From NCBI GenBank assembly GCA_033648345.1, contig GCA_033648345.1_4121.1: a DNA stretch of 64,000 bases; one strand, 5' to 3'. The translations under genes were made by a program, and so were the position numbers. The number at the start of each line of letters is the position of its first letter. Positions within the stretch are counted from its first letter, which is position 1. The notes beneath the pieces are model-generated. The model worked only from the letters and a program-made list of their open reading frames with translations, was not told where the DNA came from and made no database searches. Of this stretch, positions 1-64,000 are shown piece after piece. Source of the stretch: a phage.

Positions 1-27
1 GAGAGCCAAAAAAGAATGGAATAAACA

Positions 28-279
28 ATGCGACAAAGAATGAACCACAAAATGTATTGTAAACTATTGCAGACACTGGCACAGAAACACTATGACACGG
101 TATCTGAAATATTACCCTATGATATCATGCGTTTACTTCACTGTGAGGCCGAGATGCTTGTACTGATGACAGGCACTGATAAAAAAGCAATTGCCAAATC
201 AATAGATATGTTCATCGAAGCACAATGTCAACACATTAGAACCGAGATATGGAGACGAGAGAATGATAACACTAAATGA
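28..279 (+). CDS. Family A small protein (degenerate motif MTGTDKK)
   Basis: Track ORF 83 aa; first member of tiled array. Confidence 0.55.
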   Translation: MRQRMNHKMYCKLLQTLAQKHYDTVSEILPYDIMRLLHCEAEMLVLMTGTDKKAIAKSIDMFIEAQCQHIRTEIWRRENDNTK

Positions 280-478
280 GTTTCAGTATCATTGGAGGTT
301 ACAAGCTATAAGAAGGAAAGTTGTTAGTATTTCTTTAGACAAGTCTATTGCACAAGAGGACAAATGTGTTATAATAGCTGAAATGAAGTTGGGTGTATTC
401 GTAGGAACAAACTATCAAAACATCTACACTGACGTATTGTTAAGTGCCTTACGTAACAAGGTGATATCAAAAGAATGA
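263..478 (+). CDS. Family A small protein
   Basis: 71 aa; FVGTNYQN motif; overlaps upstream stop. Confidence 0.65.
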   Translation: MITLNEFQYHWRLQAIRRKVVSISLDKSIAQEDKCVIIAEMKLGVFVGTNYQNIYTDVLLSALRNKVISKE

Positions 479-693
479 GAAAATTAATAGGTTACGAATA
501 TGTTAAGCTTCTGAAAACATGTGCCAACAGAAGAGTAAAGATTCAATCTGATAAGAGCATCCCTGCCAACCTAAAACATGCAATGGTAGCTGAACTCTAT
601 GCAGGGGCACTCATAGGAACAAACTATCAACAAATGTATATAGACATGTGGGTTGATGCATTAGTCAAGGTGATCCAAAGTAAATGCAAATGA
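475..693 (+). CDS. Family A small protein
   Basis: 72 aa; LIGTNYQQ motif; ATGA overlap with upstream gene. Confidence 0.65.
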   Translation: MRKLIGYEYVKLLKTCANRRVKIQSDKSIPANLKHAMVAELYAGALIGTNYQQMYIDMWVDALVKVIQSKCK

Positions 694-932
694 TTAATTT
701 AAGTAAATCTGAATATAAAGAACGCCAAGCAAAAATCTTACCTAAACTTAATGAAATCCATTTCGGTGAAGTAAACAAACACGAAAATAAGATGATTATG
801 AAGCGTGAGACAAAGCTATGTGCATTCTTAGGAACTAACTATCAGGAGTATTATGTAGAGGAATATATAATTACACTTAAGAAATACATTGGGAGTAAAC
901 TAAGTAAATGTACGAGAAATGCAAATGATTAA
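684..932 (+). CDS. Family A small protein
   Basis: 82 aa; FLGTNYQE; N-term MQMINLSKSEY. Confidence 0.65.
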   Translation: MQMINLSKSEYKERQAKILPKLNEIHFGEVNKHENKMIMKRETKLCAFLGTNYQEYYVEEYIITLKKYIGSKLSKCTRNAND

Positions 933-1137
933 TTTAAGTAAAGATGAATATTATGATCGTCTTGCAAAAACTTATCCAGCACGTAACGCCGTTTATAATA
1001 GTAACATTATTGAACGCTCAAAGAAGTTGATTGTAGTAAATGAGATTAAGATGCTTTCAGTCTTAGGAACAAACTATCAAGAGAATGCTGTACTGTTGTT
1101 AATTGATGCCCTCAAGAGAGAGATACAAAGTAAATGA
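919..1137 (+). CDS. Family A small protein
   Basis: 72 aa; VLGTNYQE; N-term MQMINLSKDEY. Confidence 0.65.
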   Translation: MQMINLSKDEYYDRLAKTYPARNAVYNSNIIERSKKLIVVNEIKMLSVLGTNYQENAVLLLIDALKREIQSK

Positions 1138-1358
1138 TTAATTTATCTTTCCATGAATATCAAAAACGTTTAAATGCATCCAGAGATATAAGGATTCAAA
1201 TATTCAATAACAAAAGATTGAAGCCTGATATCAGAAAAATCAAAATTATAGAAGCAGAGTTATGCAACTTTCTAGGGACCAACTATCAGGCAGGTAAGGT
1301 AAAAAACTATCTTAGAGAACTAATGAATAGTATTGAAAATAAATGCGAGGGTAATTAA
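1134..1358 (+). CDS. Family A small protein
   Basis: 74 aa; FLGTNYQA; ATGA overlap. Confidence 0.65.
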   Translation: MINLSFHEYQKRLNASRDIRIQIFNNKRLKPDIRKIKIIEAELCNFLGTNYQAGKVKNYLRELMNSIENKCEGN

Positions 1359-1359
1359 C

Positions 1360-1623
1360 ATGAAAATGATTAATTTAAGTAAAGATGAATATACCGAGCG
1401 TATGACAAAAATTACGCACAAACGTAATACAATCTATCACAACCCAGAAATTCAACACAGTAAGAAGATGATTATGATGCGTGAGTTAAAGATGGGTGTA
1501 TTCTTAGGAACAAACTATCAAGATACAGAAGTAAATCGCTTAATCGCGGAGTTACTACTGGAAATCAAAGGTAAGCTGTACTTTTATCAAATGACCCGTC
1601 CACTAAGGTGTACTGATCGATGA
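1360..1623 (+). CDS. Family A small protein
   Basis: Track ORF 1333..1623; in-frame ATG at 1360 (MKMINLSKDEY) directly follows upstream stop; FLGTNYQD. Confidence 0.6.
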   Translation: MKMINLSKDEYTERMTKITHKRNTIYHNPEIQHSKKMIMMRELKMGVFLGTNYQDTEVNRLIAELLLEIKGKLYFYQMTRPLRCTDR

Positions 1624-1862
1624 ATATTGTGAATAACATCAGAATAGCAGAAAGATTTGATAGAATTGGGGAAGCTCTGAGAAGATACGATAAAGAATAT
1701 GGTCATTTAAGCTTTTCTATAGAAAAGAGATATGAACTTGAAGCAGAGTTTAAAATGCAGTTCCTCTTAGGTACACAGTATCAAAACCAATATGTAGAAA
1801 AATGGATTTCACTTTTAATCCAGACAATTTACGTAAGGAACATTAAATGCAAAATGAAATGA
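1620..1862 (+). CDS. Family A small protein
   Basis: 80 aa; LLGTQYQN; ATGA overlap. Confidence 0.65.
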   Translation: MNIVNNIRIAERFDRIGEALRRYDKEYGHLSFSIEKRYELEAEFKMQFLLGTQYQNQYVEKWISLLIQTIYVRNIKCKMK

Positions 1863-2107
1863 TATACTTAACACATGATGAGTTAACAGAAAGACTAGAT
1901 AAATCCAAAAAACTTACAAATAAACTTCCTCACAACACAAACCAAACCCCAGCGGAAAGGAGTGCAGAAGTTTTATTCCAAACATTACCATACCTTCTTG
2001 GAACTGATAGGCAAGAGTATCACATTGAACGTATAATTAAATATCTCAAAATTACTATTAAGGAAAAAGTAAATGCAAATGCAAATGAAATACTTAACAG
2101 ACGATGA
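1847..2107 (+). CDS. Family A small protein
   Basis: 86 aa; LLGTDRQEY; near-duplicate of next gene. Confidence 0.65.
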   Translation: MQNEMIYLTHDELTERLDKSKKLTNKLPHNTNQTPAERSAEVLFQTLPYLLGTDRQEYHIERIIKYLKITIKEKVNANANEILNRR

Positions 2108-2330
2108 GTTAAAAGAACGATTAATTAAATCCAGAAAACTTACAAATCAACTTCCAATCGACACAAACAAGTCACATGCCGAAAGGAGTGCAGAAGTTTT
2201 ATACATTCAACTCCTGTACTTTCTTGGAACTGACAGACAAGAGTATTACATTGAAAGTATGCTTCGATATCTTAAATTCTCTATAAAGGAAAAGATACAT
2301 GCTCAAGAATTTAAAAATCCTAACAGTTAA
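2073..2330 (+). CDS. Family A small protein
   Basis: 85 aa; FLGTDRQEY; close paralog of 1847..2107. Confidence 0.65.
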   Translation: MQMQMKYLTDDELKERLIKSRKLTNQLPIDTNKSHAERSAEVLYIQLLYFLGTDRQEYYIESMLRYLKFSIKEKIHAQEFKNPNS

Positions 2331-2556
2331 TGAATATCATAAGATTGTAATGAAAACTAATAGTGCAATTTCTAAAAAATCAAACCCAAAGTACATACTG
2401 GAACACACATTCGAAGAACGCCAATTAGCTCTAGTTGAAGCAAAACTTCTTGCACTCCTAGGAACAAACTATCAGGAAGAATACATTAGAAAACTAATAT
2501 ACCTTTTAACTAAACACATCAGGAAAAGAAAAAAGCATGAAGCACTTGACAGATGA
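2299..2556 (+). CDS. Family A small protein
   Basis: 85 aa; LLGTNYQEE. Confidence 0.65.
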   Translation: MLKNLKILTVNEYHKIVMKTNSAISKKSNPKYILEHTFEERQLALVEAKLLALLGTNYQEEYIRKLIYLLTKHIRKRKKHEALDR

Positions 2557-2767
2557 TGAACATGGGCTTATAGTAATGGATGTAATCAACATCGAATACA
2601 AAAAGTTGATACGCTACCGTTGTTATGAAGATAAGCAACTCGTTCTAGCAGAACAGAAGTTGTTTCGACTCTTAAACACAAACTTCCAAGCACAATACGA
2701 AGAATCGTATTTGTACCTACTGTCGAGGAAAGCAAAAAGAGATTATGAAAATTTTAAGCCACAGTGA
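2537..2767 (+). CDS. Family A small protein
   Basis: 76 aa; LLNTNFQAQ variant. Confidence 0.6.
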   Translation: MKHLTDDEHGLIVMDVINIEYKKLIRYRCYEDKQLVLAEQKLFRLLNTNFQAQYEESYLYLLSRKAKRDYENFKPQ

Positions 2768-2960
2768 ACAAACAGAATTGTTAATCTTTAATACAAGTAA
2801 ATTCTTAAACATAACATTGTCTGATATAGATGATGATGAAAAAGAGTTACTTAGAGCAGATTTAAGAGTTCTTTTATATATTGGAACTAACTTCCAAGAG
2901 CAATTCGTTGAGGACTACATCGATGAACTTAAAGAATCTGTACTGAGAACATGCAAATGA
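2745..2960 (+). CDS. Family A small protein
   Basis: 71 aa; YIGTNFQEQ. Confidence 0.65.
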   Translation: MKILSHSEQTELLIFNTSKFLNITLSDIDDDEKELLRADLRVLLYIGTNFQEQFVEDYIDELKESVLRTCK

Positions 2961-3184
2961 AAATCCTTTCACCAAGTGAATACCACGAACTATTAAGTAG
3001 TTTAATTCTAAAATTGTATATAGCAAAGACCACAGATTTACCTGATGAAGAAAAAAATATTCTAATGAGTGAAATCTATGTTAATTCTACCCTAGGGACT
3101 AACTATCAAGAATGTAATATTAATGATTACATCAAAGAACTAAAAAGGTTTATCCAATGCAAATGCGAATCATTACCGAAGTAG
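2951..3184 (+). CDS. Family A small protein
   Basis: 77 aa; TLGTNYQEC; close paralog of next gene. Confidence 0.65.
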   Translation: MQMKILSPSEYHELLSSLILKLYIAKTTDLPDEEKNILMSEIYVNSTLGTNYQECNINDYIKELKRFIQCKCESLPK

Positions 3185-3408
3185 AATACCTAACAATCAT
3201 AAATGGACTGTTTTCGAAGTTATTTGCCATTAACACATCAAAACTTCCAGATACTGATAAAATTATTAAGTTAAATGAAATCTACGTTCAAGCTACTCTA
3301 GGAACAAACTATCAAGAAGCCAATGTGTATAATTACATTAATACACTCAAAAGGGTAATAAAATTAAAATGCACAGACAGCACAAACAGCCAATACACAA
3401 ACCCCTAG
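3157..3408 (+). CDS. Family A small protein
   Basis: 83 aa; TLGTNYQEA. Confidence 0.65.
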   Translation: MQMRIITEVEYLTIINGLFSKLFAINTSKLPDTDKIIKLNEIYVQATLGTNYQEANVYNYINTLKRVIKLKCTDSTNSQYTNP

Positions 3409-3608
3409 GAACAGCAGAATACATTGAACTAATGGCTGCAAACTTCTCATCCTTTAAGAAACTGATGCAAGAATCAAATAATGATTTAGAATATCATATC
3501 AAAAGTTCAGATTTAAGAATGCTTCTCACCCTAGACACAGATTCCCAAGAGCGATTTGTCAATGAGCATATTAGAGCACTTTTAAATGGCATCAGGGATA
3601 AACTATGA
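3369..3608 (+). CDS. Family A small protein (divergent)
   Basis: 79 aa; LTLDTDSQE variant of motif. Confidence 0.55.
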   Translation: MHRQHKQPIHKPLGTAEYIELMAANFSSFKKLMQESNNDLEYHIKSSDLRMLLTLDTDSQERFVNEHIRALLNGIRDKL

Positions 3609-3820
3609 AGGAAATATCAAATCAAGAGTACTTGGCACTATTCAGGAAGAATAATCACAAATATATGGCACTTGATTCAAGAACTGATATAAGTGAACTT
3701 GAAAAAAATCTTTTGCGTTCAGAGATGATAGTACTGACACTCTTAGGAACACAGCATCAAGAGAGAACTGTTAATTCACACATAGAGATTCTTATGCAGA
3801 TAGTACAGGAAAAGATATGA
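3605..3820 (+). CDS. Family A small protein
   Basis: 71 aa; LLGTQHQE; ATGA overlap. Confidence 0.65.
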   Translation: MKEISNQEYLALFRKNNHKYMALDSRTDISELEKNLLRSEMIVLTLLGTQHQERTVNSHIEILMQIVQEKI

Positions 3821-4038
3821 GAATCATAACACAACAAGATATGCTTAAGTTCGCAAGGGTTCATGCATCTGAATTTGATGCTATATTATCAAAAAGTTAC
3901 AACAACCCTTATACACAAGATGTACATTACAGTGAATTATGGATGTATATACTTTTAGGTACAGATCATCAAGAGCAAGCAGTACAGAAGTATTTGACAG
4001 CTTTACGTGATGCTACAGCTAATGGAGTACGTGTTTAA
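3817..4038 (+). CDS. Family A small protein
   Basis: 73 aa; LLGTDHQEQ; ATGA overlap. Confidence 0.65.
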   Translation: MRIITQQDMLKFARVHASEFDAILSKSYNNPYTQDVHYSELWMYILLGTDHQEQAVQKYLTALRDATANGVRV

Positions 4039-4039
4039 T

Positions 4040-4282
4040 ATGAAAGTACTGACAGAACTAGAAATGTATCATAGATTTAATAAGTACTATCATTTACTTA
4101 AGCCTATACAGAGGATTAAATGTCCATTTGAAGAGAAACAGGTTTTAATCTATGAGCACAAGTTCTTTGTATCATTAGGTACAGATCAACAAGAGTACTA
4201 TTTGACGTTGTACTTGATTACATTAATAGATTTCATTCACTATAAAACCACACAATCTAATAAAGAGAAATATGAAAACTAA
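4040..4282 (+). CDS. Family A small protein
   Basis: Track ORF 4007..4282; in-frame ATG at 4040 (MKVLTELEMY) follows upstream stop; SLGTDQQEY. Confidence 0.6.
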   Translation: MKVLTELEMYHRFNKYYHLLKPIQRIKCPFEEKQVLIYEHKFFVSLGTDQQEYYLTLYLITLIDFIHYKTTQSNKEKYEN

Positions 4283-4616
4283 TATACAACTCAAGGTATA
4301 TAAATCCTATGAACATATATATATCAAAAGTAGTCTATGTAGAGATGTAATGGACTACAAGGGTAAGCCATTCACAATTACGTATGATTCTTATATTAAT
4401 GATTTATATATATCATTTGTTAATTACGAAAATAAAATATACAAGCACGTTGATATTAAAGATTTAAGTACTTTATCACCAGAGGAATACTTTCAAGAAT
4501 CATTAGTATGGGATTTAGAATTTCCTATGCCATTAGTACATAAAATGATAGTACTAATGAAAGAAGCTAAACAGGAGCCTAATGGTGATTATGAAGAACA
4601 CATTATTGAGTACTGA
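4272..4616 (+). CDS. Family B protein (EEYFQESLVWD motif) embedded in family A array
   Basis: 114 aa; motif SPEEYFQESLVWD. Confidence 0.65.
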   Translation: MKTNIQLKVYKSYEHIYIKSSLCRDVMDYKGKPFTITYDSYINDLYISFVNYENKIYKHVDIKDLSTLSPEEYFQESLVWDLEFPMPLVHKMIVLMKEAKQEPNGDYEEHIIEY

Positions 4617-4619
4617 ACA

Positions 4620-4835
4620 ATGAAAAGATTATCATACAAAGATTACACCAATCTTATCAGGACTTTACAACCAGAAATTAGAAGAATTAATTCTCTTCCT
4701 ATATCTAATGAAGAATGTTCAGTACTGAAAGATGAGTTAATCTTAAAACACACAGTAGGAACAAACTATCAAGCTGATAGTGTTCGATATTTAATTTGGG
4801 GGTTGATGTGTCAAATAAAGTCCAGACAAGCTTGA
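4620..4835 (+). CDS. Family A small protein
   Basis: 71 aa; TVGTNYQAD. Confidence 0.65.
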   Translation: MKRLSYKDYTNLIRTLQPEIRRINSLPISNEECSVLKDELILKHTVGTNYQADSVRYLIWGLMCQIKSRQA

Positions 4836-4890
4836 CAGTACTCTTCATTACTGCTATAGTACACTAACGTTAATCATTAGGGTAAAAATT

Positions 4891-5136
4891 ATGTTAAATT
4901 TTTTAAATTTCCTTATCGTCTTGTGTATTGTTCTTGGGATTGCACCATTTGTATTGTATTTCATGGATTCAGATGAAATGCAGAAGATGAATTGCACAAA
5001 GACAGGACAGAGTAGAGTAGAGACGATTCTTATGCCTGTTACCGTTATTGTTAATAATATGCCCATTACAAACATGGTCCCTACCCTAACGACAACGTAC
5101 CAGTACTCTTGTACAGACGGAGAGAGGTGGAGATAA
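4891..5136 (+). CDS. Small membrane protein
   Basis: 81 aa; hydrophobic N-terminal helix LNFLIVLCIVLGIAPFVLYF; TAATG overlap with next gene. Confidence 0.5.
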   Translation: MLNFLNFLIVLCIVLGIAPFVLYFMDSDEMQKMNCTKTGQSRVETILMPVTVIVNNMPITNMVPTLTTTYQYSCTDGERWR

Positions 5137-5459
5137 TGCGTAAGTTCAATTGTATTGTACGTAAGAATTCATGTTACATTGTAGTAGCTGATTTTAATAC
5201 AGGTTCTGGGTTGAAGATATTTGAGTACAGAAAATGCAATAATTCTTTTCATTGGAAATTGGGTGCAAGAAAAGCAAAAACAATTTCAGTACCGAATTTA
5301 TGTTCTATCTCTGAAGAAGAAGAGTTTCAGTACTTGTTAGTACATGATGATTCTTTAGGATTTACATTCGAAGATATGAAGGAAGTACAAAAGCAGATGA
5401 TTGCACATTGTCATCTTCCAAAGAATTTTGTTCAACGCGTATGTGAATTCTACATATAA
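5136..5459 (+). CDS. Family B protein
   Basis: Track ORF 5109..5459; ATG at 5136 after RBS GAGAGGTGGAG; motif SEEEEFQYLLVHDD. Confidence 0.65.
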   Translation: MRKFNCIVRKNSCYIVVADFNTGSGLKIFEYRKCNNSFHWKLGARKAKTISVPNLCSISEEEEFQYLLVHDDSLGFTFEDMKEVQKQMIAHCHLPKNFVQRVCEFYI

Positions 5460-5468
5460 GAGAAGAAT

Positions 5469-5780
5469 ATGAAATTTAATATAGCAAAAACATCGAGTAT
5501 ATGTATTTTTGGTTATGCAGAAGAGTTAGGTGATATTGACATTCTTTTGTACAAAAAGGATGGTGTTATGCATTTCAAGTACCAGGATGAAGAGGCAGAC
5601 AATTATCTTTTACCTAATTTAGTACACATGCAGGAAGAGGAATTATTCCAGTACAGCCTTGTGTACGACATTGATATTTGCACGATGCCAGTATTAATTA
5701 GTATTCAAAAAGTGATGCTCGATATGTATGATAAGCTAATACAAGGTATGTCAGGGAGGATCATTGAAATTGATATATAA
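5469..5780 (+). CDS. Family B protein
   Basis: 103 aa; QEEELFQYSLVYDID. Confidence 0.65.
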   Translation: MKFNIAKTSSICIFGYAEELGDIDILLYKKDGVMHFKYQDEEADNYLLPNLVHMQEEELFQYSLVYDIDICTMPVLISIQKVMLDMYDKLIQGMSGRIIEIDI

Positions 5781-5808
5781 GAATTTACCTAAAGGAGATG
5801 CAATATAA

Positions 5809-6060
5809 ATGTACAAAAAAATAAACCGTTATTTGTATGCATCAAAGTACAGGGATTTTTGTTTACAAGGGGGAGATGACGATTTTGCTCTGAGGTTATC
5901 GGAATTTAATATGTTATTTTATCTTGGTACATCAGTACAAGAAGAAATGGTACAGAAATTTCTCAATCACCTTGGACGAAAAATTAATATACAAATTTTG
6001 ATGCTTAAGTTACAGAATGAGATAAATGAATATGAATCCAGAAATAGTTCAGGATCTTAA
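5809..6060 (+). CDS. Family A-like small protein
   Basis: 83 aa; YLGTSVQEE motif. Confidence 0.55.
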   Translation: MYKKINRYLYASKYRDFCLQGGDDDFALRLSEFNMLFYLGTSVQEEMVQKFLNHLGRKINIQILMLKLQNEINEYESRNSSGS

Positions 6061-6436
6061 AAAAGTAATATTTCTTTTGAATACAAGAAGCTCTTTATAT
6101 AAGGAGTTCAAGGATATTAAAACATCGTGTAATATAGATTTTTTTGAAACCATACATGCGGAGTTTCGTGATTTAATTGCAGATGCATTGTTTGAATTTT
6201 CCGAGAAATATCAAGGTACAGTCTTCGGTGTTAAGAATGTTCTTCGTCCAAGTACAGGTACAAGGAAGATTGAGTTATCACATTTTACAATTGGTAACAA
6301 CGATTTATTCAGTTATAACCCCAGTACATCTTTATATTTTATTCCTGTTTCAGACAAAAATCATCCTATTCATTACGGATGGATTATATCTTATACAATA
6401 AATGGGACGGAGTATCCTATTAAATGGCACGATTAG
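6026..6436 (+). CDS. Hypothetical protein
   Basis: 136 aa track ORF; start may be M1 or M3. Confidence 0.5.
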   Translation: MNMNPEIVQDLKKVIFLLNTRSSLYKEFKDIKTSCNIDFFETIHAEFRDLIADALFEFSEKYQGTVFGVKNVLRPSTGTRKIELSHFTIGNNDLFSYNPSTSLYFIPVSDKNHPIHYGWIISYTINGTEYPIKWHD

Positions 6437-6453
6437 GGTGTGAAGATTATAAT

Positions 6454-6576
6454 ATGAATATATTATTAAGAAATATTAATGCAGATTATTGTGTATGGGT
6501 TAAGAATAGAGATATGATGTATTATGATTTTTATTTAGATTGTGCCATTAAGCGTTTTTTAAGAGAAGAACATTAA
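6454..6576 (+). CDS. Small hypothetical protein (41 aa)
   Basis: Read by hand: fills gap, stop overlaps next start as TAATG; below track length cutoff. Confidence 0.3.
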   Translation: MNILLRNINADYCVWVKNRDMMYYDFYLDCAIKRFLREEH

Positions 6577-6758
6577 TGAAAACCGTTAATACAAAAGCAA
6601 TAAATGATTTAAATGATTCTTTATTAGTAAGTATCAAGATGTATTACAATATACATTTAAAGGGTGGTATAGATAATTACAATTATTATCTTTCATTAGT
6701 TACAATAGAACATTTAAATTATATAGATCAGTTATTACATCCAAATCCACCAAATTAA
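6576..6758 (+). CDS. Hypothetical protein
   Basis: 60 aa track ORF. Confidence 0.45.
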   Translation: MKTVNTKAINDLNDSLLVSIKMYYNIHLKGGIDNYNYYLSLVTIEHLNYIDQLLHPNPPN

Positions 6759-6769
6759 GGAATACCAAT

Positions 6770-7330
6770 ATGAATGATATTGAGTTATTGGTACATAAGA
6801 TTTGCACAATATCGTTTGTGCTGAACAATTCGAATACAGTACAGAGTTCCCTTTTAAGAATTAATAAAGTTGGGAGTAGTTTATATTTGGAAGTAAAAGC
6901 TGGTTTTGCAGGACAGTACAATGATAAAATCAAAGAAGAAGTTAAGGGAAGTGAAGATGCTTACATTGAGGTTTGTGCAACAGTTGGTTCAAATCCAATT
7001 TCAGTATCACCGTTAATGCGAAATGAAAATTCAGAATTTGATTCCAGTTTTGAAGGTTATTTGTGGTACAATTATGGTGATGATTATTTTATATATCAAA
7101 ATTCCAAAACGGATTATAGTGAAGAAGGTATAAAATTCATTGATCCTTACAATGAAGCAGAAGTATTTCAGACATCCCTAATATACAATACAAATCAAAT
7201 GAAGTATCTTATGTTGTTTAGTACAATGCATTTGAATCCATTGAAAGATAATTTAAAATTTTTCATTCGTTTAGAATTAGTTGATATTGCTTATGATCTT
7301 TTAATGCAAGGATATAGTTATGAAGTATAA
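6770..7330 (+). CDS. Family B protein
   Basis: 186 aa; NEAEVFQTSLIYNTN. Confidence 0.6.
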   Translation: MNDIELLVHKICTISFVLNNSNTVQSSLLRINKVGSSLYLEVKAGFAGQYNDKIKEEVKGSEDAYIEVCATVGSNPISVSPLMRNENSEFDSSFEGYLWYNYGDDYFIYQNSKTDYSEEGIKFIDPYNEAEVFQTSLIYNTNQMKYLMLFSTMHLNPLKDNLKFFIRLELVDIAYDLLMQGYSYEV

Positions 7331-7631
7331 AATGCTGTATACATTAACATTAATATATGTAGAATTAGAATCCGATTCAGATGCATGGAATTTGGTTAAA
7401 GAGGTCGATACCAATCAATGGTACATGGCAAATTTAGACGAACATGTTGTTACGGATTATTTTATAGATTTTAATACATTATCTGAAGAAGAATTTTTCC
7501 AAATGCAATTGGTGGTTGACATGTACGGACATGACATGGTAACATTAAGAAATATACAGAAAGTAGTTAATGAATTCCAAAGCAAGAAAGATTATGAGGT
7601 AGGAGCGTATTATGACATCGACGTACAGTGA
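7320..7631 (+). CDS. Family B protein
   Basis: 103 aa; SEEEFFQMQLVVD; close paralog of next gene. Confidence 0.65.
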   Translation: MKYKMLYTLTLIYVELESDSDAWNLVKEVDTNQWYMANLDEHVVTDYFIDFNTLSEEEFFQMQLVVDMYGHDMVTLRNIQKVVNEFQSKKDYEVGAYYDIDVQ

Positions 7632-7978
7632 AAGCAATGAGTACAATAGTTATGATATATAAAATGCTTTATACAGTATCGGGGATATATGTAGAATTAG
7701 AACCCGATTATCCAGATGGATGGAATTTTATTAAACGCTCCGAAAGAAATACATGGCACATGGCACATTTGGATAATGACGTAATATTAGACAATTTTGT
7801 GGATTTTAATACATTATCAGAAGAAGAATTCTTCCAAATGCAATGTGTGCTTGACACAAAAGGATTTGATGTGCTATTATTAAAGAATATACAAAAAGCT
7901 GTTAACGAATTAATATCCAATGACGAGTTAGGCAAAGTGAGGCTGTTCCATGATCTCGAAGTACCGTACCAGCAATGA
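7628..7978 (+). CDS. Family B protein
   Basis: 116 aa; SEEEFFQMQCVLD. Confidence 0.65.
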   Translation: MKAMSTIVMIYKMLYTVSGIYVELEPDYPDGWNFIKRSERNTWHMAHLDNDVILDNFVDFNTLSEEEFFQMQCVLDTKGFDVLLLKNIQKAVNELISNDELGKVRLFHDLEVPYQQ

Positions 7979-8519
7979 AATTCAGTACACCTACGCTAAT
8001 GCCATTCTTATGGGACAAAAGTTAGCTTGTATTGTTGCAGCCTTATATAATGTACAGAAAGCAGCACATAATAAAAAACCATATACAAGAATCATTAACG
8101 CATTCATGGGGTTTAAACCATCTGATTTTGATTCACATATTGCGTGCACAAGTTATTTTGACAAACGATTCAATACACCTGATACCCCAAATGCCCGTAG
8201 TGTTATTAGTCTTTTACAGTTTAATCCAACACCAGTTATATCAAAGAATGATTTGGATTACACATGGTACAATTCAAATCAAGATTCATTTTATTCTAAT
8301 GATCAATCGATTGAATATAATAAAATTAAATCAGAGGAAGCATTTTTTCAGGAATCATTATTTACACATGAACGTTCTTTGTTTTATAGTGTTATGTTGA
8401 GTACAGTATACAATAGTCCATTACACAAGAATAACAAAATTAATTTCAGTTTTTGTGCTTATGCGATTGATGGTGTTTATGAGTGCTTAATGGAGGTATT
8501 GAGTTATGAAGCTGAATAA
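7950..8519 (+). CDS. Family B protein
   Basis: 189 aa; SEEAFFQESLFTHE; RBS GTGAGG upstream of ATG. Confidence 0.6.
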   Translation: MISKYRTSNEIQYTYANAILMGQKLACIVAALYNVQKAAHNKKPYTRIINAFMGFKPSDFDSHIACTSYFDKRFNTPDTPNARSVISLLQFNPTPVISKNDLDYTWYNSNQDSFYSNDQSIEYNKIKSEEAFFQESLFTHERSLFYSVMLSTVYNSPLHKNNKINFSFCAYAIDGVYECLMEVLSYEAE

Positions 8520-8847
8520 TACATTTGATATTAAGAAGTTAAGAGAATGGTTTTATAGTATTGAAATTGAAGCCATTCCTTATCATACATATGAACAAAG
8601 TGATTTACAAAGTATTGATATCAGAGAGTTGTACAAATATTATCAGAGTGCATTAGAGATGCATAAGTTATTTTTGAGTACAAATTTCATTCTAAATTAC
8701 AATTTTGAGGAATTTAATAATTATAATTTAGTACAGAAATATGTAGTAGCAAAGTACATGTACAATCAAGGTATCAAAGGTTGCCTCGAATTCAATACCG
8801 TTCTTATTTTAGTTGAGGTAATTTTATGCACCGCATGTCTGATTTAG
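8506..8847 (+). CDS. Hypothetical protein
   Basis: 113 aa track ORF in tiling. Confidence 0.5.
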   Translation: MKLNNTFDIKKLREWFYSIEIEAIPYHTYEQSDLQSIDIRELYKYYQSALEMHKLFLSTNFILNYNFEEFNNYNLVQKYVVAKYMYNQGIKGCLEFNTVLILVEVILCTACLI

Positions 8848-9323
8848 AGTTCAGTTTAGATGCAGCCTTTAAATTTGTTCACAAAATAGAAACAATATAT
8901 CGTACATTATGTGCAATAACATCAGTATCAAAAGAGTTTGATGTTGGTGAAAGGTATCAGGTGTGGAATAATTCATTTTATAATAAAGAACATTCTGCGA
9001 CGGCATTTTATATTTTAGCATTTAATCCCAGCAATTGTTACCCTGAGAAGCATGAACGTTATCCAAATGACGACATGTGGTTTGAGTACAAAGAAGATGC
9101 TGATATGTCGTCAATTGTAGTTCCTGATGATTTTAATGCACAAGATTTAACAGAAGAGTGGTGGTTCCAGCAGAATTTAGTACATGATGATATTGATTTA
9201 TTTTTCTATATTGCATTTAAAATGCTTTATCACAACAATATAGTTAAAGAAAGTTTATCGTTTTCATGTCTATATATTGATGATTTGTACAATGAAATTC
9301 AAATAAACATGCCTGTATCGTAA
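8826..9323 (+). CDS. Family B protein
   Basis: 165 aa; TEEWWFQQNLVHDD. Confidence 0.6.
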   Translation: MHRMSDLEFSLDAAFKFVHKIETIYRTLCAITSVSKEFDVGERYQVWNNSFYNKEHSATAFYILAFNPSNCYPEKHERYPNDDMWFEYKEDADMSSIVVPDDFNAQDLTEEWWFQQNLVHDDIDLFFYIAFKMLYHNNIVKESLSFSCLYIDDLYNEIQINMPVS

Positions 9324-9341
9324 GATATGGGCTTTTTTTGT

Positions 9342-9370
9342 TTGACACGAGTACAAATGCATGGTACAAT
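9342..9370 (+). promoter_or_regulatory. Sigma70-like promoter TTGACA-N17-TACAAT
   Basis: Perfect -35 hexamer and near-consensus -10 in the intergenic gap; lies upstream of RBS TAAGGAG and the ATG at 9397. Confidence 0.55.
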
Positions 9371-9396
9371 GTGTAATCATTTTTAAGGAGATACCT

Positions 9397-9972
9397 ATGG
9401 AAAATTTTAAAATACCAGATGATTTCAATTCAGTACAAGAGATTGTACACAAGGTTCATTATATTTTTAATGAATTAATTATTGCCAATTCATCCGGTAT
9501 GCAAATTGAGTTAAAGGATATTGATAGAGAAGAAGTTTTTTTGGGTTCCCCAAATTCAATCATTCCTTTTTATGGACAAGATCGTTTATGGTTCATGAGA
9601 GATACCCCAATTGACAAATACAAAATACAAACAAAATCAGAGTTTTATTCTATTTTTGAATATCTTAATATTACATTACAAACACAAGATATAAATGCAA
9701 TGAGTGCCATGAGTGCAGAGGATTATTTTCAGTACAGTACAGTGTATAGTCCAGAAGAAATCTTTGTTGTTATGCTCGTTGCAAAATTGAGTACAGTTGA
9801 TTTTGGGACGTACCCAAATAAATCATTCAAGATTATTATTCCTGCATTCGTCGATCTTTATGATTTCATTGTGCACAAGAAAGAAAGTACAGTGTACGAT
9901 ATGTATCGTTCAAATATCAGTTTATTTGCATCAAGTGCAGTAAATGCAGTGATTACAGGGGAATTAAAATGA
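9397..9972 (+). CDS. Family B protein
   Basis: Track ORF 9361..9972 starts inside the promoter spacer; in-frame ATG at 9397 with RBS TAAGGAG; motif SAEDYFQYSTVYSPEE. Confidence 0.6.
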   Translation: MENFKIPDDFNSVQEIVHKVHYIFNELIIANSSGMQIELKDIDREEVFLGSPNSIIPFYGQDRLWFMRDTPIDKYKIQTKSEFYSIFEYLNITLQTQDINAMSAMSAEDYFQYSTVYSPEEIFVVMLVAKLSTVDFGTYPNKSFKIIIPAFVDLYDFIVHKKESTVYDMYRSNISLFASSAVNAVITGELK

Positions 9973-10577
9973 ACATAGACCAATTAATGAAGTACAGTAC
10001 AAATACAATTCCAGTGCTAAGTAAAGCATTAGATGCATTCAATGCTAAGTACCCTGAAGGTTCAGAGTTAAATATTCCTTTTACCACAGAAGGAATTGTT
10101 GATACGTACATTGTAAACATCAGTAGTACAGGTATTGTTTTGAAGCAAAAGTACGGCGAAAGTGAATATTATGGATTGAAGCTGGATAATATTTCAGGAG
10201 AGAAGACACCTTATGAGTTTTGGGTTCCGAATAACATTGAGTCATGGAAAACAAATATTAATAAGAGAGACGAAAGAAATTTACCTCTTGTACAAAATAA
10301 TGAAAAAAGAATTGACGTATTTTATTATTACAGTACAGCCCAGTTTCCAGAAGAGATTTATTTAAATTCAGAGGTGCATGAAGATATTGAATCATTTTTC
10401 TTTCAGTTATCATTGGTACAGGATATCATGCCTGTGCAAATGTTCAGGGATGAAATAAATTTAGCGAAAGAGATTTCGGATATGTTACCTGAATTTAGTG
10501 TTCTTTATGGTAGTAGAGCTTTACCTGAAAATGTATACAAAGAATTTATTTCCATTGTTAAAGGGTTGAATATATAA
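9969..10577 (+). CDS. Family B protein
   Basis: 202 aa; ESFFFQLSLVQD. Confidence 0.6.
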   Translation: MNIDQLMKYSTNTIPVLSKALDAFNAKYPEGSELNIPFTTEGIVDTYIVNISSTGIVLKQKYGESEYYGLKLDNISGEKTPYEFWVPNNIESWKTNINKRDERNLPLVQNNEKRIDVFYYYSTAQFPEEIYLNSEVHEDIESFFFQLSLVQDIMPVQMFRDEINLAKEISDMLPEFSVLYGSRALPENVYKEFISIVKGLNI

Positions 10578-10578
10578 T

Positions 10579-10773
10579 ATGACCGCCTATGATATCAAAC
10601 AAAGGCATACGAAGTTTGATTTGTTCACATACCAATTCCACAATGATATAGTGAATTTTAACATCAATGCGTCATTGCATCCTACATCACAAGATGATTT
10701 TGACAACAGAGTGCTTAACATCGTGGTGCTTTTGTGTTATAATCATTTCAGTGAATATTTTAACACAAGATAA
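10579..10773 (+). CDS. Hypothetical protein
   Basis: 64 aa track ORF. Confidence 0.45.
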   Translation: MTAYDIKQRHTKFDLFTYQFHNDIVNFNINASLHPTSQDDFDNRVLNIVVLLCYNHFSEYFNTR

Positions 10774-10786
10774 GGTTGAGGCACAC

Positions 10787-11305
10787 ATGTATCAGGCCAA
10801 GTACAATACATCATATGCATTTGCACACAACATTTTGAAGATCATCAAAGCGTTAGAGGGTGGATTGCTTAGTCATAAGTACACCAAAGTAGGTGACAAT
10901 TGGTTCAGAAATGATGATGAGTTCAGAAGTCATAAGATTGTTTACAGCAATAATTACAGTGCCAATTACCTTCAGGATGTTGCTATGTGCTTCGAATACG
11001 TGTTACAGTTCAGGGGTTCCATCAGTCCAGAGCTAAGAGAACACATGTACATTCGATACCTACCAATGCTTAAGGATGAGAAAACAATATTCAATTCAGT
11101 ACACCACAGAGTACGAGAGAGAACATTCAGGGATATTTTAGAAGATGAAGCTGCATATTTCCAGCAATCATTGATTGATGCTCCTGATGTGTTACAGATG
11201 CAGAATTTGTATAATGTATTAGATGCGAACATCGATACGGATATCTTTTTTTCCTTAAGTGATTATGAAACATTTTTGGAAGATTTAAAGGAAATAGGAT
11301 TATGA
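10787..11305 (+). CDS. Family B protein
   Basis: Track ORF 10667..11305; in-frame ATG at 10787 after RBS AAGGTTGAGG; EDEAAYFQQSLIDAPD. Confidence 0.6.
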   Translation: MYQAKYNTSYAFAHNILKIIKALEGGLLSHKYTKVGDNWFRNDDEFRSHKIVYSNNYSANYLQDVAMCFEYVLQFRGSISPELREHMYIRYLPMLKDEKTIFNSVHHRVRERTFRDILEDEAAYFQQSLIDAPDVLQMQNLYNVLDANIDTDIFFSLSDYETFLEDLKEIGL

Positions 11306-11646
11306 GTAGATTTTCAGTTTATATAGTAAACGTCAGTAAAGATGGTAGTTTAATTGAATTTGATGTAGTTGATGACAATGATAATTCATATTGTATTAAG
11401 GTACAGGACAATGATGTACAGTTCAGTACAAGGACAAATTTTGAAAATCCAGTCCAAGTTCCGAATTTCATAGAAGATGAAGCTGCACGATTCCAATACG
11501 AAACGGCCTTTGATAATTTAGCGATGCATATTATTATGCAACAGAGTTTAGTTCAATTGCTTCAGGTATTCAGACAAAATATATATGTACACGAAGTGTC
11601 GATTAATGGCATTCAAAGTTCCGTTTTGTTCAGTACAAATATGTAA
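11302..11646 (+). CDS. Family B protein
   Basis: 114 aa; EDEAARFQYETAFD. Confidence 0.6.
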   Translation: MSRFSVYIVNVSKDGSLIEFDVVDDNDNSYCIKVQDNDVQFSTRTNFENPVQVPNFIEDEAARFQYETAFDNLAMHIIMQQSLVQLLQVFRQNIYVHEVSINGIQSSVLFSTNM

Positions 11647-11656
11647 GGAAAGTACA

Positions 11657-12211
11657 ATGAGTTCAATGAGTTTATTAGATACATTAGAAAAAGACAGAAG
11701 TGCCATTAAGAGATTAAAAAATCTTGTCCAGAGCATTGCGAACAACGCTGAGAAGTTCAGTGACAATCTTAGTATAGGTGATATAACCAGTACAGGAATA
11801 AAATCCCTGAAGTCAGATTTATTAATTCATAAGGAAGATAAATTATTATTTGTATTGAGTTCAGATTTAATGGTTGCAAGTAATGGTTTCAATTCGATAT
11901 CAACACAAGATGGTAGCACAGGATTATATCTATCACAGGGTGTCCAGACGAACGAACAAAAGTGTTTTAGTTCAGGAGTACAGAATCCCTTTAAGTTCAG
12001 TACAGAACAAGCTACAGAGCTTTTAGATGCTTCAGAAGAGATGTTATTTCAGTACAAAACGGTTCATACAGATTTTGAATTACGATGCATGTACGCTGTT
12101 AAGCATTATGTTCAGGAGTTCGAGAATTTAAGTTATCTTTTAGTTCGAACGAATACAAAGAACATTGGTGCATTAGAAGATTACATTTCAAAAGTTGTTA
12201 AAGGGTGCTAA
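11657..12211 (+). CDS. Family B protein
   Basis: Track ORF 11585..12211; in-frame ATG at 11657 (MSSMSLLD); SEEMLFQYKTVHTD. Confidence 0.6.
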   Translation: MSSMSLLDTLEKDRSAIKRLKNLVQSIANNAEKFSDNLSIGDITSTGIKSLKSDLLIHKEDKLLFVLSSDLMVASNGFNSISTQDGSTGLYLSQGVQTNEQKCFSSGVQNPFKFSTEQATELLDASEEMLFQYKTVHTDFELRCMYAVKHYVQEFENLSYLLVRTNTKNIGALEDYISKVVKGC

Positions 12212-12220
12212 AGGGTGCTG

Positions 12221-12382
12221 ATGAAAGAGTTATTTGAAGAACAGTTCGATACATATGTGGATAATATTCTTTATTCCAGTCGTGCTAGTCAACGAGGAAA
12301 TCGTGCTTACAACATAGATTACCTATTAACGGTGCTGAGTTCACAGTACACCTACGCTGTGCAGAGGACATATTATGGATAA
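12221..12382 (+). CDS. Small hypothetical protein (53 aa)
   Basis: Read by hand; stop overlaps next ATG (ATGGATAA); below track cutoff. Confidence 0.3.
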   Translation: MKELFEEQFDTYVDNILYSSRASQRGNRAYNIDYLLTVLSSQYTYAVQRTYYG

Positions 12383-12578
12383 TTTTAGAGATGTTGCTAA
12401 GGAGAAGTTCAAGTGCAGTTTAGATTACGGTTTAAATGATTTTCTTACATGCACAATGTACAGGAATGATGATTATGAGCAATCCGTAATTTCGTTGCAC
12501 AGATATTTCGAAATAATTTACGCAAGATATCTTAGAAGGTTAGATGGGATAGGGGATTGGAATTATGATTACGTTTGA
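12375..12578 (+). CDS. Hypothetical protein
   Basis: 67 aa track ORF. Confidence 0.45.
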   Translation: MDNFRDVAKEKFKCSLDYGLNDFLTCTMYRNDDYEQSVISLHRYFEIIYARYLRRLDGIGDWNYDYV

Positions 12579-12789
12579 AGAGCCGGAAGTAGTATATTGC
12601 TATAGTGTGAAAGGTTTTGAATACATGATGGATTCGATTTTGAAGGATACATATTTGGTTCAGATTGCAGTTACAGATAATACAGATAATGCATTACAGC
12701 GAGTATTGAATATATACGAGAGGACGAGTCGAAGGCTTTGTGCATTGAAAAGGATTGAAGAAATCAAGCTTTCTAGGCTGAATAAATAG
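12565..12789 (+). CDS. Hypothetical protein
   Basis: 74 aa track ORF. Confidence 0.45.
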   Translation: MITFEEPEVVYCYSVKGFEYMMDSILKDTYLVQIAVTDNTDNALQRVLNIYERTSRRLCALKRIEEIKLSRLNK

Positions 12790-12986
12790 AGACGTTTCGT
12801 TTTCACAGGCCGCAGGGGGGGGTCAAAAAAAATTTTCGCTGAAAAACATGTTAAGGTATATGTTTAATATAAAGTTTTAAAATGTGTTCACAGAGTACAG
12901 TTCATGTTTCCTGAAACAAAAAATACCCCGCCGCGAACGTTCTCCTTATATTGGAGTTTACCTTATTAATTACAGTTGAGATTAAG

Positions 12987-13364
12987 ATGGAAATAAAATA
13001 TAATGATTTTTGTGCAAGGACATGGATGTACACTGGTGAGTTAGTTACGCACTCTAACTTATACAAGGGTGATTTAAACTACGCAAGGGACAAGATTTTA
13101 AAGTACTGGAATTCTGACTTTTATTTGATGGATTTTAGTACTGGGTTTAGGGGTAAAGCAACCGAGATGTTGGACTATACAGTACTTGATGATGCGGCAC
13201 TGTTTCAGGAGGCATTAGTATTTGATAAGAAGTACATCTGTACATTAGAAGAGATGATTGAAATCCAGCGTAGAATTAAATGTATTCACAGAGAATGTAT
13301 AGACATCTGGTGCAGTACTGGTGAGGCTGATTTCTGGAAATTTTTTAATCTAGGGGAAGAGTGA
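12987..13364 (+). CDS. Family B protein (DKKY subfamily)
   Basis: Track ORF 12951 begins with TTG; in-frame ATG at 12987; motif DDAALFQEALVFDKKYICTLEE. Confidence 0.6.
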   Translation: MEIKYNDFCARTWMYTGELVTHSNLYKGDLNYARDKILKYWNSDFYLMDFSTGFRGKATEMLDYTVLDDAALFQEALVFDKKYICTLEEMIEIQRRIKCIHRECIDIWCSTGEADFWKFFNLGEE

Positions 13365-13720
13365 TGGAATTTGATTTTGTAATATCAGTACATTCTTTTA
13401 AGAACAGTTTTCAGTACTTTTGTAATTTAAACAAAGGTGATTTAATGCACAGTGCAAATGAGTATATTCATTACACTCAGGGTAAATTTACATTCATTGA
13501 TTACAGTTCATTACAGTATCCGCATCAGGATATGCCGGATTATACAGTACTTGATGAGGCTGAACTATTTCAGGAGTCATTAGTATTTGATAAGAAGTAC
13601 TTGTGTACATTTGAAGAAGTAATTGCAATACAAAATGAAATGAAAGAGTATGACTCTTTGAATAAAGGCAATGTCAGTATTAATCAAGAATACAAATTCA
13701 ATATAGGAATTCCAGAATGA
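13361..13720 (+). CDS. Family B protein (DKKY subfamily)
   Basis: 119 aa; DEAELFQESLVFDKKYLCTFEE. Confidence 0.65.
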   Translation: MMEFDFVISVHSFKNSFQYFCNLNKGDLMHSANEYIHYTQGKFTFIDYSSLQYPHQDMPDYTVLDEAELFQESLVFDKKYLCTFEEVIAIQNEMKEYDSLNKGNVSINQEYKFNIGIPE

Positions 13721-14061
13721 CATTTGATTTTTCTATGTTTATACCTAAGATTAGTACTTCACTGGAAGTGTATTGCAATCTTAACAAAGGTGATTATGAA
13801 CACAAAATGGATCAGTACATTAAATTTAATGGTTCTTACTTTAGCTTCATTGATTATCAGGCCAAAGGAACAGTTGTAGAAAATATGAAAGACTATGCAA
13901 CTGTACATGGTGAGGCTGAAATATTTCAAGAGTCATTAATATTTGACAAGAAGTACTTGTGTACACTAGAGGAAGTTATTGAACTCCAACAGAAGATGAA
14001 AGAATATAGAAGAATCTGCATAGAGACTGATTCCAAAGATAGGTATTGTTTTAAGCTATGA
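13717..14061 (+). CDS. Family B protein (DKKY subfamily)
   Basis: 114 aa; GEAEIFQESLIFDKKYLCTLEE. Confidence 0.65.
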   Translation: MTFDFSMFIPKISTSLEVYCNLNKGDYEHKMDQYIKFNGSYFSFIDYQAKGTVVENMKDYATVHGEAEIFQESLIFDKKYLCTLEEVIELQQKMKEYRRICIETDSKDRYCFKL

Positions 14062-14243
14062 ATAAAAAAGAACAAATGGAATCATTCATGAATACAATAC
14101 TTCGACGATTCGTAATTGATATTAGACATAACAACAGCATTAGGAATGATATGTACTTCGGTACATATGATATTAGTGAATTGTATATAGCTAATATTCA
14201 CATGGTTTACCGAGATTATATCAAGACACAACACAGGAGTTGA
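14058..14243 (+). CDS. Hypothetical protein
   Basis: 61 aa track ORF, ATGA overlap. Confidence 0.45.
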   Translation: MNKKEQMESFMNTILRRFVIDIRHNNSIRNDMYFGTYDISELYIANIHMVYRDYIKTQHRS

Positions 14244-14244
14244 T

Positions 14245-14715
14245 ATGAGTTTTGCAAGAGCATTAGAAATTGCTAAGTTAATTGATTTATGTAAAAAGGA
14301 AATAGTACTCAATCGTCTCAATGGGTATCTATTCAAGGAAGGTAAAGCTTATTGTCGAATGATATACGATGACAGTAGTGAGTACATTCACATGTACGAA
14401 GAAAACTTAGATTCTTCTGAAACAACACTCACTGGGTGTGATGTTAATCTGGAAGATAATTACATGTACTTCTGTCGTGATGCTGATATTTTAATACAAT
14501 ATACTGACATTATAACTGGTACAGCAGAAAAACATCTTCCGTATTCAGTACTGGATAATGACTGGGGAAGTGAAGAGTTCTACTTCCAGCAGAATACTAT
14601 CTACGAGGAAGATGTGCTTGACAAGCTTGTCATTCTGTGGTACTTTAATAATACCGATTGTCCTAGCTTCTATCTGGACTTGGATCTACTACGAGTTATT
14701 AAAGAGGATATATGA
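14245..14715 (+). CDS. Family B protein (WYF subfamily)
   Basis: 156 aa; GSEEFYFQQNTIYEEDVLDKLVILWYF. Confidence 0.65.
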   Translation: MSFARALEIAKLIDLCKKEIVLNRLNGYLFKEGKAYCRMIYDDSSEYIHMYEENLDSSETTLTGCDVNLEDNYMYFCRDADILIQYTDIITGTAEKHLPYSVLDNDWGSEEFYFQQNTIYEEDVLDKLVILWYFNNTDCPSFYLDLDLLRVIKEDI

Positions 14716-15152
14716 GTTTAGCAAGTGCACTTAAACTGGCACACAAAATACATCACTTCCACGATAACATAAAAAGTGGTTTCTATGGTGATAAAGTAAG
14801 TGCATTTGGTAATGAGTATTATCTATCAGGTATAAAGACATACTCTGATGATATTTTACTTATGGGCCATGATAAAGACAATACTATACAGTACTCTTCA
14901 TGTAGTCAATATACTAGTTTTTTTGTATATATTCCAGGTACTAAGATTACTTTTGACACATCAAATACACCTGTTGACTTCGGGGTACTTGATGGGCCGT
15001 GGGGTACTGAAGAGTATTACTTCCAACAGAGTCTTATTTTTAACCAAGAAATGCTTGATTCCTTGGTTGTTTTGTGGTACTTTAAGGAATTGAATTTTGA
15101 ACCCTTCTTCCTTGACTGGGGAGCATGTGAATATTTAAGTACAGGGGATTAG
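14712..15152 (+). CDS. Family B protein (WYF subfamily)
   Basis: 146 aa; GTEEYYFQQSLIFNQEMLDSLVVLWYF. Confidence 0.65.
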   Translation: MSLASALKLAHKIHHFHDNIKSGFYGDKVSAFGNEYYLSGIKTYSDDILLMGHDKDNTIQYSSCSQYTSFFVYIPGTKITFDTSNTPVDFGVLDGPWGTEEYYFQQSLIFNQEMLDSLVVLWYFKELNFEPFFLDWGACEYLSTGD

Positions 15153-15154
15153 TA

Positions 15155-15643
15155 ATGTCATTACAAAGTGCATTGAAAGAAGCAAAGAAGATTCATGAGT
15201 ACATGATTATGGTACAAGAAGGTTCAGTTCCTGGGGTGTATAAAACATCTGATACTGAATTTTTTGTAAAAGACCGCGACGATTATGATGAGTCAGAGAT
15301 ACATGCAGAAACGTTAGTACTACACACTGATACGGGTGATACTGATGACTGTGAATATCATATGTACAATCAATACATTAGTTATTGTAGAGATGAAGAT
15401 ATTATAATTTACAGCCCTGATTACGATGATTATGACACAATTATTCCGTATTCAGTACTGGATGGTCCGTGGGACAGTGAGGAATATTACTTCCAGAACA
15501 GTACTGTGTACAATGAAGAAGAATTAGATGTTATTGTAATTATGTGGTACTTTAAAAGTATTGGTTCTGGTAGTTTCTATTTCGATTATGAATACGTAGA
15601 GAATACTGTAGGGGAAGATAATGTCATTACGAAGTGCTCTTGA
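15155..15643 (+). CDS. Family B protein (WYF subfamily)
   Basis: 162 aa; DSEEYYFQNSTVYNEEELDVIVIMWYF. Confidence 0.65.
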   Translation: MSLQSALKEAKKIHEYMIMVQEGSVPGVYKTSDTEFFVKDRDDYDESEIHAETLVLHTDTGDTDDCEYHMYNQYISYCRDEDIIIYSPDYDDYDTIIPYSVLDGPWDSEEYYFQNSTVYNEEELDVIVIMWYFKSIGSGSFYFDYEYVENTVGEDNVITKCS

Positions 15644-16064
15644 TAAAGCAAAAGAACTACAGGCATATATTGAAGATATTAAGGCTGGGAAGTTCGAAGA
15701 AGTATACAAAGCCGAGAATGGTAACTACTACAAGGATTGTGATTTTGCTACAACTACAGTTATTCTTGGGTTGAATTCCAAAAGTCCCGCAGATTTTTCA
15801 CAATACAATCCAGATGCAGAATTTATCAGTTATGCTTATGGTGGTGAAATCCGTTTTTATAATCGCAGCAGACCTTTAAAATTGAACTTTGAAGTACTGA
15901 AAGGTCCGTGGGATAGTGAAGAGTATTACTTCCAGAATAGTACTTTGTATGATGATGAAGTACTAGATACTTTAGTTATTATGTGGTACTTTAAAAGTAT
16001 TGATAGTACAAGATTTTATTTGGATTATGAATATGTACGTGAAGCATATAAGGGCAAACGATGA
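15621..16064 (+). CDS. Family B protein (WYF subfamily)
   Basis: 147 aa; DSEEYYFQNSTLYDDEVLDTLVIMWYF. Confidence 0.65.
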   Translation: MSLRSALDKAKELQAYIEDIKAGKFEEVYKAENGNYYKDCDFATTTVILGLNSKSPADFSQYNPDAEFISYAYGGEIRFYNRSRPLKLNFEVLKGPWDSEEYYFQNSTLYDDEVLDTLVIMWYFKSIDSTRFYLDYEYVREAYKGKR

Positions 16065-16375
16065 AATTCTTATACAGTATTCAGTACATTCCAGGTACAA
16101 TTAGTTTAATGTATTTCTTCGATCATGATAATTTCCAGCAACTTGCCGTTAGAAGATGTAATGAATCTTTAATGATTGAATATCTTCACGATTGTGATTA
16201 TATTCCCGACTTTCTTGAATGCGATTACAGTGATGATCATGAAACATTTCTTTTTCAGGAATCACTTATATGGGATAAGAGAATTAATTTTCATGCCTTA
16301 ATTGAGATACAAAAACAAGTGAAGTACTACTGGGATTACTTAATTACCCAAAAATATATAGAGATTGAAATATAA
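16061..16375 (+). CDS. Family B protein
   Basis: 104 aa; HETFLFQESLIWDKRIN. Confidence 0.6.
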   Translation: MKFLYSIQYIPGTISLMYFFDHDNFQQLAVRRCNESLMIEYLHDCDYIPDFLECDYSDDHETFLFQESLIWDKRINFHALIEIQKQVKYYWDYLITQKYIEIEI

Positions 16376-16818
16376 TGTACGAAAGTGATCTTAAGCACGC
16401 TGAGGAATTAGTTAATATAGTAAAGTTCTTTCAAAATAATGTAAAGTACTTAGACGACAAAGGGGCATATATTAGTACTATAAGTGTTGGTACAGATATT
16501 CTAGGATTAGGTAATGAATATAAGTACGAGTCCCATGATTATGATTTGGAATTCAAGTACTTCGAATGGAATTCTGGGACTTTCTATTCAATCGATGAAA
16601 GTGGGGGATACATTGAATTCACAGAAGAAGAAGTACTATTCTTAAATTCAGAATATGCTTACTTCCAGTACAGTACTATATACCCAAGTAGTGCATTAAG
16701 AGCTTTAGTAGTTTTTAATGCATTTCTGAAAGAGAACTTTAATAATTCTATATTCATTGATTTAAATTATGTATATGAACTAAATCAGGTGATATATATG
16801 GAGTCCAGAAAAAAATGA
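16375..16818 (+). CDS. Family B protein
   Basis: 147 aa; SEYAYFQYSTIYPSS. Confidence 0.6.
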   Translation: MYESDLKHAEELVNIVKFFQNNVKYLDDKGAYISTISVGTDILGLGNEYKYESHDYDLEFKYFEWNSGTFYSIDESGGYIEFTEEEVLFLNSEYAYFQYSTIYPSSALRALVVFNAFLKENFNNSIFIDLNYVYELNQVIYMESRKK

Positions 16819-17270
16819 GTTACGAAAGTGCAATCAAGAAAGCAAATGATATTCTAAAAGTTGTTAAGTTCTTCAAAGAAAATCCTGAATACGTAGATGA
16901 TGAACGAAGAGAAGTTTCTAATGGCACGAAGATTACAATTGATTCTTTATTTGACACTAGCAACAACAACTGTAGTACTATTGAATTAGCATACGATTAT
17001 ATTTCATTGAACAGAAAATATGATGAAGTTACGATAGAGCGTCATGAGAATGAAGAATCTTTTAAAATTTCTGATATTTTATCTCTGAGTACAGAAGAAG
17101 GGTACTTTCAGGGAAGTACTGTTTATAATGAAGGAACACTTGACAATCTATGTACATTTAGTGTACTATATCAGAAGTCAGTACTGGATATATTTTATCT
17201 AGACACTGAAAAACTTGATAGGTTAGTTGATTTCGTTACTATAGAAGAGGCATCCTTTGAGAAAAATTAA
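16815..17270 (+). CDS. Family B protein
   Basis: 151 aa; TEEGYFQGSTVYNEG. Confidence 0.6.
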   Translation: MSYESAIKKANDILKVVKFFKENPEYVDDERREVSNGTKITIDSLFDTSNNNCSTIELAYDYISLNRKYDEVTIERHENEESFKISDILSLSTEEGYFQGSTVYNEGTLDNLCTFSVLYQKSVLDIFYLDTEKLDRLVDFVTIEEASFEKN

Positions 17271-17793
17271 TATTAATGATTATGATGCATTACAAGATTT
17301 ATCAAAAAAGATTCGCACTATCGTACCAGTACTGAAAAAATGCAGTACTGGATTAATCGATCCTAGTACTGTTGTTAATGAGAAGTACAATTTTCATTAT
17401 GTATTACAGGGTACTGGGGCATTCCAGAAGTGTGAGGTGCGTGAGAAACACGTAATTGATACATCATTGTTTTCTATTGGTGCACCTATGTCGAATAATA
17501 CTATTTTCCTGGATGACGCAGGAAATATTCAACAATTAACATTTAAGAAAAGGAAAAAGAACAATAACATTGGTGTGTACGCGATGAAGTGGGGTCAACC
17601 TGATTTGAAGCGTGAAATTCACATCCCTAAGTACAATTACAATTCATTTGAAGAACAGTGCTTTCAACTATCTTGTACTGATCCTGACTATGCTATTATT
17701 CAGTTCTATATGGAATTGCAGATTGCATTTAACAGTAATTTGTATATTAACTTATTGGCGATGAACATCGATGAAGTATTCAAAAACATTTAA
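17257..17793 (+). CDS. Family B protein
   Basis: 178 aa; FEEQCFQLSCTDPD. Confidence 0.55.
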   Translation: MRKININDYDALQDLSKKIRTIVPVLKKCSTGLIDPSTVVNEKYNFHYVLQGTGAFQKCEVREKHVIDTSLFSIGAPMSNNTIFLDDAGNIQQLTFKKRKKNNNIGVYAMKWGQPDLKREIHIPKYNYNSFEEQCFQLSCTDPDYAIIQFYMELQIAFNSNLYINLLAMNIDEVFKNI

Positions 17794-17989
17794 TCGAATT
17801 GAATACATGAGAACTGTGAGTGCAGTGTGGGACATATGGTTCACTACTAAACCAAAAATGGATTACCATGACTTTAAGCTATTGTTCTTCGTTGGTTCTA
17901 ATAAACAGGACGTTGCAATGAAGGGTTATATTGAGCACTTACAGGAACTAATACAGAAGAGGATTTATGAAAATAATAGACCAAAGTGA
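17771..17989 (+). CDS. Family A-like small protein
   Basis: 72 aa; FVGSNKQD variant. Confidence 0.5.
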   Translation: MKYSKTFNRIEYMRTVSAVWDIWFTTKPKMDYHDFKLLFFVGSNKQDVAMKGYIEHLQELIQKRIYENNRPK

Positions 17990-18161
17990 CATTGATAAAC
18001 TCTTCGGTATATACTCTAAAAGAATGATGCAAATATCAGACTCATTTAGTACTGAATTCAAAGAATTAAAAGTACTGATGTATTTGGGCACACAGTATCA
18101 GGAACAAGTTGTTAAAGAATATATTGATTCTTTACAGAAGGATATCCGTTATGTACAATGA
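17967..18161 (+). CDS. Family A-like small protein
   Basis: 64 aa; YLGTQYQEQ. Confidence 0.55.
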   Translation: MKIIDQSDIDKLFGIYSKRMMQISDSFSTEFKELKVLMYLGTQYQEQVVKEYIDSLQKDIRYVQ

Positions 18162-18705
18162 ACTTGACTTGACATTTGAGCGTGTAAAAATCTTCATTGA
18201 AACTTATCTTATGCATGAAACTATACTGAAAACAAAAGGAATATGGTTCACTGATAAATTTCTTACTCTAGCTATGAGAGGTGGAATGAAACATCTGTAC
18301 TGCACAGATAATGCAAGAATTTCAGTACTGAATTATGATGAAAGTGTAGCATCCAGTACCAGTTTAATTTCTACATACAATGATAATGTTATTAGTATTA
18401 TGTGCAATATGAATGTCCCATCTATTTCTGTATATAAAAACTGTGATAGTTCATTGGGGTACAAGATTGAGCAGTACTTATATCCTAACACAGAAGAAAA
18501 CATCTTTCAAAATAGTCTTATGTGGGATGATACATCTACTAAGTGCATATATCTTTATAATAAATTAAAAGAGTACATTGTTGATAGTTCAATTAGTACT
18601 GCTGTATTCAGTGTTACTGTTTTTAATGATAATCGTGAAGATATGAGTTATTACAGAGACATTGTAAGAATACATGCAATGTATAAGGATCTACTATGTT
18701 ATTAA
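18151..18705 (+). CDS. Family B protein
   Basis: Track ORF 18109..18705; in-frame ATG at 18151 (MYNELDL); TEENIFQNSLMWDD. Confidence 0.55.
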   Translation: MYNELDLTFERVKIFIETYLMHETILKTKGIWFTDKFLTLAMRGGMKHLYCTDNARISVLNYDESVASSTSLISTYNDNVISIMCNMNVPSISVYKNCDSSLGYKIEQYLYPNTEENIFQNSLMWDDTSTKCIYLYNKLKEYIVDSSISTAVFSVTVFNDNREDMSYYRDIVRIHAMYKDLLCY

Positions 18706-19298
18706 ATGCAAATAAATGTTGTAGTACTGAGGTTCATTTGTATTTTAAGAAATTAGTAAATGATATTATCTATATGCAAGAAATCATTTATCACAAAAGA
18801 ATGGACTTAGAAAAAGCATTAGTTCAGTTCTCTTTTAATCTCGATGGTGATATATCGTTAGATGGTGATGGATTGCGTATAGCATTTGACGGTAATACAA
18901 ATAGGGTTTTCTTTTGGATAGATAATAAATTATGTTCATCAATATGTCGTACTTTTTATAACCCTATTTCGGACTTATATCAATTGGTGTATTCTAAAGG
19001 TGCAGTTGAAGCATCATACGGTGATAGCTTTGCACTAGGAAAGAGTATCCCATATATGCAATCATTTGATATTGAATTAGTCAGTACTGATGAAGATGCA
19101 ATGTTCACAAATGATATAACAATGCAGCGTGAATCTGCAATGAGATATATTACAAATTCTATGCATACATTCTTCGAAAGAACAGAATTTGATAATGTGT
19201 ATATAGCAAATGTAAATATTTTTACTGACCTTTGTCAGTTCTTGAGAAGTATTTTTGATTTCGATGAAAGCTATTGTAAGCTTTATACTGAGGTTTAA
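18696..19298 (+). CDS. Hypothetical protein (weak family B motif)
   Basis: 200 aa; TDEDAMFTNDITM. Confidence 0.5.
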   Translation: MLLNANKCCSTEVHLYFKKLVNDIIYMQEIIYHKRMDLEKALVQFSFNLDGDISLDGDGLRIAFDGNTNRVFFWIDNKLCSSICRTFYNPISDLYQLVYSKGAVEASYGDSFALGKSIPYMQSFDIELVSTDEDAMFTNDITMQRESAMRYITNSMHTFFERTEFDNVYIANVNIFTDLCQFLRSIFDFDESYCKLYTEV

Positions 19299-19303
19299 AT
19301 GCC

Positions 19304-19663
19304 ATGAATACCATTAGTATTACGTACTACACAACGAAAAAATACGTTTGTTGTTTACTTTCGTTAAAGACAAATGATGATATGTTTGAAATGGCGGCAT
19401 ATACATTAGAATTGTCAGAAGATGGATTTCAATGTCATGAAGCGTACTCAAATACACGTGAAGATACAATTGATACTACGCTAATGCAAGAAGATGAGTT
19501 ATTTCAAGAAAGTTTAGTATGGGATAAAAAATACTATTGTGATTTTGATTTTCTTTGTTTAATCCAGAAAGAAATGAAAAGGATCTTCGACAATTATCCG
19601 GTGAAGAGATTGAGTACTAAGCCGGAGCAGTACAGGAGAATTTTATTCCGTTATGAAGACTGA
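19304..19663 (+). CDS. Family B protein (DKKY subfamily)
   Basis: 119 aa; QEDELFQESLVWDKKYYCDFD. Confidence 0.65.
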   Translation: MNTISITYYTTKKYVCCLLSLKTNDDMFEMAAYTLELSEDGFQCHEAYSNTREDTIDTTLMQEDELFQESLVWDKKYYCDFDFLCLIQKEMKRIFDNYPVKRLSTKPEQYRRILFRYED

Positions 19664-19991
19664 ATTAGTAAAAATAATGTACGCAACTCACACTAAGTTA
19701 TTATTGGTTAAAATGGATTATAACAGAAAACATAATGAATTCTGTACATTAATCCGAAATGAGGAATCATTTACATTGCGTACCAATGATAAGCCAATGC
19801 TAACTATAAATGATTTTTCATGTTTAGATACAGGTGAATTGTTCCAGGAGTCATTAGTACTGGATAGTAGTATACATTTGGAAATTGAAGTACTACAACA
19901 GTACCAGATACTTTTGAATCGTATTATGGAAAATTATCCATGTGAAGTTGGTGGACCAATGCAATTCAAATCAAAGATGTATGAATTATGA
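19653..19991 (+). CDS. Family B protein
   Basis: 112 aa; DTGELFQESLVLDSS. Confidence 0.6.
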   Translation: MKTELVKIMYATHTKLLLVKMDYNRKHNEFCTLIRNEESFTLRTNDKPMLTINDFSCLDTGELFQESLVLDSSIHLEIEVLQQYQILLNRIMENYPCEVGGPMQFKSKMYEL

Positions 19992-19998
19992 GGTTAGT

Positions 19999-20532
19999 AT
20001 GTTAGATAAAATAAAGAACAAGGGTACACAATACAATCATCTTAAGTTGGATACGTTCGAGGCAGCAATCAGTACTGCACAAGATATAATTGATATTATC
20101 AAGTACATTAAAGAAAATAAGTTAAAATGTGTGAAAACGCCAGAACGTACAATGTACAAAGATGACGACCTTCACGTATCAGTTGTTAAGCCAAAAGATA
20201 AGGATGGTAATAGAGATTTCTATAATAACAGTGGACAGTATGAATGTGAATATGATCCCGAATTTAGAGGTGGATTCATGTGCTTCAGTAAAACAGATAC
20301 TTCACATGTTGAGATACGTACATTAAAAGGTCTAGGTAGATTTGAGTTCATGGATATAGAACTAAATGAAGAAAACTACTTCCAACAATCATTACTTAAT
20401 ACTGAATACAATTTAGGTGTACTATTCATGTACAAGTACTTATATGAGCACTTAAATGAAGACTTCTATCTGGACTTAGAAGATTACCATTTAGTATGGA
20501 AAGAAATGGTAGAACTTCGTGAGAACTCTTGA
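19999..20532 (+). CDS. Family B protein
   Basis: Track ORF 19942..20532; in-frame ATG at 19999 after RBS GAGG; NEENYFQQSLLNTEYNLGVLFMYKY. Confidence 0.55.
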   Translation: MLDKIKNKGTQYNHLKLDTFEAAISTAQDIIDIIKYIKENKLKCVKTPERTMYKDDDLHVSVVKPKDKDGNRDFYNNSGQYECEYDPEFRGGFMCFSKTDTSHVEIRTLKGLGRFEFMDIELNEENYFQQSLLNTEYNLGVLFMYKYLYEHLNEDFYLDLEDYHLVWKEMVELRENS

Positions 20533-20558
20533 CACCCTCCAAATCTTTGTGATATAAT
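20529..20558 (+). promoter_or_regulatory. Sigma70-like promoter TTGACA-N18-TGaTATAAT (extended -10)
   Basis: Consensus -35 overlapping upstream stop codon, consensus -10 with TG extension, 34 nt upstream of ATG at 20592. Confidence 0.6.
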
Positions 20559-20591
20559 CTCTTTATATTAATTGTAAAGGGTTATATCACA

Positions 20592-21071
20592 ATGTCCAAA
20601 GACCTATCATTTAGCAATGCACAAAAAATCGCACAAAATATCATTAAACTTCATAAGTTCCTTTTAACAGTTAAAGAGAATATAATTCTCCCACGATGCA
20701 CACTTTATGCGTACAAAAATTATTTGTCAATGAATAGCAATTTGTTGCATACTACAGATGAGAATTTCTGTGGTATTCGTGTACTTGACGATGCACCATC
20801 AGGGGATTTTATCTCATATTGTTTCCATACATCTGATAGTTTTAAGTACTATCATCCTAGATCTGATGATGATGATGAATATGACACATTTAATGTTAGA
20901 TCAGAAGAAGAATTCTTCCAGTACAGTACTTTGTACAATGAGAGAATCGTGTTTAGTTCTACAATTTTTACAGTACTTAAAGATGAACTCAATGACGCAA
21001 ATGATAGATTCTATATGGATTTAAACTTCGTAGATGAAATCATTGAGTACATGGAGAAAAATGGTCTATGA
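20592..21071 (+). CDS. Family B protein
   Basis: 159 aa; SEEEFFQYSTLYNERIV. Confidence 0.65.
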   Translation: MSKDLSFSNAQKIAQNIIKLHKFLLTVKENIILPRCTLYAYKNYLSMNSNLLHTTDENFCGIRVLDDAPSGDFISYCFHTSDSFKYYHPRSDDDDEYDTFNVRSEEEFFQYSTLYNERIVFSSTIFTVLKDELNDANDRFYMDLNFVDEIIEYMEKNGL

Positions 21072-21550
21072 TTACAACAGAATATGATTACGATGGTGTT
21101 TTAGAATTTGCATCTAACATTCATCGCATTGCAAAGGAGTTCAGAAGTCCCCAACCTTTCGGTGGAATGCCTTTTGGTGGAATGTTCCAATATGACCAAT
21201 TCAGTTCAACCAAAGGAAGACTTGCCTTTAAAAATAATAGGGACAATCAAGTATATGCTGAGTACTTTGACGATAATGACTTTCATTACAGAGGTGAATA
21301 TATTTCATATTGCCAAGGGTCCGATTTGAAGATTAACATTGATACATTTAGAGATTCAGTGTTTATCCCTTATAGTGAGTTAGTTTTCATGACAGAAGAA
21401 ATGTACTTCCAAGAGTCTTGTATTCATGATGCAAAAGTACTTAATGCTATATTACTTTATGGTGCACTACTTCATCATTACAAATACAAACAACGATTCT
21501 TTTTAGATTTAGATGTATACCATAAATGCGTGGATTATTTGAATGCATAA
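21068..21550 (+). CDS. Family B protein
   Basis: 160 aa; TEEMYFQESCIHDAKVL. Confidence 0.6.
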   Translation: MITTEYDYDGVLEFASNIHRIAKEFRSPQPFGGMPFGGMFQYDQFSSTKGRLAFKNNRDNQVYAEYFDDNDFHYRGEYISYCQGSDLKINIDTFRDSVFIPYSELVFMTEEMYFQESCIHDAKVLNAILLYGALLHHYKYKQRFFLDLDVYHKCVDYLNA

Positions 21551-21905
21551 TACAACAACAATTCAGTACATGACGGATGGCAATGATTGCTTTGCTTCAA
21601 GATATGAATTCATCAAGAACCATTTCGTAACCTATATCCCTGAATATAATCAGTTTTATCTACAGATTTACCAAAATGATTCATATATGAATGAGATATA
21701 TTCTGAAATAAAAATCCCTGATTATAGTACTTTATCAGAAGAGGAATTGTTTCAGGAGAGCACTGTCAATACTGAAGATGTGTACGAACTAATGGAATAC
21801 CAGAAGGTACTTAAATATTTCCATGAAGTTCAGGATATACAAATGGATAGTGTTAAAACGTGGAATTATAACACATACGAGGTAAATTATGTTCGAAATG
21901 ATTAA
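21543..21905 (+). CDS. Family B protein
   Basis: 120 aa; SEEELFQESTVNTEDV. Confidence 0.6.
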   Translation: MHNTTTIQYMTDGNDCFASRYEFIKNHFVTYIPEYNQFYLQIYQNDSYMNEIYSEIKIPDYSTLSEEELFQESTVNTEDVYELMEYQKVLKYFHEVQDIQMDSVKTWNYNTYEVNYVRND

Positions 21906-22302
21906 AATTATGCAACGATGCATTGTTGACCAACATGGAATATATGGATATAGTTTAAGTGCAGCTATTGACAAAAACAAAACAACCTATGTAAGCTATA
22001 ATGCAGTACTTGGATTTGATATATTCATTAATGCCAACAATAAAATCAAACAAGCCAAAGATGTATCTATAATGACCCCTGATGAGCTATTTCAGTACAG
22101 CTTAGTTCTGCCGGGCTGTATTGATTTACAACGCCTAGGAGCTATACAGAAGGTTTTACGCGAACATAAAGTACAACCAAATAAAATTACACACATTCCA
22201 GAAACATTCTACAAACCCATAGAAGTAGAAACACCTGATTATATGTTAAGTGATGATGAGTTCTACAAGAAACACTTCCCTGGTAAAGTTTGGAGAGACT
22301 AA
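21889..22302 (+). CDS. Family B protein
   Basis: 137 aa; TPDELFQYSLVLPG. Confidence 0.6.
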   Translation: MFEMIKIMQRCIVDQHGIYGYSLSAAIDKNKTTYVSYNAVLGFDIFINANNKIKQAKDVSIMTPDELFQYSLVLPGCIDLQRLGAIQKVLREHKVQPNKITHIPETFYKPIEVETPDYMLSDDEFYKKHFPGKVWRD

Positions 22303-22784
22303 TGAACCGAAAGTACAGAGAAACTATGAAGTTCGCTAAGGAGTGTTTAGAGACAGTTGATTTCATTTTCGATAACAAAGACTCACTGGGTCATCACTTC
22401 GTAATTACAAAGAAAGAAGATAAGAGATACAAGTGTCAAAGATTAGGATACAGTATTGAGTTCTCCTTAATGATTGATGGAATGATAAACTCCTTATATG
22501 AATGTGGTAAGACTGATTACCTTTCATTTAGATCATGGAGTGAAGGTATCATGTTCTTGAGAACAAATGGAGTTTTATATCCGTTTCTTGATGATTTATC
22601 AGAAGAAAGTTACTTTCAAAATAGTTTAATTTACACAGAAAAAGAACTCAAGATGCTATTCATTATGTCGTACTTTAAAAAGTACTGCAATTTTAAATCA
22701 TTATCTTTTGAGATCTCTGCAATGAAAGTATTCATTAAAAATGTAAAAGAATTAAAGAGGATTTACGATGTACATAGAAAATGA
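22302..22784 (+). CDS. Family B protein (WYF subfamily)
   Basis: Track ORF 22290 begins with TTG; ATG at 22302 overlaps upstream stop (TAATG); SEESYFQNSLIYTEKELKMLFIMSYF. Confidence 0.6.
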   Translation: MNRKYRETMKFAKECLETVDFIFDNKDSLGHHFVITKKEDKRYKCQRLGYSIEFSLMIDGMINSLYECGKTDYLSFRSWSEGIMFLRTNGVLYPFLDDLSEESYFQNSLIYTEKELKMLFIMSYFKKYCNFKSLSFEISAMKVFIKNVKELKRIYDVHRK

Positions 22785-23310
22785 TAATGTAAAATGCATT
22801 GCCGACATTTGTATAAAATTAATGAAAATTTTCATTAACCCAAAATACAAGACTCGTTCTTTACGTCATAATATTGATGATCATTGTGTAATTACTATTC
22901 TAGGTAGTATGCTTGATGTAAAGTACGATGGTAAATTGTTATTCGGTATACGAGAAGAGAAGATAGATGATGTCTTCTTTTCTCCTAAAGATAAGTTTGA
23001 ACCTTCTGATTATAAAGTAATTATTCGTGATGATAGTATCTACATTAGTAGTGACTATTCAAATTACGTCGAACAGATATACACTGAAAATGTTGACTAC
23101 AACCATGAACTACTAGATTTACCAACATCAGACATAGATATGGAGAGAATCAAATTTTCATTATCAAATAATGAGTACTTAGGTATACAAACATATTATG
23201 CACTTCAGGGAAAGATTCCACCTGCGATGTATATAAGAATTGAGATTGGTAATGTATTCAGTGATACGGTTATATCAATTGCTGATAAAATATTGAAGGT
23301 ACAATTATGA
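22768..23310 (+). CDS. Hypothetical protein
   Basis: 180 aa track ORF; no clear family motif. Confidence 0.5.
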   Translation: MYIENDNVKCIADICIKLMKIFINPKYKTRSLRHNIDDHCVITILGSMLDVKYDGKLLFGIREEKIDDVFFSPKDKFEPSDYKVIIRDDSIYISSDYSNYVEQIYTENVDYNHELLDLPTSDIDMERIKFSLSNNEYLGIQTYYALQGKIPPAMYIRIEIGNVFSDTVISIADKILKVQL

Positions 23311-23864
23311 ATTTTACTAATTATAATTTACATAGACTTGAATTACGTCATTGTATTGCATTTGCAAAAACATTAATGTGCATCATTGATACACTATCAT
23401 CTAAAACTTTTCGAAAGGATAATGATTTATGCCTTAAAAAAGGTAAAGTACAAAAATACGATTATACAGATGAAACGTATTTTGATATCTTTTTGGGAAC
23501 AAATGATAGTACAAGAGTAGGATGTTTGGGAACAGTTGGGACACATTGCTTTACATGGAATCCAAATTCAAGTACAGTACGAATTGACACCAACGATACA
23601 TGTTATGCTGACCTTAGTACTGAATCTGATTTAGAATCAGTTATGTTCCAACACATGTTAATCCATAAACCAAATGAAATTCTTTATCTTGTTGCTTTTA
23701 GTTATCTCTTACAAAATTATAAATCAGGTTTTACTATTGAAACTGATATCGATGAGATTATGGATGAGATTCCTAGTTTAAAAGATATTCTTGAAGAAAA
23801 AGATTTCTATCAGGACTTTAGAGATTTATACAACATGCACAGGGAGTTATCTGATAATGAATAA
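23307..23864 (+). CDS. Family B protein (divergent)
   Basis: 185 aa; LESVMFQHMLIHKPNE. Confidence 0.55.
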   Translation: MNFTNYNLHRLELRHCIAFAKTLMCIIDTLSSKTFRKDNDLCLKKGKVQKYDYTDETYFDIFLGTNDSTRVGCLGTVGTHCFTWNPNSSTVRIDTNDTCYADLSTESDLESVMFQHMLIHKPNEILYLVAFSYLLQNYKSGFTIETDIDEIMDEIPSLKDILEEKDFYQDFRDLYNMHRELSDNE

Positions 23865-24375
23865 AGATGATATTCTAATCAGACTAATCAACAGTCTGTT
23901 AAAATTCGTGAATAGTGATAGTGATACACACAATGTAGGTGACATTGAATTCAAATCATTTGGAATGTACGGTGAGGACAAAACATATTATGCATCAATG
24001 AAATTCCAAGATTATTATGAAATGTTAATTGCGTTAACATACGAAGATGTGGACCCAAGATGGAGTTCCAGTATTTCTCTGTCGAGAATGGTAATTCGTA
24101 GTAAACATCGTTACATTTCGTCAAAGAATACTCCTAATTTGTTTGATATTGTTTTGAATGAAAATACCAACCCCCCATCTAAACATGATATCGTACCTTT
24201 AACTGATGAAGTACAGTTTCAATTGAGTACCATTTGTGATGAAGATGTGATATCATGTATGAAAATTTACGAGAAGATTGGTAGTGATATCCCTAAGAAC
24301 TATTACATAACAATAGATGGAACGTACCTCCGAGATGAGGCTCTAGCGTACATTGACAGCGTTTTACCAAAATAA
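23857..24375 (+). CDS. Family B protein (divergent)
   Basis: Track ORF 23791..24375; in-frame ATG near 23857 (MNKDDILIR); TDEVQFQLSTICDEDV. Confidence 0.5.
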   Translation: MNKDDILIRLINSLLKFVNSDSDTHNVGDIEFKSFGMYGEDKTYYASMKFQDYYEMLIALTYEDVDPRWSSSISLSRMVIRSKHRYISSKNTPNLFDIVLNENTNPPSKHDIVPLTDEVQFQLSTICDEDVISCMKIYEKIGSDIPKNYYITIDGTYLRDEALAYIDSVLPK

Positions 24376-24397
24376 AGACCCTTATGGGTCTTTTTGT
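24375..24397 (+). terminator. Rho-independent terminator
   Basis: AGACCC-TTAT-GGGTCT hairpin followed by TTTTT immediately after stop codon. Confidence 0.65.
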
Positions 24398-24406
24398 GTT
24401 TAGTGC

Positions 24407-24435
24407 TTTACATGAGCATTCAGGTGTGTTATAAT
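24407..24435 (+). promoter_or_regulatory. Sigma70-like promoter TTTACA-N17-TATAAT
   Basis: Follows terminator; TG-rich extended -10 region; 28 nt upstream of ATG 24463. Confidence 0.5.
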
Positions 24436-24462
24436 CGCTTTTAACAGAGTACAGGAGAAGAT

Positions 24463-25026
24463 ATGAGTACTGAATTAATTAAAGAAATCACATTGTTGGT
24501 AAAGCATTGTTTTAAGTTCATTGATGATAATGGTTCACGCCAGTACATTAAAGTTAATGAGAAATATAACATTAACGTCCTAAAGAATGAAACCGTTAAC
24601 AGTTATGCAAACATTGAGTTAGATGTTGAGGACAAATACACAGCATTACACATCATTTCGTCCGGCGATAGAAAACAAGATTATCGTTCTACATTTTATG
24701 ATGATAGTGTTACTGTTGGTTATAAATTTCATAAAAATAAAATTGCCTATAAGAATACATACACACATGAAGTAATTGAAGAGTACAATTATAAAATTAA
24801 AAAAGACGAGTACGATGTACTTTTATTCAATGCGAACCTCATACACAACGCTGGTACTGTTCGCAATCTTATGTTAGCATATGAAATTCCAAAGATTATA
24901 GAAAGAAATGAATTGATAATCTTTAAAACTATATTAAAATTCAGTACAGAAGAATTAGAAGATCTAGTACTGGCTCTTAAGACGTTCATCAATGAACATG
25001 TACCTGTTAAATTAGAGGACTTATAA
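24463..25026 (+). CDS. Hypothetical protein
   Basis: 187 aa track ORF with RBS GGAGAAG. Confidence 0.55.
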   Translation: MSTELIKEITLLVKHCFKFIDDNGSRQYIKVNEKYNINVLKNETVNSYANIELDVEDKYTALHIISSGDRKQDYRSTFYDDSVTVGYKFHKNKIAYKNTYTHEVIEEYNYKIKKDEYDVLLFNANLIHNAGTVRNLMLAYEIPKIIERNELIIFKTILKFSTEELEDLVLALKTFINEHVPVKLEDL

Positions 25027-25610
25027 TGCAAGCTGAACACATTCAAATTATGAAATTGATGCATGACATTGCAGAACTATCTGAAAAGCACAACATTACT
25101 GAACATGAGCCTATTGGAAATTATCGTCTTAAAGTTGAATGCAAATCACCATATCGTTTTGGTTCAGTAGTACTGGAGTCTTATAAAGTTTACGATTATG
25201 GAACGACGAAAAAAGGTTCATGGGATACTATGGCAATGTATATCCGAACATCAAGGCATAGTGAGCAAATCGGTTCCATTACTCCAAACATGATATTTGT
25301 CAATGCTTTACACGAAGATATTAATCGAATTGTTGAATCTAATTTTGATGACGTAGAGAATGATACATATTTGGAAATTCCACCAGAACTAGATCAATGT
25401 GAAGACATTCGCGAAGGATACATTTTTCAGAGATCAGTACTTGACAACTTCAAGGAATTTGAGTACATGATGCTTTGCTATGAAACTGCAAAAGCTATTG
25501 ACACTGGTGAATTGGTAATGTATAGTAAGTTCATTAACTGTGAATCCGATACATTAAAAGAGCTACACACGGCAATCAAAAACATCAAGGATACATATGA
25601 ACGCTTATAG
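25026..25610 (+). CDS. Family B protein (divergent)
   Basis: 194 aa; IREGYIFQRSVLDNF. Confidence 0.55.
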   Translation: MQAEHIQIMKLMHDIAELSEKHNITEHEPIGNYRLKVECKSPYRFGSVVLESYKVYDYGTTKKGSWDTMAMYIRTSRHSEQIGSITPNMIFVNALHEDINRIVESNFDDVENDTYLEIPPELDQCEDIREGYIFQRSVLDNFKEFEYMMLCYETAKAIDTGELVMYSKFINCESDTLKELHTAIKNIKDTYERL

Positions 25611-26175
25611 TTATATGACAGCCCGACACCAACAGCTATATGATATCAGTACAAAAATGTTATCAATTGTTAGTAGTGCAAAAGAAATTGAAAAACAATA
25701 CCTCATCCGTGATGTAGCAATTTCATCTAAATGTTGGTCCAATGAATATTACGATCACGGTATTCTTACTATTTCTGGGGCTAGAAATATTTGTATTGTA
25801 AAAAATAAAAATAAAAGTAATGAAGAGTGTGAGATTAGAACCGATATACAAATTAAGGATGATGGAAGTTTTTCACACCACCCATTCCATATTAGTACTA
25901 TTGGTGTTTTATATAATATTAAAGTACTATTCGGTGATGAAGAGTATGTGTTAAAAGCTATCAATCCAGATTCAAGTACAGTTGAAGAAGAACTGTTCCA
26001 GATGAGCACTGTTATACCTGAAGAGGTTCTTAGTACTGTTATTTTTTGTAGTTTAATTTATCACACATACAAAAAGTACCAGTTCGATTTCCACATTTTA
26101 GGAACGTACATCTTCAATACTTTGAATGTTGATCGTTTAAAAGCATTAAATGCAGCAATGGATAAGGTGCTATAA
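25597..26175 (+). CDS. Family B protein
   Basis: 192 aa; VEEELFQMSTVIPEE. Confidence 0.6.
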   Translation: MNAYSYMTARHQQLYDISTKMLSIVSSAKEIEKQYLIRDVAISSKCWSNEYYDHGILTISGARNICIVKNKNKSNEECEIRTDIQIKDDGSFSHHPFHISTIGVLYNIKVLFGDEEYVLKAINPDSSTVEEELFQMSTVIPEEVLSTVIFCSLIYHTYKKYQFDFHILGTYIFNTLNVDRLKALNAAMDKVL

Positions 26176-26603
26176 TGACAAGAGATGAATGCTTATACAT
26201 ATGGGATATAATTGAAACTACACTTTCAAATCCAGAAAATTATAAAACAAAAAAAAGACAACGACACAAAATATGGATAGATTTGTTCGTTGAGGGCATA
26301 CACGCAGTGACTATTTGGGATTCACCGAGGGCATCATCATCTACTCTGTTGGACAATGAATGCATTGATTGCATTAATTCCACTTTTCATCTCCACGGTA
26401 CTACATATTTCGGCACATTTCTGGATATTGAAAGTAAAGATGATATTGATTCACTTGCTTTACAATACGGAGTACTGTATGATACTAAATTAATTTACGA
26501 TTTAGTACTAGCTTCTTATGTGTATAAATTAATGATGAAATATAATCATATTTCAGTTTCAGTTTATACTAAGGATATTCTTTCATTAAGAGACAAAACA
26601 TGA
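26175..26603 (+). CDS. Hypothetical protein (degenerate family B motif)
   Basis: 142 aa; SLALQYGVLYD. Confidence 0.5.
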   Translation: MTRDECLYIWDIIETTLSNPENYKTKKRQRHKIWIDLFVEGIHAVTIWDSPRASSSTLLDNECIDCINSTFHLHGTTYFGTFLDIESKDDIDSLALQYGVLYDTKLIYDLVLASYVYKLMMKYNHISVSVYTKDILSLRDKT

Positions 26604-27106
26604 GTTTATTAAATGCACGAGAATTAGTTGAGATGTATGAGATCTTATCTTCATATAAAAATTCTCCAAAAGATGTAATTCTCAACAAAAAGTTCCATGT
26701 CAATGTTGATCATATGAAAAATATAGATATGATTTCTTTAGTGGAAAGTCGTAAATCGGGTCTTGAGCGTGATATCATGCGTTTGATTTATATTACCAAA
26801 CCATCATATACTAATGATAGTTCAATTAGTAATGAGACGTTTTTGTACACTCCTTATACTGATTGTACTTTAGTTTCAATGTCTAATCAGAAACAAGATA
26901 CTATCCAATTCATCAATACCAGTACTGATAACATTGAAGAAAATGAATTCCAAAACAATACATTAAGTTCATGTAGTAGTGTTATAACCTTTATGTCATA
27001 TCTGTGGTCAATCAAATCAAATGCAATTGTATATAGTTCTAATTACACACAAGATAGTATTGTTGAATCATTTAAAGTTCTAAAGGAATACTATGAAAAT
27101 AACTAA
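26600..27106 (+). CDS. Family B protein (divergent)
   Basis: 168 aa; IEENEFQNNTLSS. Confidence 0.55.
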   Translation: MSLLNARELVEMYEILSSYKNSPKDVILNKKFHVNVDHMKNIDMISLVESRKSGLERDIMRLIYITKPSYTNDSSISNETFLYTPYTDCTLVSMSNQKQDTIQFINTSTDNIEENEFQNNTLSSCSSVITFMSYLWSIKSNAIVYSSNYTQDSIVESFKVLKEYYENN

Positions 27107-27674
27107 TGATTTTATTAGAAGCTTAGTGCACCCTATGCTTGGTGTTATGAAAAAACTACAGACTCTACCTGAAGACAACGATTACAAGTTTAATCGTTTT
27201 GATTCGGATGTGTTTTGTATTGAAATGGAAATTAATAACAATCGTTATTTTCATTTAAAATTCAAAGAATCGTCGAGTTCGCACTACAACTTTGACATGA
27301 ATTTTAAAATAAGCAATGATATTGAAGAAAACGCAATATCAAATCATATTAGCAGAAATGGTTTCATGCATAGAACTAATATGTTCAATAATAAAAACAG
27401 TATTATATCTAAATGGAATCATCAATTCACTAAAATTTGTGATATTGATTGCAGTACATTTGGTGAAGAACAATACTTTCAGTTAAGTACAATACATGAA
27501 CTTCCACCATATGATTGTGTAAAAACATGGTTTGATATTCATAATATAATTGATGATGCAATCGTACTTCCATTTGGGTTGTCAATATCATATACTGCAC
27601 CTAAAACGTTTGTTTTTACTGAAGATATGATTATGAAAAAGATATGGGCGATGATCCCACTTATGCTTGATTAA
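27093..27674 (+). CDS. Family B protein
   Basis: 193 aa; GEEQYFQLSTIHELP. Confidence 0.6.
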   Translation: MKITNDFIRSLVHPMLGVMKKLQTLPEDNDYKFNRFDSDVFCIEMEINNNRYFHLKFKESSSSHYNFDMNFKISNDIEENAISNHISRNGFMHRTNMFNNKNSIISKWNHQFTKICDIDCSTFGEEQYFQLSTIHELPPYDCVKTWFDIHNIIDDAIVLPFGLSISYTAPKTFVFTEDMIMKKIWAMIPLMLD

Positions 27675-27685
27675 CGGAGAACTAC

Positions 27686-28237
27686 ATGAATCAAAGTCAT
27701 GATCTTTTTAAATTATGTGCATCCAAAGATGTGGAAGGATGGGCAGATAAAATCAATACAATTATTAACCGTTATCTTGGCTTCTGTGCACGATCACGAA
27801 GTGAAGGTTCAATGCGTTTCCAAATAACCATGACAATCGATGGTGTTACGATTTATGTCAACGAAGAACGTCTTGGTATTAATCTCTATGATAGTTGTGT
27901 CTTTGCTATTCACCAGAAAATGGGGGCAGGTTGGGGTTGTAATAATATGAACACCAATGCATTTTTCTGGGTAGGTCATAGCAACACAGTACTTGATCCT
28001 TCAAAGAAATCAAACCTTTTAGATGATAATTTGGTATATGATTTAGCTTACTCTGAAGAACAACATTTCCAGTTAAGTACATTGCATAATTTAGTCAAAT
28101 ATGAAGATTGTATCAAAGCATTAGAATTATGCCATTCACTTGAACTTAAAGAAAAATTGATACAAATTTACCCATTGTTCTTCCATGAAGAAGTACAATG
28201 CACACTAGATCATATTTTATATGGGTACGACAAATGA
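27686..28237 (+). CDS. Family B protein
   Basis: 183 aa; SEEQHFQLSTLHNL. Confidence 0.6.
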   Translation: MNQSHDLFKLCASKDVEGWADKINTIINRYLGFCARSRSEGSMRFQITMTIDGVTIYVNEERLGINLYDSCVFAIHQKMGAGWGCNNMNTNAFFWVGHSNTVLDPSKKSNLLDDNLVYDLAYSEEQHFQLSTLHNLVKYEDCIKALELCHSLELKEKLIQIYPLFFHEEVQCTLDHILYGYDK

Positions 28238-28836
28238 GAAAAAGTTATCAAGAAGCTATTGACCTAATTCGAGAAGTTATTAAGGCGGCTCCAGGTGCGA
28301 TAGCATTCAAGAAGTCCCTATATAAAAAGTATGGTCCCATGTCAAGTATGTGCTGTCAAAAGAAACGTAGTAAATTTACTACGCAGTACTGGCATGATTC
28401 TATTATCCTGAGTAATGAACATCAGCGTATTTTAACAATCGAATCAGTAGATAATCAATATGGTGAAGGAATGATTTGTGTTCCTGACTATGATGAAATT
28501 AATTTCAATTGTGGAGATTATGAGACAACATTATTATTACACGAGGGTTACCCTGAAGGTGATGTAATGGCAGAGTATAATCCAAAAACCAAAATACTGA
28601 AACGTGGTATGCAGTTCAAAATCAATAACAAAGATGATGTGGAAGCAGCACTAATGCAACTTAGTACTAGTGAACCTATCACTATTGATGTAGAAGAGTT
28701 ATGGGGCATCATTTCAGTACTTAATGAGTGTTATAAAATTAAATCATTACATAAGTACTCTATCATTTTACATACTAATTGTGCAATGATAAAATGCAAG
28801 AACATACAAGAGATGGTGGTTCCAGATGAACTTTAA
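28234..28836 (+). CDS. Hypothetical protein (degenerate family B motif)
   Basis: Track ORF 28198..28836; in-frame ATG at 28234 gives ATGA overlap; EAALMQLSTSEP. Confidence 0.5.
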   Translation: MRKSYQEAIDLIREVIKAAPGAIAFKKSLYKKYGPMSSMCCQKKRSKFTTQYWHDSIILSNEHQRILTIESVDNQYGEGMICVPDYDEINFNCGDYETTLLLHEGYPEGDVMAEYNPKTKILKRGMQFKINNKDDVEAALMQLSTSEPITIDVEELWGIISVLNECYKIKSLHKYSIILHTNCAMIKCKNIQEMVVPDEL

Positions 28837-29410
28837 AGAAATAGAAAGTAAAATTAAGTACTTCAAAGATATTAAAAAACTTTGGGAAAAGTATAAAATT
28901 GATTATCAGTTCCAAGATGATGATACTGTTCAAAGCATTGATATTAATATTCGTGTGAAGTTTAAGAATGGCAATTATGGCGAAGTTAAATTGAATGCTA
29001 TTGGTGTATTCCTTAAGGATTATGATGGTTCTTCACTCGCTCAATTCGATTTCACACCTGATCCTGATGATATGTTATTGAGTGAAGTCAATGCATATGA
29101 CCTTGAGATGTTTAATGGTAAACCTTTACTATTCCGCTTATCAGATGAATGGGATGAGGTTTACTACACATACAAAGATGGTGTGATTCGAGACGTAAAT
29201 GATGAAGTAGTAAATGATATGGAAGAACGTCTATTTCAAGAATCATGTGTGTCATCGGAGTCATATACATATCAATATCTACTTGACATGTTCGATTTGT
29301 ATAGTAAAATAGATTCAGAAATGAGTACATTGGGTATTCATTATCTTACAATCAACGACTTTGCACAACTTGAAACAGCGGTTAAAGCACTGGTCAAAGT
29401 ACTGAAATAG
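28826..29410 (+). CDS. Family B protein
   Basis: 194 aa; MEERLFQESCVSSES. Confidence 0.55.
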   Translation: MNFKEIESKIKYFKDIKKLWEKYKIDYQFQDDDTVQSIDINIRVKFKNGNYGEVKLNAIGVFLKDYDGSSLAQFDFTPDPDDMLLSEVNAYDLEMFNGKPLLFRLSDEWDEVYYTYKDGVIRDVNDEVVNDMEERLFQESCVSSESYTYQYLLDMFDLYSKIDSEMSTLGIHYLTINDFAQLETAVKALVKVLK

Positions 29411-29419
29411 GAATGAATA

Positions 29420-29833
29420 ATGAAACTGTATCATGCGAGTACTGTAAAAATTGATAACTTTTATATCCCGTATGGTGGCCTTCATATGGGAGGTAAACAC
29501 AGTGCTTTAGAAGCTGCATTACGCAAACTGAGAAGCCCACTAAACGTCGTTGACGCTGATACAGTATACTTGCATACCTTAGAAGTTGATGTTGATAACG
29601 TGCTTCTATGGACGGATATGGGCAGTGATGATGAATGGCGTGGAGTGATTGAGTACTGCGAAATTAACGGCTATGATGCAGTTCAGTACCAAAACGATTA
29701 CGAACCAGATACAGTTCCTAGCTATATGATTTGGGATACGTCTAAGGTTCGCATTATTGAAGTTGATGCGATGCATATGGATGAAGCTGAAATGATCATC
29801 GAAGATTTCCTTGATGAATATGAAGGTGTATAA
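29420..29833 (+). CDS. Hypothetical protein
   Basis: 137 aa track ORF; acidic C-terminus. Confidence 0.55.
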   Translation: MKLYHASTVKIDNFYIPYGGLHMGGKHSALEAALRKLRSPLNVVDADTVYLHTLEVDVDNVLLWTDMGSDDEWRGVIEYCEINGYDAVQYQNDYEPDTVPSYMIWDTSKVRIIEVDAMHMDEAEMIIEDFLDEYEGV

Positions 29834-30351
29834 TGATTGAACCTATGACAGTACTAGCACGTACTAAATTATTATTGAAGATTGGTGAGATATTCACTGA
29901 TATTTTGTACAGTGGGATTGATATACATGAATTAGGCATTAAGCAACCGTGGGAAATAACCAAGTTCTCTGCGTTCTATCGTTTATCATATAAAGGGGAA
30001 ACGGTTCTGGACTGGAACCCCAAAGCCAAATTCATGGAATATGCGGCGTTATATGGAAGCAATGGTGGTATAACAAATAATTTTAAAGAAATTAAAGTCC
30101 TAATTGGGTCAAAGGAATTTAATGATCTACTATATCCAGAATTTAAGTTAACAGAAGAATTAATATTTCAGTACTCTTTGATTTTAAAAGATCTTAATGA
30201 TTTAGAGTACTACAAAGAGTTAGTAGATATTTTTATTAATACTCGACTTTCAAAAGATATTGTGATATTCTGGTATGTTGAGTATGTTACAGAGGAATTG
30301 CTTGAAGAATTTCTTCTAAATATGACAGCAATCAAGGAGAAGTTATGTTAG
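29833..30351 (+). CDS. Family B protein
   Basis: 172 aa; TEELIFQYSLILKD. Confidence 0.6.
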   Translation: MIEPMTVLARTKLLLKIGEIFTDILYSGIDIHELGIKQPWEITKFSAFYRLSYKGETVLDWNPKAKFMEYAALYGSNGGITNNFKEIKVLIGSKEFNDLLYPEFKLTEELIFQYSLILKDLNDLEYYKELVDIFINTRLSKDIVIFWYVEYVTEELLEEFLLNMTAIKEKLC

Positions 30352-30818
30352 ACATTTTAGGAAACATCGATACAGCAAATTATTTTATTCAAGATGCACT
30401 GTTCAATACAGTACAGAAAGGGTTGGATGTACGATGTAATATCCATCAGGGAGATGGGTATTTTGTTGATATCACAGAAACACGCAAGAACGTGTTCAAT
30501 TTAAACATTACCACATTAGCACGTCAGAACATTGCACGCATTCTGGTTAATAAAGATGAAATAGTTCTTCGTTATAATTCCAAATTCTTATTCACATACA
30601 AGAAGAAGACTGACATGTTCAGTACTAATTTGTTTGATGAACCCTTCAATCTGGAAGACTTAGAAGCAACTTTCTTTACACAGAACACTATGCTGAAATT
30701 CAATGATGTTGAATTTTCATCAGAAGTAATGTCTGAAACACTACAAATGGTTAAGGTAGTATTCTATGCTTTTCAACAGTTTAACGAAGAACGAAACAAG
30801 GTTAACAACAACAGATGA
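30345..30818 (+). CDS. Family B protein (divergent)
   Basis: 157 aa; LEATFFTQNTMLKF. Confidence 0.5.
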   Translation: MLDILGNIDTANYFIQDALFNTVQKGLDVRCNIHQGDGYFVDITETRKNVFNLNITTLARQNIARILVNKDEIVLRYNSKFLFTYKKKTDMFSTNLFDEPFNLEDLEATFFTQNTMLKFNDVEFSSEVMSETLQMVKVVFYAFQQFNEERNKVNNNR

Positions 30819-31179
30819 ACTAATCGCGGCGATGGGAGCCAATGAGAAATACTTCAATGGGATTCATTTTTTTAAAACAGATCTTAGTGAAAGTAAAGTA
30901 CTATATGTGTATGGTTCCCAGTACTGCATTGTCACAAAGCACCCAGATTCGATTTCACTAAAATTTAACACTTATTCAAAAAACTTCTTGACGATTAATA
31001 AAAGCAATGTTACTATGTCTGGTATAGGGAATCAGGTTGTTGAGATTCCTTTGGACTCAATTGATTCTATTGAGTTCTTTCAATACGAGTGCTTAGGTGT
31101 TGATTTTGGTACTGTCAGTACTGAATCTATGCGAACATTAATTAATTTACTTAAAGGTAAAGTTCATGCTTTTAACTAA
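30766..31179 (+). CDS. Family B protein (divergent)
   Basis: 137 aa; SIEFFQYECLGVD; start uncertain (53 nt overlap with upstream gene; alternative ATG at 30832). Confidence 0.5.
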   Translation: MLFNSLTKNETRLTTTDELIAAMGANEKYFNGIHFFKTDLSESKVLYVYGSQYCIVTKHPDSISLKFNTYSKNFLTINKSNVTMSGIGNQVVEIPLDSIDSIEFFQYECLGVDFGTVSTESMRTLINLLKGKVHAFN

Positions 31180-31666
31180 TTCGATGAAGAATTCATTTAA
31201 AATTATCAAAGAAATACTAAATGGGTCTAAAACTTCTAGTGGGTCTTCCTTTACTAGTGACCAGATCCAACACAGTACAAAGGATTGTACTGTAATCTTT
31301 GGGTTACATAGTCTGCGTTTGACAATAGTAAATAATATTGATAACACAGCAATTGTAATCACCCCATGTCATATTCAGAATGAAACAGGTGCATACTTAC
31401 ACCACATGGGGACTGTATTCTACATCTTCAATACTGAAGAAAACATTGTTAAAGAATACAACACACTCAATGTTGATGCAGGTGAGTTATTCCAATTGAG
31501 TACTGTCAATGATTGTAACTTCAGTGACAATGCAGAAGTACTTCCATTGTTTCTAAGTCTTCTCAATAACATGGAAAAACTAACCATTGCATACAACAAA
31601 AGTGACGTACCGCAAGCAGTATTGAATATCACCGAAGCAATGGAGAAATACAAAGCTGTGACCTAA
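31166..31666 (+). CDS. Family B protein
   Basis: 166 aa; DAGELFQLSTVNDC. Confidence 0.55.
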   Translation: MLLTNSMKNSFKIIKEILNGSKTSSGSSFTSDQIQHSTKDCTVIFGLHSLRLTIVNNIDNTAIVITPCHIQNETGAYLHHMGTVFYIFNTEENIVKEYNTLNVDAGELFQLSTVNDCNFSDNAEVLPLFLSLLNNMEKLTIAYNKSDVPQAVLNITEAMEKYKAVT

Positions 31667-31708
31667 TATATGTGCACATGGAGTGCCTTTGAAGATCAAG
31701 GATAGATC

Positions 31709-32182
31709 ATGGAGATTAAAACTGTTGAGAATGGAAAGATAGATGACATTTTAGAGTTGGACGCATTCAAAGTTCATGATATAATGTTCAATGTAAAGGA
31801 CATAATTCAGTGCTTGTTTTTATGCAGTAAAACTATGCACGACTTCTTTCACAATCCAAATACTAATGTTTTCATACTAACAATCAGTACTAGCAATTCG
31901 TTTATCATGGGTATGCCTATGAGTACAAATGACGAGTACATTGATTGTGTTATTCGTAACAATGATAATATTACCCCACAATCTGAAGTACGTAAGAAAA
32001 AGAATACATACACTATCAAAGATGATAAAATCATGATGTGTTGTAGTAAAGGGTTTATTTTGGATAATTTTAAAGTGAAAGATAGTTATCATGATTTTAA
32101 AGTATCAGAGACACAAACTAATGTAGTTCTTTACGCAAGTGATATTGAAAGCCTAACAGTTAAAGATCCCGATTTGGAGTAA
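31709..32182 (+). CDS. Hypothetical protein
   Basis: 157 aa track ORF. Confidence 0.5.
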   Translation: MEIKTVENGKIDDILELDAFKVHDIMFNVKDIIQCLFLCSKTMHDFFHNPNTNVFILTISTSNSFIMGMPMSTNDEYIDCVIRNNDNITPQSEVRKKKNTYTIKDDKIMMCCSKGFILDNFKVKDSYHDFKVSETQTNVVLYASDIESLTVKDPDLE

Positions 32183-32184
32183 GT

Positions 32185-32316
32185 ATGGCTAAAAATGTAA
32201 ACAACTTTGTACAAAAGCATATGAATGAGTTTAATAAACCTCAAACACATGTGGACCGTAAAAAAGCAATGAAGAATGGTAAAGTAAAACACAAGTCGAG
32301 ATTTATTCTCGACTAA
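32185..32316 (+). CDS. Small basic protein (43 aa)
   Basis: Read by hand; RBS GGAGTAAG; Lys-rich; 3' end forms the terminator hairpin. Confidence 0.3.
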   Translation: MAKNVNNFVQKHMNEFNKPQTHVDRKKAMKNGKVKHKSRFILD

Positions 32317-32322
32317 TTTTTT
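32295..32322 (+). terminator. Rho-independent terminator
   Basis: GTCGAG-ATTTATT-CTCGAC hairpin followed by TAATTTTTT. Confidence 0.6.
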
Positions 32323-32349
32323 GTCCGAAATTTAGGAGATTGTATTACT

Positions 32350-33198
32350 ATGGATACAACAGATTTTCGTAATTTCAAAAAGTATTCAGTACTTGAACAT
32401 ATCAACGAATTTCTGAATTCCCCAACACCATTTGGTATCAGTACATCAGATACATACGATGGATATAGAATCTTCCCATGCAATGACTTTCAAATTTCTG
32501 TCAAAAAAGGTACTTCAAAAGAAGTTGCAATTCGTGATGTAGTACTGTATAGCGATTCTTCTATTTCTTACTGTCATGATGTGAACAATTTTGAATCTCT
32601 TTCAACACCTAATTGTTCATACTACAAATCCAATGACACAATGATGTACAAAGAAGAACACATCAATGGGGTTTCGTTTTATAAAACCGCCAGCGATAAA
32701 TCATATACATCTAGAGATGATTTTGGAAAATATACATGCACTATGTATACGGATGATGAAAAATCAAATCGTATTCATTCATTCGAATCCAAATTCAAAG
32801 AGAGTGAAGTTTCAAATATCACTATACAAGAAAAGGTTACCGAAGATGGTGTTGTGTATCGTAGTACTGCATTCTTCCGAATGAAAGATATTGCAACTGG
32901 TCGCCCAATGATGTATAATATTGACATATTCATGAAAGGTGAATCATCGGAAGTGGTGATTAGTACTGGTTATCGTGCCAACTACACATTTACAATGGAA
33001 TCACCTGATGCATCGTTGGTACATCTATTCAACAATTTATATACTTTCCAATTCGAACTTGGTTTCGAAACAAATGAATATCAAATATTTGAGATATTAA
33101 AAAGTAATATTATTAATAAATTGGAATATTACTTCAAGTTAGGCGGGAAGATGAACATAGTTAATACTATGTTACGCAACATAAAAGAAACAATGTAA
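32350..33198 (+). CDS. Hypothetical protein
   Basis: 282 aa track ORF with RBS AGGAG. Confidence 0.6.
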   Translation: MDTTDFRNFKKYSVLEHINEFLNSPTPFGISTSDTYDGYRIFPCNDFQISVKKGTSKEVAIRDVVLYSDSSISYCHDVNNFESLSTPNCSYYKSNDTMMYKEEHINGVSFYKTASDKSYTSRDDFGKYTCTMYTDDEKSNRIHSFESKFKESEVSNITIQEKVTEDGVVYRSTAFFRMKDIATGRPMMYNIDIFMKGESSEVVISTGYRANYTFTMESPDASLVHLFNNLYTFQFELGFETNEYQIFEILKSNIINKLEYYFKLGGKMNIVNTMLRNIKETM

Positions 33199-33214
33199 TT
33201 ATGGAGGATTTGGT

Positions 33215-33508
33215 ATGGATACTAAATTCAAACTTATTTTCAAAACAGAGCCGTATATCCCTTATACTGGTGAACGTTTTATTCCACCTGGTGCAGTGGA
33301 GATTGAGCATCCTGATGGAACAAAATTGTATCTCAGCCCATGTTCGTATGAACGTGCAGTTGAAATGCTAATTATGAATAGCAAACATTGTAGTAATAAG
33401 TACATTAGCTACTTATACAATGAACATATTCTAGAATTTAATGATGAGAATATGTTTATGCTGGCTATTAACGATTTCAATAACTGGCACGAAAGTTTGA
33501 CTATTTGA
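33215..33508 (+). CDS. Hypothetical protein
   Basis: 97 aa track ORF with RBS GGAGGA. Confidence 0.55.
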   Translation: MDTKFKLIFKTEPYIPYTGERFIPPGAVEIEHPDGTKLYLSPCSYERAVEMLIMNSKHCSNKYISYLYNEHILEFNDENMFMLAINDFNNWHESLTI

Positions 33509-33518
33509 TAAAATATTG

Positions 33519-33546
33519 TGGACATGACAATTCCTTGTGATATAAT
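33519..33546 (+). promoter_or_regulatory. Sigma70-like promoter TGGACA-N16-TGaTATAAT (extended -10)
   Basis: Intergenic; GTGATATAAT box shared with other promoters in window. Confidence 0.5.
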
Positions 33547-33579
33547 GTTCACATCTTTTTTTGATAAATGGAGATATAG

Positions 33580-33966
33580 ATGAATACAAGTTCTGTTCTA
33601 AAAGCTATTGGTGGTGTACTTCTGATTGAAGTCCAGGGTGAACCTAAGCTATGTTGCTTAGAAGACATGAAGAATACTAAACACTTCAGTACTGGACAGA
33701 TTTTCAATGCTATTCGTGTTCTTAACGACAAATCAGTACAAGACTATGGAAAGGTATGGCCTTCGTATGTAAATCCTGAAGGTGAAATTAGTGCTGATTG
33801 GAAAACAATTGAAGCAGTACGTGTGAGTTGTGAGAGCGATTGGGATTTCATCGTTGAAGTATGTGACCAACTGCAAGAAGATGTGCCAGAGATTGTCGAA
33901 CGTAAAGAAGTTCTAGCACAACTTGATAAATTCCGTCACGGTACTCTACCGTATGACGTAATCTAA
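33580..33966 (+). CDS. Hypothetical protein
   Basis: 128 aa track ORF, RBS AAATGGAGAT. Confidence 0.55.
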   Translation: MNTSSVLKAIGGVLLIEVQGEPKLCCLEDMKNTKHFSTGQIFNAIRVLNDKSVQDYGKVWPSYVNPEGEISADWKTIEAVRVSCESDWDFIVEVCDQLQEDVPEIVERKEVLAQLDKFRHGTLPYDVI

Positions 33967-34017
33967 TCTGATTTATTAAAAACTATCTAACTAACATTAT
34001 ATAAAAAGGAATTTAAA

Positions 34018-34323
34018 ATGGAAGACAACGGAATGAAATTTGATATGTTTGAAGGTGTACCAGAGTTCGATTTCAATAAACTTGAAAATGGTGAAGAATC
34101 AGAACTAGTAAGTGTTACACTAAAATCAGATACCAAAAAGAAATATTCCCCATCAGTTCGTGCTCGTTCTCAAGAAGAATATGAAACCTTCATTGAGAGT
34201 ATTCATTACGAAACGTTCCATCATGCAGATGGTACTCCGTATGAAGTTCGTGTTACAGTACTGAAGCCTGAAGTAAACCCAATGGAAAATCTACGTCCTG
34301 TTTACTGCTGGGCAAGCCACTAA
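34018..34323 (+). CDS. Hypothetical protein
   Basis: 101 aa track ORF, RBS AAAGGAAT. Confidence 0.55.
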   Translation: MEDNGMKFDMFEGVPEFDFNKLENGEESELVSVTLKSDTKKKYSPSVRARSQEEYETFIESIHYETFHHADGTPYEVRVTVLKPEVNPMENLRPVYCWASH

Positions 34324-34332
34324 TAAACCAAA

Positions 34333-34362
34333 GGACGGGATATAATATCTCGTCTTTTTTTT
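34333..34362 (+). terminator. Rho-independent terminator
   Basis: GACGGGA-TATAATA-TCTCGTC hairpin (one G.U pair) followed by T8. Confidence 0.6.
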
Positions 34363-34374
34363 GTCTGGAGATAT

Positions 34375-35223
34375 ATGAAACTTTATCTAATCGTTGACTA
34401 CAGTAAGGGTTATTATGACTACGCAGAAGAATCTGAAGGGTATTGCTCGTCTACTAATGTCAATGTACGCACCAGTAATACACATGAGCATGAATCTATT
34501 ACAAACCTAAAAGATTTCATCGCATATCGAGCATTTGAAAAGAATTTCTGTCGTAGTAGATATTCGAAATTTGAGTACCCGTTAATTGATGTTCCTGATG
34601 AATTGATGTTCCAGTTAATGCTCACTGGAGTACAAGATTATGATTACATCGCGTACAATCACATTACTAAGAAAATTTATATCGGTACGTCAACACATGA
34701 CATTTCTATGTATGCATCATGCCCCGATGATCGAATGAATGATAGAAAATCATACTATAGTGGATCAGTTGGTTCAAATGATTCATTAAATGAAAATTTA
34801 TTCTTTGAGTACGAGTTTGATAATCATCGAGGGAATAAAGACCGAGAAGATTATTGTACTAAAATTGATAGTTCAAATGGATATGAAGAAGTGAAAGAAG
34901 CGATAATGCCATATATCCTTGACAAGTACTACAAAGATTTTCAGTACTGTAGTAATTTTCTAATCCGAAATTCTATCATAATCGGTCGTCAAAGTACTGC
35001 ATTCTCTAAGTACTACAATGATTCCCCTGTTGCTGAAAATGAAAACTGTAATATTCTCTCAATTCCACGTGAAGATATGGTATTCATGTTCACATCTTTC
35101 ATTGAAGATGATGAGTTGTATGTAAAAAACAAGCACAGGTTCATGCCAAGTAAGATTGAGGTTATGAGAAGCTTAAGTGCAGATATCTTAACTAATTTCA
35201 CTGAAAAAACAGAATACAACTGA
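34375..35223 (+). CDS. Hypothetical protein (weak family B motif)
   Basis: 282 aa; PDELMFQLMLTGVQD. Confidence 0.55.
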   Translation: MKLYLIVDYSKGYYDYAEESEGYCSSTNVNVRTSNTHEHESITNLKDFIAYRAFEKNFCRSRYSKFEYPLIDVPDELMFQLMLTGVQDYDYIAYNHITKKIYIGTSTHDISMYASCPDDRMNDRKSYYSGSVGSNDSLNENLFFEYEFDNHRGNKDREDYCTKIDSSNGYEEVKEAIMPYILDKYYKDFQYCSNFLIRNSIIIGRQSTAFSKYYNDSPVAENENCNILSIPREDMVFMFTSFIEDDELYVKNKHRFMPSKIEVMRSLSADILTNFTEKTEYN

Positions 35224-35253
35224 GACATACCATAAGTTTATGATATAATGTAA

Positions 35254-35285
35254 GGTGACAGCAGAATATGTTGTCGCCTTTTTTT
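35254..35285 (+). terminator. Rho-independent terminator
   Basis: GGUGACAGC-AGAAUAU-GUUGUCGCC hairpin (two G.U pairs) followed by T7; a GTTTATGATATAAT -10-like box sits immediately upstream. Confidence 0.5.
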
Positions 35286-35289
35286 AATC

Positions 35290-35904
35290 CTGAAAGGTTC
35301 CATATGGAAATGATTAAAGCCTAATCCACTCGAAAAGTAGAGGGTAGATGAGTAGTCCTTTCAGTACGAACAGCAAATGAAACCCGTTAGATGATGGCAT
35401 AGTTTGAACCACTCACGGCAATGCGGCTGTATAAAGAACTCCAATAGGATAAAGAGAGTTCCTCGATAGACATATAAGGATCGCACCTTACCAATTATCT
35501 AAGGGAGATTTCATGAGAAATTTGCGGTCGTAATTTATACAATATAGTTGCGTCCAAAATTCGTGAAATCAAATACAAGTACTGGTCATATGGTATTTGT
35601 ATTATGTGTCGGGATGTTTAAGACCGACGACCGTTGCTACAAGAACCGCGATAGAGAGAAACAGAGCAACCCGCTTTCGCCTCGTAAGAGAATTCGTGAT
35701 ATGAACTATGTGAAGGCCACCAGCGTCAAACTTTTTTTGTTCTTTCCCCTGCGGGGGGATGAAATATGCTCAAGCAAACCCCGTCAATATTAATTAAAAC
35801 AAATCATAGTACTTTCGTCGAATTATACACGCTTCGCATGTCTAATTCGACTGGTGTTGATGAAGTCAACGCCATGTACAGTCATTGATGTTTCCATAGG
35901 AATA
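35290..35904 (+). other. Non-coding island, GC-richer than surroundings; candidate structured RNA or cis element
   Basis: About 600 bp without a convincing ORF in a genome otherwise tiled with genes; contains a perfect 9 bp inverted repeat (35817..35825 / 35843..35851), a GTTGCT...AGCAAC stem, a GTCGG...CCGAC stem and a CCCCTGCGGGGGG element. Confidence 0.4.
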
Positions 35905-36450
35905 ATGATGTCATTTATTAAAAAATCTAAAAGCGTCACTTATAAAACACTAGAATTTGTTGATTCAGATAATCAGAACCAAGACCAAGAGGATTTTACT
36001 GGTTTTGTTGTGATTAAAGAAAAGGGATGTATTTCGTACATCAAAGAGTTGCAGTGCGGTTTTGAATTAACTTCCATTAAGTTATTCCCAACCAAGAAGC
36101 CTACAATTCTTAAAGCTCGTTATGGGAACTACTACGAAGAGCGTTATAGTAATAATCTAATCAGTGCGAAAGCACATATCGTCAATGGAGAACTAGAAGG
36201 AGAATATAGAAAATTCAACCCACAAGGAAAATGTGTTTGGGTTAAATACTTCAATTCAGGAAATGATGTAACATCAGAAATTATTGAGTTTTTAGGTTTA
36301 ACATGTACCCTTGAAACTCTTCATGATTACAAATTTAATACTGAAGAAGAGTTTAATCTGATGATGCGTTATGGATCACATTTTAAATTTTTATATGAAT
36401 ACAACATTGACAGTAGTACTTTTGATGACATAGTACTTAACTGTCTATAA
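35905..36450 (+). CDS. Hypothetical protein
   Basis: Track ORF 35854..36450; in-frame ATG at 35905 preceded by AGGAATA. Confidence 0.55.
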   Translation: MMSFIKKSKSVTYKTLEFVDSDNQNQDQEDFTGFVVIKEKGCISYIKELQCGFELTSIKLFPTKKPTILKARYGNYYEERYSNNLISAKAHIVNGELEGEYRKFNPQGKCVWVKYFNSGNDVTSEIIEFLGLTCTLETLHDYKFNTEEEFNLMMRYGSHFKFLYEYNIDSSTFDDIVLNCL

Positions 36451-36466
36451 TCAAAGGAAATTATGT

Positions 36467-36991
36467 ATGTCGAAGAAGGATGCTTCGAAGAAAAAACAAT
36501 CAGTACATTTCAGTACTGGAAAAGATAACTGGACTACTCCAAAGGATTTCTTTGAAGATTTGGATGAACTCTGGGAATTTACACTAGATGCAGCGTGTGT
36601 CAAAGAAACTGCATTGTGTGATAAGTTCTTTACACCAGAAGACAATTCACTTGAACAGGACTGGGGAAACAATATCGTGTGGCTCAACCCACCGTACAGT
36701 GATTTGAAAACGTGGTTATCTAAGGCAGTTGATGCATATAACAAAGGTGCTACAGTACTGATACTTGTACCTTCACGTACCGATACGGTTGCGTTTCAGA
36801 ACTATGCATCAAAAGAATGCGACTGTATTTGTTTTATAAAAGGTCGCTTAAAGTTCGGTATCCCTGAAGAACCAGATAAAAAGACTGACAGTGCTCCATT
36901 CCCTAGTTGTTTAATAGTACTGGATAAGTATTTGACTCCAGCTAAAATCAACTATCTTAAATCTATTGGTCAGGTGATGAAGAACATATGA
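36467..36991 (+). CDS. dam: DNA N6-adenine methyltransferase, phage Dam family
   Basis: 174 aa; motifs WTTP, LDAAC and the NPPY catalytic tetrapeptide (VWLNPPYSD) characteristic of the small phage Dam family. Confidence 0.75.
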   Translation: MSKKDASKKKQSVHFSTGKDNWTTPKDFFEDLDELWEFTLDAACVKETALCDKFFTPEDNSLEQDWGNNIVWLNPPYSDLKTWLSKAVDAYNKGATVLILVPSRTDTVAFQNYASKECDCICFIKGRLKFGIPEEPDKKTDSAPFPSCLIVLDKYLTPAKINYLKSIGQVMKNI

Positions 36992-37521
36992 AAGAAACAT
37001 GTATATTATCATTTATGAGATGTAACCCAATACATCACGGACATGGTTTAGTGTTTGAAAAAGCTCAAGCACTACAAGAACAGTACAATGCTGATTTGAA
37101 AATATTCCTTAGTACCAGTACTGATGCCGTCAAAAACCCATTACCTCCTGAACTGAAAATGTACTATACAGAAGGATTTTACCCATCTGTACAAGAAAAT
37201 ATCTATACAGAAGATAATCTGTTTGATATAATGAGAGAACTGGATGGAAAGTACTTAGATGTTCTTTTCATATGTGGTTCAGATAGACTTGAACCATTCC
37301 AAAAAACACTTGACACGTACAATGGGAAGTTATATAATTTTTGTTCAATCAAGGCAGTTCAAGCTGGAATTGACCGAAATGTAAGTCGCTACAGTTCCAC
37401 ACAGATGCGTGAGTTTGCCAAGAATGAAGATTTTAATAGCTTCAGTACTTTTCTACCTGGTAATGATGATGCACTGAAAATTAAACTATTTGAAGATGTA
37501 ATAAAATACATGAGGAAATAA
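36988..37521 (+). CDS. Nucleotidyltransferase, HxGH (HIGH) motif family (cytidylyl/adenylyltransferase-like)
   Basis: 177 aa; N-terminal FMRCNPIHHGHGLV matches the (T/H)xGH nucleotide-binding signature; exact substrate not assignable. Confidence 0.5.
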   Translation: MKETCILSFMRCNPIHHGHGLVFEKAQALQEQYNADLKIFLSTSTDAVKNPLPPELKMYYTEGFYPSVQENIYTEDNLFDIMRELDGKYLDVLFICGSDRLEPFQKTLDTYNGKLYNFCSIKAVQAGIDRNVSRYSSTQMREFAKNEDFNSFSTFLPGNDDALKIKLFEDVIKYMRK

Positions 37522-37523
37522 CT

Positions 37524-37817
37524 ATGTCAGTACTGTTTAAAACTAACCCAGTACTTTGGGATCAGAATGAGGATTCGGGTTTCCGTTCAATCCATGTTGA
37601 ATTCAAAGGTAATACGGTGGTTGCAATCATTGCAAACAAAACTTTAGGAAACTGGACTGCACAAGTTGTTCCTATGGGATATTCTTATACATCTGATGAA
37701 GTTGCGTTTCTGGCTGAATTATATAGTCAAACACCATTCATCATCAATGTTCTAGAGCGTAGTGATAAGTTAACACATGACGAAGTAATTGACTTCCTGG
37801 CGAACTTACATGTCTGA
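37524..37817 (+). CDS. Hypothetical protein
   Basis: 97 aa track ORF. Confidence 0.5.
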   Translation: MSVLFKTNPVLWDQNEDSGFRSIHVEFKGNTVVAIIANKTLGNWTAQVVPMGYSYTSDEVAFLAELYSQTPFIINVLERSDKLTHDEVIDFLANLHV

Positions 37818-38097
37818 TGATTCGAATCTAACAGGTTATTTTTTGCAAGAATCAATGATCAAATTCAGTGAACATTTTCCAGTACTAGATGGTGTGGAGA
37901 TGTGGCATGTAAAACCACTCTTCCACACTTTCAGTAAAGAGCACAAAATGTTATTGACTGAGGCTTGTAAATCGAATAAAATATGCCAAATCAAGATTGG
38001 TGTAAATGTCTACAAAGGATTAGTCATCTTTTTTGACAACAACAGCAACTACTTTTATATTGTTAAGGAGCATTACGTTGACAAATACAAATACTAA
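37810..38097 (+). CDS. Hypothetical protein
   Basis: Track ORF 37789..38097; in-frame ATG at 37810 (MSDDSNL) overlaps upstream stop. Confidence 0.5.
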   Translation: MSDDSNLTGYFLQESMIKFSEHFPVLDGVEMWHVKPLFHTFSKEHKMLLTEACKSNKICQIKIGVNVYKGLVIFFDNNSNYFYIVKEHYVDKYKY

Positions 38098-38689
38098 TAC
38101 ATACTTTCGTTATCTTCGCCTAGGGCTTTCCCTACGCCCAATCCGTGGTAAGTGTGATTCACTTGCTGATTTGGATTATGCATATGCATTACATTGTGAT
38201 GGTGTTCAATATGTATTAGGTGACTATGGCACATTCGAAGAATCCAATGACAGTTCAGAAATTATTGCTGGTGTTGCTAACCTTAACAACATTGCCAATA
38301 GTTCTCGTCATGAAATCGTTCTTGAAATTCAGAACTTCATTGAGAAAAATACTGGCAAGCGTACATGGTCATATGTCGGTACTGATGCACAAATGTCAAT
38401 CGCATTTGGTAACGAAGATGGTTATGTAGCACAACTTATTATGGATTTCGAATCAGAAGAGAAGTTCCTAGAATACAAGGAAAAAATCATCCAATCCTTG
38501 TTGCAAATGGGTATTCCTGAAGATCGTATGCCTGAAATTCAAAGCATTGATGAGTTTGTTCTTATCCCATCTGATGAAAAATATGATGCGATGTTTACAG
38601 CACTGAACATTCCTGGTGTAGTTGTTGAGTACTTCGATGATGGTGATGGTGACATTTACCTAGATCTCGACGACGATGATGATGAATAA
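38033..38689 (+). CDS. Hypothetical protein with poly-acidic C-terminus
   Basis: 218 aa track ORF; no in-frame ATG near 5' end so start is uncertain (TTG/GTG); ends YFDDGDGDIYLDLDDDDDE. Confidence 0.45.
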   Translation: MTTTATTFILLRSITLTNTNTNTYFRYLRLGLSLRPIRGKCDSLADLDYAYALHCDGVQYVLGDYGTFEESNDSSEIIAGVANLNNIANSSRHEIVLEIQNFIEKNTGKRTWSYVGTDAQMSIAFGNEDGYVAQLIMDFESEEKFLEYKEKIIQSLLQMGIPEDRMPEIQSIDEFVLIPSDEKYDAMFTALNIPGVVVEYFDDGDGDIYLDLDDDDDE

Positions 38690-38695
38690 CACATA

Positions 38696-38723
38696 TAGCC
38701 CGACATAAGTTCGGGCTATTTTT
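38696..38723 (+). terminator. Rho-independent terminator
   Basis: TAGCCCGA-CATAAGT-TCGGGCTA 8 bp hairpin followed by TTTTT. Confidence 0.7.
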
Positions 38724-38735
38724 GTAAGGGGAAAT

Positions 38736-39005
38736 ATGAATTACAAACATATACAATTCACTTATATGGAATTATTTAAATTACACCATAATCACAGAAG
38801 TACTAACACAATTAATAAAAATGCGTTTACTCATAAATTATGGTCAAATTACCTAGAAGAATTACGTGAGTATTTTATTGATACTGAAATTTTCATTAAT
38901 GGAAAAAAACGAAAGATACTTAGAGTCGATAGTTTTGGTGGTAGATTAGTACTTTCATATAAATTTGATAACGACTTATTCTCTGTTGATTTGGTGAATA
39001 TATGA
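38736..39005 (+). CDS. Family C small protein
   Basis: 89 aa; N-terminal HIQFTYMELF; paralog of the next four genes. Confidence 0.6.
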   Translation: MNYKHIQFTYMELFKLHHNHRSTNTINKNAFTHKLWSNYLEELREYFIDTEIFINGKKRKILRVDSFGGRLVLSYKFDNDLFSVDLVNI

Positions 39006-39262
39006 ATTATAAAGATTTCCAATTAACATTCAAGTGCATTCGTGACCTAGCAAATAAAAATAATAGTATATTTTTAGAAGATACATGTATTGAAATGATT
39101 AATATTGTGCGTGAGAGGATTAAAGAAAAATTCAGTACTGTAATTATCAACAACGATCATGCAGAATTTTCAGATATAATCATTAAGCTCGATGGTAAAG
39201 TAGAGGTACAGTTCTACACTGATTTTGGATTTACGAGTGTTCCTCTGGAGATATTCCCTTGA
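39002..39262 (+). CDS. Family C small protein
   Basis: 86 aa; DFQLTFKCI; ATGA overlap. Confidence 0.6.
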   Translation: MNYKDFQLTFKCIRDLANKNNSIFLEDTCIEMINIVRERIKEKFSTVIINNDHAEFSDIIIKLDGKVEVQFYTDFGFTSVPLEIFP

Positions 39263-39570
39263 AATTAAATTTGAATGATGTTCAATTCACGTATAAAAAT
39301 ATATATGGTTTGTATGACATGTATCTTTTTAGTGGGAAGATTGGTGAACATGTCGAATCAAAAGAATCACCATTTATTAATAATTACTATGATTACTTAG
39401 ATTCTATTGCTGAATATATAAAAAAGAATTACAGTACTTACACTGATGGAGATGATATATTTGAATATTCAGGTGTAAAATCTTATCAAGGTATTATCCA
39501 TGTAGAATTTCTTGAAAAAACTGATAGGGAATTTATGGAGATTAAAGTTATGAAGTTAACGGACCTATAA
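39259..39570 (+). CDS. Family C small protein
   Basis: 103 aa; DVQFTYKNIYGLY. Confidence 0.6.
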   Translation: MKLNLNDVQFTYKNIYGLYDMYLFSGKIGEHVESKESPFINNYYDYLDSIAEYIKKNYSTYTDGDDIFEYSGVKSYQGIIHVEFLEKTDREFMEIKVMKLTDL

Positions 39571-39580
39571 GAGTTGACAT

Positions 39581-39892
39581 ATGAATATTAATGATATACA
39601 ATTCACATACAAATTTTTGTATATCCAATACGCTACGGTTGATGCTGGAGAATATCTCTACGGTGAAATCTATCGTTCGGTATGGATAAAGTTTTTGGAT
39701 GAATTACATGAATATTACCATGATTTGTGTATAGTTCGTGATAATAAAATATACAAATTCCGCGATATTGTTAGTCATAGCGGTAAGCTACGATTGGAAT
39801 TAAGTACTGATAGTGATGTTGATTGGATTGGTGTAAATTTACTGGAGTTGGAGAATGAAAAACAACTTAAAGGAAATACAAGTATTTTATAA
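39581..39892 (+). CDS. Family C small protein
   Basis: 103 aa; DIQFTYKFLYIQY. Confidence 0.6.
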   Translation: MNINDIQFTYKFLYIQYATVDAGEYLYGEIYRSVWIKFLDELHEYYHDLCIVRDNKIYKFRDIVSHSGKLRLELSTDSDVDWIGVNLLELENEKQLKGNTSIL

Positions 39893-40139
39893 ATTCTTAT
39901 ACTTGTCATATGTAAAAGATGAGTACTATGAAAGTGTGTATTATTTTTTATGGCAACATTACCGTACTATAGTAAGAGATTCATATATAGGAAAATCTAT
40001 CATATCCAATGGTGAAAAATGTATATGTACTGATGTTGTTAGTTTTAATGGTTCTTTAACACTGTGTTTCAGATGCGATAATAATAGTGGGTCATTTTCA
40101 TTAAACGTATATCAGTTAGAAGGAATAAATTTTGAATAA
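39855..40139 (+). CDS. Family C small protein
   Basis: 94 aa; EIQVFYKFLYLSY. Confidence 0.6.
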   Translation: MKNNLKEIQVFYKFLYLSYVKDEYYESVYYFLWQHYRTIVRDSYIGKSIISNGEKCICTDVVSFNGSLTLCFRCDNNSGSFSLNVYQLEGINFE

Positions 40140-40332
40140 ATGTCCATATTGCAACAGTACTCAATTAGCTCGTTTCCGTTTAGATTCAGACTGGGCCACT
40201 GGTGCTGGTGATTTCTTTCCCATCAATGATGATTCGGAATACACTGAAGAACAGCACAAAGATTTTGATAAATCATGGCGACCTGACATTGAGTGCATTT
40301 ATTGCCTTAATTGTGAGCGTATCCATGACTAA
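40132..40332 (+). CDS. Zinc-ribbon protein
   Basis: 66 aa; paired CxxC motifs (CPYCNS ... CIYCLNC). Confidence 0.55.
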   Translation: MNKCPYCNSTQLARFRLDSDWATGAGDFFPINDDSEYTEEQHKDFDKSWRPDIECIYCLNCERIHD

Positions 40333-40588
40333 AGCTGAACTGATCGTGCAAACACTGCGTTTATTGAGGGATTTAGATATCCCACGCATGGATGTGAAAC
40401 TTGAAGATATCTACATTGAATCTCTTAGTGAAGATTACACCGATACCGTAATGATGCTGAATGACGTGCTTTATCGTATAGATAGCATCAGTCGTCTTGG
40501 AAGTACTTTAAAAGTGAATATGGAAAGAGTTGATAAACTTTACGTACATATATATAGTCTACCCATTTCAATATTAAACTATAGATGA
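40325..40588 (+). CDS. Hypothetical protein
   Basis: Track ORF 40202..40588; in-frame ATG at 40325 (MTKAELIV) overlaps upstream stop. Confidence 0.5.
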   Translation: MTKAELIVQTLRLLRDLDIPRMDVKLEDIYIESLSEDYTDTVMMLNDVLYRIDSISRLGSTLKVNMERVDKLYVHIYSLPISILNYR

Positions 40589-40875
40589 ATATTATATTGA
40601 TACAAAAAACATATGCGTTATTGATGAAAGAATATACTAATACTTATGATGAAAAGTGCAGTGCAAATCATAATATGTATAAATTCATTACTCAAGAGTA
40701 CAGGGATTATATATATGCTGCGTTAGTTGGTAGATATTTCAGTACTAAAAAACGTAAAGAACTCAAAGTTGTAGATATTACTTTTTTCTACAACGGGCAT
40801 ATAACAATTCATGGTGTGGAACATAATTCACAAATATATCGTAACTACTCATCCAATGAGGTAACATTTTTATGA
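40585..40875 (+). CDS. Family C small protein
   Basis: 96 aa; LIQKTYALLMKEY; ATGA overlap. Confidence 0.55.
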   Translation: MNIILIQKTYALLMKEYTNTYDEKCSANHNMYKFITQEYRDYIYAALVGRYFSTKKRKELKVVDITFFYNGHITIHGVEHNSQIYRNYSSNEVTFL

Positions 40876-41045
40876 GAGCATTATTTTTTATCTGGAGTCT
40901 TTTCTCACTAGCAGTACTGACAGTAAGTGGGATTTGTTTACTTTCGACAATGAATGTCTGGTACATTAATTTACTATTCCCATTCGTAGGTGTAGGTTTA
41001 GGATTTACTTTACATAGTGTTTGTAAGGATTTTAATGGCAAATAA
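40872..41045 (+). CDS. Small membrane protein (57 aa)
   Basis: Read by hand; ATGA overlap with upstream gene; two hydrophobic segments; below track cutoff. Confidence 0.35.
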   Translation: MRALFFIWSLFSLAVLTVSGICLLSTMNVWYINLLFPFVGVGLGFTLHSVCKDFNGK

Positions 41046-41319
41046 ATCGAATGAAGTACTTGTTGCTGAAACAATGAAGATGGTTTATGCCATAACAACT
41101 AGTAATGATTTGTCTTACCCAATTAAGTCCAAGTTGAGGGATATAACTCTTCAGGTTATACAGCAGTACTACAAATCTAAACACAAAAGTATTATTAATG
41201 TTTATCGTGACTATGAAAGGATTCGCATTTTGTTCTGGAACAAGAATCGAGTTCGTTCGGAATGTGATATAGAAAACTTTAAATTTGAGAATCTTTATTG
41301 TTACAAAGCGGGACAATAG
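41035..41319 (+). CDS. Hypothetical protein
   Basis: Track ORF 41017..41319; in-frame ATG at 41035 (MANKSNEV). Confidence 0.5.
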   Translation: MANKSNEVLVAETMKMVYAITTSNDLSYPIKSKLRDITLQVIQQYYKSKHKSIINVYRDYERIRILFWNKNRVRSECDIENFKFENLYCYKAGQ

Positions 41320-41337
41320 CTCAAGTGGTGATATAAT
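41311..41337 (+). promoter_or_regulatory. Candidate promoter with extended -10 (GTGATATAAT)
   Basis: TGaTATAAT box about 35 nt upstream of RBS AAGGAG; -35 weak (GGACAA). Confidence 0.4.
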
Positions 41338-41377
41338 ATTGGATGAGGAACAATAACTAACACAAGGAGTGTGTAAA

Positions 41378-42106
41378 GTGCTTGACCGTATCCGTTTCGC
41401 TACAGAGATGGCGAATCAACTCAATATTGCAAATTTCCAAATGTTAACATCTGTTATGGCTGAACATGCTGCGGCATATTCATCTAGCGGTATACAATGT
41501 GGACAAGCTAACATGTTAGCTGATGTTTATAGTGAAGTTCAAAGCAAACAATATAGCGTAAAGACATACAAGGATAAGTTCGTAAGTCTTTATATGAATG
41601 AAGATATTTCAGAAGACCGCAAATTCACCGATTTTATTATTGAACGCCGTATTAGTGGGGTTTCAGACCCAAATGCAGCAAGTGATATTGTATTCGATGA
41701 GGTATTAAAAGATATATATGAAAATGAATTGAAAAGTAAGAATCATTACAATGTACGTGAAACTAACACAGTGCTAGTTGGATATGATGAAGACGACCAA
41801 TATTTCTATTTTCGTATAACAGAAGTTCCATTTGAATATAAAAAACCATCCACTACATCGGTAAAAGAATTCACTGAGAAGAGTAAAAACTTCAAGAAAC
41901 ACGAAGGAAACCGTTGTAGTATTAATGGTTATGATGAAAATGGTGTTCATGTTTATGAATGGGTTTCACCTAATTGCCAAACATACACCCGTTGCTTAAA
42001 GAAACGTTATAATTTAGAAGATAATGAATCCTTCTACTTTAAAGTTAAGAAACAAGGTTATACTCGCCCTGAAGATTCAGAATTGATGGGTATGGTATAT
42101 TTCTAA
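41378..42106 (+). CDS. Hypothetical protein
   Basis: Track ORF 41369..42106 (GTG); second in-frame GTG at 41378 has better spacing from AAGGAG. Confidence 0.55.
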   Translation: MLDRIRFATEMANQLNIANFQMLTSVMAEHAAAYSSSGIQCGQANMLADVYSEVQSKQYSVKTYKDKFVSLYMNEDISEDRKFTDFIIERRISGVSDPNAASDIVFDEVLKDIYENELKSKNHYNVRETNTVLVGYDEDDQYFYFRITEVPFEYKKPSTTSVKEFTEKSKNFKKHEGNRCSINGYDENGVHVYEWVSPNCQTYTRCLKKRYNLEDNESFYFKVKKQGYTRPEDSELMGMVYF

Positions 42107-42115
42107 GGAACTGTT

Positions 42116-42397
42116 ATGGATTTTTACCTACACACATGGTCATACGAACAATACATTACATTATATCTTGAGATTATTAATACTGATCCCAGATATGGTT
42201 GTGATTTCGCTGATATTATAAAAGAGTATGCAGATGAGTTTGAGTTTGTATATCTTGGTTCTGAACTATTTGTAAAGAGTGTAGGTAAAACCGGACGCAT
42301 CACTGAAATTGATTATGATACTGTTAGTGTGAATTTCTATGTTGATTTTCCTTGTGATGGCGTTGATGGTGTATATTGTCTATATGAAATAATTTAA
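42116..42397 (+). CDS. Hypothetical protein
   Basis: 93 aa track ORF. Confidence 0.5.
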   Translation: MDFYLHTWSYEQYITLYLEIINTDPRYGCDFADIIKEYADEFEFVYLGSELFVKSVGKTGRITEIDYDTVSVNFYVDFPCDGVDGVYCLYEII

Positions 42398-42404
42398 ATT
42401 TTAA

Positions 42405-42428
42405 GGCCAGCGTTTGCTGGTCTTTTTT
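42405..42428 (+). terminator. Rho-independent terminator
   Basis: GCCAGC-GTTT-GCTGG hairpin followed by TCTTTTTT. Confidence 0.55.
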
Positions 42429-42441
42429 CGCAGGTACAAAG

Positions 42442-42744
42442 ATGCTCAGTATAGATTTAATTAACAGTACTATAAAGTTGTTGGCTGATGTAGTGAGAGA
42501 ATCCAATGGAACTGTATACACATCAATGTATAAAATCTTTGAACGATACATCAAGGATTGTAATATATCCTTATATGGACTGGCTGTTGATATAGACGAC
42601 CACTATGAAATTAATACTTCATATAAAACTGGAATGTTAATTGGTATTAATATAAAGATGGGATATTTTCCTTATTACTGTATAGGATTACCAGATAGTA
42701 CTATGGTAGATTACCCAGCCAGTACTATTAAACTAAGAGGATAG
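42442..42744 (+). CDS. Hypothetical protein
   Basis: 100 aa track ORF. Confidence 0.5.
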   Translation: MLSIDLINSTIKLLADVVRESNGTVYTSMYKIFERYIKDCNISLYGLAVDIDDHYEINTSYKTGMLIGINIKMGYFPYYCIGLPDSTMVDYPASTIKLRG

Positions 42745-42748
42745 AATT

Positions 42749-43438
42749 TTGATTAAAGATTTAGATAGAATTTTATATGTACTGAGGGGTGTAATTACAT
42801 TACAACCACAGGTTAATCGTATGGAGAGAGCCTTTGAATTAAAATCAAGAGAAACTCCATATTCACATATATCAAATGTAGTTGGATCATTCAGTACTGA
42901 AGACTCGCCTTATGATATTTGTGTATGTGAAGTACAGCCAAGTTCGGATCTTGGATTTGCTATTTTTGATAAAAATCAAAATCTCATTAGTATGTTTCAG
43001 TGCAATAATCCTTTTTGGAAAACATGCCTGTATCCAGAGTGGGCTATGCTTGATCCAACAAAGAGTTCCATTAAAGTATATGACTCTAAAAATGATGAAG
43101 TCGTTATTGATTTGGATGAGTCAATGTCAGAGGAAGAACACTTTCAGCTAATGATGATGCGTGCTATGCCTGAGTACCATGCAATGATTAACACGGTGCA
43201 ATACATTAAGGATACCATGCCATCATTGCGTACACATGAGTTTTGCCATCCTGTATTGTATGAACATTTGGATTTAGATTTCAGTACTATTAAATTTAAA
43301 GATAATGTTATTAATTACATTCAAGAGAATGTTAAATTTGATTTTATTAGTACAATGACAAATAATCCAAATACTAATTTCAGGCATCAGTACAATGAAT
43401 CTTTGTCTGGTGGTCGTGATACAACTTGGTGGAAATAA
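42749..43438 (+). CDS. Family B-like protein
   Basis: 229 aa; TTG start after RBS AGAGGA; motif SEEEHFQLMMMRAM. Confidence 0.5.
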   Translation: MIKDLDRILYVLRGVITLQPQVNRMERAFELKSRETPYSHISNVVGSFSTEDSPYDICVCEVQPSSDLGFAIFDKNQNLISMFQCNNPFWKTCLYPEWAMLDPTKSSIKVYDSKNDEVVIDLDESMSEEEHFQLMMMRAMPEYHAMINTVQYIKDTMPSLRTHEFCHPVLYEHLDLDFSTIKFKDNVINYIQENVKFDFISTMTNNPNTNFRHQYNESLSGGRDTTWWK

Positions 43439-43439
43439 T

Positions 43440-43703
43440 ATGAATATCCAAGATAGATTGCAATTGTTGCACACACTTGAAGAAGCTGCTTTTGAACTTG
43501 TTAATAAAATTGCACAAGAACTCCCAAAAGGAACCAAAGTTCGTGTTCGTGAAATGGATTATTTAACGGGAAAAATTGATGAAAAAGTTCTAACAGTGAT
43601 CAAAGTAACATACTATGAATCTGAGTTATCAATTCAATGTAAGTCGGATAATGGTTACGTTTCCTACTATGGCACAGATGTAGATATAGAGGTAATAAAA
43701 TGA
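43440..43703 (+). CDS. Family D small protein
   Basis: Track ORF 43395..43703; in-frame ATG at 43440; PKGTKVRVREMDY...VIKVTY pattern shared with family D. Confidence 0.5.
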   Translation: MNIQDRLQLLHTLEEAAFELVNKIAQELPKGTKVRVREMDYLTGKIDEKVLTVIKVTYYESELSIQCKSDNGYVSYYGTDVDIEVIK

Positions 43704-44842
43704 CCCTTTTACAAATATATGAAGATTTAATGCACTTATGTAATACCCGTGAGGCTTTCTTTTATGTGGATCATAAAAGTCCTGCTGGTGGAACGTATCG
43801 TGTATTCAGTTATCGTCTAGCATCATATACTGATTTCATGCAACCCAATGCATTAGAAACCCGTGGTTCTATGTGGGAAATTGATGAAGAAGGTAATATG
43901 ATTCGTTGTGCTGCTCGTACTATGAAAAAGTTCTTCAATGCTTACGAGAATCCTGCTACAATGTTCCCTGCTGATACCACATTCGATGACATTGCAGTAG
44001 TGATGCCTAAGTTGGATGGTTCAGTAATCAGTACTTACCGTGATAATGACGGTGTAATTCGTTGTAAATCACATACTGCATTGTATTCAGACCATGCGAT
44101 TAACAGTGCTCGTCTTCTCAATGAGAACCAAAATTTGTATCAATACATTGACGAAGCAGACCGTTTGGGCTATACTGTTAATCTGGAGTATACAAGTCCA
44201 GAGTACCGTATTGTATTACCATATCAGGTTGAACAATTATTTGTACTAAACGTTCGCAATCGTAAGAGTGGTGAACTATTATGTGGTTCTGCATTACGTA
44301 ATAAGTTCCCATGCCTTGCACAGTACAGTACTAACATGACAGGTAAAGATATTCATCACACTTTCCCTGCTCGTGCTACATTCAAAGAAAGTGTTGAAGA
44401 AGTTAAGAAAATGCTTGACATTGAAGGTTTTGTGTGCATCCTAAATAATGGTACAATGTGCAAAATCAAAACCGACTGGTATTGTTCTTTGCATTTAACG
44501 AAAGACAGTATTATAATCGATTCCCATTTATATGAAGCTGTATTAAATGGTTCGAGTGATGATTTAAAACAGTTGTTCAGTACTGACGAATATGCTACCC
44601 AAAAGATATTAAGAATGGAACAACTAGTCTTTTCGTGCTATAATGCTTTACAAGATGAAGTTGAAAGCTTCGTCAAGGAACACAAGCACTTGGAGCGAAA
44701 GGAATTCGCTAAGAAGGTTCAGGAGTGTTTAACTAATGAACTGAATCGTCAGGGCTTGGCCTTTGCAATGTACAACAATAAGAAAGTCGATTACAAAGAG
44801 ACTCTTATTAAGTACATGAAAATTGTACTAAAGGATTTTTAG
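43700..44842 (+). CDS. rnlA: RNA ligase 1 (T4 RnlA-like)
   Basis: 380 aa; N-terminal region closely matches T4 Rnl1 from memory (FFYxDxxSxxGxTYRxFSYxxASYxD...ALExRG); KxDG adenylation motif MPKLDGS; C-terminal KIKxDWY. Confidence 0.8.
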   Translation: MTLLQIYEDLMHLCNTREAFFYVDHKSPAGGTYRVFSYRLASYTDFMQPNALETRGSMWEIDEEGNMIRCAARTMKKFFNAYENPATMFPADTTFDDIAVVMPKLDGSVISTYRDNDGVIRCKSHTALYSDHAINSARLLNENQNLYQYIDEADRLGYTVNLEYTSPEYRIVLPYQVEQLFVLNVRNRKSGELLCGSALRNKFPCLAQYSTNMTGKDIHHTFPARATFKESVEEVKKMLDIEGFVCILNNGTMCKIKTDWYCSLHLTKDSIIIDSHLYEAVLNGSSDDLKQLFSTDEYATQKILRMEQLVFSCYNALQDEVESFVKEHKHLERKEFAKKVQECLTNELNRQGLAFAMYNNKKVDYKETLIKYMKIVLKDF

Positions 44843-44871
44843 TACTATCTAGCCTAGCACAAGGAGAAGTG

Positions 44872-45126
44872 ATGGCTAAACCTAAGTATAAAAATGACGG
44901 TTCCCTTTCTCCGACAGAATTCAGGAAAATACAAGAAGAAATCGATGAATTACAGCACAAACGCTCTAAGAAAGGTGTGAAGATTAGTAAGAAACGAATC
45001 GAGAATACTTTCGGGTGTAGTAGTACTGAATACAAGAAGAAAAGGAAACCAAAAGGTGTTAAGCCGAGAATACATGATGTAACTCGCTATACATCAAAAC
45101 GTGAAAATAAATTCGACCCACTATAA
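44872..45126 (+). CDS. Small highly basic protein
   Basis: Track ORF 44869 (GTG); ATG at 44872 after AAGGAGAAG; Lys/Arg-rich. Confidence 0.5.
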   Translation: MAKPKYKNDGSLSPTEFRKIQEEIDELQHKRSKKGVKISKKRIENTFGCSSTEYKKKRKPKGVKPRIHDVTRYTSKRENKFDPL

Positions 45127-45135
45127 GGAGTTCAT

Positions 45136-45372
45136 ATGAAAGTTGAAGTTCAGCATAGTATTGTTCAGGATATGTCAGTAGTTAAATTTCTTTCCTTGAA
45201 AGATTATTTCAGATGTATCAAGTTCCTAGAAGAATCTCAATTACAGTGGACCCCATTAAAGTACAGTTCATCCAATGATACTGCTAGTATTCGTTGTGAT
45301 GAATCTGTACTTGTGAAAATCTCCAAGCGATTTGGGATTGGGAAATACAATGATAAACAATGCACAAAGTAA
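45136..45372 (+). CDS. Hypothetical protein
   Basis: 78 aa track ORF. Confidence 0.5.
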   Translation: MKVEVQHSIVQDMSVVKFLSLKDYFRCIKFLEESQLQWTPLKYSSSNDTASIRCDESVLVKISKRFGIGKYNDKQCTK

Positions 45373-45661
45373 TTTACTATATATAAAGTCAGTAGAAGCT
45401 GAAATTAAAAATTCAGTACAAACTATCGTCGATGAAATGATTGACAAATACAAGAGCAATCTTATTGGAAAGAAAGTCAGATGTTGGGATTACACATTCA
45501 AACACTGGTACGATTCCGAGATTGTGAAAGTTGATGTGAATACTGATAGTAATGGTCTAATTAATGGTATTGCGTATATTGGTGTTTTAATACGCAAGGG
45601 AACACCACAGGAATGGCTCACATATCATAATATAGAGCATGTTAAATTTTTAGAGGATTAA
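45350..45661 (+). CDS. Family D small protein
   Basis: Track ORF 45332..45661; in-frame ATG at 45350; LIGKKVRCWDY...IVKVDV. Confidence 0.5.
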   Translation: MINNAQSNLLYIKSVEAEIKNSVQTIVDEMIDKYKSNLIGKKVRCWDYTFKHWYDSEIVKVDVNTDSNGLINGIAYIGVLIRKGTPQEWLTYHNIEHVKFLED

Positions 45662-45664
45662 AGG

Positions 45665-46597
45665 ATGCCAACTATCACACTAACAGTTGGATTGCCTGGG
45701 TGTGGTAAAACTACATGGGCAGTGCAAGAGATTAAAAAAGCCAAATCCAAGACTATCAACATCAACCGTGATGATATTCGTGAATCTATGGCTGGGTCAC
45801 ATGATGCTTACAAATTCAACGATGCTAATGAGCAGTACGTAACTAATTTACAGTTCAGTGCAGCAAATTCAGCAGCAGAGAATGGTTGGAACATCATCAT
45901 ATCCGATACGAACCTTAAACAACATTTCCGTAATCTATGGAAAGTATGGGCTATAGATAATGGTTATGATTACAAAGAAAAGAACTTCTATGATGATTTT
46001 GTACCTAATGAAGACCGTGGTGCAGATGTTCATGAATTCTTTAAGATTAAAGAGTTCGTAAAACTTTGTAAGAAATATAACCTCCAGCGTGAGCGTTCAG
46101 TACAAGATAATATCATTGACACTATGGCAGATACGTACTATTATAGTAAAGCATTGCACATTGGTTACTATGGTAATTCACGAGAAGCTGCTATTATCGT
46201 TGATATCGACGGTACTCTTGCTCATAAATGGGGCCGTAACCCGTTCGATGAAAGTACTGTACTCCAGGATACACCAGACGAAGAAGTTATTTTATCTGTT
46301 ATCGCTGAAGCAGTTTTTCATAAACGCAAGATTATCGTCATGAGTGGGCGTACTGAAGGGTGTCGTGCTGATACCGAACAGTGGCTTAAGAATTGGGGTG
46401 TTCCTTATGATGCGTTGTTTATGCGAGGCATCGATGACAAACGTCCTGATGATGTTGTAAAATTCGACCTGTACATGAAAAATGTGGTTGATCATTACGA
46501 TGTTAAAAAGGTTTATGATGATAGATCACAAGTTGTATTCATGTGGCGTAAGCTACTTGGGTTGAAAGTAATGCAAGTTGCTGAAGGTAATTTCTAA
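45665..46597 (+). CDS. pseT: Polynucleotide 5'-kinase / 3'-phosphatase (T4 Pnk-like)
   Basis: 310 aa; N-terminal P-loop GLPGCGKTTWA and NINRDD; C-terminal HAD phosphatase motif VDIDGTLA, VMSGR, KVYDDRSQVV; collinear with T4 Pnk from memory. Confidence 0.85.
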   Translation: MPTITLTVGLPGCGKTTWAVQEIKKAKSKTININRDDIRESMAGSHDAYKFNDANEQYVTNLQFSAANSAAENGWNIIISDTNLKQHFRNLWKVWAIDNGYDYKEKNFYDDFVPNEDRGADVHEFFKIKEFVKLCKKYNLQRERSVQDNIIDTMADTYYYSKALHIGYYGNSREAAIIVDIDGTLAHKWGRNPFDESTVLQDTPDEEVILSVIAEAVFHKRKIIVMSGRTEGCRADTEQWLKNWGVPYDALFMRGIDDKRPDDVVKFDLYMKNVVDHYDVKKVYDDRSQVVFMWRKLLGLKVMQVAEGNF

Positions 46598-46603
46598 TAC
46601 AAA

Positions 46604-46633
46604 AGGGATCATATATTGGTCCCTTTTTCTTTT
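46604..46633 (+). terminator. Rho-independent terminator
   Basis: AGGGATCA-TATAT-TGGTCCCT hairpin followed by TTTTTCTTTT, 7 nt after the pseT stop. Confidence 0.65.
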
Positions 46634-46646
46634 AAGGTACATTATA

Positions 46647-46823
46647 GTGAATGTAACAACACAGATGTTATTACGAAATGAATACTTAGAAAATATAGAA
46701 AGATTCTATAGAATGTCTTTGTATAAAAATAAGCATAAAAAATATAGTTTTGATAAACTACTAAATTCTAGTACTGAAGATTATCTATTTTCATCAATGT
46801 TTTATGTGAGAGGATTATTGTAA
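46647..46823 (+). CDS. Small hypothetical protein
   Basis: Track ORF 46578..46823 crosses the terminator so its 5' part is rejected; in-frame GTG at 46647 (or ATG 46665) after AAGG. Confidence 0.3.
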   Translation: MNVTTQMLLRNEYLENIERFYRMSLYKNKHKKYSFDKLLNSSTEDYLFSSMFYVRGLL

Positions 46824-47083
46824 TGGATAAATTTCACACAGATATATCACAGATAGGTAATCTTATCAATAGTCTAATTACTGATTTAGAAGAAAAGTAC
46901 TTAGGACGAAATGTATACTTAGAAATGTATGAAACATATGGTGTTATTGATATGATTTATTACAGTGCATTGAAGTGTGAAATACGTTTAACTGTATGTT
47001 TATATGAAAAAGGTACATTTAAAAGAAGTACTGCAATTCGCCAAGTTGGAGTTGATGACATGGAATTATACGAGGAACAATGA
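46823..47083 (+). CDS. Family D small protein
   Basis: 86 aa; YLGRNVYLEMY...EIRLTV. Confidence 0.5.
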   Translation: MDKFHTDISQIGNLINSLITDLEEKYLGRNVYLEMYETYGVIDMIYYSALKCEIRLTVCLYEKGTFKRSTAIRQVGVDDMELYEEQ

Positions 47084-47334
47084 TGTTTGAGCAGGACTTA
47101 GAGCTATTCAAAAGTTATATCGAGTACTTAGTTACATTAGAAAAAGAGCTAACTACAAAGTATAAAGGTATTCGTGTTCTGTGCTGGTATGATGATTCGG
47201 ATTATAAACGTGAACTAACAATCGACCGAATCTATTTCATTGACGGTGTATTGAATGTGCATGGTGTAAATGATTTTGGACATTCATATACTTATTCGAA
47301 TAATGCTAAATTCAAGAGGATCGACCATGAATGA
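47080..47334 (+). CDS. Family D small protein
   Basis: 84 aa; YKGIRVLCWYDD...VLNVHGV; ATGA overlap. Confidence 0.5.
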   Translation: MMFEQDLELFKSYIEYLVTLEKELTTKYKGIRVLCWYDDSDYKRELTIDRIYFIDGVLNVHGVNDFGHSYTYSNNAKFKRIDHE

Positions 47335-47629
47335 GTACTATCAAAATTTATTCAATTACATAAAACAAATAGATGATCTTGCTTTCGATTTTCTTAGTAC
47401 TGAAAAAGTTCTTGAACCTCTCTATTATGATTGTATTAGTTCACTATGTTTAGATGAAAAAGAGATATTAGCAAACAACTTACCATCCACGGTCTGTACA
47501 ATCAATGGTTCCAAGGCATTAGTGTGCGAGGTTAATTTTCATAAATCACTTAATACAATTGTTTACAAGTTCGATAACACTGTGTTTAAACATGTAACAA
47601 GTAATATTAAATCTGTGAGGTTCTTATGA
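47327..47629 (+). CDS. Hypothetical protein
   Basis: Track ORF 47270..47629; in-frame ATG at 47327 (MNEYYQ) gives ATGAATGA overlap. Confidence 0.5.
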   Translation: MNEYYQNLFNYIKQIDDLAFDFLSTEKVLEPLYYDCISSLCLDEKEILANNLPSTVCTINGSKALVCEVNFHKSLNTIVYKFDNTVFKHVTSNIKSVRFL

Positions 47630-47922
47630 ATTTAAAACTTTTGTTAGAACAGGTACATTTATTGTATAGCTGTGCTGATGGTTCTGATAAGGAGTATAGT
47701 GAAGTTTATTTAGAACTGTTTAGAACGGAAATACACATAATTAGAAGATACTTAATTGATAATAAAACTGAAGTAAAAGTTAGATACCATAATGGTACTT
47801 TAAAGAATGGTATAATTATTGGATTGATAGTTACACGAATGTCTAGTAATATTAAAGTTGCAGTTAGATTAATGACTGATGATGGTGTCTACACCATAGA
47901 AGTAAGTGAGATTATATATTAA
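47626..47922 (+). CDS. Family D small protein
   Basis: 98 aa; KTEVKVRYHNG...VAVRL; ATGA overlap. Confidence 0.5.
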   Translation: MNLKLLLEQVHLLYSCADGSDKEYSEVYLELFRTEIHIIRRYLIDNKTEVKVRYHNGTLKNGIIIGLIVTRMSSNIKVAVRLMTDDGVYTIEVSEIIY

Positions 47923-48228
47923 ATGGATATACAAACATTCAATAAACTAAAGTACTATGACAATGGTTTTGCTATTATCATTGATGAACTAGATGGAATA
48001 CCATATGAGTATCATAATGATGTAATGAAGATAGTAAAAAGTATTTGTAATGATTTAAAAACTATTTTCGAAAATGAATATGTATACGACTTAGGTACAA
48101 ACAATAAGAAACTATACATAAAGAAATTCTGTGGAACGCATTGTGGTCTGATGGTTGATTTAGGTTTAAGTGCTGACAACAATTTCGAAGCATGTAGTTT
48201 ATATCTGGATGAAATGCGAATCTCATGA
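47923..48228 (+). CDS. Hypothetical protein
   Basis: 101 aa track ORF. Confidence 0.5.
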   Translation: MDIQTFNKLKYYDNGFAIIIDELDGIPYEYHNDVMKIVKSICNDLKTIFENEYVYDLGTNNKKLYIKKFCGTHCGLMVDLGLSADNNFEACSLYLDEMRIS

Positions 48229-48254
48229 GACATATCTTGATTCGGTGATATAAT
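48227..48254 (+). promoter_or_regulatory. Candidate promoter GAGACA-N16-TGaTATAAT
   Basis: Extended -10 GTGATATAAT about 20 nt upstream of RBS GGAGTAG and the GTG start at 48286. Confidence 0.45.
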
Positions 48255-48285
48255 TTCATTACAACACTGACATGGAGTAGTTGTT

Positions 48286-48615
48286 GTGAATAACGATTTT
48301 TTAAAAATGTGGGAAAAAACAATAGTAATTCTATCTAGTTCATTAATGCACATTTTCAGTACTGATAATTCTTATAGTTCACATACATTTGATTTAATAT
48401 GTAATAACTATGTAAATGGTATATCAGATGAAATATGTCCATTCATTGCGTATTCACCGGATGGTATTGAAGAATTTAATATATGCAACATCAGTTGTGG
48501 TTTTGGTGATTGGCTTGTGTTAAATGATCGAGGTGGAATCTGTTTATACATCGAAGATATTGGTAAATTTATATACAAAGGAGTAGAATATGTTAACAAT
48601 CGCAGCAGTTATTAG
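48286..48615 (+). CDS. Hypothetical protein
   Basis: 109 aa; GTG start with RBS GGAGTAG. Confidence 0.5.
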   Translation: MNNDFLKMWEKTIVILSSSLMHIFSTDNSYSSHTFDLICNNYVNGISDEICPFIAYSPDGIEEFNICNISCGFGDWLVLNDRGGICLYIEDIGKFIYKGVEYVNNRSSY

Positions 48616-49186
48616 TGTACTTGGTGTAGTTATTGCAGGTATGCTTGCATACAATTACAATCGTAGTGTTATCGGCTATGTACTACTTAGTCTAGTACTA
48701 ACCCCAGTACTCACCATCGTTACTTTATTAGTTCTAGGTGAACGTAATATCAACTTCATGATTAATGATAAACGTGATCAGGTTACACCAGAACCTGAAA
48801 AAGTTATTCCTGAAGAACAAGAAGAACTTAAAGTTGAAGTTCAAATGCAAGTGAATGTTCACAATGCACTTGATGAAACTGATCCAAAAGTTAATGTTAC
48901 TGTTGTTCCTGTCGTCAATGAAGTAAAGCCTAAAGCAGCACCGAAAAGTACTAAAGCACCAAAGAACACCAAAACTACAAAGAAAGCTCGCTATACTAAA
49001 GGGAAGAATAAAAACAAAGTCCAAGATGAACCACAACAAGGTACACACGACCATACTTCCCATATTATTACAGCAGCCACCACCGCAGCAATCGTAACGC
49101 CATATATCTCTTCTGCTGATACTGGTTCATATGATAGCTCTAGCTGTGATTCAAGCTCTAGTTCAAGTTCCGGTAGCTGTGATTAA
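48590..49186 (+). CDS. Membrane protein with Lys-rich linker and Ser/Cys-rich C-terminus
   Basis: 198 aa; two N-terminal hydrophobic helices, KPKAAPKSTKAPKNTKTTKK stretch, terminal SSSCDSSSSSSSGSCD. Confidence 0.55.
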   Translation: MLTIAAVISVLGVVIAGMLAYNYNRSVIGYVLLSLVLTPVLTIVTLLVLGERNINFMINDKRDQVTPEPEKVIPEEQEELKVEVQMQVNVHNALDETDPKVNVTVVPVVNEVKPKAAPKSTKAPKNTKTTKKARYTKGKNKNKVQDEPQQGTHDHTSHIITAATTAAIVTPYISSADTGSYDSSSCDSSSSSSSGSCD

Positions 49187-49188
49187 CA

Positions 49189-49521
49189 ATGAAACATCTT
49201 GCACAATATAATCAGTACTTGATCGCGTTGCATCAAATGAAAGATGATTTCTATAAAAGTGCAGAAACAGAACTCGTCGGTAAGATAGTAAAATTTACTG
49301 ACGAGTACATCAACCGATATGCGGAAATAGACGATGATCCAGAGTATGAATCATACTACCAGTACATAAATTCCAATACAAGAATGAGAATTATTGAAAT
49401 TATGAAATACGGTATACGTTTAATTGCACAAGTAGAATACATCAATCACGATGCAATTGATGCCGCTGCCTTTGGTGATGAAATAAGTTTAGAATATCTT
49501 ATTCAAATTGATGAGGAATAA
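49189..49521 (+). CDS. Family D small protein
   Basis: 110 aa; LVGKIVKFTDEY. Confidence 0.45.
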   Translation: MKHLAQYNQYLIALHQMKDDFYKSAETELVGKIVKFTDEYINRYAEIDDDPEYESYYQYINSNTRMRIIEIMKYGIRLIAQVEYINHDAIDAAAFGDEISLEYLIQIDEE

Positions 49522-49523
49522 TA

Positions 49524-49739
49524 ATGACTACCTTTTTTGCAATATATGGATTTGTTGCTTTTTGCTCATTTATATGTAACTTTCTAGTACTGAATTGGAA
49601 ATGTTTCAAAGATGAAATCATAACTGCAATGAGTCTACAATCAGCAGCACTGATGGCTATAATTTGGCCAGTAACTATGGTGTATCTTTTTATCTCAATA
49701 ACAAAAGATATTATATCCCACTTCAAGAGAAAGAAATAA
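49524..49739 (+). CDS. Small membrane protein
   Basis: 71 aa; two hydrophobic segments. Confidence 0.5.
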   Translation: MTTFFAIYGFVAFCSFICNFLVLNWKCFKDEIITAMSLQSAALMAIIWPVTMVYLFISITKDIISHFKRKK

Positions 49740-49993
49740 TGTTCAACACCGACTATTCACATTTGCGATATCTTATGTCTTTGGCTGATGATTTTATTAA
49801 TGATTTGAAGCCGAAGTATATTGGACAAGAAGTACGTTTGATAAACTCAAGGGGTTATGGGAAGTACATTATCGCTGATATGTATATTAGCGGTGGTGAA
49901 TGGCGTTTCAAAGTTAATACGTATCTTAAAGATGGTTCTTTTGCAGGTACACAAGTTACAAAACACACTAACATTATATGGTTGGAACAATAA
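49739..49993 (+). CDS. Family D small protein
   Basis: Track ORF 49664..49993; ATG at 49739 overlaps upstream stop (TAATG); YIGQEVRLINSRGYGKY...WRFKV. Confidence 0.5.
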   Translation: MFNTDYSHLRYLMSLADDFINDLKPKYIGQEVRLINSRGYGKYIIADMYISGGEWRFKVNTYLKDGSFAGTQVTKHTNIIWLEQ

Positions 49994-50736
49994 TGAAACA
50001 TTTTTTGGAAGTTACAGTACCGGATGATAAAGATTTATATATCGTTGGTGATTTACACGGTAATGGAAAACTGTGGGATGCTACCAAGAAAGAATTTGGC
50101 ATTACCAATAATGACTATGTTTTTTGTGTAGGTGATGTTATTGACCGTGGTGACCAGAATTCCAAACTACTGTTTGAATTCCTTTTCGGTGAAAACCGTT
50201 TTATGATTGCTGGGAACCACGAGATGATGTGTGTGGACTCCGAAACAATGAGGGATTGGTATCATTGCTGGCAAAGTAATGGTGGTGATAAATTTCTTGA
50301 TGAAGTTGGTGAGACAGGTATACAGTTCTTTCGTCAGTACTTAAAGGAACTCCCTATGATTATCCAAATCAATCACCGAGGATTGAAGATTGGACTAGTT
50401 CATGCTGGTGTTCCATTGGAATATACAACATGGGAACGTTTCGTTAGTGGGACAAAATCACTTAGTGCTGATATAATTGAGAAGTGCTTGTGGGAACGTG
50501 ATACATTCGACTACTGCAAGAAAAATAACACATATTACGTCCCTAGACTTGATGGTATCCATTGCGTCTTTAGTGGTCATACCGCAGTATCCGACCCACT
50601 CATTTATGGTAATCGTATCTGGATTGATAGTCAGTTCTTAACTGGTGATTTGACTCTTGCAACTCCCCAAAGTGGTGGGATGAGATACTTACGTAAAGAA
50701 AAAGATGAGTACTCATTTAACCGCTTCAAAAGGTAA
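49993..50736 (+). CDS. Ser/Thr protein phosphatase (lambda PPase-type metallophosphoesterase)
   Basis: Track ORF 49978..50736; ATG at 49993 overlaps upstream stop; motifs GDLHG, GDVIDRG, GNHE, GHT. Confidence 0.8.
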   Translation: MKHFLEVTVPDDKDLYIVGDLHGNGKLWDATKKEFGITNNDYVFCVGDVIDRGDQNSKLLFEFLFGENRFMIAGNHEMMCVDSETMRDWYHCWQSNGGDKFLDEVGETGIQFFRQYLKELPMIIQINHRGLKIGLVHAGVPLEYTTWERFVSGTKSLSADIIEKCLWERDTFDYCKKNNTYYVPRLDGIHCVFSGHTAVSDPLIYGNRIWIDSQFLTGDLTLATPQSGGMRYLRKEKDEYSFNRFKR

Positions 50737-50740
50737 TAAT

Positions 50741-51010
50741 ATGCATGATGTAGTTAAAAAATACTTAAATGATAGATATGTTGTGAAAAAATCTATTAAT
50801 TCTATCCTAAAAGACCATGCTAATCAAATACGTGAGATTCTATCAAAGAAACTTATTGGTTGCTCAGTTGAATTCAACTACAAAAAGAATGTGGTGAAGA
50901 GTGGAGTTATTAGTCGTGTAGTTGCTGTTTATGACCAAAATGTATATGTTGAAATTGAATATGATGGTAAATTATTACAATTAAGTACTGAAGATTTAAC
51001 ATTTTTATAA
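50741..51010 (+). CDS. Family D small protein
   Basis: Track ORF 50705..51010; in-frame ATG at 50741; LIGCSVEFNYKKN...VYVEIEY. Confidence 0.5.
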   Translation: MHDVVKKYLNDRYVVKKSINSILKDHANQIREILSKKLIGCSVEFNYKKNVVKSGVISRVVAVYDQNVYVEIEYDGKLLQLSTEDLTFL

Positions 51011-51020
51011 GGAAATAGAA

Positions 51021-51248
51021 ATGAAAGTAATTCAAGTTATGGTAGAAAAATACCAAACTGAAGATGGTCGTATTTTTGATTCAGCAAAACAAGCTGAACA
51101 CCATGAACGTATTATTTCTGGTACACGTAAAGTGTGCCCTACATGTAATGGTACACAACAAGTTCCATCTGAAGACTATCGCAGTTATTATGCTTGTCCA
51201 CATTGTGATGGTAAAGGGTTTGTAGAAAAACAAGAGGTATGGAAATGA
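51021..51248 (+). CDS. Small zinc-finger protein (DnaJ-type CxxCxGxG repeats)
   Basis: 75 aa; CPTCNGTQ and CPHCDGKG motifs. Confidence 0.55.
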   Translation: MKVIQVMVEKYQTEDGRIFDSAKQAEHHERIISGTRKVCPTCNGTQQVPSEDYRSYYACPHCDGKGFVEKQEVWK

Positions 51249-51658
51249 AATTATATTGCTTAACAAACATGTACTGCCAAGGTGTACAAGCTGGCATTCA
51301 AGCATTTCATGCTGGCATAAAACTAATTAAAGAATATGAAGGTACTGCTTTCAGTACTATTATTGATGAATGGTATTATGACCACGAAACTATTGTAGTA
51401 CTAAATGCTGGTGGTCATGATAAGTTAAATTCTTATTATGATGACCTTTGTAAGCAGGGAAAAGTGCCATTCGCTAAATTCAATGAAGCCGGATTAAATG
51501 ATGCAACTACATGTGTAGCAGTACTATGTACATCTGAAATGGTTGAAGACATGTCTGTTATGCGTATGAATCTTCCTGCTGGGGATCAACTAATGCAAGT
51601 AAAATATGGTGCATTGTTTAACACATTAAAAGCAATTAGCACAATGAGGACTGTTTGA
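51239..51658 (+). CDS. Hypothetical protein
   Basis: 139 aa track ORF; alternative ATG at 51245 gives ATGA overlap. Confidence 0.5.
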   Translation: MEMKLYCLTNMYCQGVQAGIQAFHAGIKLIKEYEGTAFSTIIDEWYYDHETIVVLNAGGHDKLNSYYDDLCKQGKVPFAKFNEAGLNDATTCVAVLCTSEMVEDMSVMRMNLPAGDQLMQVKYGALFNTLKAISTMRTV

Positions 51659-52857
51659 TGGATTTTCCAGAGAAGTTATTTGTGGCTCGTTCATATGTAA
51701 ATCATAACCAAGTTACTGGTTACATTATAGATGCCACAAAATCACACACAAAAGCGTTTGAGACTAAAAAAGAAAAGGCCGAGTACTGGGCTAAGAAAAA
51801 CAATCTACCTTCACTATGGATTGATAATGTGCCTACAATTGGGTTTTCTGTGGTACATAAGCTCACTGTTCATGCTCGCGAAACATACTTCACCATACGT
51901 CACCCTGAAGGTTTCGAGTTCTTGGTGAGTGCTAAAAACATGAACGACCTTATCATCAACAATGATATTGTTAAGGGTGTATTTGTTGAACCTATGTTCT
52001 TTAATAATAGTTTAGAACTAATTAACGGTAAAACTAAAACCTTTGCTAAATTGGTTGAGAAGGAGAATAAGAAAGAACATCAAAAAGAAGTTGTTTCTAA
52101 ATTGAAAGTGGGTGATGGTTTTAGACACAATAAGGAAGATTACTATTATTGTGGTAAAGTAAATGCTATTTGTATCAAGAAAACTAAAGAGTTTTCATTT
52201 TCTGATAAGAGTTCCAAGTATCACTTAGTATATAATACTACTCGTGGGACATATGCTCTTAATGCTCGTCTTGAAACTTATGCGTTAGAACCAAGTGCTG
52301 CACTGAATGTAAAAACTACAGTTCAAGATGAAATTGTTAAAGCTAATGCATTTTGGCAAAATATCCAACGAAATCGCAGTAACCCATTATGTGAAAGCAA
52401 TATTCCAGTACTGATAAGTGATAAGTCGTTTAAAGCACAAGATTTGAAAGTAAAGTACGAAGAAATCAATCCTGATGATATAATGAGTAATGGACGATTC
52501 AACGAGAACGTACCGTTCATGACTAAAGTTGGTGACCAAGCATATCGTGTTTTCTTTGGTGTAAAGAACAATACAACCAGAAGTTATTATGGTCGTAATG
52601 GTGATTATATTCTTCAATACACTGATACATTTGAACGATACAGTGCATATCCAGTTGAAATTGATGCTAATGGAATTATGACAATGGATGTGGATTTAAA
52701 CGAACATGTATCATTTGGTACATGGAATGGATACCGTTCTCCTTTCTTCCCACCAACTGAAAATAAAACAGCATCAACTCGTTACTACCAAGAAAAACCT
52801 TGTCACGTCCAGCTATCACTAAGTAATAAACTTTACATTGGAAAGTATTATCTATAA
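51655..52857 (+). CDS. Hypothetical protein (400 aa)
   Basis: Long track ORF with ATGA overlap; no recognisable motif. Confidence 0.6.
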   Translation: MMDFPEKLFVARSYVNHNQVTGYIIDATKSHTKAFETKKEKAEYWAKKNNLPSLWIDNVPTIGFSVVHKLTVHARETYFTIRHPEGFEFLVSAKNMNDLIINNDIVKGVFVEPMFFNNSLELINGKTKTFAKLVEKENKKEHQKEVVSKLKVGDGFRHNKEDYYYCGKVNAICIKKTKEFSFSDKSSKYHLVYNTTRGTYALNARLETYALEPSAALNVKTTVQDEIVKANAFWQNIQRNRSNPLCESNIPVLISDKSFKAQDLKVKYEEINPDDIMSNGRFNENVPFMTKVGDQAYRVFFGVKNNTTRSYYGRNGDYILQYTDTFERYSAYPVEIDANGIMTMDVDLNEHVSFGTWNGYRSPFFPPTENKTASTRYYQEKPCHVQLSLSNKLYIGKYYL

Positions 52858-52868
52858 GGGAATATACA

Positions 52869-54287
52869 ATGAGCATTTTAGCAATTCTTGAAAGCATTAA
52901 AAATACTAGCAGTACTCTGGGTAAAAAAGCTATCCTTGAACAAAACAAAGATAATCAAACATTACAAAAAGTACTGAAATATACACTAGACCCTTCAATT
53001 GTAAGTGGATATAAAAAGCTACCACAAGCTGATGATCTATACCAACATATGACATTAGACGAAGCAATTGATAAGCTAGAATGCATTTACAAACGTGGTG
53101 TGACCGGAAATGCTGGGCGTGACTTCATTTCTTCAGTACTGGGTTCTGTATCAGAAGATGACCAGGAAGTTCTTCGTAAAATGCTCACGAAGAACCTTGA
53201 TTGTGGTATCCAAGAAAAGAACTGTAATGATGTGTTCGGGAAAGGTTTCATCAAAGACGAACCATACATGCGTTGTTCTTTGATTGACAAAAAGACTGCA
53301 AAGAACATTAACTTCAAAGATTATGGTTATGCTATATCAGAAGTGAAGATGGATGGTCAGTACTTGAACCACGTTGTCATTAATGGTTCATTAACTTCTA
53401 CATCCCGTAATGGCAAACTATACGACTTCCTGGGTTGTCGTGATGGTGAAATGGCAGGTCTTGCTCACATCATCCAAAGTAAAGATGAACGTTTTAGTAG
53501 TGGTGTAGTCTTTATGGGTGAAGGTGTAGTACTGGACAATGATGGAGAAACCATTCTCCCACGCACTACTGGTAACGGTATCATTCAGAAAGCTGGTAAA
53601 GATAGCATCAGTCAAAATGAAGCAATGCGTACTGTATTCGTTCTATGGGATGTTGTTCCATATGATGCATTTTGTGAAGGTGTATGGAATGTAAAACGTA
53701 AAGAACGCCGCGAGATCTTAGTAGATGCAATTAACGAACTCGGTAGTGATTTTGTTCGTATGGTTGGATTCCGTAAAGTTCTAAACATCAAAGAAGCATT
53801 TGAGTACAATAGTGAACTAATGAACGAAGGTGAAGAGGGTTCAGTACTGAAATGTGAAGATGGTATCTGGAAATCTCACACTTCTCCTAAGCAATTGAAA
53901 ATGAAACTTAAAATGCAATTGGACTTGCGTATTGTTGGTTTCAATGAAGGTGAAGGTAAGCGTAAAGGTAGCCTTGGTTCTTTACAACTGGAAAGTGCTT
54001 GTGGTACATTGAAAGTTAATGTAGGTACTGGAATTAAAGAGAAAGACGCAGAATGGACGTTTAAAACCATTTGGGAAAGAATGCAAGAACTCATTGGTCA
54101 AGTAGTGACAGTAGAGTGCAATGATATTGTATTCGATAAGCGTACTGGTGAGCCATCACTATTTTTACCAGTGTTTATTGAATTTAGATTTGACAAAAAC
54201 ACCTGTGACGACTATACTCGTATCTTAGAAATTCGTGATAGTGCTGTTGAGGTGTTCTCTAATAGTATTCTTGAATCACTCGGTTAA
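52869..54287 (+). CDS. ATP-dependent DNA ligase
   Basis: 472 aa; RBS AAGGGAAT; KxDG adenylation motif EVKMDGQY and downstream nucleotidyltransferase/OB-fold pattern in a T4-ligase-sized protein. Confidence 0.8.
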   Translation: MSILAILESIKNTSSTLGKKAILEQNKDNQTLQKVLKYTLDPSIVSGYKKLPQADDLYQHMTLDEAIDKLECIYKRGVTGNAGRDFISSVLGSVSEDDQEVLRKMLTKNLDCGIQEKNCNDVFGKGFIKDEPYMRCSLIDKKTAKNINFKDYGYAISEVKMDGQYLNHVVINGSLTSTSRNGKLYDFLGCRDGEMAGLAHIIQSKDERFSSGVVFMGEGVVLDNDGETILPRTTGNGIIQKAGKDSISQNEAMRTVFVLWDVVPYDAFCEGVWNVKRKERREILVDAINELGSDFVRMVGFRKVLNIKEAFEYNSELMNEGEEGSVLKCEDGIWKSHTSPKQLKMKLKMQLDLRIVGFNEGEGKRKGSLGSLQLESACGTLKVNVGTGIKEKDAEWTFKTIWERMQELIGQVVTVECNDIVFDKRTGEPSLFLPVFIEFRFDKNTCDDYTRILEIRDSAVEVFSNSILESLG

Positions 54288-54306
54288 TCATTTATAGGAG
54301 GTAATT

Positions 54307-55098
54307 ATGAAATTTGTTGTAACGTCAGACGTACACGGTGGCACTGATTACCTCCATAGTGGTGATTACAGTGATACAGTACTGATTATTGCAGGGGACT
54401 TTGATGAAGTTAAACGCAGTCGTTATCGTACTGGTATCGAATCCCTGTGCAAGCAGTTCAAGAATGTAGTACTGGTTCCTGGTAATCATGAGTACTACGG
54501 TTCAAACATTCACAAGACTAATAAAGTACTGTCCGATATGCAAGATGAGATTCCAAATTTCATCTTTTTGCAAAACAAATTTGTATGGCTGGATGGTGTA
54601 CTGCTGGTTGGTAGTACACTGTGGACTGACTTTGATAAAGGCAACGCACTGGTTAAGTTTGATGCTCAACAAAAGATGAATGATTATAAACACATTCGTC
54701 ATGGAACAACATCAGAACCGTGGAAACGTAAGCTCAAACCTGATGATGTTGAGTTCATGCATCATCAGGATAAACAATTTATCAAAAATTCAGTTAACAC
54801 AGTTCGTCTAATGAATGATAATGATTTCAAGGTTGTGGTGGTAACACATCATGCACCAAGTTATCAGAGTGTATCTCCGAGATACAAGAATGACTCACTG
54901 AATGGATGTTATTGTTCTGATATGGACCAGTACATCGAAGATTTGGGTGCTGATGTTTGGATTCATGGTCACGTTCATAGTAGCTTTGACTACAACATTG
55001 GGAAAACTCGTATCATTTGTAATCCAAGAGGTTATGAATCTTACAGTGGTGCATGTGAGAACTTCGATTACGATCCTAAATTTGTATTTGAAATCTAA
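54307..55098 (+). CDS. Calcineurin-like metallophosphoesterase
   Basis: 263 aa; RBS AGGAGG; motifs SDVHGG, AGDFDE, PGNHEYYG, THHAP, GHVH. Confidence 0.7.
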   Translation: MKFVVTSDVHGGTDYLHSGDYSDTVLIIAGDFDEVKRSRYRTGIESLCKQFKNVVLVPGNHEYYGSNIHKTNKVLSDMQDEIPNFIFLQNKFVWLDGVLLVGSTLWTDFDKGNALVKFDAQQKMNDYKHIRHGTTSEPWKRKLKPDDVEFMHHQDKQFIKNSVNTVRLMNDNDFKVVVVTHHAPSYQSVSPRYKNDSLNGCYCSDMDQYIEDLGADVWIHGHVHSSFDYNIGKTRIICNPRGYESYSGACENFDYDPKFVFEI

Positions 55099-55107
55099 GG
55101 TAATGTT

Positions 55108-55503
55108 ATGATACATACACTTCACATTGATGACAAAATGCTTGTTATATTGGGTAGCTGTCATTTGTATCGACGATGGGGTATGCGTATACTATACTCT
55201 TGTGATAAAACCCAATACTACAATCCTGATGGTACTGGCACTGTGATGAAAGATAGGTATAACTTCACCAGTGATGTAAGACAAGCAGACGATTTAGATT
55301 CATTTGTGGGAAAGGTGTATGTTCTTGTACATGATGATAGTCGTGGTGATGTGTTACCATTCAGTACTTTATCAATTAATACGTTCTTTAAATACGAACA
55401 ATTTTCAAATTCACTAAGAATGATTGAGATTGATTTTGATGACATCCCAGTTGGTATACGATATGAATTTCTTCATGCTCTTGCGTCAATAGGGGTGTAC
55501 TGA
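55108..55503 (+). CDS. Hypothetical protein
   Basis: 131 aa track ORF. Confidence 0.5.
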   Translation: MIHTLHIDDKMLVILGSCHLYRRWGMRILYSCDKTQYYNPDGTGTVMKDRYNFTSDVRQADDLDSFVGKVYVLVHDDSRGDVLPFSTLSINTFFKYEQFSNSLRMIEIDFDDIPVGIRYEFLHALASIGVY

Positions 55504-55886
55504 TGGAAAATATCGTTGTGTATGTAATTGAGTACAATGATAAAATAAAGTACGTAATTAATGGTTATAAACATTACTCCAGTGCAGCCAGAAAGCTGGA
55601 AATATATTCAAAAGAAGCAAGAAACTACTGCTTAGATGATGATTCAGTTGAGGTTTGGATTGATGGAAATGCAGAGTACTTTGATGCTAACTTCTATGAA
55701 GATCTTGACAAATCAAATGAATTATACATTTATGTAGAAAATGAACGTTATTACACAAATTCTTTGTTTGACATTACCGACTCTACGGTGTATGATAATG
55801 CTATGGTTAAGTTGTTAAAGATTGACCACGATATGTTTAATAAACATACAATTTGCGGTTTACTCGATTTTTTAAGAAACTTGTAG
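55503..55886 (+). CDS. Hypothetical protein
   Basis: 127 aa track ORF, ATGA-type overlap. Confidence 0.5.
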   Translation: MENIVVYVIEYNDKIKYVINGYKHYSSAARKLEIYSKEARNYCLDDDSVEVWIDGNAEYFDANFYEDLDKSNELYIYVENERYYTNSLFDITDSTVYDNAMVKLLKIDHDMFNKHTICGLLDFLRNL

Positions 55887-55911
55887 ACAAATACGAACAC
55901 TGTGATATAAT
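55884..55911 (+). promoter_or_regulatory. Promoter TAGACA-N16-TGaTATAAT (extended -10)
   Basis: Same architecture as the element at 59410; 35 nt upstream of clpP RBS GAGGAAAA. Confidence 0.55.
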
Positions 55912-55945
55912 ACTCACATCAATGAAACAATAGAGGAAAATAACA

Positions 55946-56641
55946 ATGGTTGAACAATTCAATTTTGGTGGTTATGCTGGTGGTGAAGTTCGCAACATTT
56001 CTATTCCTTATGTAGTTGAAAAAGTTAATGGTGCAGAACGTACTTATGACCTAGCATCTCGTATGATGCAAGACCGTATCATTTTCCTTGATACTGACTT
56101 CAATGACCAAATGGCACATATCATCAAGCAACAATTGGTGTGGTTGGATTCTCAGGGTTCGGAACCAATTACCTTCTACATTAGTTCTCCTGGTGGTTCA
56201 GTACACGCAGGTTTGGGTATCGCTGACATTGCTAAGTCTTGTGTATCTCCTATCCGTACAGTAGTAATGGGTTATGCAGCATCAATGGGTTGTTATACTC
56301 AATCAGTAGTTGGTACTAAAGGTTTCCGTCTTGGCGGGAAGCGTTCTTACTTCATGTGTCACCAAGTAAGTTCCGGTACTCAGGGTTTGATTACTGATCA
56401 GAAGATTTCTTTGAAACACTCTGATGCATTGAACACACTATTGACGAAAGAAATTGCTGAAGCAGTTGGTGTATCACACGAACAACTACTGAAAGATGCG
56501 GATCGTGACCTGTGGTTGAACGCTGAAGAAGCACTCGAATACGGTGAACATGGTTTCATTGATGGTATCATCCTCGGACCACGCAACGAAGAAGGTAAGT
56601 ATCTCGTCAAACGTCGCGGTGGCGTTGAAGAGTGGGTCTAA
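55946..56641 (+). CDS. clpP: ATP-dependent Clp protease proteolytic subunit (ClpP)
   Basis: 231 aa; collinear with E. coli ClpP from memory: RIIFL, ISSPGGSV, catalytic-Ser context GYAASMG, His context MCHQ, EALEYG. Confidence 0.8.
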   Translation: MVEQFNFGGYAGGEVRNISIPYVVEKVNGAERTYDLASRMMQDRIIFLDTDFNDQMAHIIKQQLVWLDSQGSEPITFYISSPGGSVHAGLGIADIAKSCVSPIRTVVMGYAASMGCYTQSVVGTKGFRLGGKRSYFMCHQVSSGTQGLITDQKISLKHSDALNTLLTKEIAEAVGVSHEQLLKDADRDLWLNAEEALEYGEHGFIDGIILGPRNEEGKYLVKRRGGVEEWV

Positions 56642-56653
56642 TTTGAATTTCAT

Positions 56654-56983
56654 TTGATGCCTCATTTGGGGCATCTTATTTCTGGAGATTTTATGAAAGT
56701 TCTTGTACGTAATAATACTGAAGTCAATGATGTGTTAGATGATTCAGAGTTTATTAATACCGCATTAGATCAGATTAGTGCAGTGGCTATTGAATTGAAA
56801 GGTGTTGACGAGGCAGAACGAGTACTCAATGGTTTTTCTATTGTTCTCGAATTAATGCAAGAAGTTCTTATTAAAAAGAACATTAATCCAATTAACGCAG
56901 TTCAACACGCAGAAGCTATGCGTCAAGAACATGGCACATTCTCAGATAAAAAATTCATCAGTACTGACGAGGGGAAAGAATAA
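56654..56983 (+). CDS. Hypothetical protein
   Basis: 109 aa track ORF immediately after clpP. Confidence 0.5.
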   Translation: MMPHLGHLISGDFMKVLVRNNTEVNDVLDDSEFINTALDQISAVAIELKGVDEAERVLNGFSIVLELMQEVLIKKNINPINAVQHAEAMRQEHGTFSDKKFISTDEGKE

Positions 56984-56984
56984 T

Positions 56985-57431
56985 ATGTCTAATGCACAAT
57001 ACAAAGAAGGTTCTGCCGCGTTTAAAAACAAAGTAGTTTTTAACAATGAACAGCTAAAATCACAGCACCCATTATTCCGTCAAGGATATCGTGCTGCACA
57101 AGCTGAAGCTATGAAGAAAAATAACGTAACCTTCCCAACAACTCTGTATGATATTCCCAAACGTCCTTCAGTGTTTAAAGCAGAATGGACTGACATTATG
57201 GCAGCAACTAAACGTCCTCGTTTTGCTAAACTTCACACTGATGAAGGTCGCTGGATGTTGATGGGTATTATGAAAGCAGTTGAGAAACAGGCACATACTA
57301 TTGTTCGTTACAAAGACGTTGTAGCTATGGTTGATAAAGCATTTGATCTTATTCTCCAGTACGGTTATGATGAAGGTGTACTAACTGTTTCCGATTGTGA
57401 GCAGTACCAGTACACTCCATTCCAGAAATAA
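56985..57431 (+). CDS. Hypothetical protein
   Basis: Track ORF 56931..57431; in-frame ATG at 56985 after RBS GAGGGGAAAG. Confidence 0.5.
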   Translation: MSNAQYKEGSAAFKNKVVFNNEQLKSQHPLFRQGYRAAQAEAMKKNNVTFPTTLYDIPKRPSVFKAEWTDIMAATKRPRFAKLHTDEGRWMLMGIMKAVEKQAHTIVRYKDVVAMVDKAFDLILQYGYDEGVLTVSDCEQYQYTPFQK

Positions 57432-57438
57432 TTACTTA

Positions 57439-57467
57439 GGGAATCTTTCATGATTCCCATTTTATTT
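57439..57467 (+). terminator. Rho-independent terminator
   Basis: GGGAATC-TTTCAT-GATTCCC perfect 7 bp hairpin followed by ATTTTATTT. Confidence 0.7.
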
Positions 57468-57550
57468 GCTGCATATCAAAAATTATTGATCAAAAATTGA
57501 TCCATACAAGGTAAATACCCAAGGTGTAATTGTTAATAGGGTAGGTGGAT

Positions 57551-58069
57551 ATGCAGCAATATAAATTATCTGAAGATCAAAGTGATTTATTTTTCAATCA
57601 CATGTTTTTAATTGATGAATTTGCCGAAAGTTTAAATTCAGAGGCAATAGCTATAGTTAAAAAGTGGTATTCTTGCTATAACAAGAACAAAAAATGGTAT
57701 TGGTTGAATAGAAATTTAAAATCATTTCTAGGAACAATAACTAGTACTGATAGTATTGAACTAATATATAGTTCCATTGGCTATAGTTACTTAACCAAGC
57801 ATAATAATACGTCAATAGAGTCTGGCTTTAAAATCAAGCGTCTAATGAAATTGACGGGATTGAGTGCAGAAACTATACAAAACGATACAGAAAAGTTATG
57901 GAAGATTATAGAATTCATGAATAAAAATATGTCATTTATATATAGAAACTATGATATATTCACTGATGTACGACAATTTTATAAGAGTCCATATTCACTT
58001 AATGAGAAATATTTCCGACACATGGAATTATGCTCAACTATGGTTGATGAATGGAATTTAGAGGATTAA
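57551..58069 (+). CDS. Hypothetical protein
   Basis: Track ORF 57545 (GTG); ATG at 57551 after AGGGTAGG. Confidence 0.5.
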   Translation: MQQYKLSEDQSDLFFNHMFLIDEFAESLNSEAIAIVKKWYSCYNKNKKWYWLNRNLKSFLGTITSTDSIELIYSSIGYSYLTKHNNTSIESGFKIKRLMKLTGLSAETIQNDTEKLWKIIEFMNKNMSFIYRNYDIFTDVRQFYKSPYSLNEKYFRHMELCSTMVDEWNLED

Positions 58070-58070
58070 T

Positions 58071-58598
58071 ATGAAATACACTGCTCTTAGCCCAACTGAT
58101 ACTAAAGTATGGTTGAGTAATTTGAACAAAACTATTATTTTAACCAAAAAAGTGATATCAACAGCTAATTCATTAGATGTAAATATCAAGAAGAATGTTC
58201 TTAAATATCATCACCGAAGTAAACTTAGTACTTGGTACTCCAATATTTTTTACGGCTTATATGGGATGGATGATATTTTAATTGGTACATCATCTGGGTC
58301 ATGCTTCAGTGCTGGTGGTATGTGCTTTATGGATTTGGGTTTTTCATTATCCGATGAAGAAATCGAGTTTAAACAATTCCGTGACAAGTTACTGGGTTCG
58401 GGTGATATCAAGTTCTGTACAGAATTAATGGGAGCATGGGACGTTTATGCAGCGAAACCATTTGACATTGAAGAATCAGATGTGCTAAACTACCTTCGTG
58501 TTCTTAAAATACATTCGAACTGTAAAACCAAATTACAATCCCTAGGAGTATATGATGAAACACTTGACGTGGTTGAAGATAGCCGAAGTCGTGGCTGA
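58071..58598 (+). CDS. Hypothetical protein
   Basis: 175 aa track ORF. Confidence 0.5.
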   Translation: MKYTALSPTDTKVWLSNLNKTIILTKKVISTANSLDVNIKKNVLKYHHRSKLSTWYSNIFYGLYGMDDILIGTSSGSCFSAGGMCFMDLGFSLSDEEIEFKQFRDKLLGSGDIKFCTELMGAWDVYAAKPFDIEESDVLNYLRVLKIHSNCKTKLQSLGVYDETLDVVEDSRSRG

Positions 58599-59028
58599 AG
58601 AGAGTAAATGCATTTCACAGAAAGTTGGTTGTGTTATTGTTAAAAATAACCGAGTATTGAGTACTGGTTATAATGGCACTCCATCTAAACAACCTAACTG
58701 CTGTGACGCTAATAAGCACTTAGTTAATGGTGGACGTTTCCAAGACTGGGTTAGCGATGACGCAAAGCATGAACACCATGAATGGAGTAATATCCATGAA
58801 ATCCATGCTGAAATGAATGCATTGTTATACAGTTCACCTACCGAACGTCAGGGAGCAACACTTTACACAACGCTGCAACCATGCTATACTTGTTCTAAGT
58901 TGATCGCGGGAAGTGGTATTGCTCGCGTGATTTATCACAAAAGTTATCCTCGCACTCCACCAGAAGCTATTAAAGTACTGGAAGATGCTGGGATTATTGT
59001 AAATTGCATTTATGATAAGGGGTTGTGA
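58552..59028 (+). CDS. cd: dCMP deaminase
   Basis: 158 aa; zinc-binding cytidine/deoxycytidylate deaminase signature HAEMNA and PCYTC; N-terminus aligns with T4 Cd from memory (xESKCxSxKVGxVIxKNxRxxSTGYNGxP). Confidence 0.85.
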   Translation: MMKHLTWLKIAEVVAEESKCISQKVGCVIVKNNRVLSTGYNGTPSKQPNCCDANKHLVNGGRFQDWVSDDAKHEHHEWSNIHEIHAEMNALLYSSPTERQGATLYTTLQPCYTCSKLIAGSGIARVIYHKSYPRTPPEAIKVLEDAGIIVNCIYDKGL

Positions 59029-59291
59029 CTTTGACTTTCTTGATTTTAGGTATTCCATTTGCAGTTGTGATTCTTGTACTCTTAGTGATGATGGTATTAA
59101 ATGATAATACTACTCCACCAGTGATGCGTAATCATGAAGTACGATTTTCAGCACAAAACAACAAGTACTACATTGTAAATTGTTTAACTTGTAAAGAGTA
59201 TAAAGTAACTGGTAAATTTGGTTTTACCATTTATTATAAAGACCGTGTTGAAGCTGACATGATTTGTCAGAAACTTAATACGGTAGAATAA
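59025..59291 (+). CDS. Small membrane protein
   Basis: 88 aa; GTG start; N-terminal helix LILGIPFAVVILVLLVMMVL. Confidence 0.5.
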   Translation: MTLTFLILGIPFAVVILVLLVMMVLNDNTTPPVMRNHEVRFSAQNNKYYIVNCLTCKEYKVTGKFGFTIYYKDRVEADMICQKLNTVE

Positions 59292-59320
59292 AAAAAGGAG
59301 CCATAAGGCTCCTTTTTCTT
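59292..59320 (+). terminator. Rho-independent terminator
   Basis: A-tract, AGGAGCC-ATAA-GGCTCCT hairpin, then TTTTTCTTTT. Confidence 0.75.
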
Positions 59321-59409
59321 TTGTTAGTACACAACTTGTTTGAATTTCAGGAAAACTCTTAGAACCAACAACGAGTTCAGTACTACCACGTTATTTGTTG
59401 ACAAAAGCA

Positions 59410-59437
59410 TAGACATTATACATTCGTGTGATATAAT
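59410..59437 (+). promoter_or_regulatory. Promoter TAGACA-N16-TGaTATAAT (extended -10)
   Basis: Same architecture as 55884; in 280 bp intergenic region; a second weaker TTGACT-N15-TATAAT lies at about 59506..59532. Confidence 0.5.
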
Positions 59438-59572
59438 CATTCAAAAGAAGGTACAAAGGCGGGGTGATTCTGTGAGGGAATTTGTGAAGTGATATAAAAA
59501 ACAATTTGACTTAAGTTAAATCTTCCTATAATATTATTTATGTAATCAACAATCAACTAAGAGGGTTAACCA

Positions 59573-60181
59573 GTGGTACGATTATGTAAAGAAATCATCC
59601 AATCTATTATTATTATTTTCTTAATTAACTTTCCTGCAAGTGCAGGTGTTGAAAGAAAAAGTATCATTAGATATGATGAATCTAAACAGACAGTTCAGTT
59701 CATTTCAACTTTAACTGAAAATACTGTAAACCGTTTGATGGTTTTTAGAGAAACACACCCATTTGACACTATCATCATTACGTCACCTGGTGGTGATTTT
59801 GATGCGGGAGTGGCACTAGGAAATTTTGTCAATGATAACAATTTAACAATTATTGTTGAAAGATATTGTAATTCTTCTTGCACTATCGCATTCTTTAGTG
59901 CTAATATAGAAAACAGATACATGATGAAGGACTCAATTCTAGGTCTACATAATGTGTCAATCGAAAGTAAAGCACGAAATAGTGATGACACATACATATC
60001 AGTTCGCCAAATGACTATTTTTGCTGAACAGCTATCAACTAAGGTTGGTGTTCTATTTGCGTTATATGCAGCGAATGGTATTCCTCCAGAATTGTTAGTG
60101 GAGGTTAGTAAGGTTCGTGGTAATGAAGTTGTGAGACTTACACCAGATCAGTTGCTCGAATTAGGTAGTATCATTCATTAG
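59573..60181 (+). CDS. Secreted ClpP/SppA-like serine peptidase (putative)
   Basis: 202 aa; GTG start after RBS AGAGGG; N-terminal signal-like hydrophobic segment; ITSPGGDFDAG resembles the ClpP/S49 xSPGG motif. Confidence 0.45.
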   Translation: MVRLCKEIIQSIIIIFLINFPASAGVERKSIIRYDESKQTVQFISTLTENTVNRLMVFRETHPFDTIIITSPGGDFDAGVALGNFVNDNNLTIIVERYCNSSCTIAFFSANIENRYMMKDSILGLHNVSIESKARNSDDTYISVRQMTIFAEQLSTKVGVLFALYAANGIPPELLVEVSKVRGNEVVRLTPDQLLELGSIIH

Positions 60182-60273
60182 TATTAGATACAAAATAATA
60201 ATATTATAATAAGAGGATGATAAAGTGGTACATCCTTTGTTATAAGTTCACATACACTAGGAGTGTATAAACT

Positions 60274-60534
60274 ATGACAAATTTACAAAACTTAACATCT
60301 CTTGTTTTTTATGCAACAACTATTGTATATTGCATTACATTAGTTTTAACATGTTTCATCTATAAAGACTACAAACGTGGTTTTATGGATTCCAGTACAC
60401 ACAAATTTGCATCCAAGTTCGAAGCAGGAATTTACTATGTTCTATCAATTTCTTATGGAGCATGTTTACTTACACTAGGGTTGCTGATATACTGGTTGTA
60501 TACGGCACTTTTTGCACAAGGAGTTATTTCATGA
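60274..60534 (+). CDS. Small membrane protein
   Basis: 86 aa; two hydrophobic segments; RBS AGGAGTG. Confidence 0.5.
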   Translation: MTNLQNLTSLVFYATTIVYCITLVLTCFIYKDYKRGFMDSSTHKFASKFEAGIYYVLSISYGACLLTLGLLIYWLYTALFAQGVIS

Positions 60535-61124
60535 CTTGTATTATCGCTCACACAAATGGCACATCTTCCTTCATCGCTGGTGATAAATTAGGAAGCAATG
60601 GTTTCACTAAAGCAGTTCAAACTGAGCCTAAAGTGTTTGAGAAAGAGTTCATTAAACTCAATGAGGATGGTCTTACTCGCACTAAAGAAGTAATGGCGTT
60701 AGGGTATACTACATCGTTCCGCATGGGTCAGTTGTTGAATTACAACCTAACTCTACCAGAACAAGTTGCAGGGGAAACCTTTTCACAGTATCTAGTACTG
60801 AAAGTTATTCCTATCATTCGTCAAATGTTTAAAGATGAATGGGGTGCTCGTGATGCATCACAAGACGTTGGTGGTGGTCAGTTCATTATTCTTCATAATC
60901 ATACGATTTATGAAGTTCAAGAAGACTTTTCAGTACTGCAACCTAAAACACAAATTACTGCTGTCGGAAGTGGGACTTATCATGCAATTGCATCCATGTC
61001 AGCGTATATTGAAGTTCAAGAAGAAACCAATGTTCAGTTACATGAACGTGTTGAGTCTATTTTCAAAATTGTCAGTGATAATGTAACAAGTGTTAGTCCA
61101 GAGTTTGATATTTTGAAATACTGA
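60531..61124 (+). CDS. HslV-like N-terminal nucleophile hydrolase (putative peptidase)
   Basis: Track ORF 60462..61124; ATG at 60531 gives ATGA overlap; N-terminus MTCIIAHTNG..FIAGD and internal AVGSGTYHAIASMSAY resemble HslV TTIVSVRRNG..IAGD and IGSGGPYAQAAARAL. Confidence 0.45.
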   Translation: MTCIIAHTNGTSSFIAGDKLGSNGFTKAVQTEPKVFEKEFIKLNEDGLTRTKEVMALGYTTSFRMGQLLNYNLTLPEQVAGETFSQYLVLKVIPIIRQMFKDEWGARDASQDVGGGQFIILHNHTIYEVQEDFSVLQPKTQITAVGSGTYHAIASMSAYIEVQEETNVQLHERVESIFKIVSDNVTSVSPEFDILKY

Positions 61125-61155
61125 GAATAATAATTATAAAGAGAGAGTATATCTG

Positions 61156-61347
61156 ATGGCATACATAGTTTACGAGTGGATTTTTTGTTTCATAGTTGTG
61201 TTTATTTGTGTGGTGTTATACAATCATACTAAATGTTTATACCGAGAATTCAGGAATGGTAATAAACATGGACACAATAAGTGGATGTATGTCTATCATA
61301 TTGCTATCATTGTATTTTTAGTATTAAACTTGATACTTTTTATATAA
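61156..61347 (+). CDS. Small membrane protein
   Basis: 63 aa; two hydrophobic helices. Confidence 0.5.
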   Translation: MAYIVYEWIFCFIVVFICVVLYNHTKCLYREFRNGNKHGHNKWMYVYHIAIIVFLVLNLILFI

Positions 61348-61356
61348 GGAGTAAAT

Positions 61357-62109
61357 GTGATATCAGATAAATTTATACAAAATGCTGGGAACAAAAGATT
61401 ACTTATAATTTCAGGGGCAGGTCTTTCAGTTGAGAGCGGGATGGAACCATTCCGCTTTGATGATGGGTTGTGGGACAATTTCAAAATTAATGATGTTTGT
61501 AACATTGCACGACTTAGTTCTAAGTATCATATAGTTCATTCATTTTATAATACATTGCGTGTAAAATTAGGTGAATGTCATCCTAATGAAATGCATTACT
61601 TTATTAAATCATTAGAAGATTTGTATGGTGATTGTTTTTTACACATGACTTCTAATATGGATGATCTATATACTAGAATTGGTGGAACCGAACTCAAACT
61701 ACACGGCAATTTATGTGAAGTAATTGAGAACTTTTCTATTAATACTGATGATTACAATGTCATTAATTGTGGTTATGAACCATATATCCCTAAAGCTGAT
61801 GTTTTTGCAAAACCAAATGTAGTGATGATTGGTGAGTATCATCGCTACGTTGATGGGGTACGTCTCCCCATTTATGAAGAACGAAATGAAGTGTTGAAAA
61901 GTCTCACAGAAAATGATACAGTTGTAGTTATTGGAAGTAGTGATACAGTACTGGTATGGTCCAGACTAGCTGGTGCACTTCCATGCTATAGTGTAAATGT
62001 TAACATCCGAAAAAATGATAATGATTTTCTTTTTAATGAGAAGGTCATCAAACCTGCGACGAAAGCAATTCCACAGGTTGAAACTATAATTAAGGAACGA
62101 ATGCGATGA
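61357..62109 (+). CDS. Sir2-family NAD-dependent protein deacylase / ADP-ribosyltransferase
   Basis: 250 aa; GTG start after AAGGAG; sirtuin signature ISGAGLSVESGMEPFR (consensus GAGISxxSGIPxFR), HG catalytic His context LHGNL, GSS motif VIGSSDTV. Confidence 0.7.
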   Translation: MISDKFIQNAGNKRLLIISGAGLSVESGMEPFRFDDGLWDNFKINDVCNIARLSSKYHIVHSFYNTLRVKLGECHPNEMHYFIKSLEDLYGDCFLHMTSNMDDLYTRIGGTELKLHGNLCEVIENFSINTDDYNVINCGYEPYIPKADVFAKPNVVMIGEYHRYVDGVRLPIYEERNEVLKSLTENDTVVVIGSSDTVLVWSRLAGALPCYSVNVNIRKNDNDFLFNEKVIKPATKAIPQVETIIKERMR

Positions 62110-62657
62110 GTAAAGCTGAAGTACCACTGGGACAACTGGGGAAACGTGCAAATTTTGTATTCTGTTTCTTTTATGCAAAAGAATGTACCCCATACTCTGG
62201 TTATGAACTAAATGATATTCCAGTGGTTAACTTAGTACTCCTACAAGTGCGTTGGGATGGATTGTTGGGTGCATGTGGTGGAACAGTTGAAAGTACTGAT
62301 AAGTCATTAGAAGATGCGTTACAACGTGAAGTACAAGAAGAAATGAACTATATCATTGACAAAAGTCGCCTGTCTCCATTAAAATCACTTGAATTGTTTC
62401 CAGAGGGTCACTCACATAGCTATAGTTATGAAATGACTTATGCTGAACTTAAAAAACTTCGTGATAATTATGCATATGGCAAACATGCTAGTGCAGAGGT
62501 GGCTGGTGTAAATTTATGTCACATCTCTCGTTATTCGAAGGGACAAAATCGAGAAGCAGGATATAATAATCTTATGACACAGAACTTCATCGGAACTGCG
62601 AAACAAGAATTAGAGTATCTTGTACAAAAAGAAAACTTACTAATCAGCTATCTATAG
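62106..62657 (+). CDS. Nudix hydrolase
   Basis: 183 aa; ATGA overlap with Sir2 gene; Nudix box GACGGTVESTDKSLEDALQREVQEEMN fits Gx5Ex7REUxEExGU. Confidence 0.7.
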   Translation: MSKAEVPLGQLGKRANFVFCFFYAKECTPYSGYELNDIPVVNLVLLQVRWDGLLGACGGTVESTDKSLEDALQREVQEEMNYIIDKSRLSPLKSLELFPEGHSHSYSYEMTYAELKKLRDNYAYGKHASAEVAGVNLCHISRYSKGQNREAGYNNLMTQNFIGTAKQELEYLVQKENLLISYL

Positions 62658-62666
62658 GAGTTTAAA

Positions 62667-62987
62667 ATGTCGTACTCAATGTTCTTGGATGATATTCGTG
62701 ATTATCAAAAATATTATCCTGACCAAGAGATGGTATTGTGTCGTGACTACGAAAGTGCATGTGAATACGTAATCAAAAATGGAATTCCAGCATTTGTCTC
62801 ATTTGACCATGACTTGGGTGACTTGAGTACAGATGAGAAAACTGGATACACTTTTGCCAAATTTCTAATTGATTATATGTTTGAGCATAATATTAAAGAA
62901 CCATTTAAATACTATGTACATAGTAGTAATCCAGTAGGGAAAGTTAATATTGAAACTTACTTAACTAATGGATTTAATGCACTATGA
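62667..62987 (+). CDS. Hypothetical protein
   Basis: 106 aa; conserved-looking SFDHDLGD and YVHSSNPVG segments; function not assignable. Confidence 0.5.
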   Translation: MSYSMFLDDIRDYQKYYPDQEMVLCRDYESACEYVIKNGIPAFVSFDHDLGDLSTDEKTGYTFAKFLIDYMFEHNIKEPFKYYVHSSNPVGKVNIETYLTNGFNAL

Positions 62988-63286
62988 TTTCAACACATAT
63001 CAAGAGTCTTATTTGCACAACGCTATTAGGTATAGGTGTTCTGTGGTTCAGTTCATATCATGAGAACACTAAACGTTATAATATTCATTACAATACAGCG
63101 ACTGTAACAGGATTAGGTCAATGTAATGAAAATAAATGCTCATTTACTTATAAAACCAGTACTGGTGAAGTTCGTAATGGGTTATCAAGAGATCCAGTAT
63201 CAATTGGTCAACTAGTTTACCAGGAATGCTGGGAGGAAAAGGCTCGTGGTTCAAGATGTTATGTTGAATACGAACCGAGCATGTAA
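62984..63286 (+). CDS. Membrane-anchored hypothetical protein
   Basis: 100 aa; N-terminal TM helix; four Cys in the soluble part. Confidence 0.5.
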   Translation: MISTHIKSLICTTLLGIGVLWFSSYHENTKRYNIHYNTATVTGLGQCNENKCSFTYKTSTGEVRNGLSRDPVSIGQLVYQECWEEKARGSRCYVEYEPSM

Positions 63287-63347
63287 TATTCCGAGTCACT
63301 AACCATTAGTCGAGTACAAGGATGTACTCATAACTCAAGGATGTTTT

Positions 63348-64000
63348 ATGAAAAAATATACAATTGACACAAACGTACTACTATCTGATCCAAATGCTAC
63401 CATTGCTTTTGATGGAGCAGCTATCATTCTACCGTTCACAGTACTTGAAGAATTGGATTCAATCAAAAGTCGTAATGTGGATGTTTCCCGTGATGCTCGT
63501 GTTGCAATCCGTAACATTGAAGCAATCCTTTCTGATGCATCACATGAAGAAATTAGTAGTACTGGTGTTAATATTGCTGATGTTCATACTAATATGAGTC
63601 CTGAAAGCAAATTGTTTGTTATTACAAGCGAAGAAGCTGAAGCACTAATTCGTACTGCTGGTAACGAAGAGAAAGTTCAAACTCTTCTAAAAAGCACAGT
63701 ACCAGATGATAAAATCATTTTAGTAGCATTAGCAACTGATTCAGTACTGGTTACCCGTGATATCAATATGCGTATCAAGGCTCTAAGCTACGGGGTGGAA
63801 GTTCAAGATTATCGTCATGATATCGTGATTGGTGATAGTGATTTGATTCACATTGGTCAACATCACCTCGACCTAGATTTTTGGGATGTGTATAGCAATC
63901 TAACTGATGTGTCTATCCAATCTGAACAAGTTGGTCGCCGTTTGTATCACTACATTCCAAAAAGCTTGATTGAACATATCATGCCACAAAATATTTGCAT
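63348..64000 (+). CDS. PIN-domain protein, probably PhoH2/YlaK-like (3' end beyond window)
   Basis: Read by hand (no stop inside window, so absent from track); RBS CAAGGATG; N-terminus YTIDTNVLLSDPNA...ILPFTVLEELDSIK matches the PIN domain found at the N-terminus of PhoH-like ATPases. Confidence 0.5.
   Translation, partial: MKKYTIDTNVLLSDPNATIAFDGAAIILPFTVLEELDSIKSRNVDVSRDARVAIRNIEAILSDASHEEISSTGVNIADVHTNMSPESKLFVITSEEAEALIRTAGNEEKVQTLLKSTVPDDKIILVALATDSVLVTRDINMRIKALSYGVEVQDYRHDIVIGDSDLIHIGQHHLDLDFWDVYSNLTDVSIQSEQVGRRLYHYIPKSLIEHIMPQNIC

Follow-up and report, generated by a model that had tools for sequence, protein, structure and literature searches.

Large eukaryotic DNA viruses carry multigene families near their genome termini, including MGF110/360/505 of ASFV and the terminal families and 'gene accordions' of poxviruses, and these modulate host range and immunity. 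Among phages, genes 37-60 of SPO1, the pre-early genes of T5 and the 'Tre' genes of Twort-like phages form host-takeover blocks contained in long terminal repeats. In T4, the small early counter-defence gene tifA is amplified in tandem under selection (Srikant, Guegler and Laub, 2022; PMC9391042). For the genus considered here, a 2017 paper includes one sentence on tandem duplication, with the genes concerned being left unnamed (PMC5646251). The array meant there is probably that of family A, the subject of this study, given that no other paralog cluster in the region is as large, although the genes were described as 'very similar', whereas mean protein identity among family A members is ~30%. 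Considered below is the proposal, to which we assign roughly even chances, that family A, a lineage-specific array in an Asteriusvirus jumbo coliphage, is an operon expressed early, whose diversified products interact with the host in its cytoplasm.

Extent and membership of the array

The window, namely, the whole stretch of 64,000 nucleotides that was analyzed, comes from an Asteriusvirus jumbo coliphage of the PBECO4/121Q group, with E. coli as host. Positions 28-4835 contain 21 consecutive + strand ORFs that abut or overlap. An HMM was built from 19 core members and used to search every stop-to-stop ORF in the window (562 in total), with noise beginning at E ~0.9. The ORFs concerned are as follows, with E values referring to this HMM unless otherwise indicated:

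1-43, + strand: 3' end of a further member cut by the window edge (last 13 codons, stop at 41-43)
28-279, + strand: divergent member, 83 aa, MTGTDKK replacing LGTNYQE (E 0.17), see below
263-478, + strand: member, 71 aa (E 8.7e-25; phrog_4148 8e-18)
475-693, + strand: member, 72 aa, ATGA overlap with the preceding gene, junction -4 (E 2.7e-27)
684-932, + strand: member, 82 aa, an alternative start at 690 giving an ATGA overlap (E 2.8e-30; phrog_4148 4e-25)
919-1137, + strand: member, 72 aa, the modeled protein (E 9.6e-27)
1134-1358, + strand: member, 74 aa, ATGA overlap (E 1.3e-26)
1360-1623, + strand: member, 87 aa if begun at ATG 1360, which fits the family (E 2.1e-29)
1620-1862, + strand: member, 80 aa, ATGA overlap (E 7.4e-24)
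1847-2107, + strand: member, 86 aa, closest paralog of 2073-2330 (E 3.1e-25)
2073-2330, + strand: member, 85 aa (E 4.5e-26)
2299-2556, + strand: member, 85 aa (E 1.2e-23)
2537-2767, + strand: member, 76 aa, LLNTNFQ, first codons holding an internal promoter-like site (E 5.4e-22)
2745-2960, + strand: member, 71 aa, acidic, pI 4.5 (E 2.5e-24)
2951-3184, + strand: member, 77 aa (E 8.6e-29)
3157-3408, + strand: member, 83 aa (E 1.8e-26)
3369-3608, + strand: member, 79 aa, LDTDSQ (E 9.4e-23)
3605-3820, + strand: member, 71 aa, ATGA overlap (E 1e-24)
3817-4038, + strand: member, 73 aa, ATGA overlap (E 5.5e-24)
4040-4282, + strand: member, 80 aa if begun at ATG 4040, which fits the family, GTG 4007 being the mechanical start (E 5e-25)
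4272-4616, + strand: non-member interrupting the array, 114 aa (E 8.7; phrog_13866 1.4e-7)
4620-4835, + strand: member, 71 aa, last of the run (E 2.2e-24)
5809-6060, + strand: dispersed divergent member, 83 aa, LGTSVQE, not in the training set (E 5.7e-7)
17771-17989, + strand: dispersed divergent member, 72 aa, VGSNKQD (E 1e-5)
17967-18161, + strand: dispersed member, 64 aa, LGTQYQE (E 5e-11)

The family-consistent ATG at 1360 lies 1 nt past the preceding stop with GAGG 9 nt upstream, the mechanical start of this ORF being TTG 1333. The initial annotation had described the run as 21 consecutive family genes. While the count of 21 ORFs stands, only 19 are clear members (E ~5e-22 to ~3e-30), with one more being a probable divergent member and one belonging to another family. 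The probable member, ORF 28-279, is kept at the same position in seven genomes, where its orthologues are 65-95% identical, is matched to family A by hhalign (probability 78%, E 1.8e-5), and yields an all-helical alignment-guided AF2 model (pLDDT 86.6). By contrast with the clear members, ORF 4272-4616 has no phrog_4148 match and was rejected; it instead clusters with nine other ORFs of 103-137 aa in the window to form a separate 10-member family. The three additional members noted earlier outside the run proved to be real, as the core HMM found each independently (E 6e-7, 1e-5 and 5e-11 for 5809, 17771 and 17967, respectively; stop-to-stop ORF bounds 5809-6057, 17765-17986 and 17952-18158).

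The array is, moreover, truncated by the left edge of the window. Bases 2-43 correspond to the C-terminal tail of another member, with the translation of 1-43, RAKKEWNKQCDKE, matching the tail of array gene #9 of fEgEco12 (...QRAKKEWNKKCDTD), a gene that carries FIGTNYQ. In complete relatives, nine further members are found upstream of the portion seen here, such that the whole array comprises ~28 genes, with the window holding the distal two thirds.

Homology, fold and conserved positions

Family A is already catalogued as the sequence cluster phrog_4148, to which no function is assigned there. All nine members scanned match this cluster over nearly the full length of its profile (E 1e-8 to 4e-25), with weaker matches to phrog_28039 also being obtained; the PHROG record does not include the array architecture, the terminal-repeat position or the copy-number dynamics. 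An exhaustive HMMER search matched 94 clusters, and those looked up (1-10) or named all derive from E. coli/Asteriusvirus or Klebsiella Rak2-like phages. Among these clusters, family A thus appears to be restricted to Rak2-like jumbo phages. No matches for family A were found in Pfam, NCBIfam or PADLOC, the sole Pfam lead, DUF7237, having been rejected at 14.3 bits (E 0.05; one of 22 members), as compared to a gathering cut-off of 27 bits. Likewise, searches of PDB and BFVD with the four-helix model described below returned no specific fold match. The homology searches placed the family in no known structural or housekeeping class, and its initial description as a distinct expanded family of unknown function is upheld.

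Q52 and L63 show no variation across 189 members from seven genomes, and T49 is found in 99% and G48 in 91%, while the charged residues E8, E40 and K70 are also conserved, despite identity of only ~30%. The N-terminal M(Q)MINLSK sequence reported earlier as conserved is present in only four genes, with the general pattern being M-[KI]-x-L-[TS]-x-x-E-Y. Given the invariant polar T49 and Q52, and also E8, E40 and K70, a shared partner or ligand is possible, rather than independent targets.

The AF2 model of the 919-1137 product (pLDDT 97.1, pTM 0.82) contains helices at residues 8-17, 19-27, 33-47 and 54-71. Family A products are accordingly predicted to be soluble four-helix proteins of 8-10 kDa built on one scaffold, in which a hydrophobic core is conserved, an N-terminal strand pairs with the invariant G-T-x-x-Q turn and other positions vary. 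No membrane segments were detected, the maximum 19-residue Kyte-Doolittle window being no higher than 1.1. A ribbon-helix-helix protein was considered, as the products have an N-terminal strand and a G-[ST] turn that precedes the final helix, but was rejected, as a strand-helix-turn-helix topology of ~45 aa together with an RHH fold match was not found. Known anti-defence and anti-CRISPR folds were also rejected, with no inhibitor of solved structure resembling the family in fold or sequence. Most members are basic, a property that would also fit nucleic-acid binding.

Indeed, the products could be small basic nucleic-acid-binding or regulatory proteins that, early in infection, cover or control the DNA or RNA of phage or host, with paralogs differing in sequence or structure preference. 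Although 14 of 22 members present a pI of at least 8.7 (median 8.9), and although the products are small and helical and their genes lie in a region of early type, we consider this explanation unlikely. Alternatively, the G-T-x-x-Q patch, together with E8, E40 and K70, could dock all paralogs on one host machine or phage enzyme, leaving variable surfaces to pick substrates. The persistence of Q52, T49 and the charged residues in so divergent a family would fit such adaptors, as would the fusion of the domain to others, seen in P0168 of UB and EC.P1, where the C-terminal domain is homologous to RaK2 ORF380, and in two RaK2 members that carry a C-terminal extension of ~55 aa. In the model, however, the turn that holds the motif pairs with the N-terminal strand and leads into helix 4, such that the motif may at least as well serve structure alone, and E40 would fall on the hydrophobic face of helix 3; we regard a docking role as quite doubtful.

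Packing, promoters and selection

At all 20 junctions within 28-4835, the gap is no more than +3 nt, and at 19 of these, the genes overlap by 4-40 nt. Five 4-nt ATGA overlaps are certain (475, 1134, 1620, 3605 and 3817), with three more (690, 1859 and 2957) being obtained if the second Met of 'MQM' serves as start. Such tight, one-orientation packing is compatible with the translational coupling proposed in the initial annotation, with the dependence of one gene on another being a prediction from gene arrangement. With overlapping or abutting stop and start codons, a single strand and no internal terminators, the array has the layout expected of a translationally coupled polycistronic operon. 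The earlier claim that neither promoter nor terminator lies inside the array holds for terminators, as no convincing + strand terminator was found there, but is not borne out for promoters, given the strong promoter-like match listed first below:

2546-2574, + strand: sigma70-like promoter match within the array, TTGACA-17-TATAGT (11/12)
4832-4860, + strand: sigma70-like match TTGACA-17-TATAGT with extended TG, directly after the array, starting the next unit

The internal site is kept at the orthologous gene in eight of eight genomes, including A4 and ph0011, in which that part of the gene is only 68-69% identical, and suggests that there are possibly two overlapping transcription units. The site after the array is conserved in six of the seven relatives scanned, PBECO4 being the exception, while in seven of seven relatives, the leader contains a sigma70-type promoter-like site, 30-60 nt ahead of the first array gene.

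The left direct terminal repeat is ~21 kb long, and the array begins ~100 nt beyond its end. In the two genomes with mapped termini, this distance is 98-99 nt, with the repeat ending at 20,993 and the first array gene starting at 21,091 in fEgEco12, where the end was mapped by PhageTerm plus restriction digests (PMC13070987), and with the corresponding positions being 21,525 and 21,624 in vB_Ec-M-J. Genes of the terminal repeat each have a perfect 12/12 sigma70 consensus promoter, whereas the array genes lack spacers. Downstream of the array, Rnl1, PNKP and DNA ligase are encoded on the same strand. Early expression was proposed for a region of the related phage CBB in which short ORFs are accompanied by RpoD-like promoters (PMC5259590), and RNA-seq of PA5oct revealed terminal-repeat genes to be early (PMC7318152); no transcript or protein data for the phage group considered here were found in the literature searched.

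Comparison of related phages, as called for in the initial annotation, revealed arrays of 19-28 members in 11 genomes and contigs. In all copies, HMM coverage is full-length, and omega of the array genes is 0.36-0.39 against four phages; the genes are intact, not frameshifted pseudogenes, and under moderate purifying selection. Neighboring early genes gave similar values (0.30-0.36); as omega of the array is no higher than that of its neighbors, there is no special arms-race signature.

The pairs described earlier as near-duplicates are not that close, with 1847/2073, the closest paralogs in the array, sharing 60% protein and 76% DNA identity, and 2951/3157 sharing 45% protein identity. Because 1847 and 2073 each have a separate PBECO4 orthologue, that of 2073 at 97%, these closest paralogs predate phage divergence, and the case for ongoing tandem duplication is weak. 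Adjacent genes are 33.1% identical versus 28.2% for non-adjacent genes (permutation p ~0.0009), and an origin of the array by tandem duplication is supported by such comparisons. Visible changes comprise copy-number differences, deletions, N/C chimeras, gene-order differences and cassette replacement, with orthologue identity spanning 0.4 to 0.99 within one phage pair. In RaK2, there are ~11 dispersed weak members.

The variation in copy number would be expected were the duplicates dispensable DNA, mostly functionless and retained to fill a large capsid, as in the jumbo-genome ratchet idea. Yet, every copy in the 11 genomes and contigs retains a full-length ORF and the invariant residues, omega is not ~1, and most paralogs pair one-to-one with orthologues whose order is kept from phage to phage, rendering this account very unlikely. 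Highly improbable, too, is that the functional unit is a repeated DNA or RNA string, T(T/C)AGGAACAAACTATCAAGA, recurring every 215-235 nt as a binding, processing or recombination site. Synonymous sites are fixed in the motif (Asn AAC in 15/15 vs 27/83 elsewhere; Gly GGA in 12/17 vs 3/17; Tyr TAT in 11/11 vs 44/79), but this codon choice is not common to RaK2 members, protein-level signals are strong (fold, omega <1, intact ORFs), and recombination breakpoints show no excess near the motif (3/29 within 30 nt vs ~8 expected). Finally, virion-internal or injected proteins, as small abundant paralogs close to a genome end might be, are scarcely credible, as gp467c-gp489c, the array products of phAPEC6, are absent among its 62 virion proteins, a set that includes a 4.7-kDa protein.

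Proposed role and comparison with known systems

In the favored reading, that of an early operon of host-interaction proteins, one or two polycistronic mRNAs would be made from the array early on by host RNA polymerase, with candidate transcription starts at the promoter-like site of the leader and at the conserved one within the array (2546), and translation would be coupled gene to gene. In the cytoplasm of the host, the products would form a mixture of binding proteins that differ in surface and that commandeer or inactivate host factors which themselves vary, serving as host-takeover or counter-defence accessory proteins. The family would have grown by tandem duplication from few dispersed copies, as in RaK2-type phages, and would presently be remodeled by unequal recombination and cassette exchange. 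As neither an established function nor a recognizable fold relative is on record for any member, the host-interaction role is proposed from position and analogy only.

With tifA of T4, a T4-like myovirus, the array shares the tandem multiplication by recombination of a small early accessory gene, in accessory regions that trade against genome size. However, the copies of tifA arose recently, do not differ from one another and are selected for their dosage, whereas family A copies are old, ~30% identical and individually conserved across phages. There is, moreover, no detectable homology to TifA, given that the 94 matched clusters, as far as looked up (1-10) or named, all belong to Rak2-like phages. 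Like the blocks of SPO1, T5 and Twort-like phages, the region offers many short ORFan genes at a repeat end and strong sigma70-type promoters for host RNA polymerase. Those blocks, however, are situated within the repeat, and their genes are unrelated and each have a promoter, as is also the case in the Asteriusvirus repeat itself, whereas the family A array lies just outside the repeat, is made up of paralogs of a single family and is nearly devoid of internal promoters. As such, assignment of the array to a host-takeover module of the SPO1/T5 type was rejected, while the neighboring repeat genes fit that description.

The ASFV and poxvirus families resemble the array in being tandem paralogs beside terminal repeats that encode divergent small proteins and vary in copy number between isolates. 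Indeed, both adjacency to the repeat (98-99 nt) and variation in copy number and content (19-28) are seen here. The viral families differ in host domain and show no sequence or fold relation to family A, the genes of which are translationally packed as in an operon. By analogy, we tentatively raise the possibility that the array is the phage counterpart of these terminal families, that is, a standing early library of ~30 variants of one new four-helix scaffold, each neutralizing a different allele or type of host defence or host factor. Were this so, array content would set the host range of these jumbo phages, and unequal recombination within the array would be the mechanism of host-range evolution.

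Membership and extent of the family A array

The window opens with a run of 21 abutting + strand ORFs (28-4835), most of which belong to family A, a set of small tandem paralogs carrying an LGTNYQ-type motif. With each ORF read from its earliest start codon, neighboring ORFs overlap by 4-40 nt at 19 of the 20 junctions and are separated by a 3-nt spacer at the other. ATGA overlaps are certain at five junctions and would be found at three more if the second Met of 'MQM...' were the start. For the two ORFs with mechanically assigned starts at TTG 1333 and GTG 4007, ATG 1360 and ATG 4040 agree better with the rest of the family, each lying 1 nt past the preceding stop.

All 562 stop-to-stop ORFs in the window were scored with an HMM trained on 19 of the genes. 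The training genes scored E 5e-22 to 3e-30, and the three extra members that the initial annotation had placed outside the run were recovered independently. The other ORFs of interest are as follows.

Window ORFs other than the 19 training genes
28-279, + strand: first ORF of the run, HMM E 0.17 only
4272-4616, + strand: 114-aa ORF, HMM E 8.7, phrog_13866 match; not family A
5809-6060: dispersed family A gene, HMM 6e-7
17771-17989: dispersed family A gene, HMM 1e-5
17967-18161: dispersed family A gene, HMM 5e-11

ORF 28-279 is kept at the same position in seven genomes (65-95% identity). In hhalign (probability 78%, E 1.8e-5), it is collinear with the profile of the family, a two-residue deletion taking out the Y-Q of the motif. 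Its alignment-guided model, a partly circular test, was all-helical (pLDDT 86.6). This ORF is treated here as a divergent family A member. ORF 4272-4616 belongs to a 10-member BLAST cluster (103-137 aa; window 4272-22302) that is interleaved with family A, as is a second family of six members of 146-164 aa (window 14245-22784); the larger ORFs tested had no Pfam matches. Given the HMM scores, the hhalign comparison and the separate BLAST cluster, 19 ORFs of the run are clear members, ORF 28-279 is a divergent one and ORF 4272-4616 is an intruder. As such, the 21 consecutive family genes originally described stand as 21 abutting ORFs but not as 21 members.

The array extends beyond the left edge of the window. 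Window bases 2-43 correspond to the C-terminal tail of one more member, and nine further members lie upstream in complete relatives. Intact members with strong HMM scores were also seen in unannotated gaps of the phAPEC6 sequence (4741-4989, 5339-5850 and 6011-6265) and, likewise, in several unannotated gaps of PBECO4, such that published family A gene counts for these records are too low.

Members are annotated as hypothetical proteins in every genome record, the family being known as a PHROG cluster. They match phrog_4148, a function-less entry, at E down to 4e-25, whereas Pfam, NCBIfam, PADLOC and a profile search against PDB sequences gave no real matches; DUF7237, a single sub-threshold match, was rejected as the Pfam identity. 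Homology searching thus placed the proteins in no known structural or housekeeping class, in agreement with their first description as a distinct family without known function. A single sentence in Hua et al. (PMC5646251) that names no genes probably refers to this array, and the remark recurs in the phAPEC6 paper (PMC7247149); no analysis of family A, its position, fold or dynamics was found in the literature.

A word-seeded search of 5.8 billion proteins returned 95 matches, all of 44-101 aa, with those of named source coming from E. coli, Escherichia phage or Salmonella phage. Exhaustive HMMER searching of 1.84 billion cluster representatives returned only 94 clusters at E <=1e-3, the weak tail of which includes Klebsiella RaK2 and K64-1 proteins, and scanning IMG/VR for 15-mers yielded nothing beyond isolated chance matches at scattered places. 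In RaK2, ~11 weak members are found in clusters of two or three along a 26-kb stretch. This indicates that family A is older than the Asteriusvirus/Alcyoneusvirus split and that its expansion occurred in Asteriusvirus. One RaK2 member, the 121-aa ORF362, follows a 785-nt gap at the switch from spaced to packed genes.

Extended members were also noted. P0168 (269 aa; phage UB MH383160 185239-186045; phage EC.P1 PQ657772 338002-338808) joins an N-terminal family A domain (phrog_4148, E 1e-10) to a domain of ~170 aa that is 40% identical to stand-alone RaK2 ORF380, while RaK2 members at 9170-9535 and 12814-13161 bear a paralogous C-terminal extension of ~55 aa that is weakly similar to window ORFs 13361-14061 (E ~0.02-0.03). 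Searched against window ORFs, including the 103-137-aa family, neither the P0168 C-terminal domain nor the RaK2 extensions gave significant matches (best E ~0.02), and a link through such fusions to family B, the other expanded paralogs, was not established.

AlphaFold2, using the 22 window paralogs as alignment, predicted helices at residues 8-17, 19-27, 33-47 and 54-71, with a bridge from residue 4 to the Thr of the G-T turn (pLDDT 97.1, pTM 0.82). The predicted fold is new-looking, being modeled with confidence and without a solved relative.

Genomic setting and predicted transcription

The first 6 kb of the window are matched by 36 phage records, including PBECO4, 121Q, phAPEC6 and fEgEco12, each of which is an Asteriusvirus-type jumbo myovirus infecting E. 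coli or Salmonella. Since the best identity was 95.5%, the exact genome is absent from the searched collection. Window G+C is ~33% and long ORFs are essentially all on the + strand. Downstream of the small-gene arrays lie the following genes, the first two of which form a tRNA-repair pair.

43700-44842, + strand: T4-type RNA ligase 1
45665-46597, + strand: polynucleotide kinase/phosphatase
52869-54287, + strand: ATP-dependent DNA ligase

Such ligase and kinase genes are consistent with a T4-related phage and with this region being early or accessory.

In complete relatives, the array begins just past the left direct terminal repeat. In fEgEco12, PhageTerm put the length of this repeat at 20,993 bp, which restriction digests bore out (PMC13070987), and array gene 1 starts at 21,091. 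The repeat annotated in vB_Ec-M-J runs to 21,525, with array gene 1 starting at 21,624. This position makes the array the first unique predicted transcription unit past the left terminal repeat; it constitutes a large intact tandem family at the repeat-proximal genome end, with operon-like architecture. In A4, a 272-aa ORF (6055-6873) matching phrog_681 (endonuclease; E 3e-10) separates the terminal-repeat region from the first array gene, suggesting a putative mobile nuclease gene at the array border in this phage; a 366-nt ORF occupies the equivalent position in PBECO4 (6493-6858).

Genes of the fEgEco12 terminal repeat are spaced by gaps of ~80-100 nt, many of which contain a 12/12 TTGACA-16/17-TATAAT; eight perfect sigma70 consensus matches fall between 12,781 and 19,238. 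Across 12500-21000, a perfect consensus thus precedes nearly every short repeat gene, as opposed to the spacer-free array that follows. A 28-nt hairpin, AAAGGGATTGACTCCGGTCAGTCCCTTT, recurs unchanged at three places in the same repeat (13489-13516, 16758-16785 and 19510-19537), with GCTATTATAT after it. The TTGACT of the hairpin overlaps a promoter-like TTGACT-17-TATTAT, and the element may be either a regulatory site or a cassette combining terminator and promoter.

Promoter-like sites of the array
30-60 nt before the first array gene, in seven of seven relatives: leader site, TTGACT-16-TATTAT or TTGACA-17-TATGAT
Window 2546-2574: internal sigma70-like site, TTGACA-17-TATAGT, in the first codons of gene 2537-2767
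Window 4832-4860: third site, after the last member of the run

The internal site is kept in eight of eight genomes, including A4 and ph0011, where identity over this stretch of the gene falls to 68-69%. Overall, promoter-like matches were not enriched relative to shuffled sequence, and a sequence scan revealed no convincing + strand terminator within the array. Accordingly, of the earlier proposal that the run contains neither promoter nor terminator, the latter part holds; internal promoter-like sites are indeed few, but the conserved site at 2546-2574 speaks against the former. Judged from sequence, the array would be better described as one or two nested polycistronic units than as a promoter-free run.

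Literature searches found no transcript data for the Asteriusvirus-type phage group, nor any transcriptomic or functional study of early genes in Asteriusvirus or RaK2. For CBB, a related phage, early expression was proposed for a region in which short ORFs and RpoD-like promoters occur (PMC5259590), while RNA-seq of PA5oct revealed terminal-repeat genes to be early (PMC7318152). By analogy only, these reports would support early timing of the array.

Array variation and coding constraint

Window paralogs average ~30% identity, with adjacent genes being more alike than non-adjacent ones (33.1% vs 28.2%; permutation p ~0.0009), as would be expected of a trace of tandem duplication. Pairwise similarity is highest for 1847/2073 (60% aa, 76% nt) and for 2951/3157 (45% aa). 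Because 1847 and 2073 each have a separate orthologue in PBECO4, their duplication is older than the divergence of these phages. The ongoing tandem duplication previously read from these near-duplicates is thus retained as a tandem trace but not as recent copying.

Across related phages, the array contains 19-28 members.

Array size by phage (number of members)
A4: 19
UE-S1: 24
Three metagenomic contigs and Ecwhy_1: 25-26
ph0011: 26
fEgEco12, WPEC3, PBECO4 and phAPEC6: 27-28

With array genes numbered consecutively, UE-S1 contains a chimera joining the N part of #17 (92%) to the C part of #18 (84%), and A4 contains another, with its N part from #4 and its C part from #5. The order of the genes also differs between phages, reading #11, #13, #14, #12, #15 in PBECO4, phAPEC6 and UE-S1. 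Within a single phage pair, orthologue identity ranges from 0.4 to 0.99. Identity-transition points concentrate near gene boundaries rather than within genes, as expected if cassettes are exchanged and selection keeps only intact genes; the motif was, therefore, rejected as a recombination anchor.

All HMM matches in 11 genomes and contigs span nearly the whole profile. Concatenated dN/dS for the window was 0.38 against A4, 0.39 against UE-S1, 0.36 against ph0011 and 0.39 against PBECO4, as compared to 0.30-0.36 for neighboring non-family genes, with no overall signal of positive selection in family A. These values and the full-length ORFs indicate that family A is coding and as moderately constrained as the rest of the accessory region, even as array content varies between phages. 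The members are thus intact genes rather than frameshifted pseudogenes.

Possible functions and related systems

That the array exists is clear, and its scale is striking. In the mechanism proposed here, host RNA polymerase would transcribe the array early, translation would be coupled gene to gene along it, and the products would be diversified binders of host targets in the cytoplasm. Taken as a whole, this mechanism is given an even chance of being correct.

Family A proteins are mostly basic (median pI 8.9), with a range of 4.5-9.9; that they are nucleic-acid-binding proteins is considered unlikely. Across 189 members from seven genomes, Q52 and L63 (family alignment positions) are invariant, T49 is 99% and G48 91% conserved, E8, E40 and K70 are ~75% conserved, and the remaining conserved columns are hydrophobic. 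That the proteins serve as adaptors with one shared partner is held to be distinctly unlikely. The possibility that the array is dispensable filler DNA, which would support a 'capsid-filling' view of jumbo genome growth, is improbable, as omega and ORF integrity disfavor a pseudogene or junk reading.

At the motif within the Asteriusvirus array, Asn is encoded by AAC in 15/15 cases (27/83 elsewhere in the same genes), Gly by GGA in 12/17 (3/17 elsewhere) and Tyr by TAT in 11/11 (44/79 elsewhere). This synonymous-site fixation at the GTNYQ codons creates a 15-20-nt string, GGAACAAACTATCAA, every 215-235 nt, found at each member's motif across window 380-4772. A repeat function at the DNA or RNA level is nonetheless very improbable, given that this codon choice is absent from RaK2 members and that the string is not a preferred recombination breakpoint. 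Least probable of all is that family A comprises virion proteins, since the phAPEC6 array genes (gp467c-gp489c) account for none of the 62 proteins detected by virion mass spectrometry, in which a 4.7-kDa protein was found (PMC7247149). No membrane-like segment was detected in family A proteins, and the array products are non-virion, soluble proteins.

If family A members are host-interaction or counter-defence factors, the array would offer a compact, tractable model for accessory-repertoire diversification, a source of new small protein inhibitors and a host-range marker for Asteriusvirus isolates. Jumbo phages, in which more than 80% of genes have no assigned function, have been proposed for therapy. 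To our knowledge, the array (~30 copies, 6 kb) is among the largest tandem paralog families in any phage. In architecture, its nearest counterparts are found in ASFV and poxviruses, as terminal multigene families. In phages, the nearest mechanistic precedent is T4 tifA, where a counter-defence gene undergoes tandem amplification (PMC9391042).

Follow-up and report, generated by a model that had tools for sequence, protein, structure and literature searches.

What occupies positions 35224-35904 of our window (the whole 64,000-nucleotide stretch of phage DNA analyzed here), where no credible open reading frame (ORF) lies? The window is Asteriusvirus DNA, i.e., from a 121Q/PBECO4-like jumbo coliphage, and an earlier note made from its sequence alone had described this interval as by far the longest without a credible ORF and as a candidate structured non-coding RNA. 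At 681 nt it is indeed the longest in the window, though "by far" is somewhat overstated because the runner-up ORF-free interval (59292-59737) reaches 446 nt. The interval is also GC-richer as described (41.4% for its conserved core versus 33.4% for the window), and all features listed within it were confirmed at their coordinates. These include the -10-like box TGATATAAT (35241-35249), the terminator-like hairpin with its T-run (35252-35280/87), the 9-bp inverted repeat GTCGAATTA/TAATTCGAC (35817-25/35843-51, loop of 17 nt), the GTTGC/GCAAC stem (35633-37/35666-70), the GTCGG/CCGAC stem (35608-12/35624-28) and CCCCTGCGGGGGG (35746-58). Evaluating this interval against related phages and bacterial genomes, we found it to be non-coding, to be one of four paralogues per genome and to have helices that are kept by compensatory changes on the + strand. 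We interpret it as the gene for a large, highly structured non-coding RNA that would fold compactly and act in trans, an explanation that, taken as a whole, we rate only slightly above an even chance.

Compensatory changes maintain helices on the + strand

To summarize the evidence for an RNA, we used an alignment of 44 diverse copies (the window included) and 15 helices, two of them pseudoknots, comprising 73 base pairs. Paired cells made up 92.8% of the alignment at these positions versus 39-46% with the partners slid, two-sided changes occurred in 50 of the 73 pairs, and compensatory cells numbered 580 versus 73-112 in the slid controls. With none of 500 shuffles matching any of five covariation measures, the signal is beyond chance. 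G-U cells exceeded A-C cells (256 versus 72), an excess that places the RNA on the + strand, and the fold z-score was -3.7 on that strand (0 of 20 shuffles as good) versus -1.7 on the - strand. For simple hairpins, covariation cannot separate RNA from single-stranded DNA. The stems that had been picked out by eye are all backed by covariation except the 9-bp stem, which has compensatory changes among close relatives. Folding and covariation against related phages, which the earlier note had proposed as a check, thus revealed helices held by compensatory changes, and its reading of a structured non-coding RNA is strongly supported by paralogue and orthologue conservation together with these extensive base changes.

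That the interval instead encodes a protein, either from the 81-aa ORF at 35548..35793 or as a small peptide from ATG 35759, or that its hairpins arose by chance, are readings to which we give almost no credence. The ORF had already been doubted for its composition, and although its frame is open in both the window and 121Q, it is spurious and not conserved: across the equivalent segment, stops interrupt all three frames in 42 of 43 homologues (43 of 44 sequences with the window ORF's own stop). The GGGGGGAUGAAA "start" (ATG 35759) is lost in the copies from bacterial genomic islands described below, and the frame of its conserved box shifts between copies. A conserved coding frame, which would have refuted the RNA reading, was sought in the homologues and is absent, while chance hairpins are excluded by the covariation statistics.

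Layout of the element and its promoter

The element is laid out as a promoter, a 5' hairpin, a conserved core of ~500 nt (nhmmer match, 35309-35794) and two 3' hairpins, with the following features, all on the + strand.

35222..35249 (+): promoter from a promoter scan, with a -35-like GAGACA (35222-27), a 16-nt spacer and an extended -10 TGATATAAT (35241-49)
35252..35287 (+): intrinsic terminator of the upstream gene (hairpin and U-run) overlapping the predicted RNA start, from a scan and the annotation of phage G17
35286..35786 (+): conserved RNA core, from AAUCCUGA... (conserved 5' motif) to ...CCCCGUCAAU, in the 44-sequence alignment
35327..35344 (+): hairpin P1 (35327-31/35340-44), loop GAAAAGUA, two-sided changes in 5 of 5 pairs
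35352..35367 (+): hairpin P2 (35352-54/35365-67), 100% paired, 2 of 3 pairs covarying, preceded by a near-invariant AGAUGAG
35370..35430 (+): P3 (35370-74/35426-30; 100% paired, 4 of 5 pairs covarying) around P4 (35384-87/35415-18; 100% paired) and a distal hairpin of variable length
35436..35461 (+): hairpin P5, GAACUC/GAGUUC, 6 of 6 pairs covarying
35475..35490 (+): hairpin P6, UAAGG/CCUUA, the least supported helix (77% paired; alignment poor here)
35500..35507 (+): UAAGGGAG box, in which the AAGGGA columns are invariant
35507..35570 (+): variable peripheral arm P8, with module UACAAUAUAGUUGCGUCCAAAAUU at 35540-65
35572..35603 (+): 12-bp hairpin P9, 8-nt loop GGUCAUAU, 12 of 12 pairs covarying
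35586..35704 (+): pseudoknot PK1, P9 loop UCAUAU (35586-91) with AUAUGA (35699-704), 6 of 6 pairs covarying, cells 100% paired (n=44)
35608..35628 (+): hairpin P10, GUCGG/CCGAC, covarying
35633..35670 (+): pseudoknot PK2, GUUGC (35633-37) with GCAAC (35666-70) in the P13 loop, 100% paired, one covarying pair (C-G to U-A, 9 sequences)
35647..35698 (+): three-way junction of P12 (35647-51/35694-98) and P13 (35654-58/35674-78), both 99-100% paired with 3 covarying pairs each, and P14 (35681-83/35688-90; GUAA loop, 94% paired, 3 of 3 covarying)
35731..35786 (+): pyrimidine tract, P15 CCCC-UGC-GGGG (35746-49/35753-56; 92% paired, one-sided changes only), invariant G-run (GGGGG) and AUGAAA...CAAACCCCGUCA box
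35817..35873 (+): 3' hairpin domain, with hairpin A (35817-51; the 9-bp repeat and an inner stem) and hairpin B (35853-73; GAA loop)
35907..36450 (+): next gene, encoding a hypothetical protein, first of a hyp-dam-cytidylyltransferase group; the right-hand limit, outside the RNA

Variation among copies is concentrated in peripheral arms of variable length (the P4 extension, P8, P14 and P16) and in one hairpin module that moves between arms, with junction nucleotides invariant throughout. The outer stem of P8 (GAUUUCAUG/CGUGAAAUC) is present in the minimum-free-energy fold of the window copy; other paralogues have a 4-bp GNRA hairpin as P8 and carry the UACAAUAUAGUUGCGUCCAAAAUU module on P14 instead, and copy d of the TH47 genome has the module on both. 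Short versions of the distal P3/P4 hairpin are capped by UUCG or GAAA loops. Our regex-anchored folding of the variable arms gave messy output and served for examples only. Among the paralogues the PK1 sequence varies and P10 occurs as GCUGG/CCAGU or GUCAG/CUGAC, while in the 3' domain the comparison to 121Q reveals compensatory replacement of GUCGAAUUA/UAAUUCGAC by GUAGAAUUA/UAAUUCUAC and of GGUG../..CGCC by GAUG../..CGUC. The 3' hairpins of other copies have C-GNA-G or GNRA loops, or the loop GAACGNAGUGA. A long-range closing helix may form between the UAAGGGAG box and the pyrimidine tract at 35743-48, a pairing that is inferred only and has no covariation. Less clear are three paralogue groups in which an intrinsic-terminator-like hairpin with U6 lies inside the conserved unit and precedes the invariant G-run box, a feature that a simple picture of one mature RNA leaves unexplained.

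Upstream, the sigma-70-type promoter scored 10 of 12 with a TG ahead of the -10, and transcription is predicted to start at ~35255-57. A TGnTATAAT/TATACT -10 with GRGACA or TGAAAC(G) upstream recurs in most of the ~30 copies inspected. The GRGACA-N-TGnTATAAT motif appears 15 times in the TH47 genome, on the gene strand every time, and is the promoter for 3 of its 4 RNA copies; the TGAAAC(G)-type promoter is found in orthologues and islands and is not present in the window copy. The hairpin at 35252-35287 meets intrinsic-terminator criteria (12-pair stem and T7) and follows the upstream stop codon (ORF end at 35223), the equivalent site in phage G17 is annotated as a terminator (ARNOLD), and the order of promoter, hairpin and U-run is repeated in the orthologues of BF, GAP32, XbC2 and CBB. 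On the other side, an AT-rich spacer lies 3' of the core and the neighbourhood of the next gene recurs in XbC2, BF and RaK2. The window copy has no terminator ahead of this gene, and its RNA probably doubles as the 5' portion of an mRNA, such that action in cis is possible.

Paralogues in Rak2-like phages and copies in host islands

We found this family in every Rak2-like phage genus, with four copies on the same strand of TH47, dispersed 56-116 kb apart, and five copies per genome in other genera. The 71-72 phage records with the element are all Rak2-like and carry it in 4-5 places each, except for the Klebsiella (Alcyoneusvirus) records, which gave one short blastn match only and for which a pattern scan found two copies in RaK2. 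Within the window no second copy was found (blastn with 7-base words; nhmmer). Beyond it, nhmmer recovered ~100 copies, and when IMG/VR was scanned with relaxed motifs to find remoter relatives, just 4 chance hits were added, all in coding DNA. Core identity is 97.6-100% within Asteriusvirus versus ~85% for the surrounding 12 kb. Syntenic orthologues exist in XbC2, BF and RaK2, and XaC1 has a homologous copy whose gene neighbourhood differs. With regard to genomic context, TH47 copies a, b and d have co-oriented genes downstream, copy c has minus-strand genes on either side and adjoins endonuclease VII and recombination endonuclease genes, and the genes 3' of the different paralogues are unrelated. 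Separately, copies b and d adjoin ORFs that we read from their N-terminal sequences, without a profile library check, as putative HNH-type endonucleases, and the UE-S1 record has a "repeat_region" annotated on copy c.

The element also occurs in Enterobacteriaceae chromosomes as one copy within small, low-GC, integrase-bearing islands, E. coli LR-29-1 and Enterobacter chinensis 170198 being examples of carriers. Full-length matches come from 7 bacterial contigs and, in metagenomes, from about ten additional island loci. These island copies converge on a cI-like gene and have no co-oriented ORF. Comparing the islands to the compared phage sequences (tblastn) revealed no common protein bar one unrelated DUF4326-domain match, between an E. 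coli island and TH47, and Pfam revealed no recognisable replication proteins in the islands. No copies were found among 72,556 PLSDB plasmids.

Possible roles and the nearest known systems

Seeking known RNA families, we found no hits to the Rfam 15 covariance models across the 64-kb window at the gathering threshold (families covered include GOLLD, ROOL, OLE, HEARO, raiA, RNase P, 6S, group I/II introns, ribozymes and RNAI). A permissive search of 35100-36000 gave only 4 chance-level hits (E = 6-10, 11-21 bits), and the element itself had no match in 12 diverse copies (E <= 1) or in the 7 bacterial loci. Antisense RNA I (RF00106) was unmatched on either strand. A tRNA is unsupported, as ARAGORN, run for tRNA and tmRNA, called 0 genes in the window and none on the element in 40 related loci. 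The suggestion of a self-splicing intron remnant likewise finds no support in the Rfam group I/II models; the element is intergenic in all genomes, and by our reading its helix order (A-B-C-A'-C'-D-D'-B') misfits the P3/P7 topology. A hammerhead, considered for the likeness to AGAUGAG-stem-CGA, was rejected given no Rfam match, a variable base after CG and a next position that belongs to a covarying pair of P3. A packaging site, also raised in the earlier note, would be single and is incompatible with 4-5 dispersed copies, and the note's "regulatory or anti-defence sRNA" understates a conserved unit of ~0.5-0.6 kb with two pseudoknots. We found no description of the element in the literature searched (genome papers for CBB, fEgEco12 and phAPEC6, a viral structured-RNA survey and jumbo-phage transcriptome papers). 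With good though incomplete confidence, we regard it as an undescribed class of large pseudoknotted RNA of the rank of GOLLD, ROOL and OLE, present in 4-5 diverged copies per Rak2-like phage and the sole component that these phages have in common with small e14-like host islands.

In the explanation we favor, transcription would run rightward from a strong sigma-70-type promoter of the RNA's own (35222-35249) and begin at ~35256, and the RNA would consist of the ~500-nt core (35286-35786) followed by two 3' hairpins ending at 35873. We infer that host RNA polymerase makes it early in infection, that it folds as a compact two-domain body, and that its role is a trans-acting one, whether as RNA machine, scaffold or sequestering RNA and perhaps in oligomeric form, although its activity is unknown. 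Since the RNA is intact in islands that have no detected protein in common with the compared phage sequences, the likeliest partner is either a component conserved in the host or the RNA itself; the other possibility is that the island copy acts on the infecting phage, as a decoy or for hijacking. A stand-alone gene is supported by copy c, which lies between minus-strand genes, and by the island copies, which are convergent with the cI-like gene. As the literature searched contains no transcript data for Rak2-like phages, promoter and terminator motifs are the basis on which we infer that the RNA is expressed, where its ends lie and how abundant it is.

An RNA-primed replication origin remains possible but, in our judgment, unlikely. 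Here, an R-loop formed by the promoter-driven structured transcript would lie at the invariant C-run/G-run box, with the transcript's 3' end as primer for the leading strand, the downstream hairpins on the displaced strand would be priming or helicase-loading sites, the 4-5 copies would be the multiple origins of a 350-kb T4-related genome, and the single island copy would let infecting phage or host enzymes replicate the island. This is consistent with the 56-116 kb dispersal of copies, with islands that lack a recognisable replication protein, with copy c being beside nuclease genes, and with an invariant G5 run that has a pyrimidine tract 5' and an AT-rich spacer and then C-GNA-G-loop hairpins 3'. 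In single-stranded DNA, loops of the d(GCGAAGC) type have very high stability, and phage origins are among the places where they occur; T4 oriF and oriG use middle promoters. The TGAAAC(G) -35 element of other genera and islands sits, in CBB, mainly upstream of DNA-synthesis genes (PMC5259590). Weighing against an origin are the absence of the element from all of the plasmids searched, the unmatched Rfam RNAI, and pseudoknots, invariant junctions and near-100% cross-species identity that considerably exceed the known needs of ColE1 RNA II or T4 origin transcripts. The GC-skew check that had been suggested for an origin also revealed no inflection at any of the four copies. Phage GC skew mostly tracks transcription, and an origin, one of the earlier note's possibilities, is left without skew support yet not excluded.

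More doubtful to us is a cis-acting leader that governs downstream read-through, either through processive antitermination (the RNA altering the polymerase that transcribes it, HK022 put-like) or through detection of a signal, as a giant riboswitch or attenuator. The element is always directly 3' of a promoter, copies a, b and d precede co-oriented genes, three paralogue groups have the terminator-like hairpin and U-run after the core, several paralogues have a final 3' hairpin that directly adjoins the start codon of the following gene, and a host-polymerase partner would account for function in islands. A leader is harder to reconcile with the minus-strand genes that flank copy c, with island copies that face a convergent gene and have no co-oriented ORF, with unrelated genes downstream of the paralogues, and with an element ~7 times the size of put. 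Very improbable, finally, is an element that is selfish or degenerate (an intron remnant without an ORF, a MITE-like repeat or a functionless homing target), for which one can cite dispersed copies, the putative HNH-type ORFs and the UE-S1 annotation, but against which stand the synteny of each paralogue across genera and a core conserved above neighbouring genes. It also lacks an intron model match, and the copies are intergenic with no terminal repeats or target duplications seen.

If the reading of a new RNA class is true, an RNA would be central to jumbo-phage infection, whether it works as a ribozyme, assembles itself into an RNA particle or serves as an RNA-based origin of replication, and islands would have captured it to parasitise the phage (the first jumbo-phage satellites) or to block the phage by RNA decoy. 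An island copy that is a decoy or hijacker would represent a new type of RNA-based phage-host conflict, while an origin would provide the first replication map of the Rak2-like phage group. The multi-copy state and the islands without a detected protein shared with the compared phage sequences point to an undescribed RNA-level interaction between phage, host and island. Because the element is found in cultivable E. coli phages (121Q, PBECO4, phAPEC6, G17), it is directly testable, and the ~100 sequences with a covariation-backed secondary structure are a resource for doing so. Large RNAs with an intricate fold are seldom found, and every new class (RNase P, OLE, GOLLD, ROOL, HEARO/omega RNA) has led to new biochemistry.

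Among known systems, the ~800-nt non-coding RNA of ICP1 (PMC7567579) and ncRNA001-004 of PA5oct (PMC7318152) are abundant ORF-less transcripts of large lytic phages. Like the element, they are long, non-coding and located in ORF-free gaps of large virulent phages, and their expression is high where it has been measured. The Rak2-like group is distantly related to PA5oct, whose ncRNA001-004 were rejected as homologues, all 4 loci lacking a profile match (nhmmer --max) or the invariant motifs. ColE1 RNA II resembles the element in its size (~0.5 kb), its promoter-driven transcription and its defined folding, it and T4 oriF/oriG in having a G-rich/C-rich box near the 3' end, and the T4 origins in having multiple dispersed sites and a phage-specific promoter class, but the element has no homology to these, no RNA I match, no plasmid copies and far greater structural constraint. 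In phi29 pRNA, a covarying loop-to-distal pairing that resembles a pseudoknot is intermolecular and builds a ring, and by analogy PK1 could likewise be intermolecular; pRNA differs in being ~170 nt, single-copy and without homology, from a phage with a protein-primed genome, whereas element-bearing phages have T4-like terminases. HK022 put is also present in more than one copy per genome, each just 3' of an early promoter, and acts on host polymerase without phage proteins. It is only ~70 nt with two hairpins, however, and some copies of our element have no co-oriented downstream genes, such that a put-type arrangement (promoter upstream and co-oriented genes at every copy) is met by copies a, b and d and fails for copy c and the islands. 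Also near are GOLLD and ROOL, large "ornate" RNAs with Rfam families of their own that phages and prophages often encode, from which the element differs in having no sequence or structure match, 4-5 paralogues per genome, a distribution across Enterobacterales jumbo phages and host islands, and no adjacent tRNA genes (any present in only 1 of 40 loci), but with which it shares a length of several hundred nucleotides, many helices and pseudoknots, carriage by phages, a function that is unknown, and the form of an ORF-less, GC-richer island in an AT-rich genome.

Coding potential and fold of the gap

Across 12 kb around the element, by which we mean the RNA within the ORF-free gap 35224-35904 (+) and its ~500-nt core (35286-35786), identity was 96-99% to Escherichia phages vB_Ec-M-J, EC.P1, Ecwhy_1 and fEgEco12 and ~85% to 121Q, PBECO4 and G17, relatives that belong to the genus Asteriusvirus of 'Rak2-like' jumbo myoviruses (350-385 kb). 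Between the upstream ORF, which stops at 35223, and the next credible gene, which starts at 35907, lies a 681-nt gap that is, as the earlier note had proposed, both the longest ORF-free stretch in the window (second longest, 446 nt) and GC-richer (core 41% G+C vs 33% for the window); every feature it had listed there was found in place. Three other ORF-free gaps of 330-450 nt have ordinary or low G+C (0.31-0.34), and none of them matches the element-family profile:

59292-59737, ORF-free gap
30819-31165, ORF-free gap
39893-40225, ORF-free gap

The one predicted ORF within the gap (35548..35793), already doubted for its composition, is not a gene, being open in the window and 121Q only, with stops in all three frames in the remaining homologues; a conserved protein-coding frame, which would have overturned the non-coding reading, was looked for among the homologues and not found. 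We also rejected GGGGGGAUGAAA as a ribosome-binding site and start, because island copies have AUC or AUA in place of its AUG, copy d of phage TH47 reads AUG-AAA-UAG, and the conserved box behind the AUG falls in differing frames between copies.

The suggestion of a structured non-coding RNA held up, in that we recovered a conserved non-coding fold of the + strand with compensatory changes and two pseudoknots. Compared with shuffles, the + strand folded better (z = -3.7) and the - strand not clearly better (z = -1.7). For the comparative analysis we aligned 44 copies of at most 96% mutual identity with MAFFT, blind to structure (alignment A1), built a structure from column-pair statistics and domain-wise RNAalifold, and then counted its pairs on A1. 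The 73 pairs in 15 helices were standard in 92.8% of cases, vs 39-46% with every 3' partner slid by 1-3 columns; both-sided changes occurred in 50 pairs (slid controls, 21-26), compensatory cells numbered 580 (73-112), and none of 500 shuffles reached any of five measures. Helices P3, P12 and P13 each had three or four covarying pairs at 99-100% pairing, and the 12-bp hairpin P9 covaried at 12/12 pairs. Because an excess of G-U pairs over A-C mismatches (256 to 72) is expected only on the folded strand, we take this to be the + strand.

35586-91/35699-704 (+), pseudoknot PK1, the P9 loop with a segment 110 nt downstream
35633-37/35666-70 (+), pseudoknot PK2, GUUGC with GCAAC in the P13 loop
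35540-35565, hairpin module UACAAUAUAGUUGCGUCCAAAAUU (A1 columns ~385-410 and ~545-580)

PK1 paired perfectly in all 44 sequences and covaried at 6/6 positions, reading UCAUAU/AUAUGA in the window and UCGAAU/AUUCGA, UUGUAU/AUACAA or UCAUGU/ACAUGA in other paralogues, while PK2 varied only at one pair, where nine sequences have U-A for C-G as a compensatory change. Many junction nucleotides were invariant in A1 (AGAUGAG, GAAACCCG, GGCAAU, GAUAGA, UAAGGGAG, GACCGUUG), as were GAUA....GAAAC.G..CAACCCGC and GGGGG. The four peripheral arms, by comparison, ranged from a tetraloop-capped stub to 60-nt extensions, and the position of the hairpin module UACAAUAUAG..GCGUCCAAAAUU changes between copies. 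The window copy carries it on arm P8, other paralogues have it on P14, and TH47 copy d on both, which gives it the look of a transposable element for tertiary contact or protein binding. The same pattern of a fixed core and swappable periphery is seen in large ribozymes and ribonucleoprotein RNAs.

Promoters, terminators and the 3' domain

Consensus scans returned a single promoter-like site and a single terminator-like hairpin, which we list with further occurrences of the promoter pattern and the 3' hairpins, including the 9-bp inverted repeat noted earlier (35817-51), which proved to belong to the 3' domain:

35222-35249 (+), promoter-like site, GAGACA-16-TGATATAAT, extended -10
35252-35287 (+), terminator-like hairpin and T-run
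35222, 41310, 48227 and 50449 (+), the four window occurrences of GRGACA-N12-15-TGnTATAAT
35817-51 and 35853-73 (+), 3' hairpins with compensatory changes vs 121Q and a U-G wobble vs TH47

Most of the ~30 copies inspected carry a -10 of TGnTATAAT or TATACT ~60-110 nt upstream of the core, their -35 region being GRGACA in some, the window copy among them, and TGAAAC(G) in others. The latter, used by the other-genus orthologues of the window copy and by island copies, is the 'divergent RpoD-like' promoter of CBB and GAP32, found mainly upstream of DNA-synthesis genes (Buttimer et al., PMC5259590). TH47 has 15 occurrences of GRGACA-N-TGnTATAAT, without exception on the gene strand, and GRGACA-N12-15-TGnTATAAT is probably the strong early promoter class of Asteriusvirus. 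A terminator immediately precedes the promoter or else, the window copy being one example, overlaps the start predicted for the RNA, such that upstream transcripts would stop and the RNA would start afresh.

Beyond the core, an AT-rich spacer is followed by two or three hairpins, most copies showing the loop motif GAACGNAGUGA here together with loops of C-GNA-G or GNRA type. Between the window copy and its downstream gene there is no terminator. In three other paralogue groups, a hairpin and U6 occur within the unit itself, upstream of both the invariant G-run box and the 3' hairpins; the window copy has only a U7 run there. In TH47 copies b, c and d this hairpin (A1 columns 626-660, window ~35731-35745) resembles a canonical intrinsic terminator, e.g., AGAGAC-UUAAUU-GUCUC-U6, and its stems covary. 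In several paralogue groups only 0-25 nt separate the last hairpin, UUGAC-[GNRA or GNA-capped stem]-GGCAA, from the next start codon (e.g., the 3' domains of loci L044, L032, L024, L013, L055 and L038, the AUG of L038 overlapping GGCAAUG); this hairpin may serve in translational coupling or as a processing site.

Copies in jumbo phages and bacterial islands

Searching 50,697 phage records by blastn confined the core to Rak2-like phages, with 71 records from phages of Escherichia, Klebsiella, Salmonella, Erwinia, Yersinia, Xanthomonas, Serratia, Cronobacter and Pectobacterium, each matching in 4-5 places except for a single short match in Klebsiella (Alcyoneusvirus) records. The complete, unannotated genome of TH47 (MT446416), which we used for copy search, holds four copies (a-d) on the same strand at about 49.5, 146.3, 262.2 and 345.8 kb. 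Over conserved blocks, between which lie variable, indel-rich segments, they are 72-89% identical to the window copy, and the 64-kb window itself contains none of the other three. Within Asteriusvirus the core is 97.6-100% identical, vs ~85% for the surrounding 12 kb. Orthologues of the window copy occupy the same place, upstream of a hypothetical gene, dam methylase and cytidylyltransferase, in XbC2 (Mimasvirus), BF (Eneladusvirus) and RaK2 (Alcyoneusvirus), and the duplication is therefore older than these genera. Two homologous TH47 ORFs, near 146.5 kb (directly upstream of copy b) and 345.0 kb (two genes downstream of copy d) and beginning MKLVYGFGINDVKGD and MDKLMKKFYGHGICDIKGD, look like HNH-type homing endonucleases, judging from N-terminal sequences only. 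In phage UE-S1, copy c has endonuclease VII and recombination endonuclease genes on one side and minus-strand hypothetical genes on the other.

In IMG/VR, a degenerate 26-base pattern taken from the best-conserved block hit 31 loci, the majority on 345-378 kb contigs, with the shorter contigs appearing to be fragments of such large genomes. Slight relaxation gave 53 metagenome loci and 7 in bacterial genome assemblies, whereas further relaxation in IMG/VR added only chance matches in coding DNA. A profile from 29 copies made about 100 matches, mostly full-length, in ~33 clusters at 88% identity. The element was absent from all 72,556 plasmids, and an island copy used as query against phages again returned Rak2-like phages only.

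All 7 bacterial loci are chromosomal, neighbouring a TPP riboswitch and thi genes (one), the enterobacterial sRNA STnc450 (one) or ppdD-hofB (others), and each copy sits within a low-GC (28-40%) island whose first gene is an integrase, interchangeably of tyrosine or large serine type. The order runs integrase, RNA, convergent cI-like S24 repressor, Ner-like HTH_35 protein, 286-aa membrane protein, LprI-like protein, small serine recombinase and variable cargo. A related ~10-kb island, its RNA unannotated, adjoins ffs in 2 of 5,426 complete E. coli genomes. Counting metagenome contigs, island loci are L046-L052, L057, L060, L068, L072, L101, L102 and L106. The family (~10-15 kb, low-GC) spans Enterobacter, Serratia, Buttiauxella, Silvania and E. 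coli, with differing insertion sites (ppdD, thiM, ffs, cysQ side) and cargo such as DUF4326/DUF488/dual-OB or, on N-terminal sequence alone, an ADP-ribosylglycohydrolase-like ORF. The islands are similar to cryptic elements of the e14 type; they could be jumbo-phage satellites, or else defence islands. With ORFs that overlap the RNA set aside, tblastn gave a single match between island proteins and TH47 or other phage loci, a DUF4326-domain one from the E. coli island, and no other protein in common.

Mode of action, rival explanations and known RNAs

Our comparisons established a conserved non-coding, multi-helix + strand fold that contains two pseudoknots, has its own promoter, exists in multiple copies and is present in host islands. 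That the element is a structured RNA gene we hold to be nearly certain; the full statement of a trans-acting RNA is an inference that we favour only slightly. Under that statement, host RNA polymerase would transcribe the element early and the product would act as a folded RNA. We interpret it as a gene in its own right rather than a leader because copy c stands alone between minus-strand genes, island copies converge on cI without a co-oriented ORF, and the genes that follow vary from paralogue to paralogue. A cis-acting antiterminator or sensor, which would fit copies a, b and d, does not fit copy c or the islands, and we consider it improbable. Since island copies retain every invariant nucleotide and no protein common to the compared phage sequences was detected, the likeliest partner is the RNA itself or a conserved component of the host; another possibility is that an island copy works only during Rak2-like phage infection, as a decoy or for hijacking.

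The main rival, an RNA-primed origin, is unlikely yet deserves more weight than the cis-acting reading. It would accommodate the dispersed copies, a promoter class common to replication genes, the invariant C-run/G-run box, the AT-rich spacer, hairpin loops of a kind that is highly stable in single-stranded DNA, and the lack of replication genes in islands, but there is no skew signal, no plasmid copies exist in our search, and the structural constraint is far above the need of known primer RNAs.

Returning to the RNA gene, the window had no Rfam 15 match, nor did any Rfam 15 family match 12 diverse copies or the bacterial loci. The earlier note had recognised no tRNA by eye, and ARAGORN likewise found no tRNA or tmRNA; tRNA genes do not lie beside element copies. 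The four RNA-seq-defined ncRNAs of the distant relative PA5oct proved unrelated. The element goes unmentioned in the phage-group genome papers, viral structured-RNA survey and jumbo-phage transcriptome papers searched, its sole prior trace being in the UE-S1 record (our locus L111, ON568341), where the 5' part of copy c (1474-1631) is annotated as an unnamed 'repeat_region'. Because the family matches nothing described, we regard it as categorically new as an RNA class, its function not established. Loosely speaking, it can be placed with the few large 'ornate' RNAs associated with phages, GOLLD and ROOL, and with ICP1 and PA5oct ncRNAs that are abundant but unexplained (PMC7567579, PMC7318152).

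Follow-up and report, generated by a model that had tools for sequence, protein, structure and literature searches.

Small, fast-diverging proteins interleaved with enzyme genes in an Asteriusvirus: two paralog families that are probably branches of one superfamily

Tandem arrays of duplicated genes have been described in the jumbo phages 121Q and G (Hua et al. 2013, PMC3622015), and 22 paralogous ORFs have been reported in CBB (PMC5259590). Fast-evolving duplicated small proteins are an ordinary kind of feature in jumbo phages. The two protein families considered here, C and D, share with these systems the lineage, the same-strand tandem duplication of small genes and the accompanying genome expansion. 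On the other hand, families C and D are far more divergent (mostly 10–30% identity) and are interleaved with enzyme genes. In T4-like phages, too, conserved genes are separated by plastic sets of small accessory ORFs, for example around rnlA/gene 63 and pseT. As in the C/D block, these are small, rapidly varying and non-essential-looking ORFs that lie between conserved early or middle enzymes on one strand and differ in content among close relatives. In the C/D block, however, much of the filler consists of ORFs that are paralogous to one another rather than of unrelated ORFans, and no sequence similarity to T4 ORFs has been found. In the literature searched, there is no earlier description of the C and D proteins, no fold assigned to them and no link drawn between the two.

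The window, a stretch of 64,000 nucleotides analysed as a whole, belongs to an Asteriusvirus, an E. coli jumbo phage of the 121Q/PBECO4 group. It is 99% identical to WPEC5, Ecwhy_1 and vB_Ec-M-J and 86–89% identical to 121Q and PBECO4. All ORFs assigned to C and D in a preliminary description are present on the + strand, closely packed with overlaps of 4–8 nt, and most are preceded by an SD-like sequence. They are interleaved with rnlA, pseT and a Ser/Thr phosphatase gene, as that description had it, and the same-strand block also carries Pth2 and DNA ligase. The statement that family D is scattered singly holds only in part, since 46823–47922 comprises four contiguous genes. At least four small-protein families, A to D among them, had been said to occupy well over half of the window; at strict thresholds A to D cover 37% (22 members in A, 32 in B and 16 in C and D together). 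A scan for sigma-70-like promoters gave no enrichment (87 found vs 96 expected). Two terminator-like hairpins have been located:

38695..38719, + strand: terminator-like hairpin with a 9-bp stem (5 GC pairs) and a T-run, 17 nt 5' of the first C gene
46601..46627, + strand: terminator-like hairpin just 3' of pseT, ahead of the tandem D block

The C block had been described as bounded by a terminator; the strong hairpin at 38695–38719 is just upstream of the block, and none has been found downstream. The members and neighbours of family C, named hereafter by their first position, are as follows:

38736..39005, + strand: family C member 1, 89 aa, beginning MNYKHIQFTY; phmmer 3e-7 to 39581 and 39855; leave-one-out hhalign 98%
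39002..39262, + strand: family C member 2, 86 aa; C HMM 6e-6; hhalign 84–93% to 38736 and 39259; leave-one-out 96%
39259..39570, + strand: family C member 3, 103 aa, TTG start; phmmer ~1e-5 and hhalign 96% to 39581
39581..39892, + strand: family C member 4, 103 aa; found by phmmer and hhalign; leave-one-out 98.6%; phrog_21004 (unknown function)
39855..40139, + strand: family C member 5, 94 aa, the modelled C member; found by phmmer, hhalign and leave-one-out
40132..40332, + strand: Zn-ribbon gene (CxxC...CxxC), not a family member, interrupting the C block
40325..40588, + strand: ORF of 87 aa, possible very divergent member; recruited in the loose iteration only; leave-one-out 33%; P ~0.02 against both strict profiles
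40585..40875, + strand: family C member 6, 96 aa, divergent; C HMM 0.003; strict C profile P=9e-4 with a full-length alignment
47626..47922, + strand: C-like member, 98 aa, inside the "D" block, with two helices at the N-terminus according to the alignment; strict C profile 54%, P=1.3e-4 over the full length; D profile P=0.14

Family C is a real paralog family by pairwise phmmer, HMM searches and hhalign of ortholog profiles. Pairwise phmmer searches connect four members (38736, 39259, 39581 and 39855) with one another (1e-5 to 4e-8), and an HMM built from these four recruits 39002 (6e-6) and 40585 (0.003). The first five genes, in tandem at 38736–40139, show 60–98% mutual probability in ortholog-profile hhalign. 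The N-terminal motif of the family is the sole DNA-level repeat, with 29 nt at 76–79% identity at four gene starts. The proposed membership of six holds with a divergent sixth member, but the tandem run is broken before it by the Zn-ribbon gene and the 40325–40588 ORF. The Zn-ribbon protein does not match the family profiles (hhalign, leave-one-out), and in K64-1 its ortholog carries a TFIIS-like annotation.

Family D, described as having about nine members, is also a real paralog family, although it is smaller and less tidy once membership is corrected by profile tests. Its core comprises 45350, 46823, 47080, 49189, 49739 and 50741, which form a 50–91% network of ortholog profiles (only 26–48% for 47080) with clean negative controls. 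In pairwise phmmer, the only match is between 46823 and 49739 (1e-4). Left out one at a time and compared with the pooled profile, five of the six core members score 90–96%, while unrelated neighbouring small ORFs used as negative controls score 0.1–3%; 46823 reaches only 17%, and its placement rests on the pair with 49739. Two ORFs previously listed in D, 47923 and 48286, score like the negative controls (leave-one-out, strict profiles). As a D member, 47626 has been rejected in view of its match to C. The D members and candidates are:

42116..42397, + strand: additional D-like member, 93 aa, absent from the earlier list; strict D profile 73%, P=3e-5; leave-one-out 48%
42442..42744, + strand: weak D-like candidate, 100 aa; P=0.0024 against D; recruited only in the decoy-free run
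43440..43703, + strand: D member with weaker support, directly upstream of rnlA; strict D profile P=6e-4; leave-one-out 74%
45350..45661, + strand: D member directly upstream of pseT, a highly divergent allele; hhalign 52–76% to 49189, 49739 and 50741; leave-one-out 95%
46823..47083, + strand: D member, 86 aa, first in the contiguous four; phmmer 1e-4 and hhalign 88–91% to 49739
47080..47334, + strand: D member, 84 aa; leave-one-out 94%; weak pairwise profile links (26–48%)
47327..47629, + strand: candidate, 100 aa; 69.5% against the loose pooled profile; P 0.02–0.03 against the strict C and D profiles
49189..49521, + strand: D member, 110 aa, with an acidic insertion; hhalign 52–75% to 45350 and 49739; leave-one-out 94%
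49739..49993, + strand: D member directly upstream of the Ser/Thr phosphatase gene, the modelled D member
50741..51010, + strand: D member between the phosphatase gene and a DnaJ-type zinc-finger gene; hhalign 70–76% to 45350; leave-one-out 90%

The 43440 protein is also linked to 45350 through a K64-1 protein (11732–12004; 8e-6 and 3e-4).

These ORFs are short, are annotated only as "hypothetical protein", and have ambiguous starts at 39855, 43440 and 45350, as would be expected if many were not genes and the families were merely a product of automatic ORF calling in AT-rich DNA. This reading is highly implausible, because nearly all orthologous pairs that are divergent enough to be informative have a dN/dS well below 1, every relative fetched has the ORFs conserved and annotated, SD-like motifs and coupled starts are present for most of them, and their folds are predicted with confidence. 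The C and D ORFs are coding.

AF2 models have been obtained for one D and one C member, with pLDDT values of 86 and 91. In the C model (39855, pLDDT 91), helices at residues 5–21 and 26–44 are followed by four strands. In the predicted fold, a 4–5-stranded SH3-like beta-barrel is packed against a single N-terminal helix in D and against a helical hairpin in C, and the junction between helix and barrel carries the motif [YF][IL]G-x-x-[VI] in both families. The helical N-terminus, [YL][IL]G-x-x-V junction and beta-rich C-terminus previously read from the D sequences are matched by these confident models. The C model also matches a 96-aa slurp01 protein (Foldseek TM 0.78, E 1e-4), taken as the 40585 ortholog by length alone, and this match adds to the support for 40585 as a C member. 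Likeness to known SH3-like barrels (Tudor, chromo, KOW, PWWP, R67 DHFR, HspQ/YccV, and the phage domains DUF1653 and DUF4222) is at the fold level only; C and D have no Pfam family match, aromatic cage or KOW motif, and their N-terminal helix or hairpin is absent from those domains. Barrels of this type are very widespread, and the fold could have emerged or been acquired on two occasions.

Families C and D had been regarded as independently expanded. Their shared architecture, junction motif and bridging sequences point instead to two branches of one superfamily, and we consider common ancestry probable, although the direct profile match is marginal. A loose, decoy-controlled iterative HMM search merges the two families, with 0 of 1074 decoys recruited over 15 iterations. 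A bridging protein from Turkey5/JNE01 (13033–13332) matches the strict C profile at P=5.6e-5 and the strict D profile at P=4.9e-4, both beyond the noise floor. The two AF2 models come from one mixed C and D alignment, so that part of their mutual resemblance is built in; among viral structures, an independent BFVD model of a C member ranks 10th in its match to the D model (TM 0.62/0.66). The families also share a 12-kb neighbourhood, with C-like members inside the D block (47626, and 13033 in JNE01). The opposite reading, that C and D are unrelated, holds that a helix-plus-small-barrel arrangement converged or was recruited independently and that the link reflects profile drift together with AT-rich compositional and secondary-structure bias. 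It draws on the separation of the two clades at strict inclusion thresholds, where no HMM cross-match appears, on the PHROGs remote-homology clustering, which keeps all members apart (a separate PHROG of unknown function for each of the 10 scanned), and on the direct hhalign comparison, whose probability is just 6% (P ~0.006–0.01) where the noise floor of unrelated controls reaches P ~0.01. In addition, the loose profile finally took in a cytidylyltransferase of phage A4 (22 bits), a clear false positive, and its late recruits are therefore unreliable. Still, the C–D comparison is the best of the cross-family comparisons, its alignment is in register across the junction motif and first strands, and its score was reached by only 1 of 150 block shuffles; families A and B match neither C nor D (P>=0.04). 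Unrelated origins thus appear unlikely, at perhaps a third of the weight given to common ancestry.

The C and D proteins are ~85–110 aa long, soluble and mostly acidic. They are absent from the virion proteome of phAPEC6, which has no entry between gp347 and gp549, the range in which rnlA is gp376c (PMC7247149, Table 1). The family alignment has no invariant or near-invariant column; conservation is limited to the hydrophobic core, a turn glycine and the junction motif, which points to non-enzymatic binding scaffolds. The overall explanation that we favour, with a probability of roughly 55%, is that C and D are paralogous, fast-diverging, non-virion small proteins of Asteriusvirus that form one superfamily and are putative diversified binders. 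Their favoured role, as diversified protein-binding accessory factors in host takeover, is proposed tentatively and is given less weight. Such scaffolds would use their variable surfaces to bind different partners, with host or defence proteins the most plausible targets during takeover.

The positions of the genes among rnlA, pseT and Pth2 could suggest Sm-, KOW- or Tudor-like modules that bind RNA or tRNA and work with the adjacent RNA-repair and tRNA enzymes. This role is improbable: the proteins are mostly acidic (median pI 5.2; 14 of 18 members and candidates have a pI below 6.5), which speaks against a general affinity for nucleic acids, Pfam LSM, Hfq and KOW matches are absent even at E<=1, and the alignment has no conserved basic or aromatic surface position.

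A marginally better, though still poor, case can be made for D members as accessory subunits or specificity factors that each serve the enzyme encoded next to them (RnlA, PseT or the Ser/Thr phosphatase), co-translated with these enzymes and binding them. The 43440 gene and the rnlA start overlap by 4 nt, pseT begins 3 nt after the end of 45350, and the phosphatase start abuts 49739, whose omega of 0.04–0.07 indicates enzyme-like constraint. The idea of conserved partners, raised in the preliminary description, stands to the extent that the sites directly upstream of rnlA and pseT hold a member in all six Asteriusvirus loci fetched and in K64-1. It fails in Munch and CBB (RnlA identity 59–60%), which keep rnlA, pseT and the phosphatase gene in order without a detectable member, and the K64-1 phosphatase gene is preceded by one for a membrane protein instead. 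T4-type RnlA and PseT (T4 gp63 and PseT) function without such partners. The member upstream of pseT is also the most variable (31–38% between close phages); an obligate subunit of an enzyme conserved at 78–96% would not be expected to vary in this way. Adjacency itself is little informative, because nearly all genes of the block overlap or abut their neighbours.

Returning to diversified binders, omega is mostly 0.12–0.3 for the C and D genes vs 0.04–0.13 for the enzymes, so that they are under purifying selection, relaxed relative to the enzymes. A simple arms-race model might lead one to expect pervasive positive selection, of which their omega values give no sign. The families probably originated by repeated tandem duplication within a plastic same-strand block that also holds RNA-repair and accessory enzymes, and are probably maintained by birth-and-death turnover and whole-allele exchange between co-circulating phages. 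The syntenic locus has 15 members in the window, 16 each in 121Q and ph0011, 13 in Turkey5/JNE01, 20 in A4 (21 recruited minus the cytidylyltransferase), 10 in K64-1, and none detected in Munch and CBB. The C block of the window is a mosaic, ph0011-like on the left, 121Q-like in the middle and ph0011-like on the right; the 38736 allele is ph0011-like (84%) vs 56% identity to 121Q. The 45350 allele has 31–38% identity to its positional counterparts, while the flanking genes have 78–96%, and its dS against 121Q, ph0011 and A4 is 0.95–1.4 vs 0.24–0.74 for the flanking genes.

By sequence, relatives appear confined to Asteriusvirus and, more weakly, K64-1/RaK2; only 21 clusters match among 1.84 billion representatives in a large-database search, all Asteriusvirus-like. 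Uncharacterised small proteins of RaK2 (for example H6X4H5, H6X4H4, H6X4J9, H6X4K0) and K64-1 (gp586, gp589, gp597, gp601, gp603, gp606–608, gp615 and gp616) resemble C and D in size and in their syntenic positions around rnlA and pseT. Their identity to window members is ~30% or less. In the large searches they do not reach whole-database significance; against the pooled family profile they match at P 1e-5 to 1e-7. The RaK2 proteins, but not those of K64-1, are among the best viral structural matches (TM 0.56–0.60).

Family C (about 38736–40875) and family D (about 43440–51010) are groups of small-protein paralogs proposed in a preliminary description of this DNA, beside two further paralog families, A and B. 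In megablast searches, 38700–43400 and 43395–51010 match 36 phage records, all from Escherichia/Salmonella jumbo phages of the genus Asteriusvirus. Identity over these two stretches is 99% to WPEC5, Ecwhy_1, fEgEco12 and vB_Ec-M-J, and 86–89% to 121Q and PBECO4. The window has a GC content of 30–36%, and its + strand carries essentially all genes. The syntenic rnlA regions of 121Q, A4, Turkey5, JNE01, ph0011, K64-1 (Alcyoneusvirus), Munch and CBB (Mimasvirus) have been compared. All these loci have a common backbone of Dam methylase, cytidylyltransferase, rnlA, pseT, Ser/Thr phosphatase, Pth2-like hydrolase and DNA ligase, and small ORFs occupy the gaps between these genes. A sigma-70 promoter scan showed no excess over shuffles, and the evidence on transcription units is limited to three terminator-like hairpins. 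The ORFs discussed below, named by their start coordinates, are as follows.

38736, + strand, family C
39002, + strand, family C
39259, + strand, family C
39581, + strand, family C
39855, + strand, family C
40325, + strand, possible very divergent member
40585, + strand, family C, divergent sixth member
42116, + strand, D-like
43440, + strand, linked to family D, precedes rnlA
45350, + strand, family D core, precedes pseT
46823, + strand, family D core
47080, + strand, family D core, weaker
47327, + strand, candidate member
47626, + strand, C-like
49189, + strand, family D core
49739, + strand, family D core
50741, + strand, family D core

Family C has been recovered as proposed, with six ORFs in 38736–40875 whose similarity goes beyond chance. 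Among the 154 ORFs of the window, 38736, 39259, 39581 and 39855 are linked by phmmer at 1e-5 to 4e-8, and an HMM of these four recruits 39002 (6e-6) and 40585 (0.003). When per-gene profiles built from orthologs across eight loci are compared by hhalign, the first five members show mutual probabilities of 60–98%, against at most 3% for the negative controls, 13 unrelated neighbouring small ORFs. The sixth member, 40585, aligns full-length with a strict C profile of 28 sequences (P = 9e-4), and the C model superposes on a 96-aa slurp01 protein, taken as the 40585 ortholog, with a Foldseek TM of 0.78 (E 1e-4). The expected N-terminal [IV]QFTYK-type motif is present as IQFTYM, FQLTFK, VQFTYK, IQFTYK, IQVFYK and IQKTYA, and is the only trace of the C repeats at the DNA level (29 nt, 76–79% identity, at four gene starts). 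The depiction of family C as a tandem block bounded by a terminator holds on one side: a strong terminator-like hairpin lies directly upstream (38695–38719), but none was found downstream. The block is also broken by a Zn-ribbon gene (40132–40332) and the ORF 40325–40588. The zinc-finger proteins 40132–40332 (K64-1 ortholog annotated as TFIIS-like) and 51021–51248 (annotated as DnaJ-like in 121Q), both with CxxC...CxxC, match each other with an hhalign probability of 56–64%.

Pairwise phmmer within the window detects a single D pair, 46823–49739, and was set aside for this family as too insensitive; a two-member HMM gained zero further recruits. With ortholog profiles, 45350, 46823, 47080, 49189, 49739 and 50741 form a connected hhalign network at 50–91%, with weaker values of 26–48% for 47080. 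In leave-one-out comparisons with the pooled family, five of these six core members reach 90–96%; the exception is 46823, at only 17%, which is tied to the others by an 88–91% pairing with 49739. A K64-1 protein matches both 43440 (8e-6) and 45350 (3e-4), which links 43440 to family D, and 43440 itself matches the strict D profile at P = 6e-4. The ORF 42116, absent from the original list, is D-like (P = 3e-5). On the other hand, 47626 aligns from end to end with the C profile (P = 1.3e-4) but does not match D, and 47923, 48286 and 41035 score like negative controls in leave-one-out and strict-profile comparisons. The proposed count of about nine D paralogs in 43440–51010 is thus roughly right, but the membership is mixed: the six core members and 43440 are supported, 47626 fits C better, 47327 is a candidate and 47923 is unsupported. 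Nor are the D genes all scattered singly, as 46823–47922 comprises four contiguous genes.

Two neighbouring ORFs deserve comment. The mechanical ORF 46578–46823 (81 aa) starts within pseT and passes through a terminator-like hairpin (46601–46627); the 121Q annotation has a shorter ORF only and that of ph0011 has none, and the 5' part of this ORF is probably non-coding. The 48641–49186 protein carries a transmembrane segment at its N-terminus, is rich in lysine in its middle part and has a low-complexity tail of mainly Ser and Cys at its C-terminus (SSSCDSSSSSSSGSCD). Its divergence is fast (65% to 121Q), and its weak K64-1 counterpart is annotated as a membrane protein.

We consider a common ancestry of C and D probable, at roughly 70%. 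The two families have the same architecture and the same junction motif, [YF][IL]G-x-x-[VI], between the N-terminal helix and the beta-barrel. Seeded with D and run at a loose threshold (E < 1e-3) on 537 ORFs of the window and eight related loci, an iterative HMM search reaches all of C and recruits 0 reversed or shuffled decoys in 15 rounds. In its last round, a helix-strand stretch brought in the A4 cytidylyltransferase, a clear false positive; the loose search has therefore not been used alone for membership, and strict clades were re-derived. The next-best matches of the strict C profile fall in the D block of other phages, and the Turkey5/JNE01 protein 13033–13332 rises above the noise floor against the strict C profile (P = 5.6e-5) as well as the strict D profile (P = 4.9e-4). 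The D model also matches a BFVD model of a C member that was built independently (TM 0.62/0.66) and ranks 10 among viral proteins. Against a common origin, the C and D clades stay separate under strict thresholds, the loose profile took in the false positive just described, and the C and D models made here share one alignment. The direct C-versus-D hhalign comparison is marginal (P = 0.006, 6% probability), and its real score is reached by 1/150 block shuffles; it is nevertheless the best of all cross-family comparisons, those with A and B giving P ≥ 0.04. In the cytidylyltransferase (36988–37521; A4 locus L002 4769–5308), the stretch LFDIM.EL.GKY.DVLFICGSDR...YNG.LY mimics the C/D junction motif; its score with the drifted pooled profile is 22 bits. 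This mimicry is a caution for motif-based counts of C/D members.

Structures have been predicted with AlphaFold2 on a 30-sequence alignment. The model of 49739 (D; pLDDT 86) has a helix at 7–27 followed by five strands, and that of 39855 (C; pLDDT 91) has helices at 5–21 and 26–44 followed by four strands. Both models have the same order of elements, (helix)-helix-beta-barrel, a likeness to be read with the caveat that both come from one shared alignment. On the modelled structures, the C/D proteins are assigned to the SH3-like barrel fold class, with a small, strongly bent five-stranded beta-barrel superposable on known SH3-like domains. Closer assignments have been rejected: for a Tudor/chromo "royal family" reader, with its conserved aromatic cage, there is no invariant or nearly invariant alignment column and no Pfam match; an Sm/Hfq-like protein, judged by Sm1/Sm2 motifs, Pfam LSM or Hfq membership and a close structural match to Sm or Hfq, is not supported; and KOW membership was considered and rejected.

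Database searches with C/D gave no Pfam family match, matches only to unknown-function PHROGs, and no significant match in a PDB sequence search. Two larger searches, one with a profile against 5.8 billion clustered proteins and one a full HMMER scan over 1.84 billion representatives, returned only 21 matches each, all close orthologs from Asteriusvirus-like genomes, and therefore added little depth to the alignments. The K64-1/RaK2 relatives of C/D are detectable only in small local searches. Strict decoy-checked HMM iteration over the window counts 22 members for A, 32 for B and 16 for C+D, and these families together occupy 37% of the window, not the "well over half" initially estimated. 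Among the ORFs that the converged pooled C/D profile narrowly missed, 6026–6436 (136 aa, E = 0.0046) scored best; it lies far from the C/D block, and its match may be due to chance or to a distant relationship. The ORF 42749–43438 (229 aa), immediately ahead of the D member that adjoins rnlA, belongs to family B (phmmer 2.7e-4 to 27686–28237) as a stray from the main B array at ~4–32 kb of the window. Its conservation in 121Q, ph0011 and A4 is 91%, and in Munch a weak counterpart lies upstream of rnlA.

The C/D members change much faster than the genes around them: they are 29–58% identical to their Turkey5 counterparts, compared with 76–86% for rnlA, pseT and the phosphatase. Pairwise dN/dS is mostly 0.12–0.3 for C/D members versus 0.04–0.13 for the enzymes, which identifies the C/D ORFs as real coding genes under relaxed purifying selection; these pairwise values show no sign of pervasive positive selection. 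The number of members per syntenic locus is 15 in the window, 16 in 121Q and in ph0011, 20 in A4 (21 recruited minus the cytidylyltransferase), 13 in Turkey5/JNE01, 10 in K64-1, and 0 in both Munch and CBB. The families thus fit the tandem paralog arrays of jumbo phages, in which adjacent same-strand copies vary in number between related phages. In an NJ tree of the C clade, the main subtypes are older than the split of the Asteriusvirus lineages, and A4 has lineage-specific extra copies, with three of the 38736 type and none of the 39002 and 39259 types.

Identity to individual relatives changes along the C array. The stretch 38736–39570 is ph0011-like (83–87%, versus 56–76% to 121Q), 39581–40139 is 121Q-like (98–99%, versus 57–59% to ph0011), and 40325–40875 is again ph0011-like (97–100%). 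Judged by this pattern of identities, the C array is a mosaic. In family D, the 45350 allele is 31–38% identical to every positional counterpart (dS ~1–1.4), while its flanking genes are 88–96% identical to those of 121Q, ph0011 and A4 (dS 0.24–0.74; pseT is 78% identical to that of Turkey5). This far greater divergence of 45350 indicates allele replacement and not simple fast evolution. The data support one route of genome growth in the RaK2/121Q-group jumbo phages in which genes are duplicated in tandem and then diverge and exchange alleles. Tandem duplication arrays with >30 similar genes have been noted in general terms for 121Q (PMC3622015), as have abundant paralogs in RaK2 and CBB (CBB: PMC5259590). 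A literature search found no description of families C and D, their fold or their probable unity. At window ~41319–41369 (intergenic), the close relatives vB_Ec-M-J, EC.P1, TH47 and ph0011 carry ~1.5 kb of extra DNA, which is annotated in ph0011 (locus L008 4506–5990) as a 495-aa hypothetical protein; "endonuclease" is among the annotations under the vB_Ec-M-J match. This DNA is absent from the window and resembles a mobile insertion.

That no residue is invariant speaks for the C/D proteins being binding scaffolds rather than enzymes. The proteins are soluble, and most of them are acidic (median pI 5.2). The virion proteome of phAPEC6, determined by MS, comprises 62 proteins with no entry between gp347 and gp549 (PMC7247149); C/D members are absent from this virion list (rnlA is gp376c in that phage), although small proteins can escape MS. 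The C/D block also carries the anti-PrrC RNA-repair pair RnlA/PseT, and the phAPEC6 authors have noted that the phage may counter Prr. The searches showed no match to a characterised anti-defence protein: a PDB profile search gave only E = 0.32 to one anti-CRISPR chain, and the BFVD matches are all uncharacterised proteins.

An earlier suggestion makes the D members conserved, enzyme-specific partners of the neighbouring enzymes. It has some support, as members directly precede rnlA and pseT, with coupled starts, in all Asteriusvirus loci and K64-1. The co-occurrence fails, however, in Munch and CBB, where rnlA, pseT and the phosphatase are syntenic but no member is detected, and the pseT-adjacent member is extremely variable. 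We tentatively suggest that the C/D proteins could form a repertoire of small protein-binding accessory factors for host takeover or counter-defence. A more specific version appears unlikely: here the SH3-like binders would be a diversified, recombining repertoire, each neutralising or redirecting a different host factor or defence protein, and the 12-kb block an accessory counter-defence locus with alleles shuffled between co-circulating jumbo phages.

The RaK2/121Q-group jumbo phages carry hundreds of unannotated small genes, and ~16–18 of those in the 12-kb block can be grouped into one or two families defined by their fold, leaving fewer independent unknowns. The helix plus SH3-like barrel offers a scaffold for experiments, and the most variable members (e.g. 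45350 and the C block) suggest themselves for host-range or anti-defence screens. The result is a refinement of annotation and leaves the known picture of phage biology unchanged.

The palindrome AGTACT is found at 190 sites in the window, versus 17 ± 4.7 in dinucleotide shuffles (~11-fold excess), with the extended preference CAGTACTG. The sites occur window-wide (e.g. 3627...63743), with deserts at 1–3626 and 5335–13101. Their spread over all three reading frames (72/47/66) shows that the excess is not a codon effect. A literature search found no report of it for these phages. The excess is 8–12.5-fold in the 121Q, A4, Turkey5, JNE01, ph0011, K64-1, Munch and CBB loci, and the sites are conserved at 63–78% of aligned positions versus 27–52% for other hexamers. 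AGTACT may serve as a site for modification, for recognition or for a nucleoid protein.
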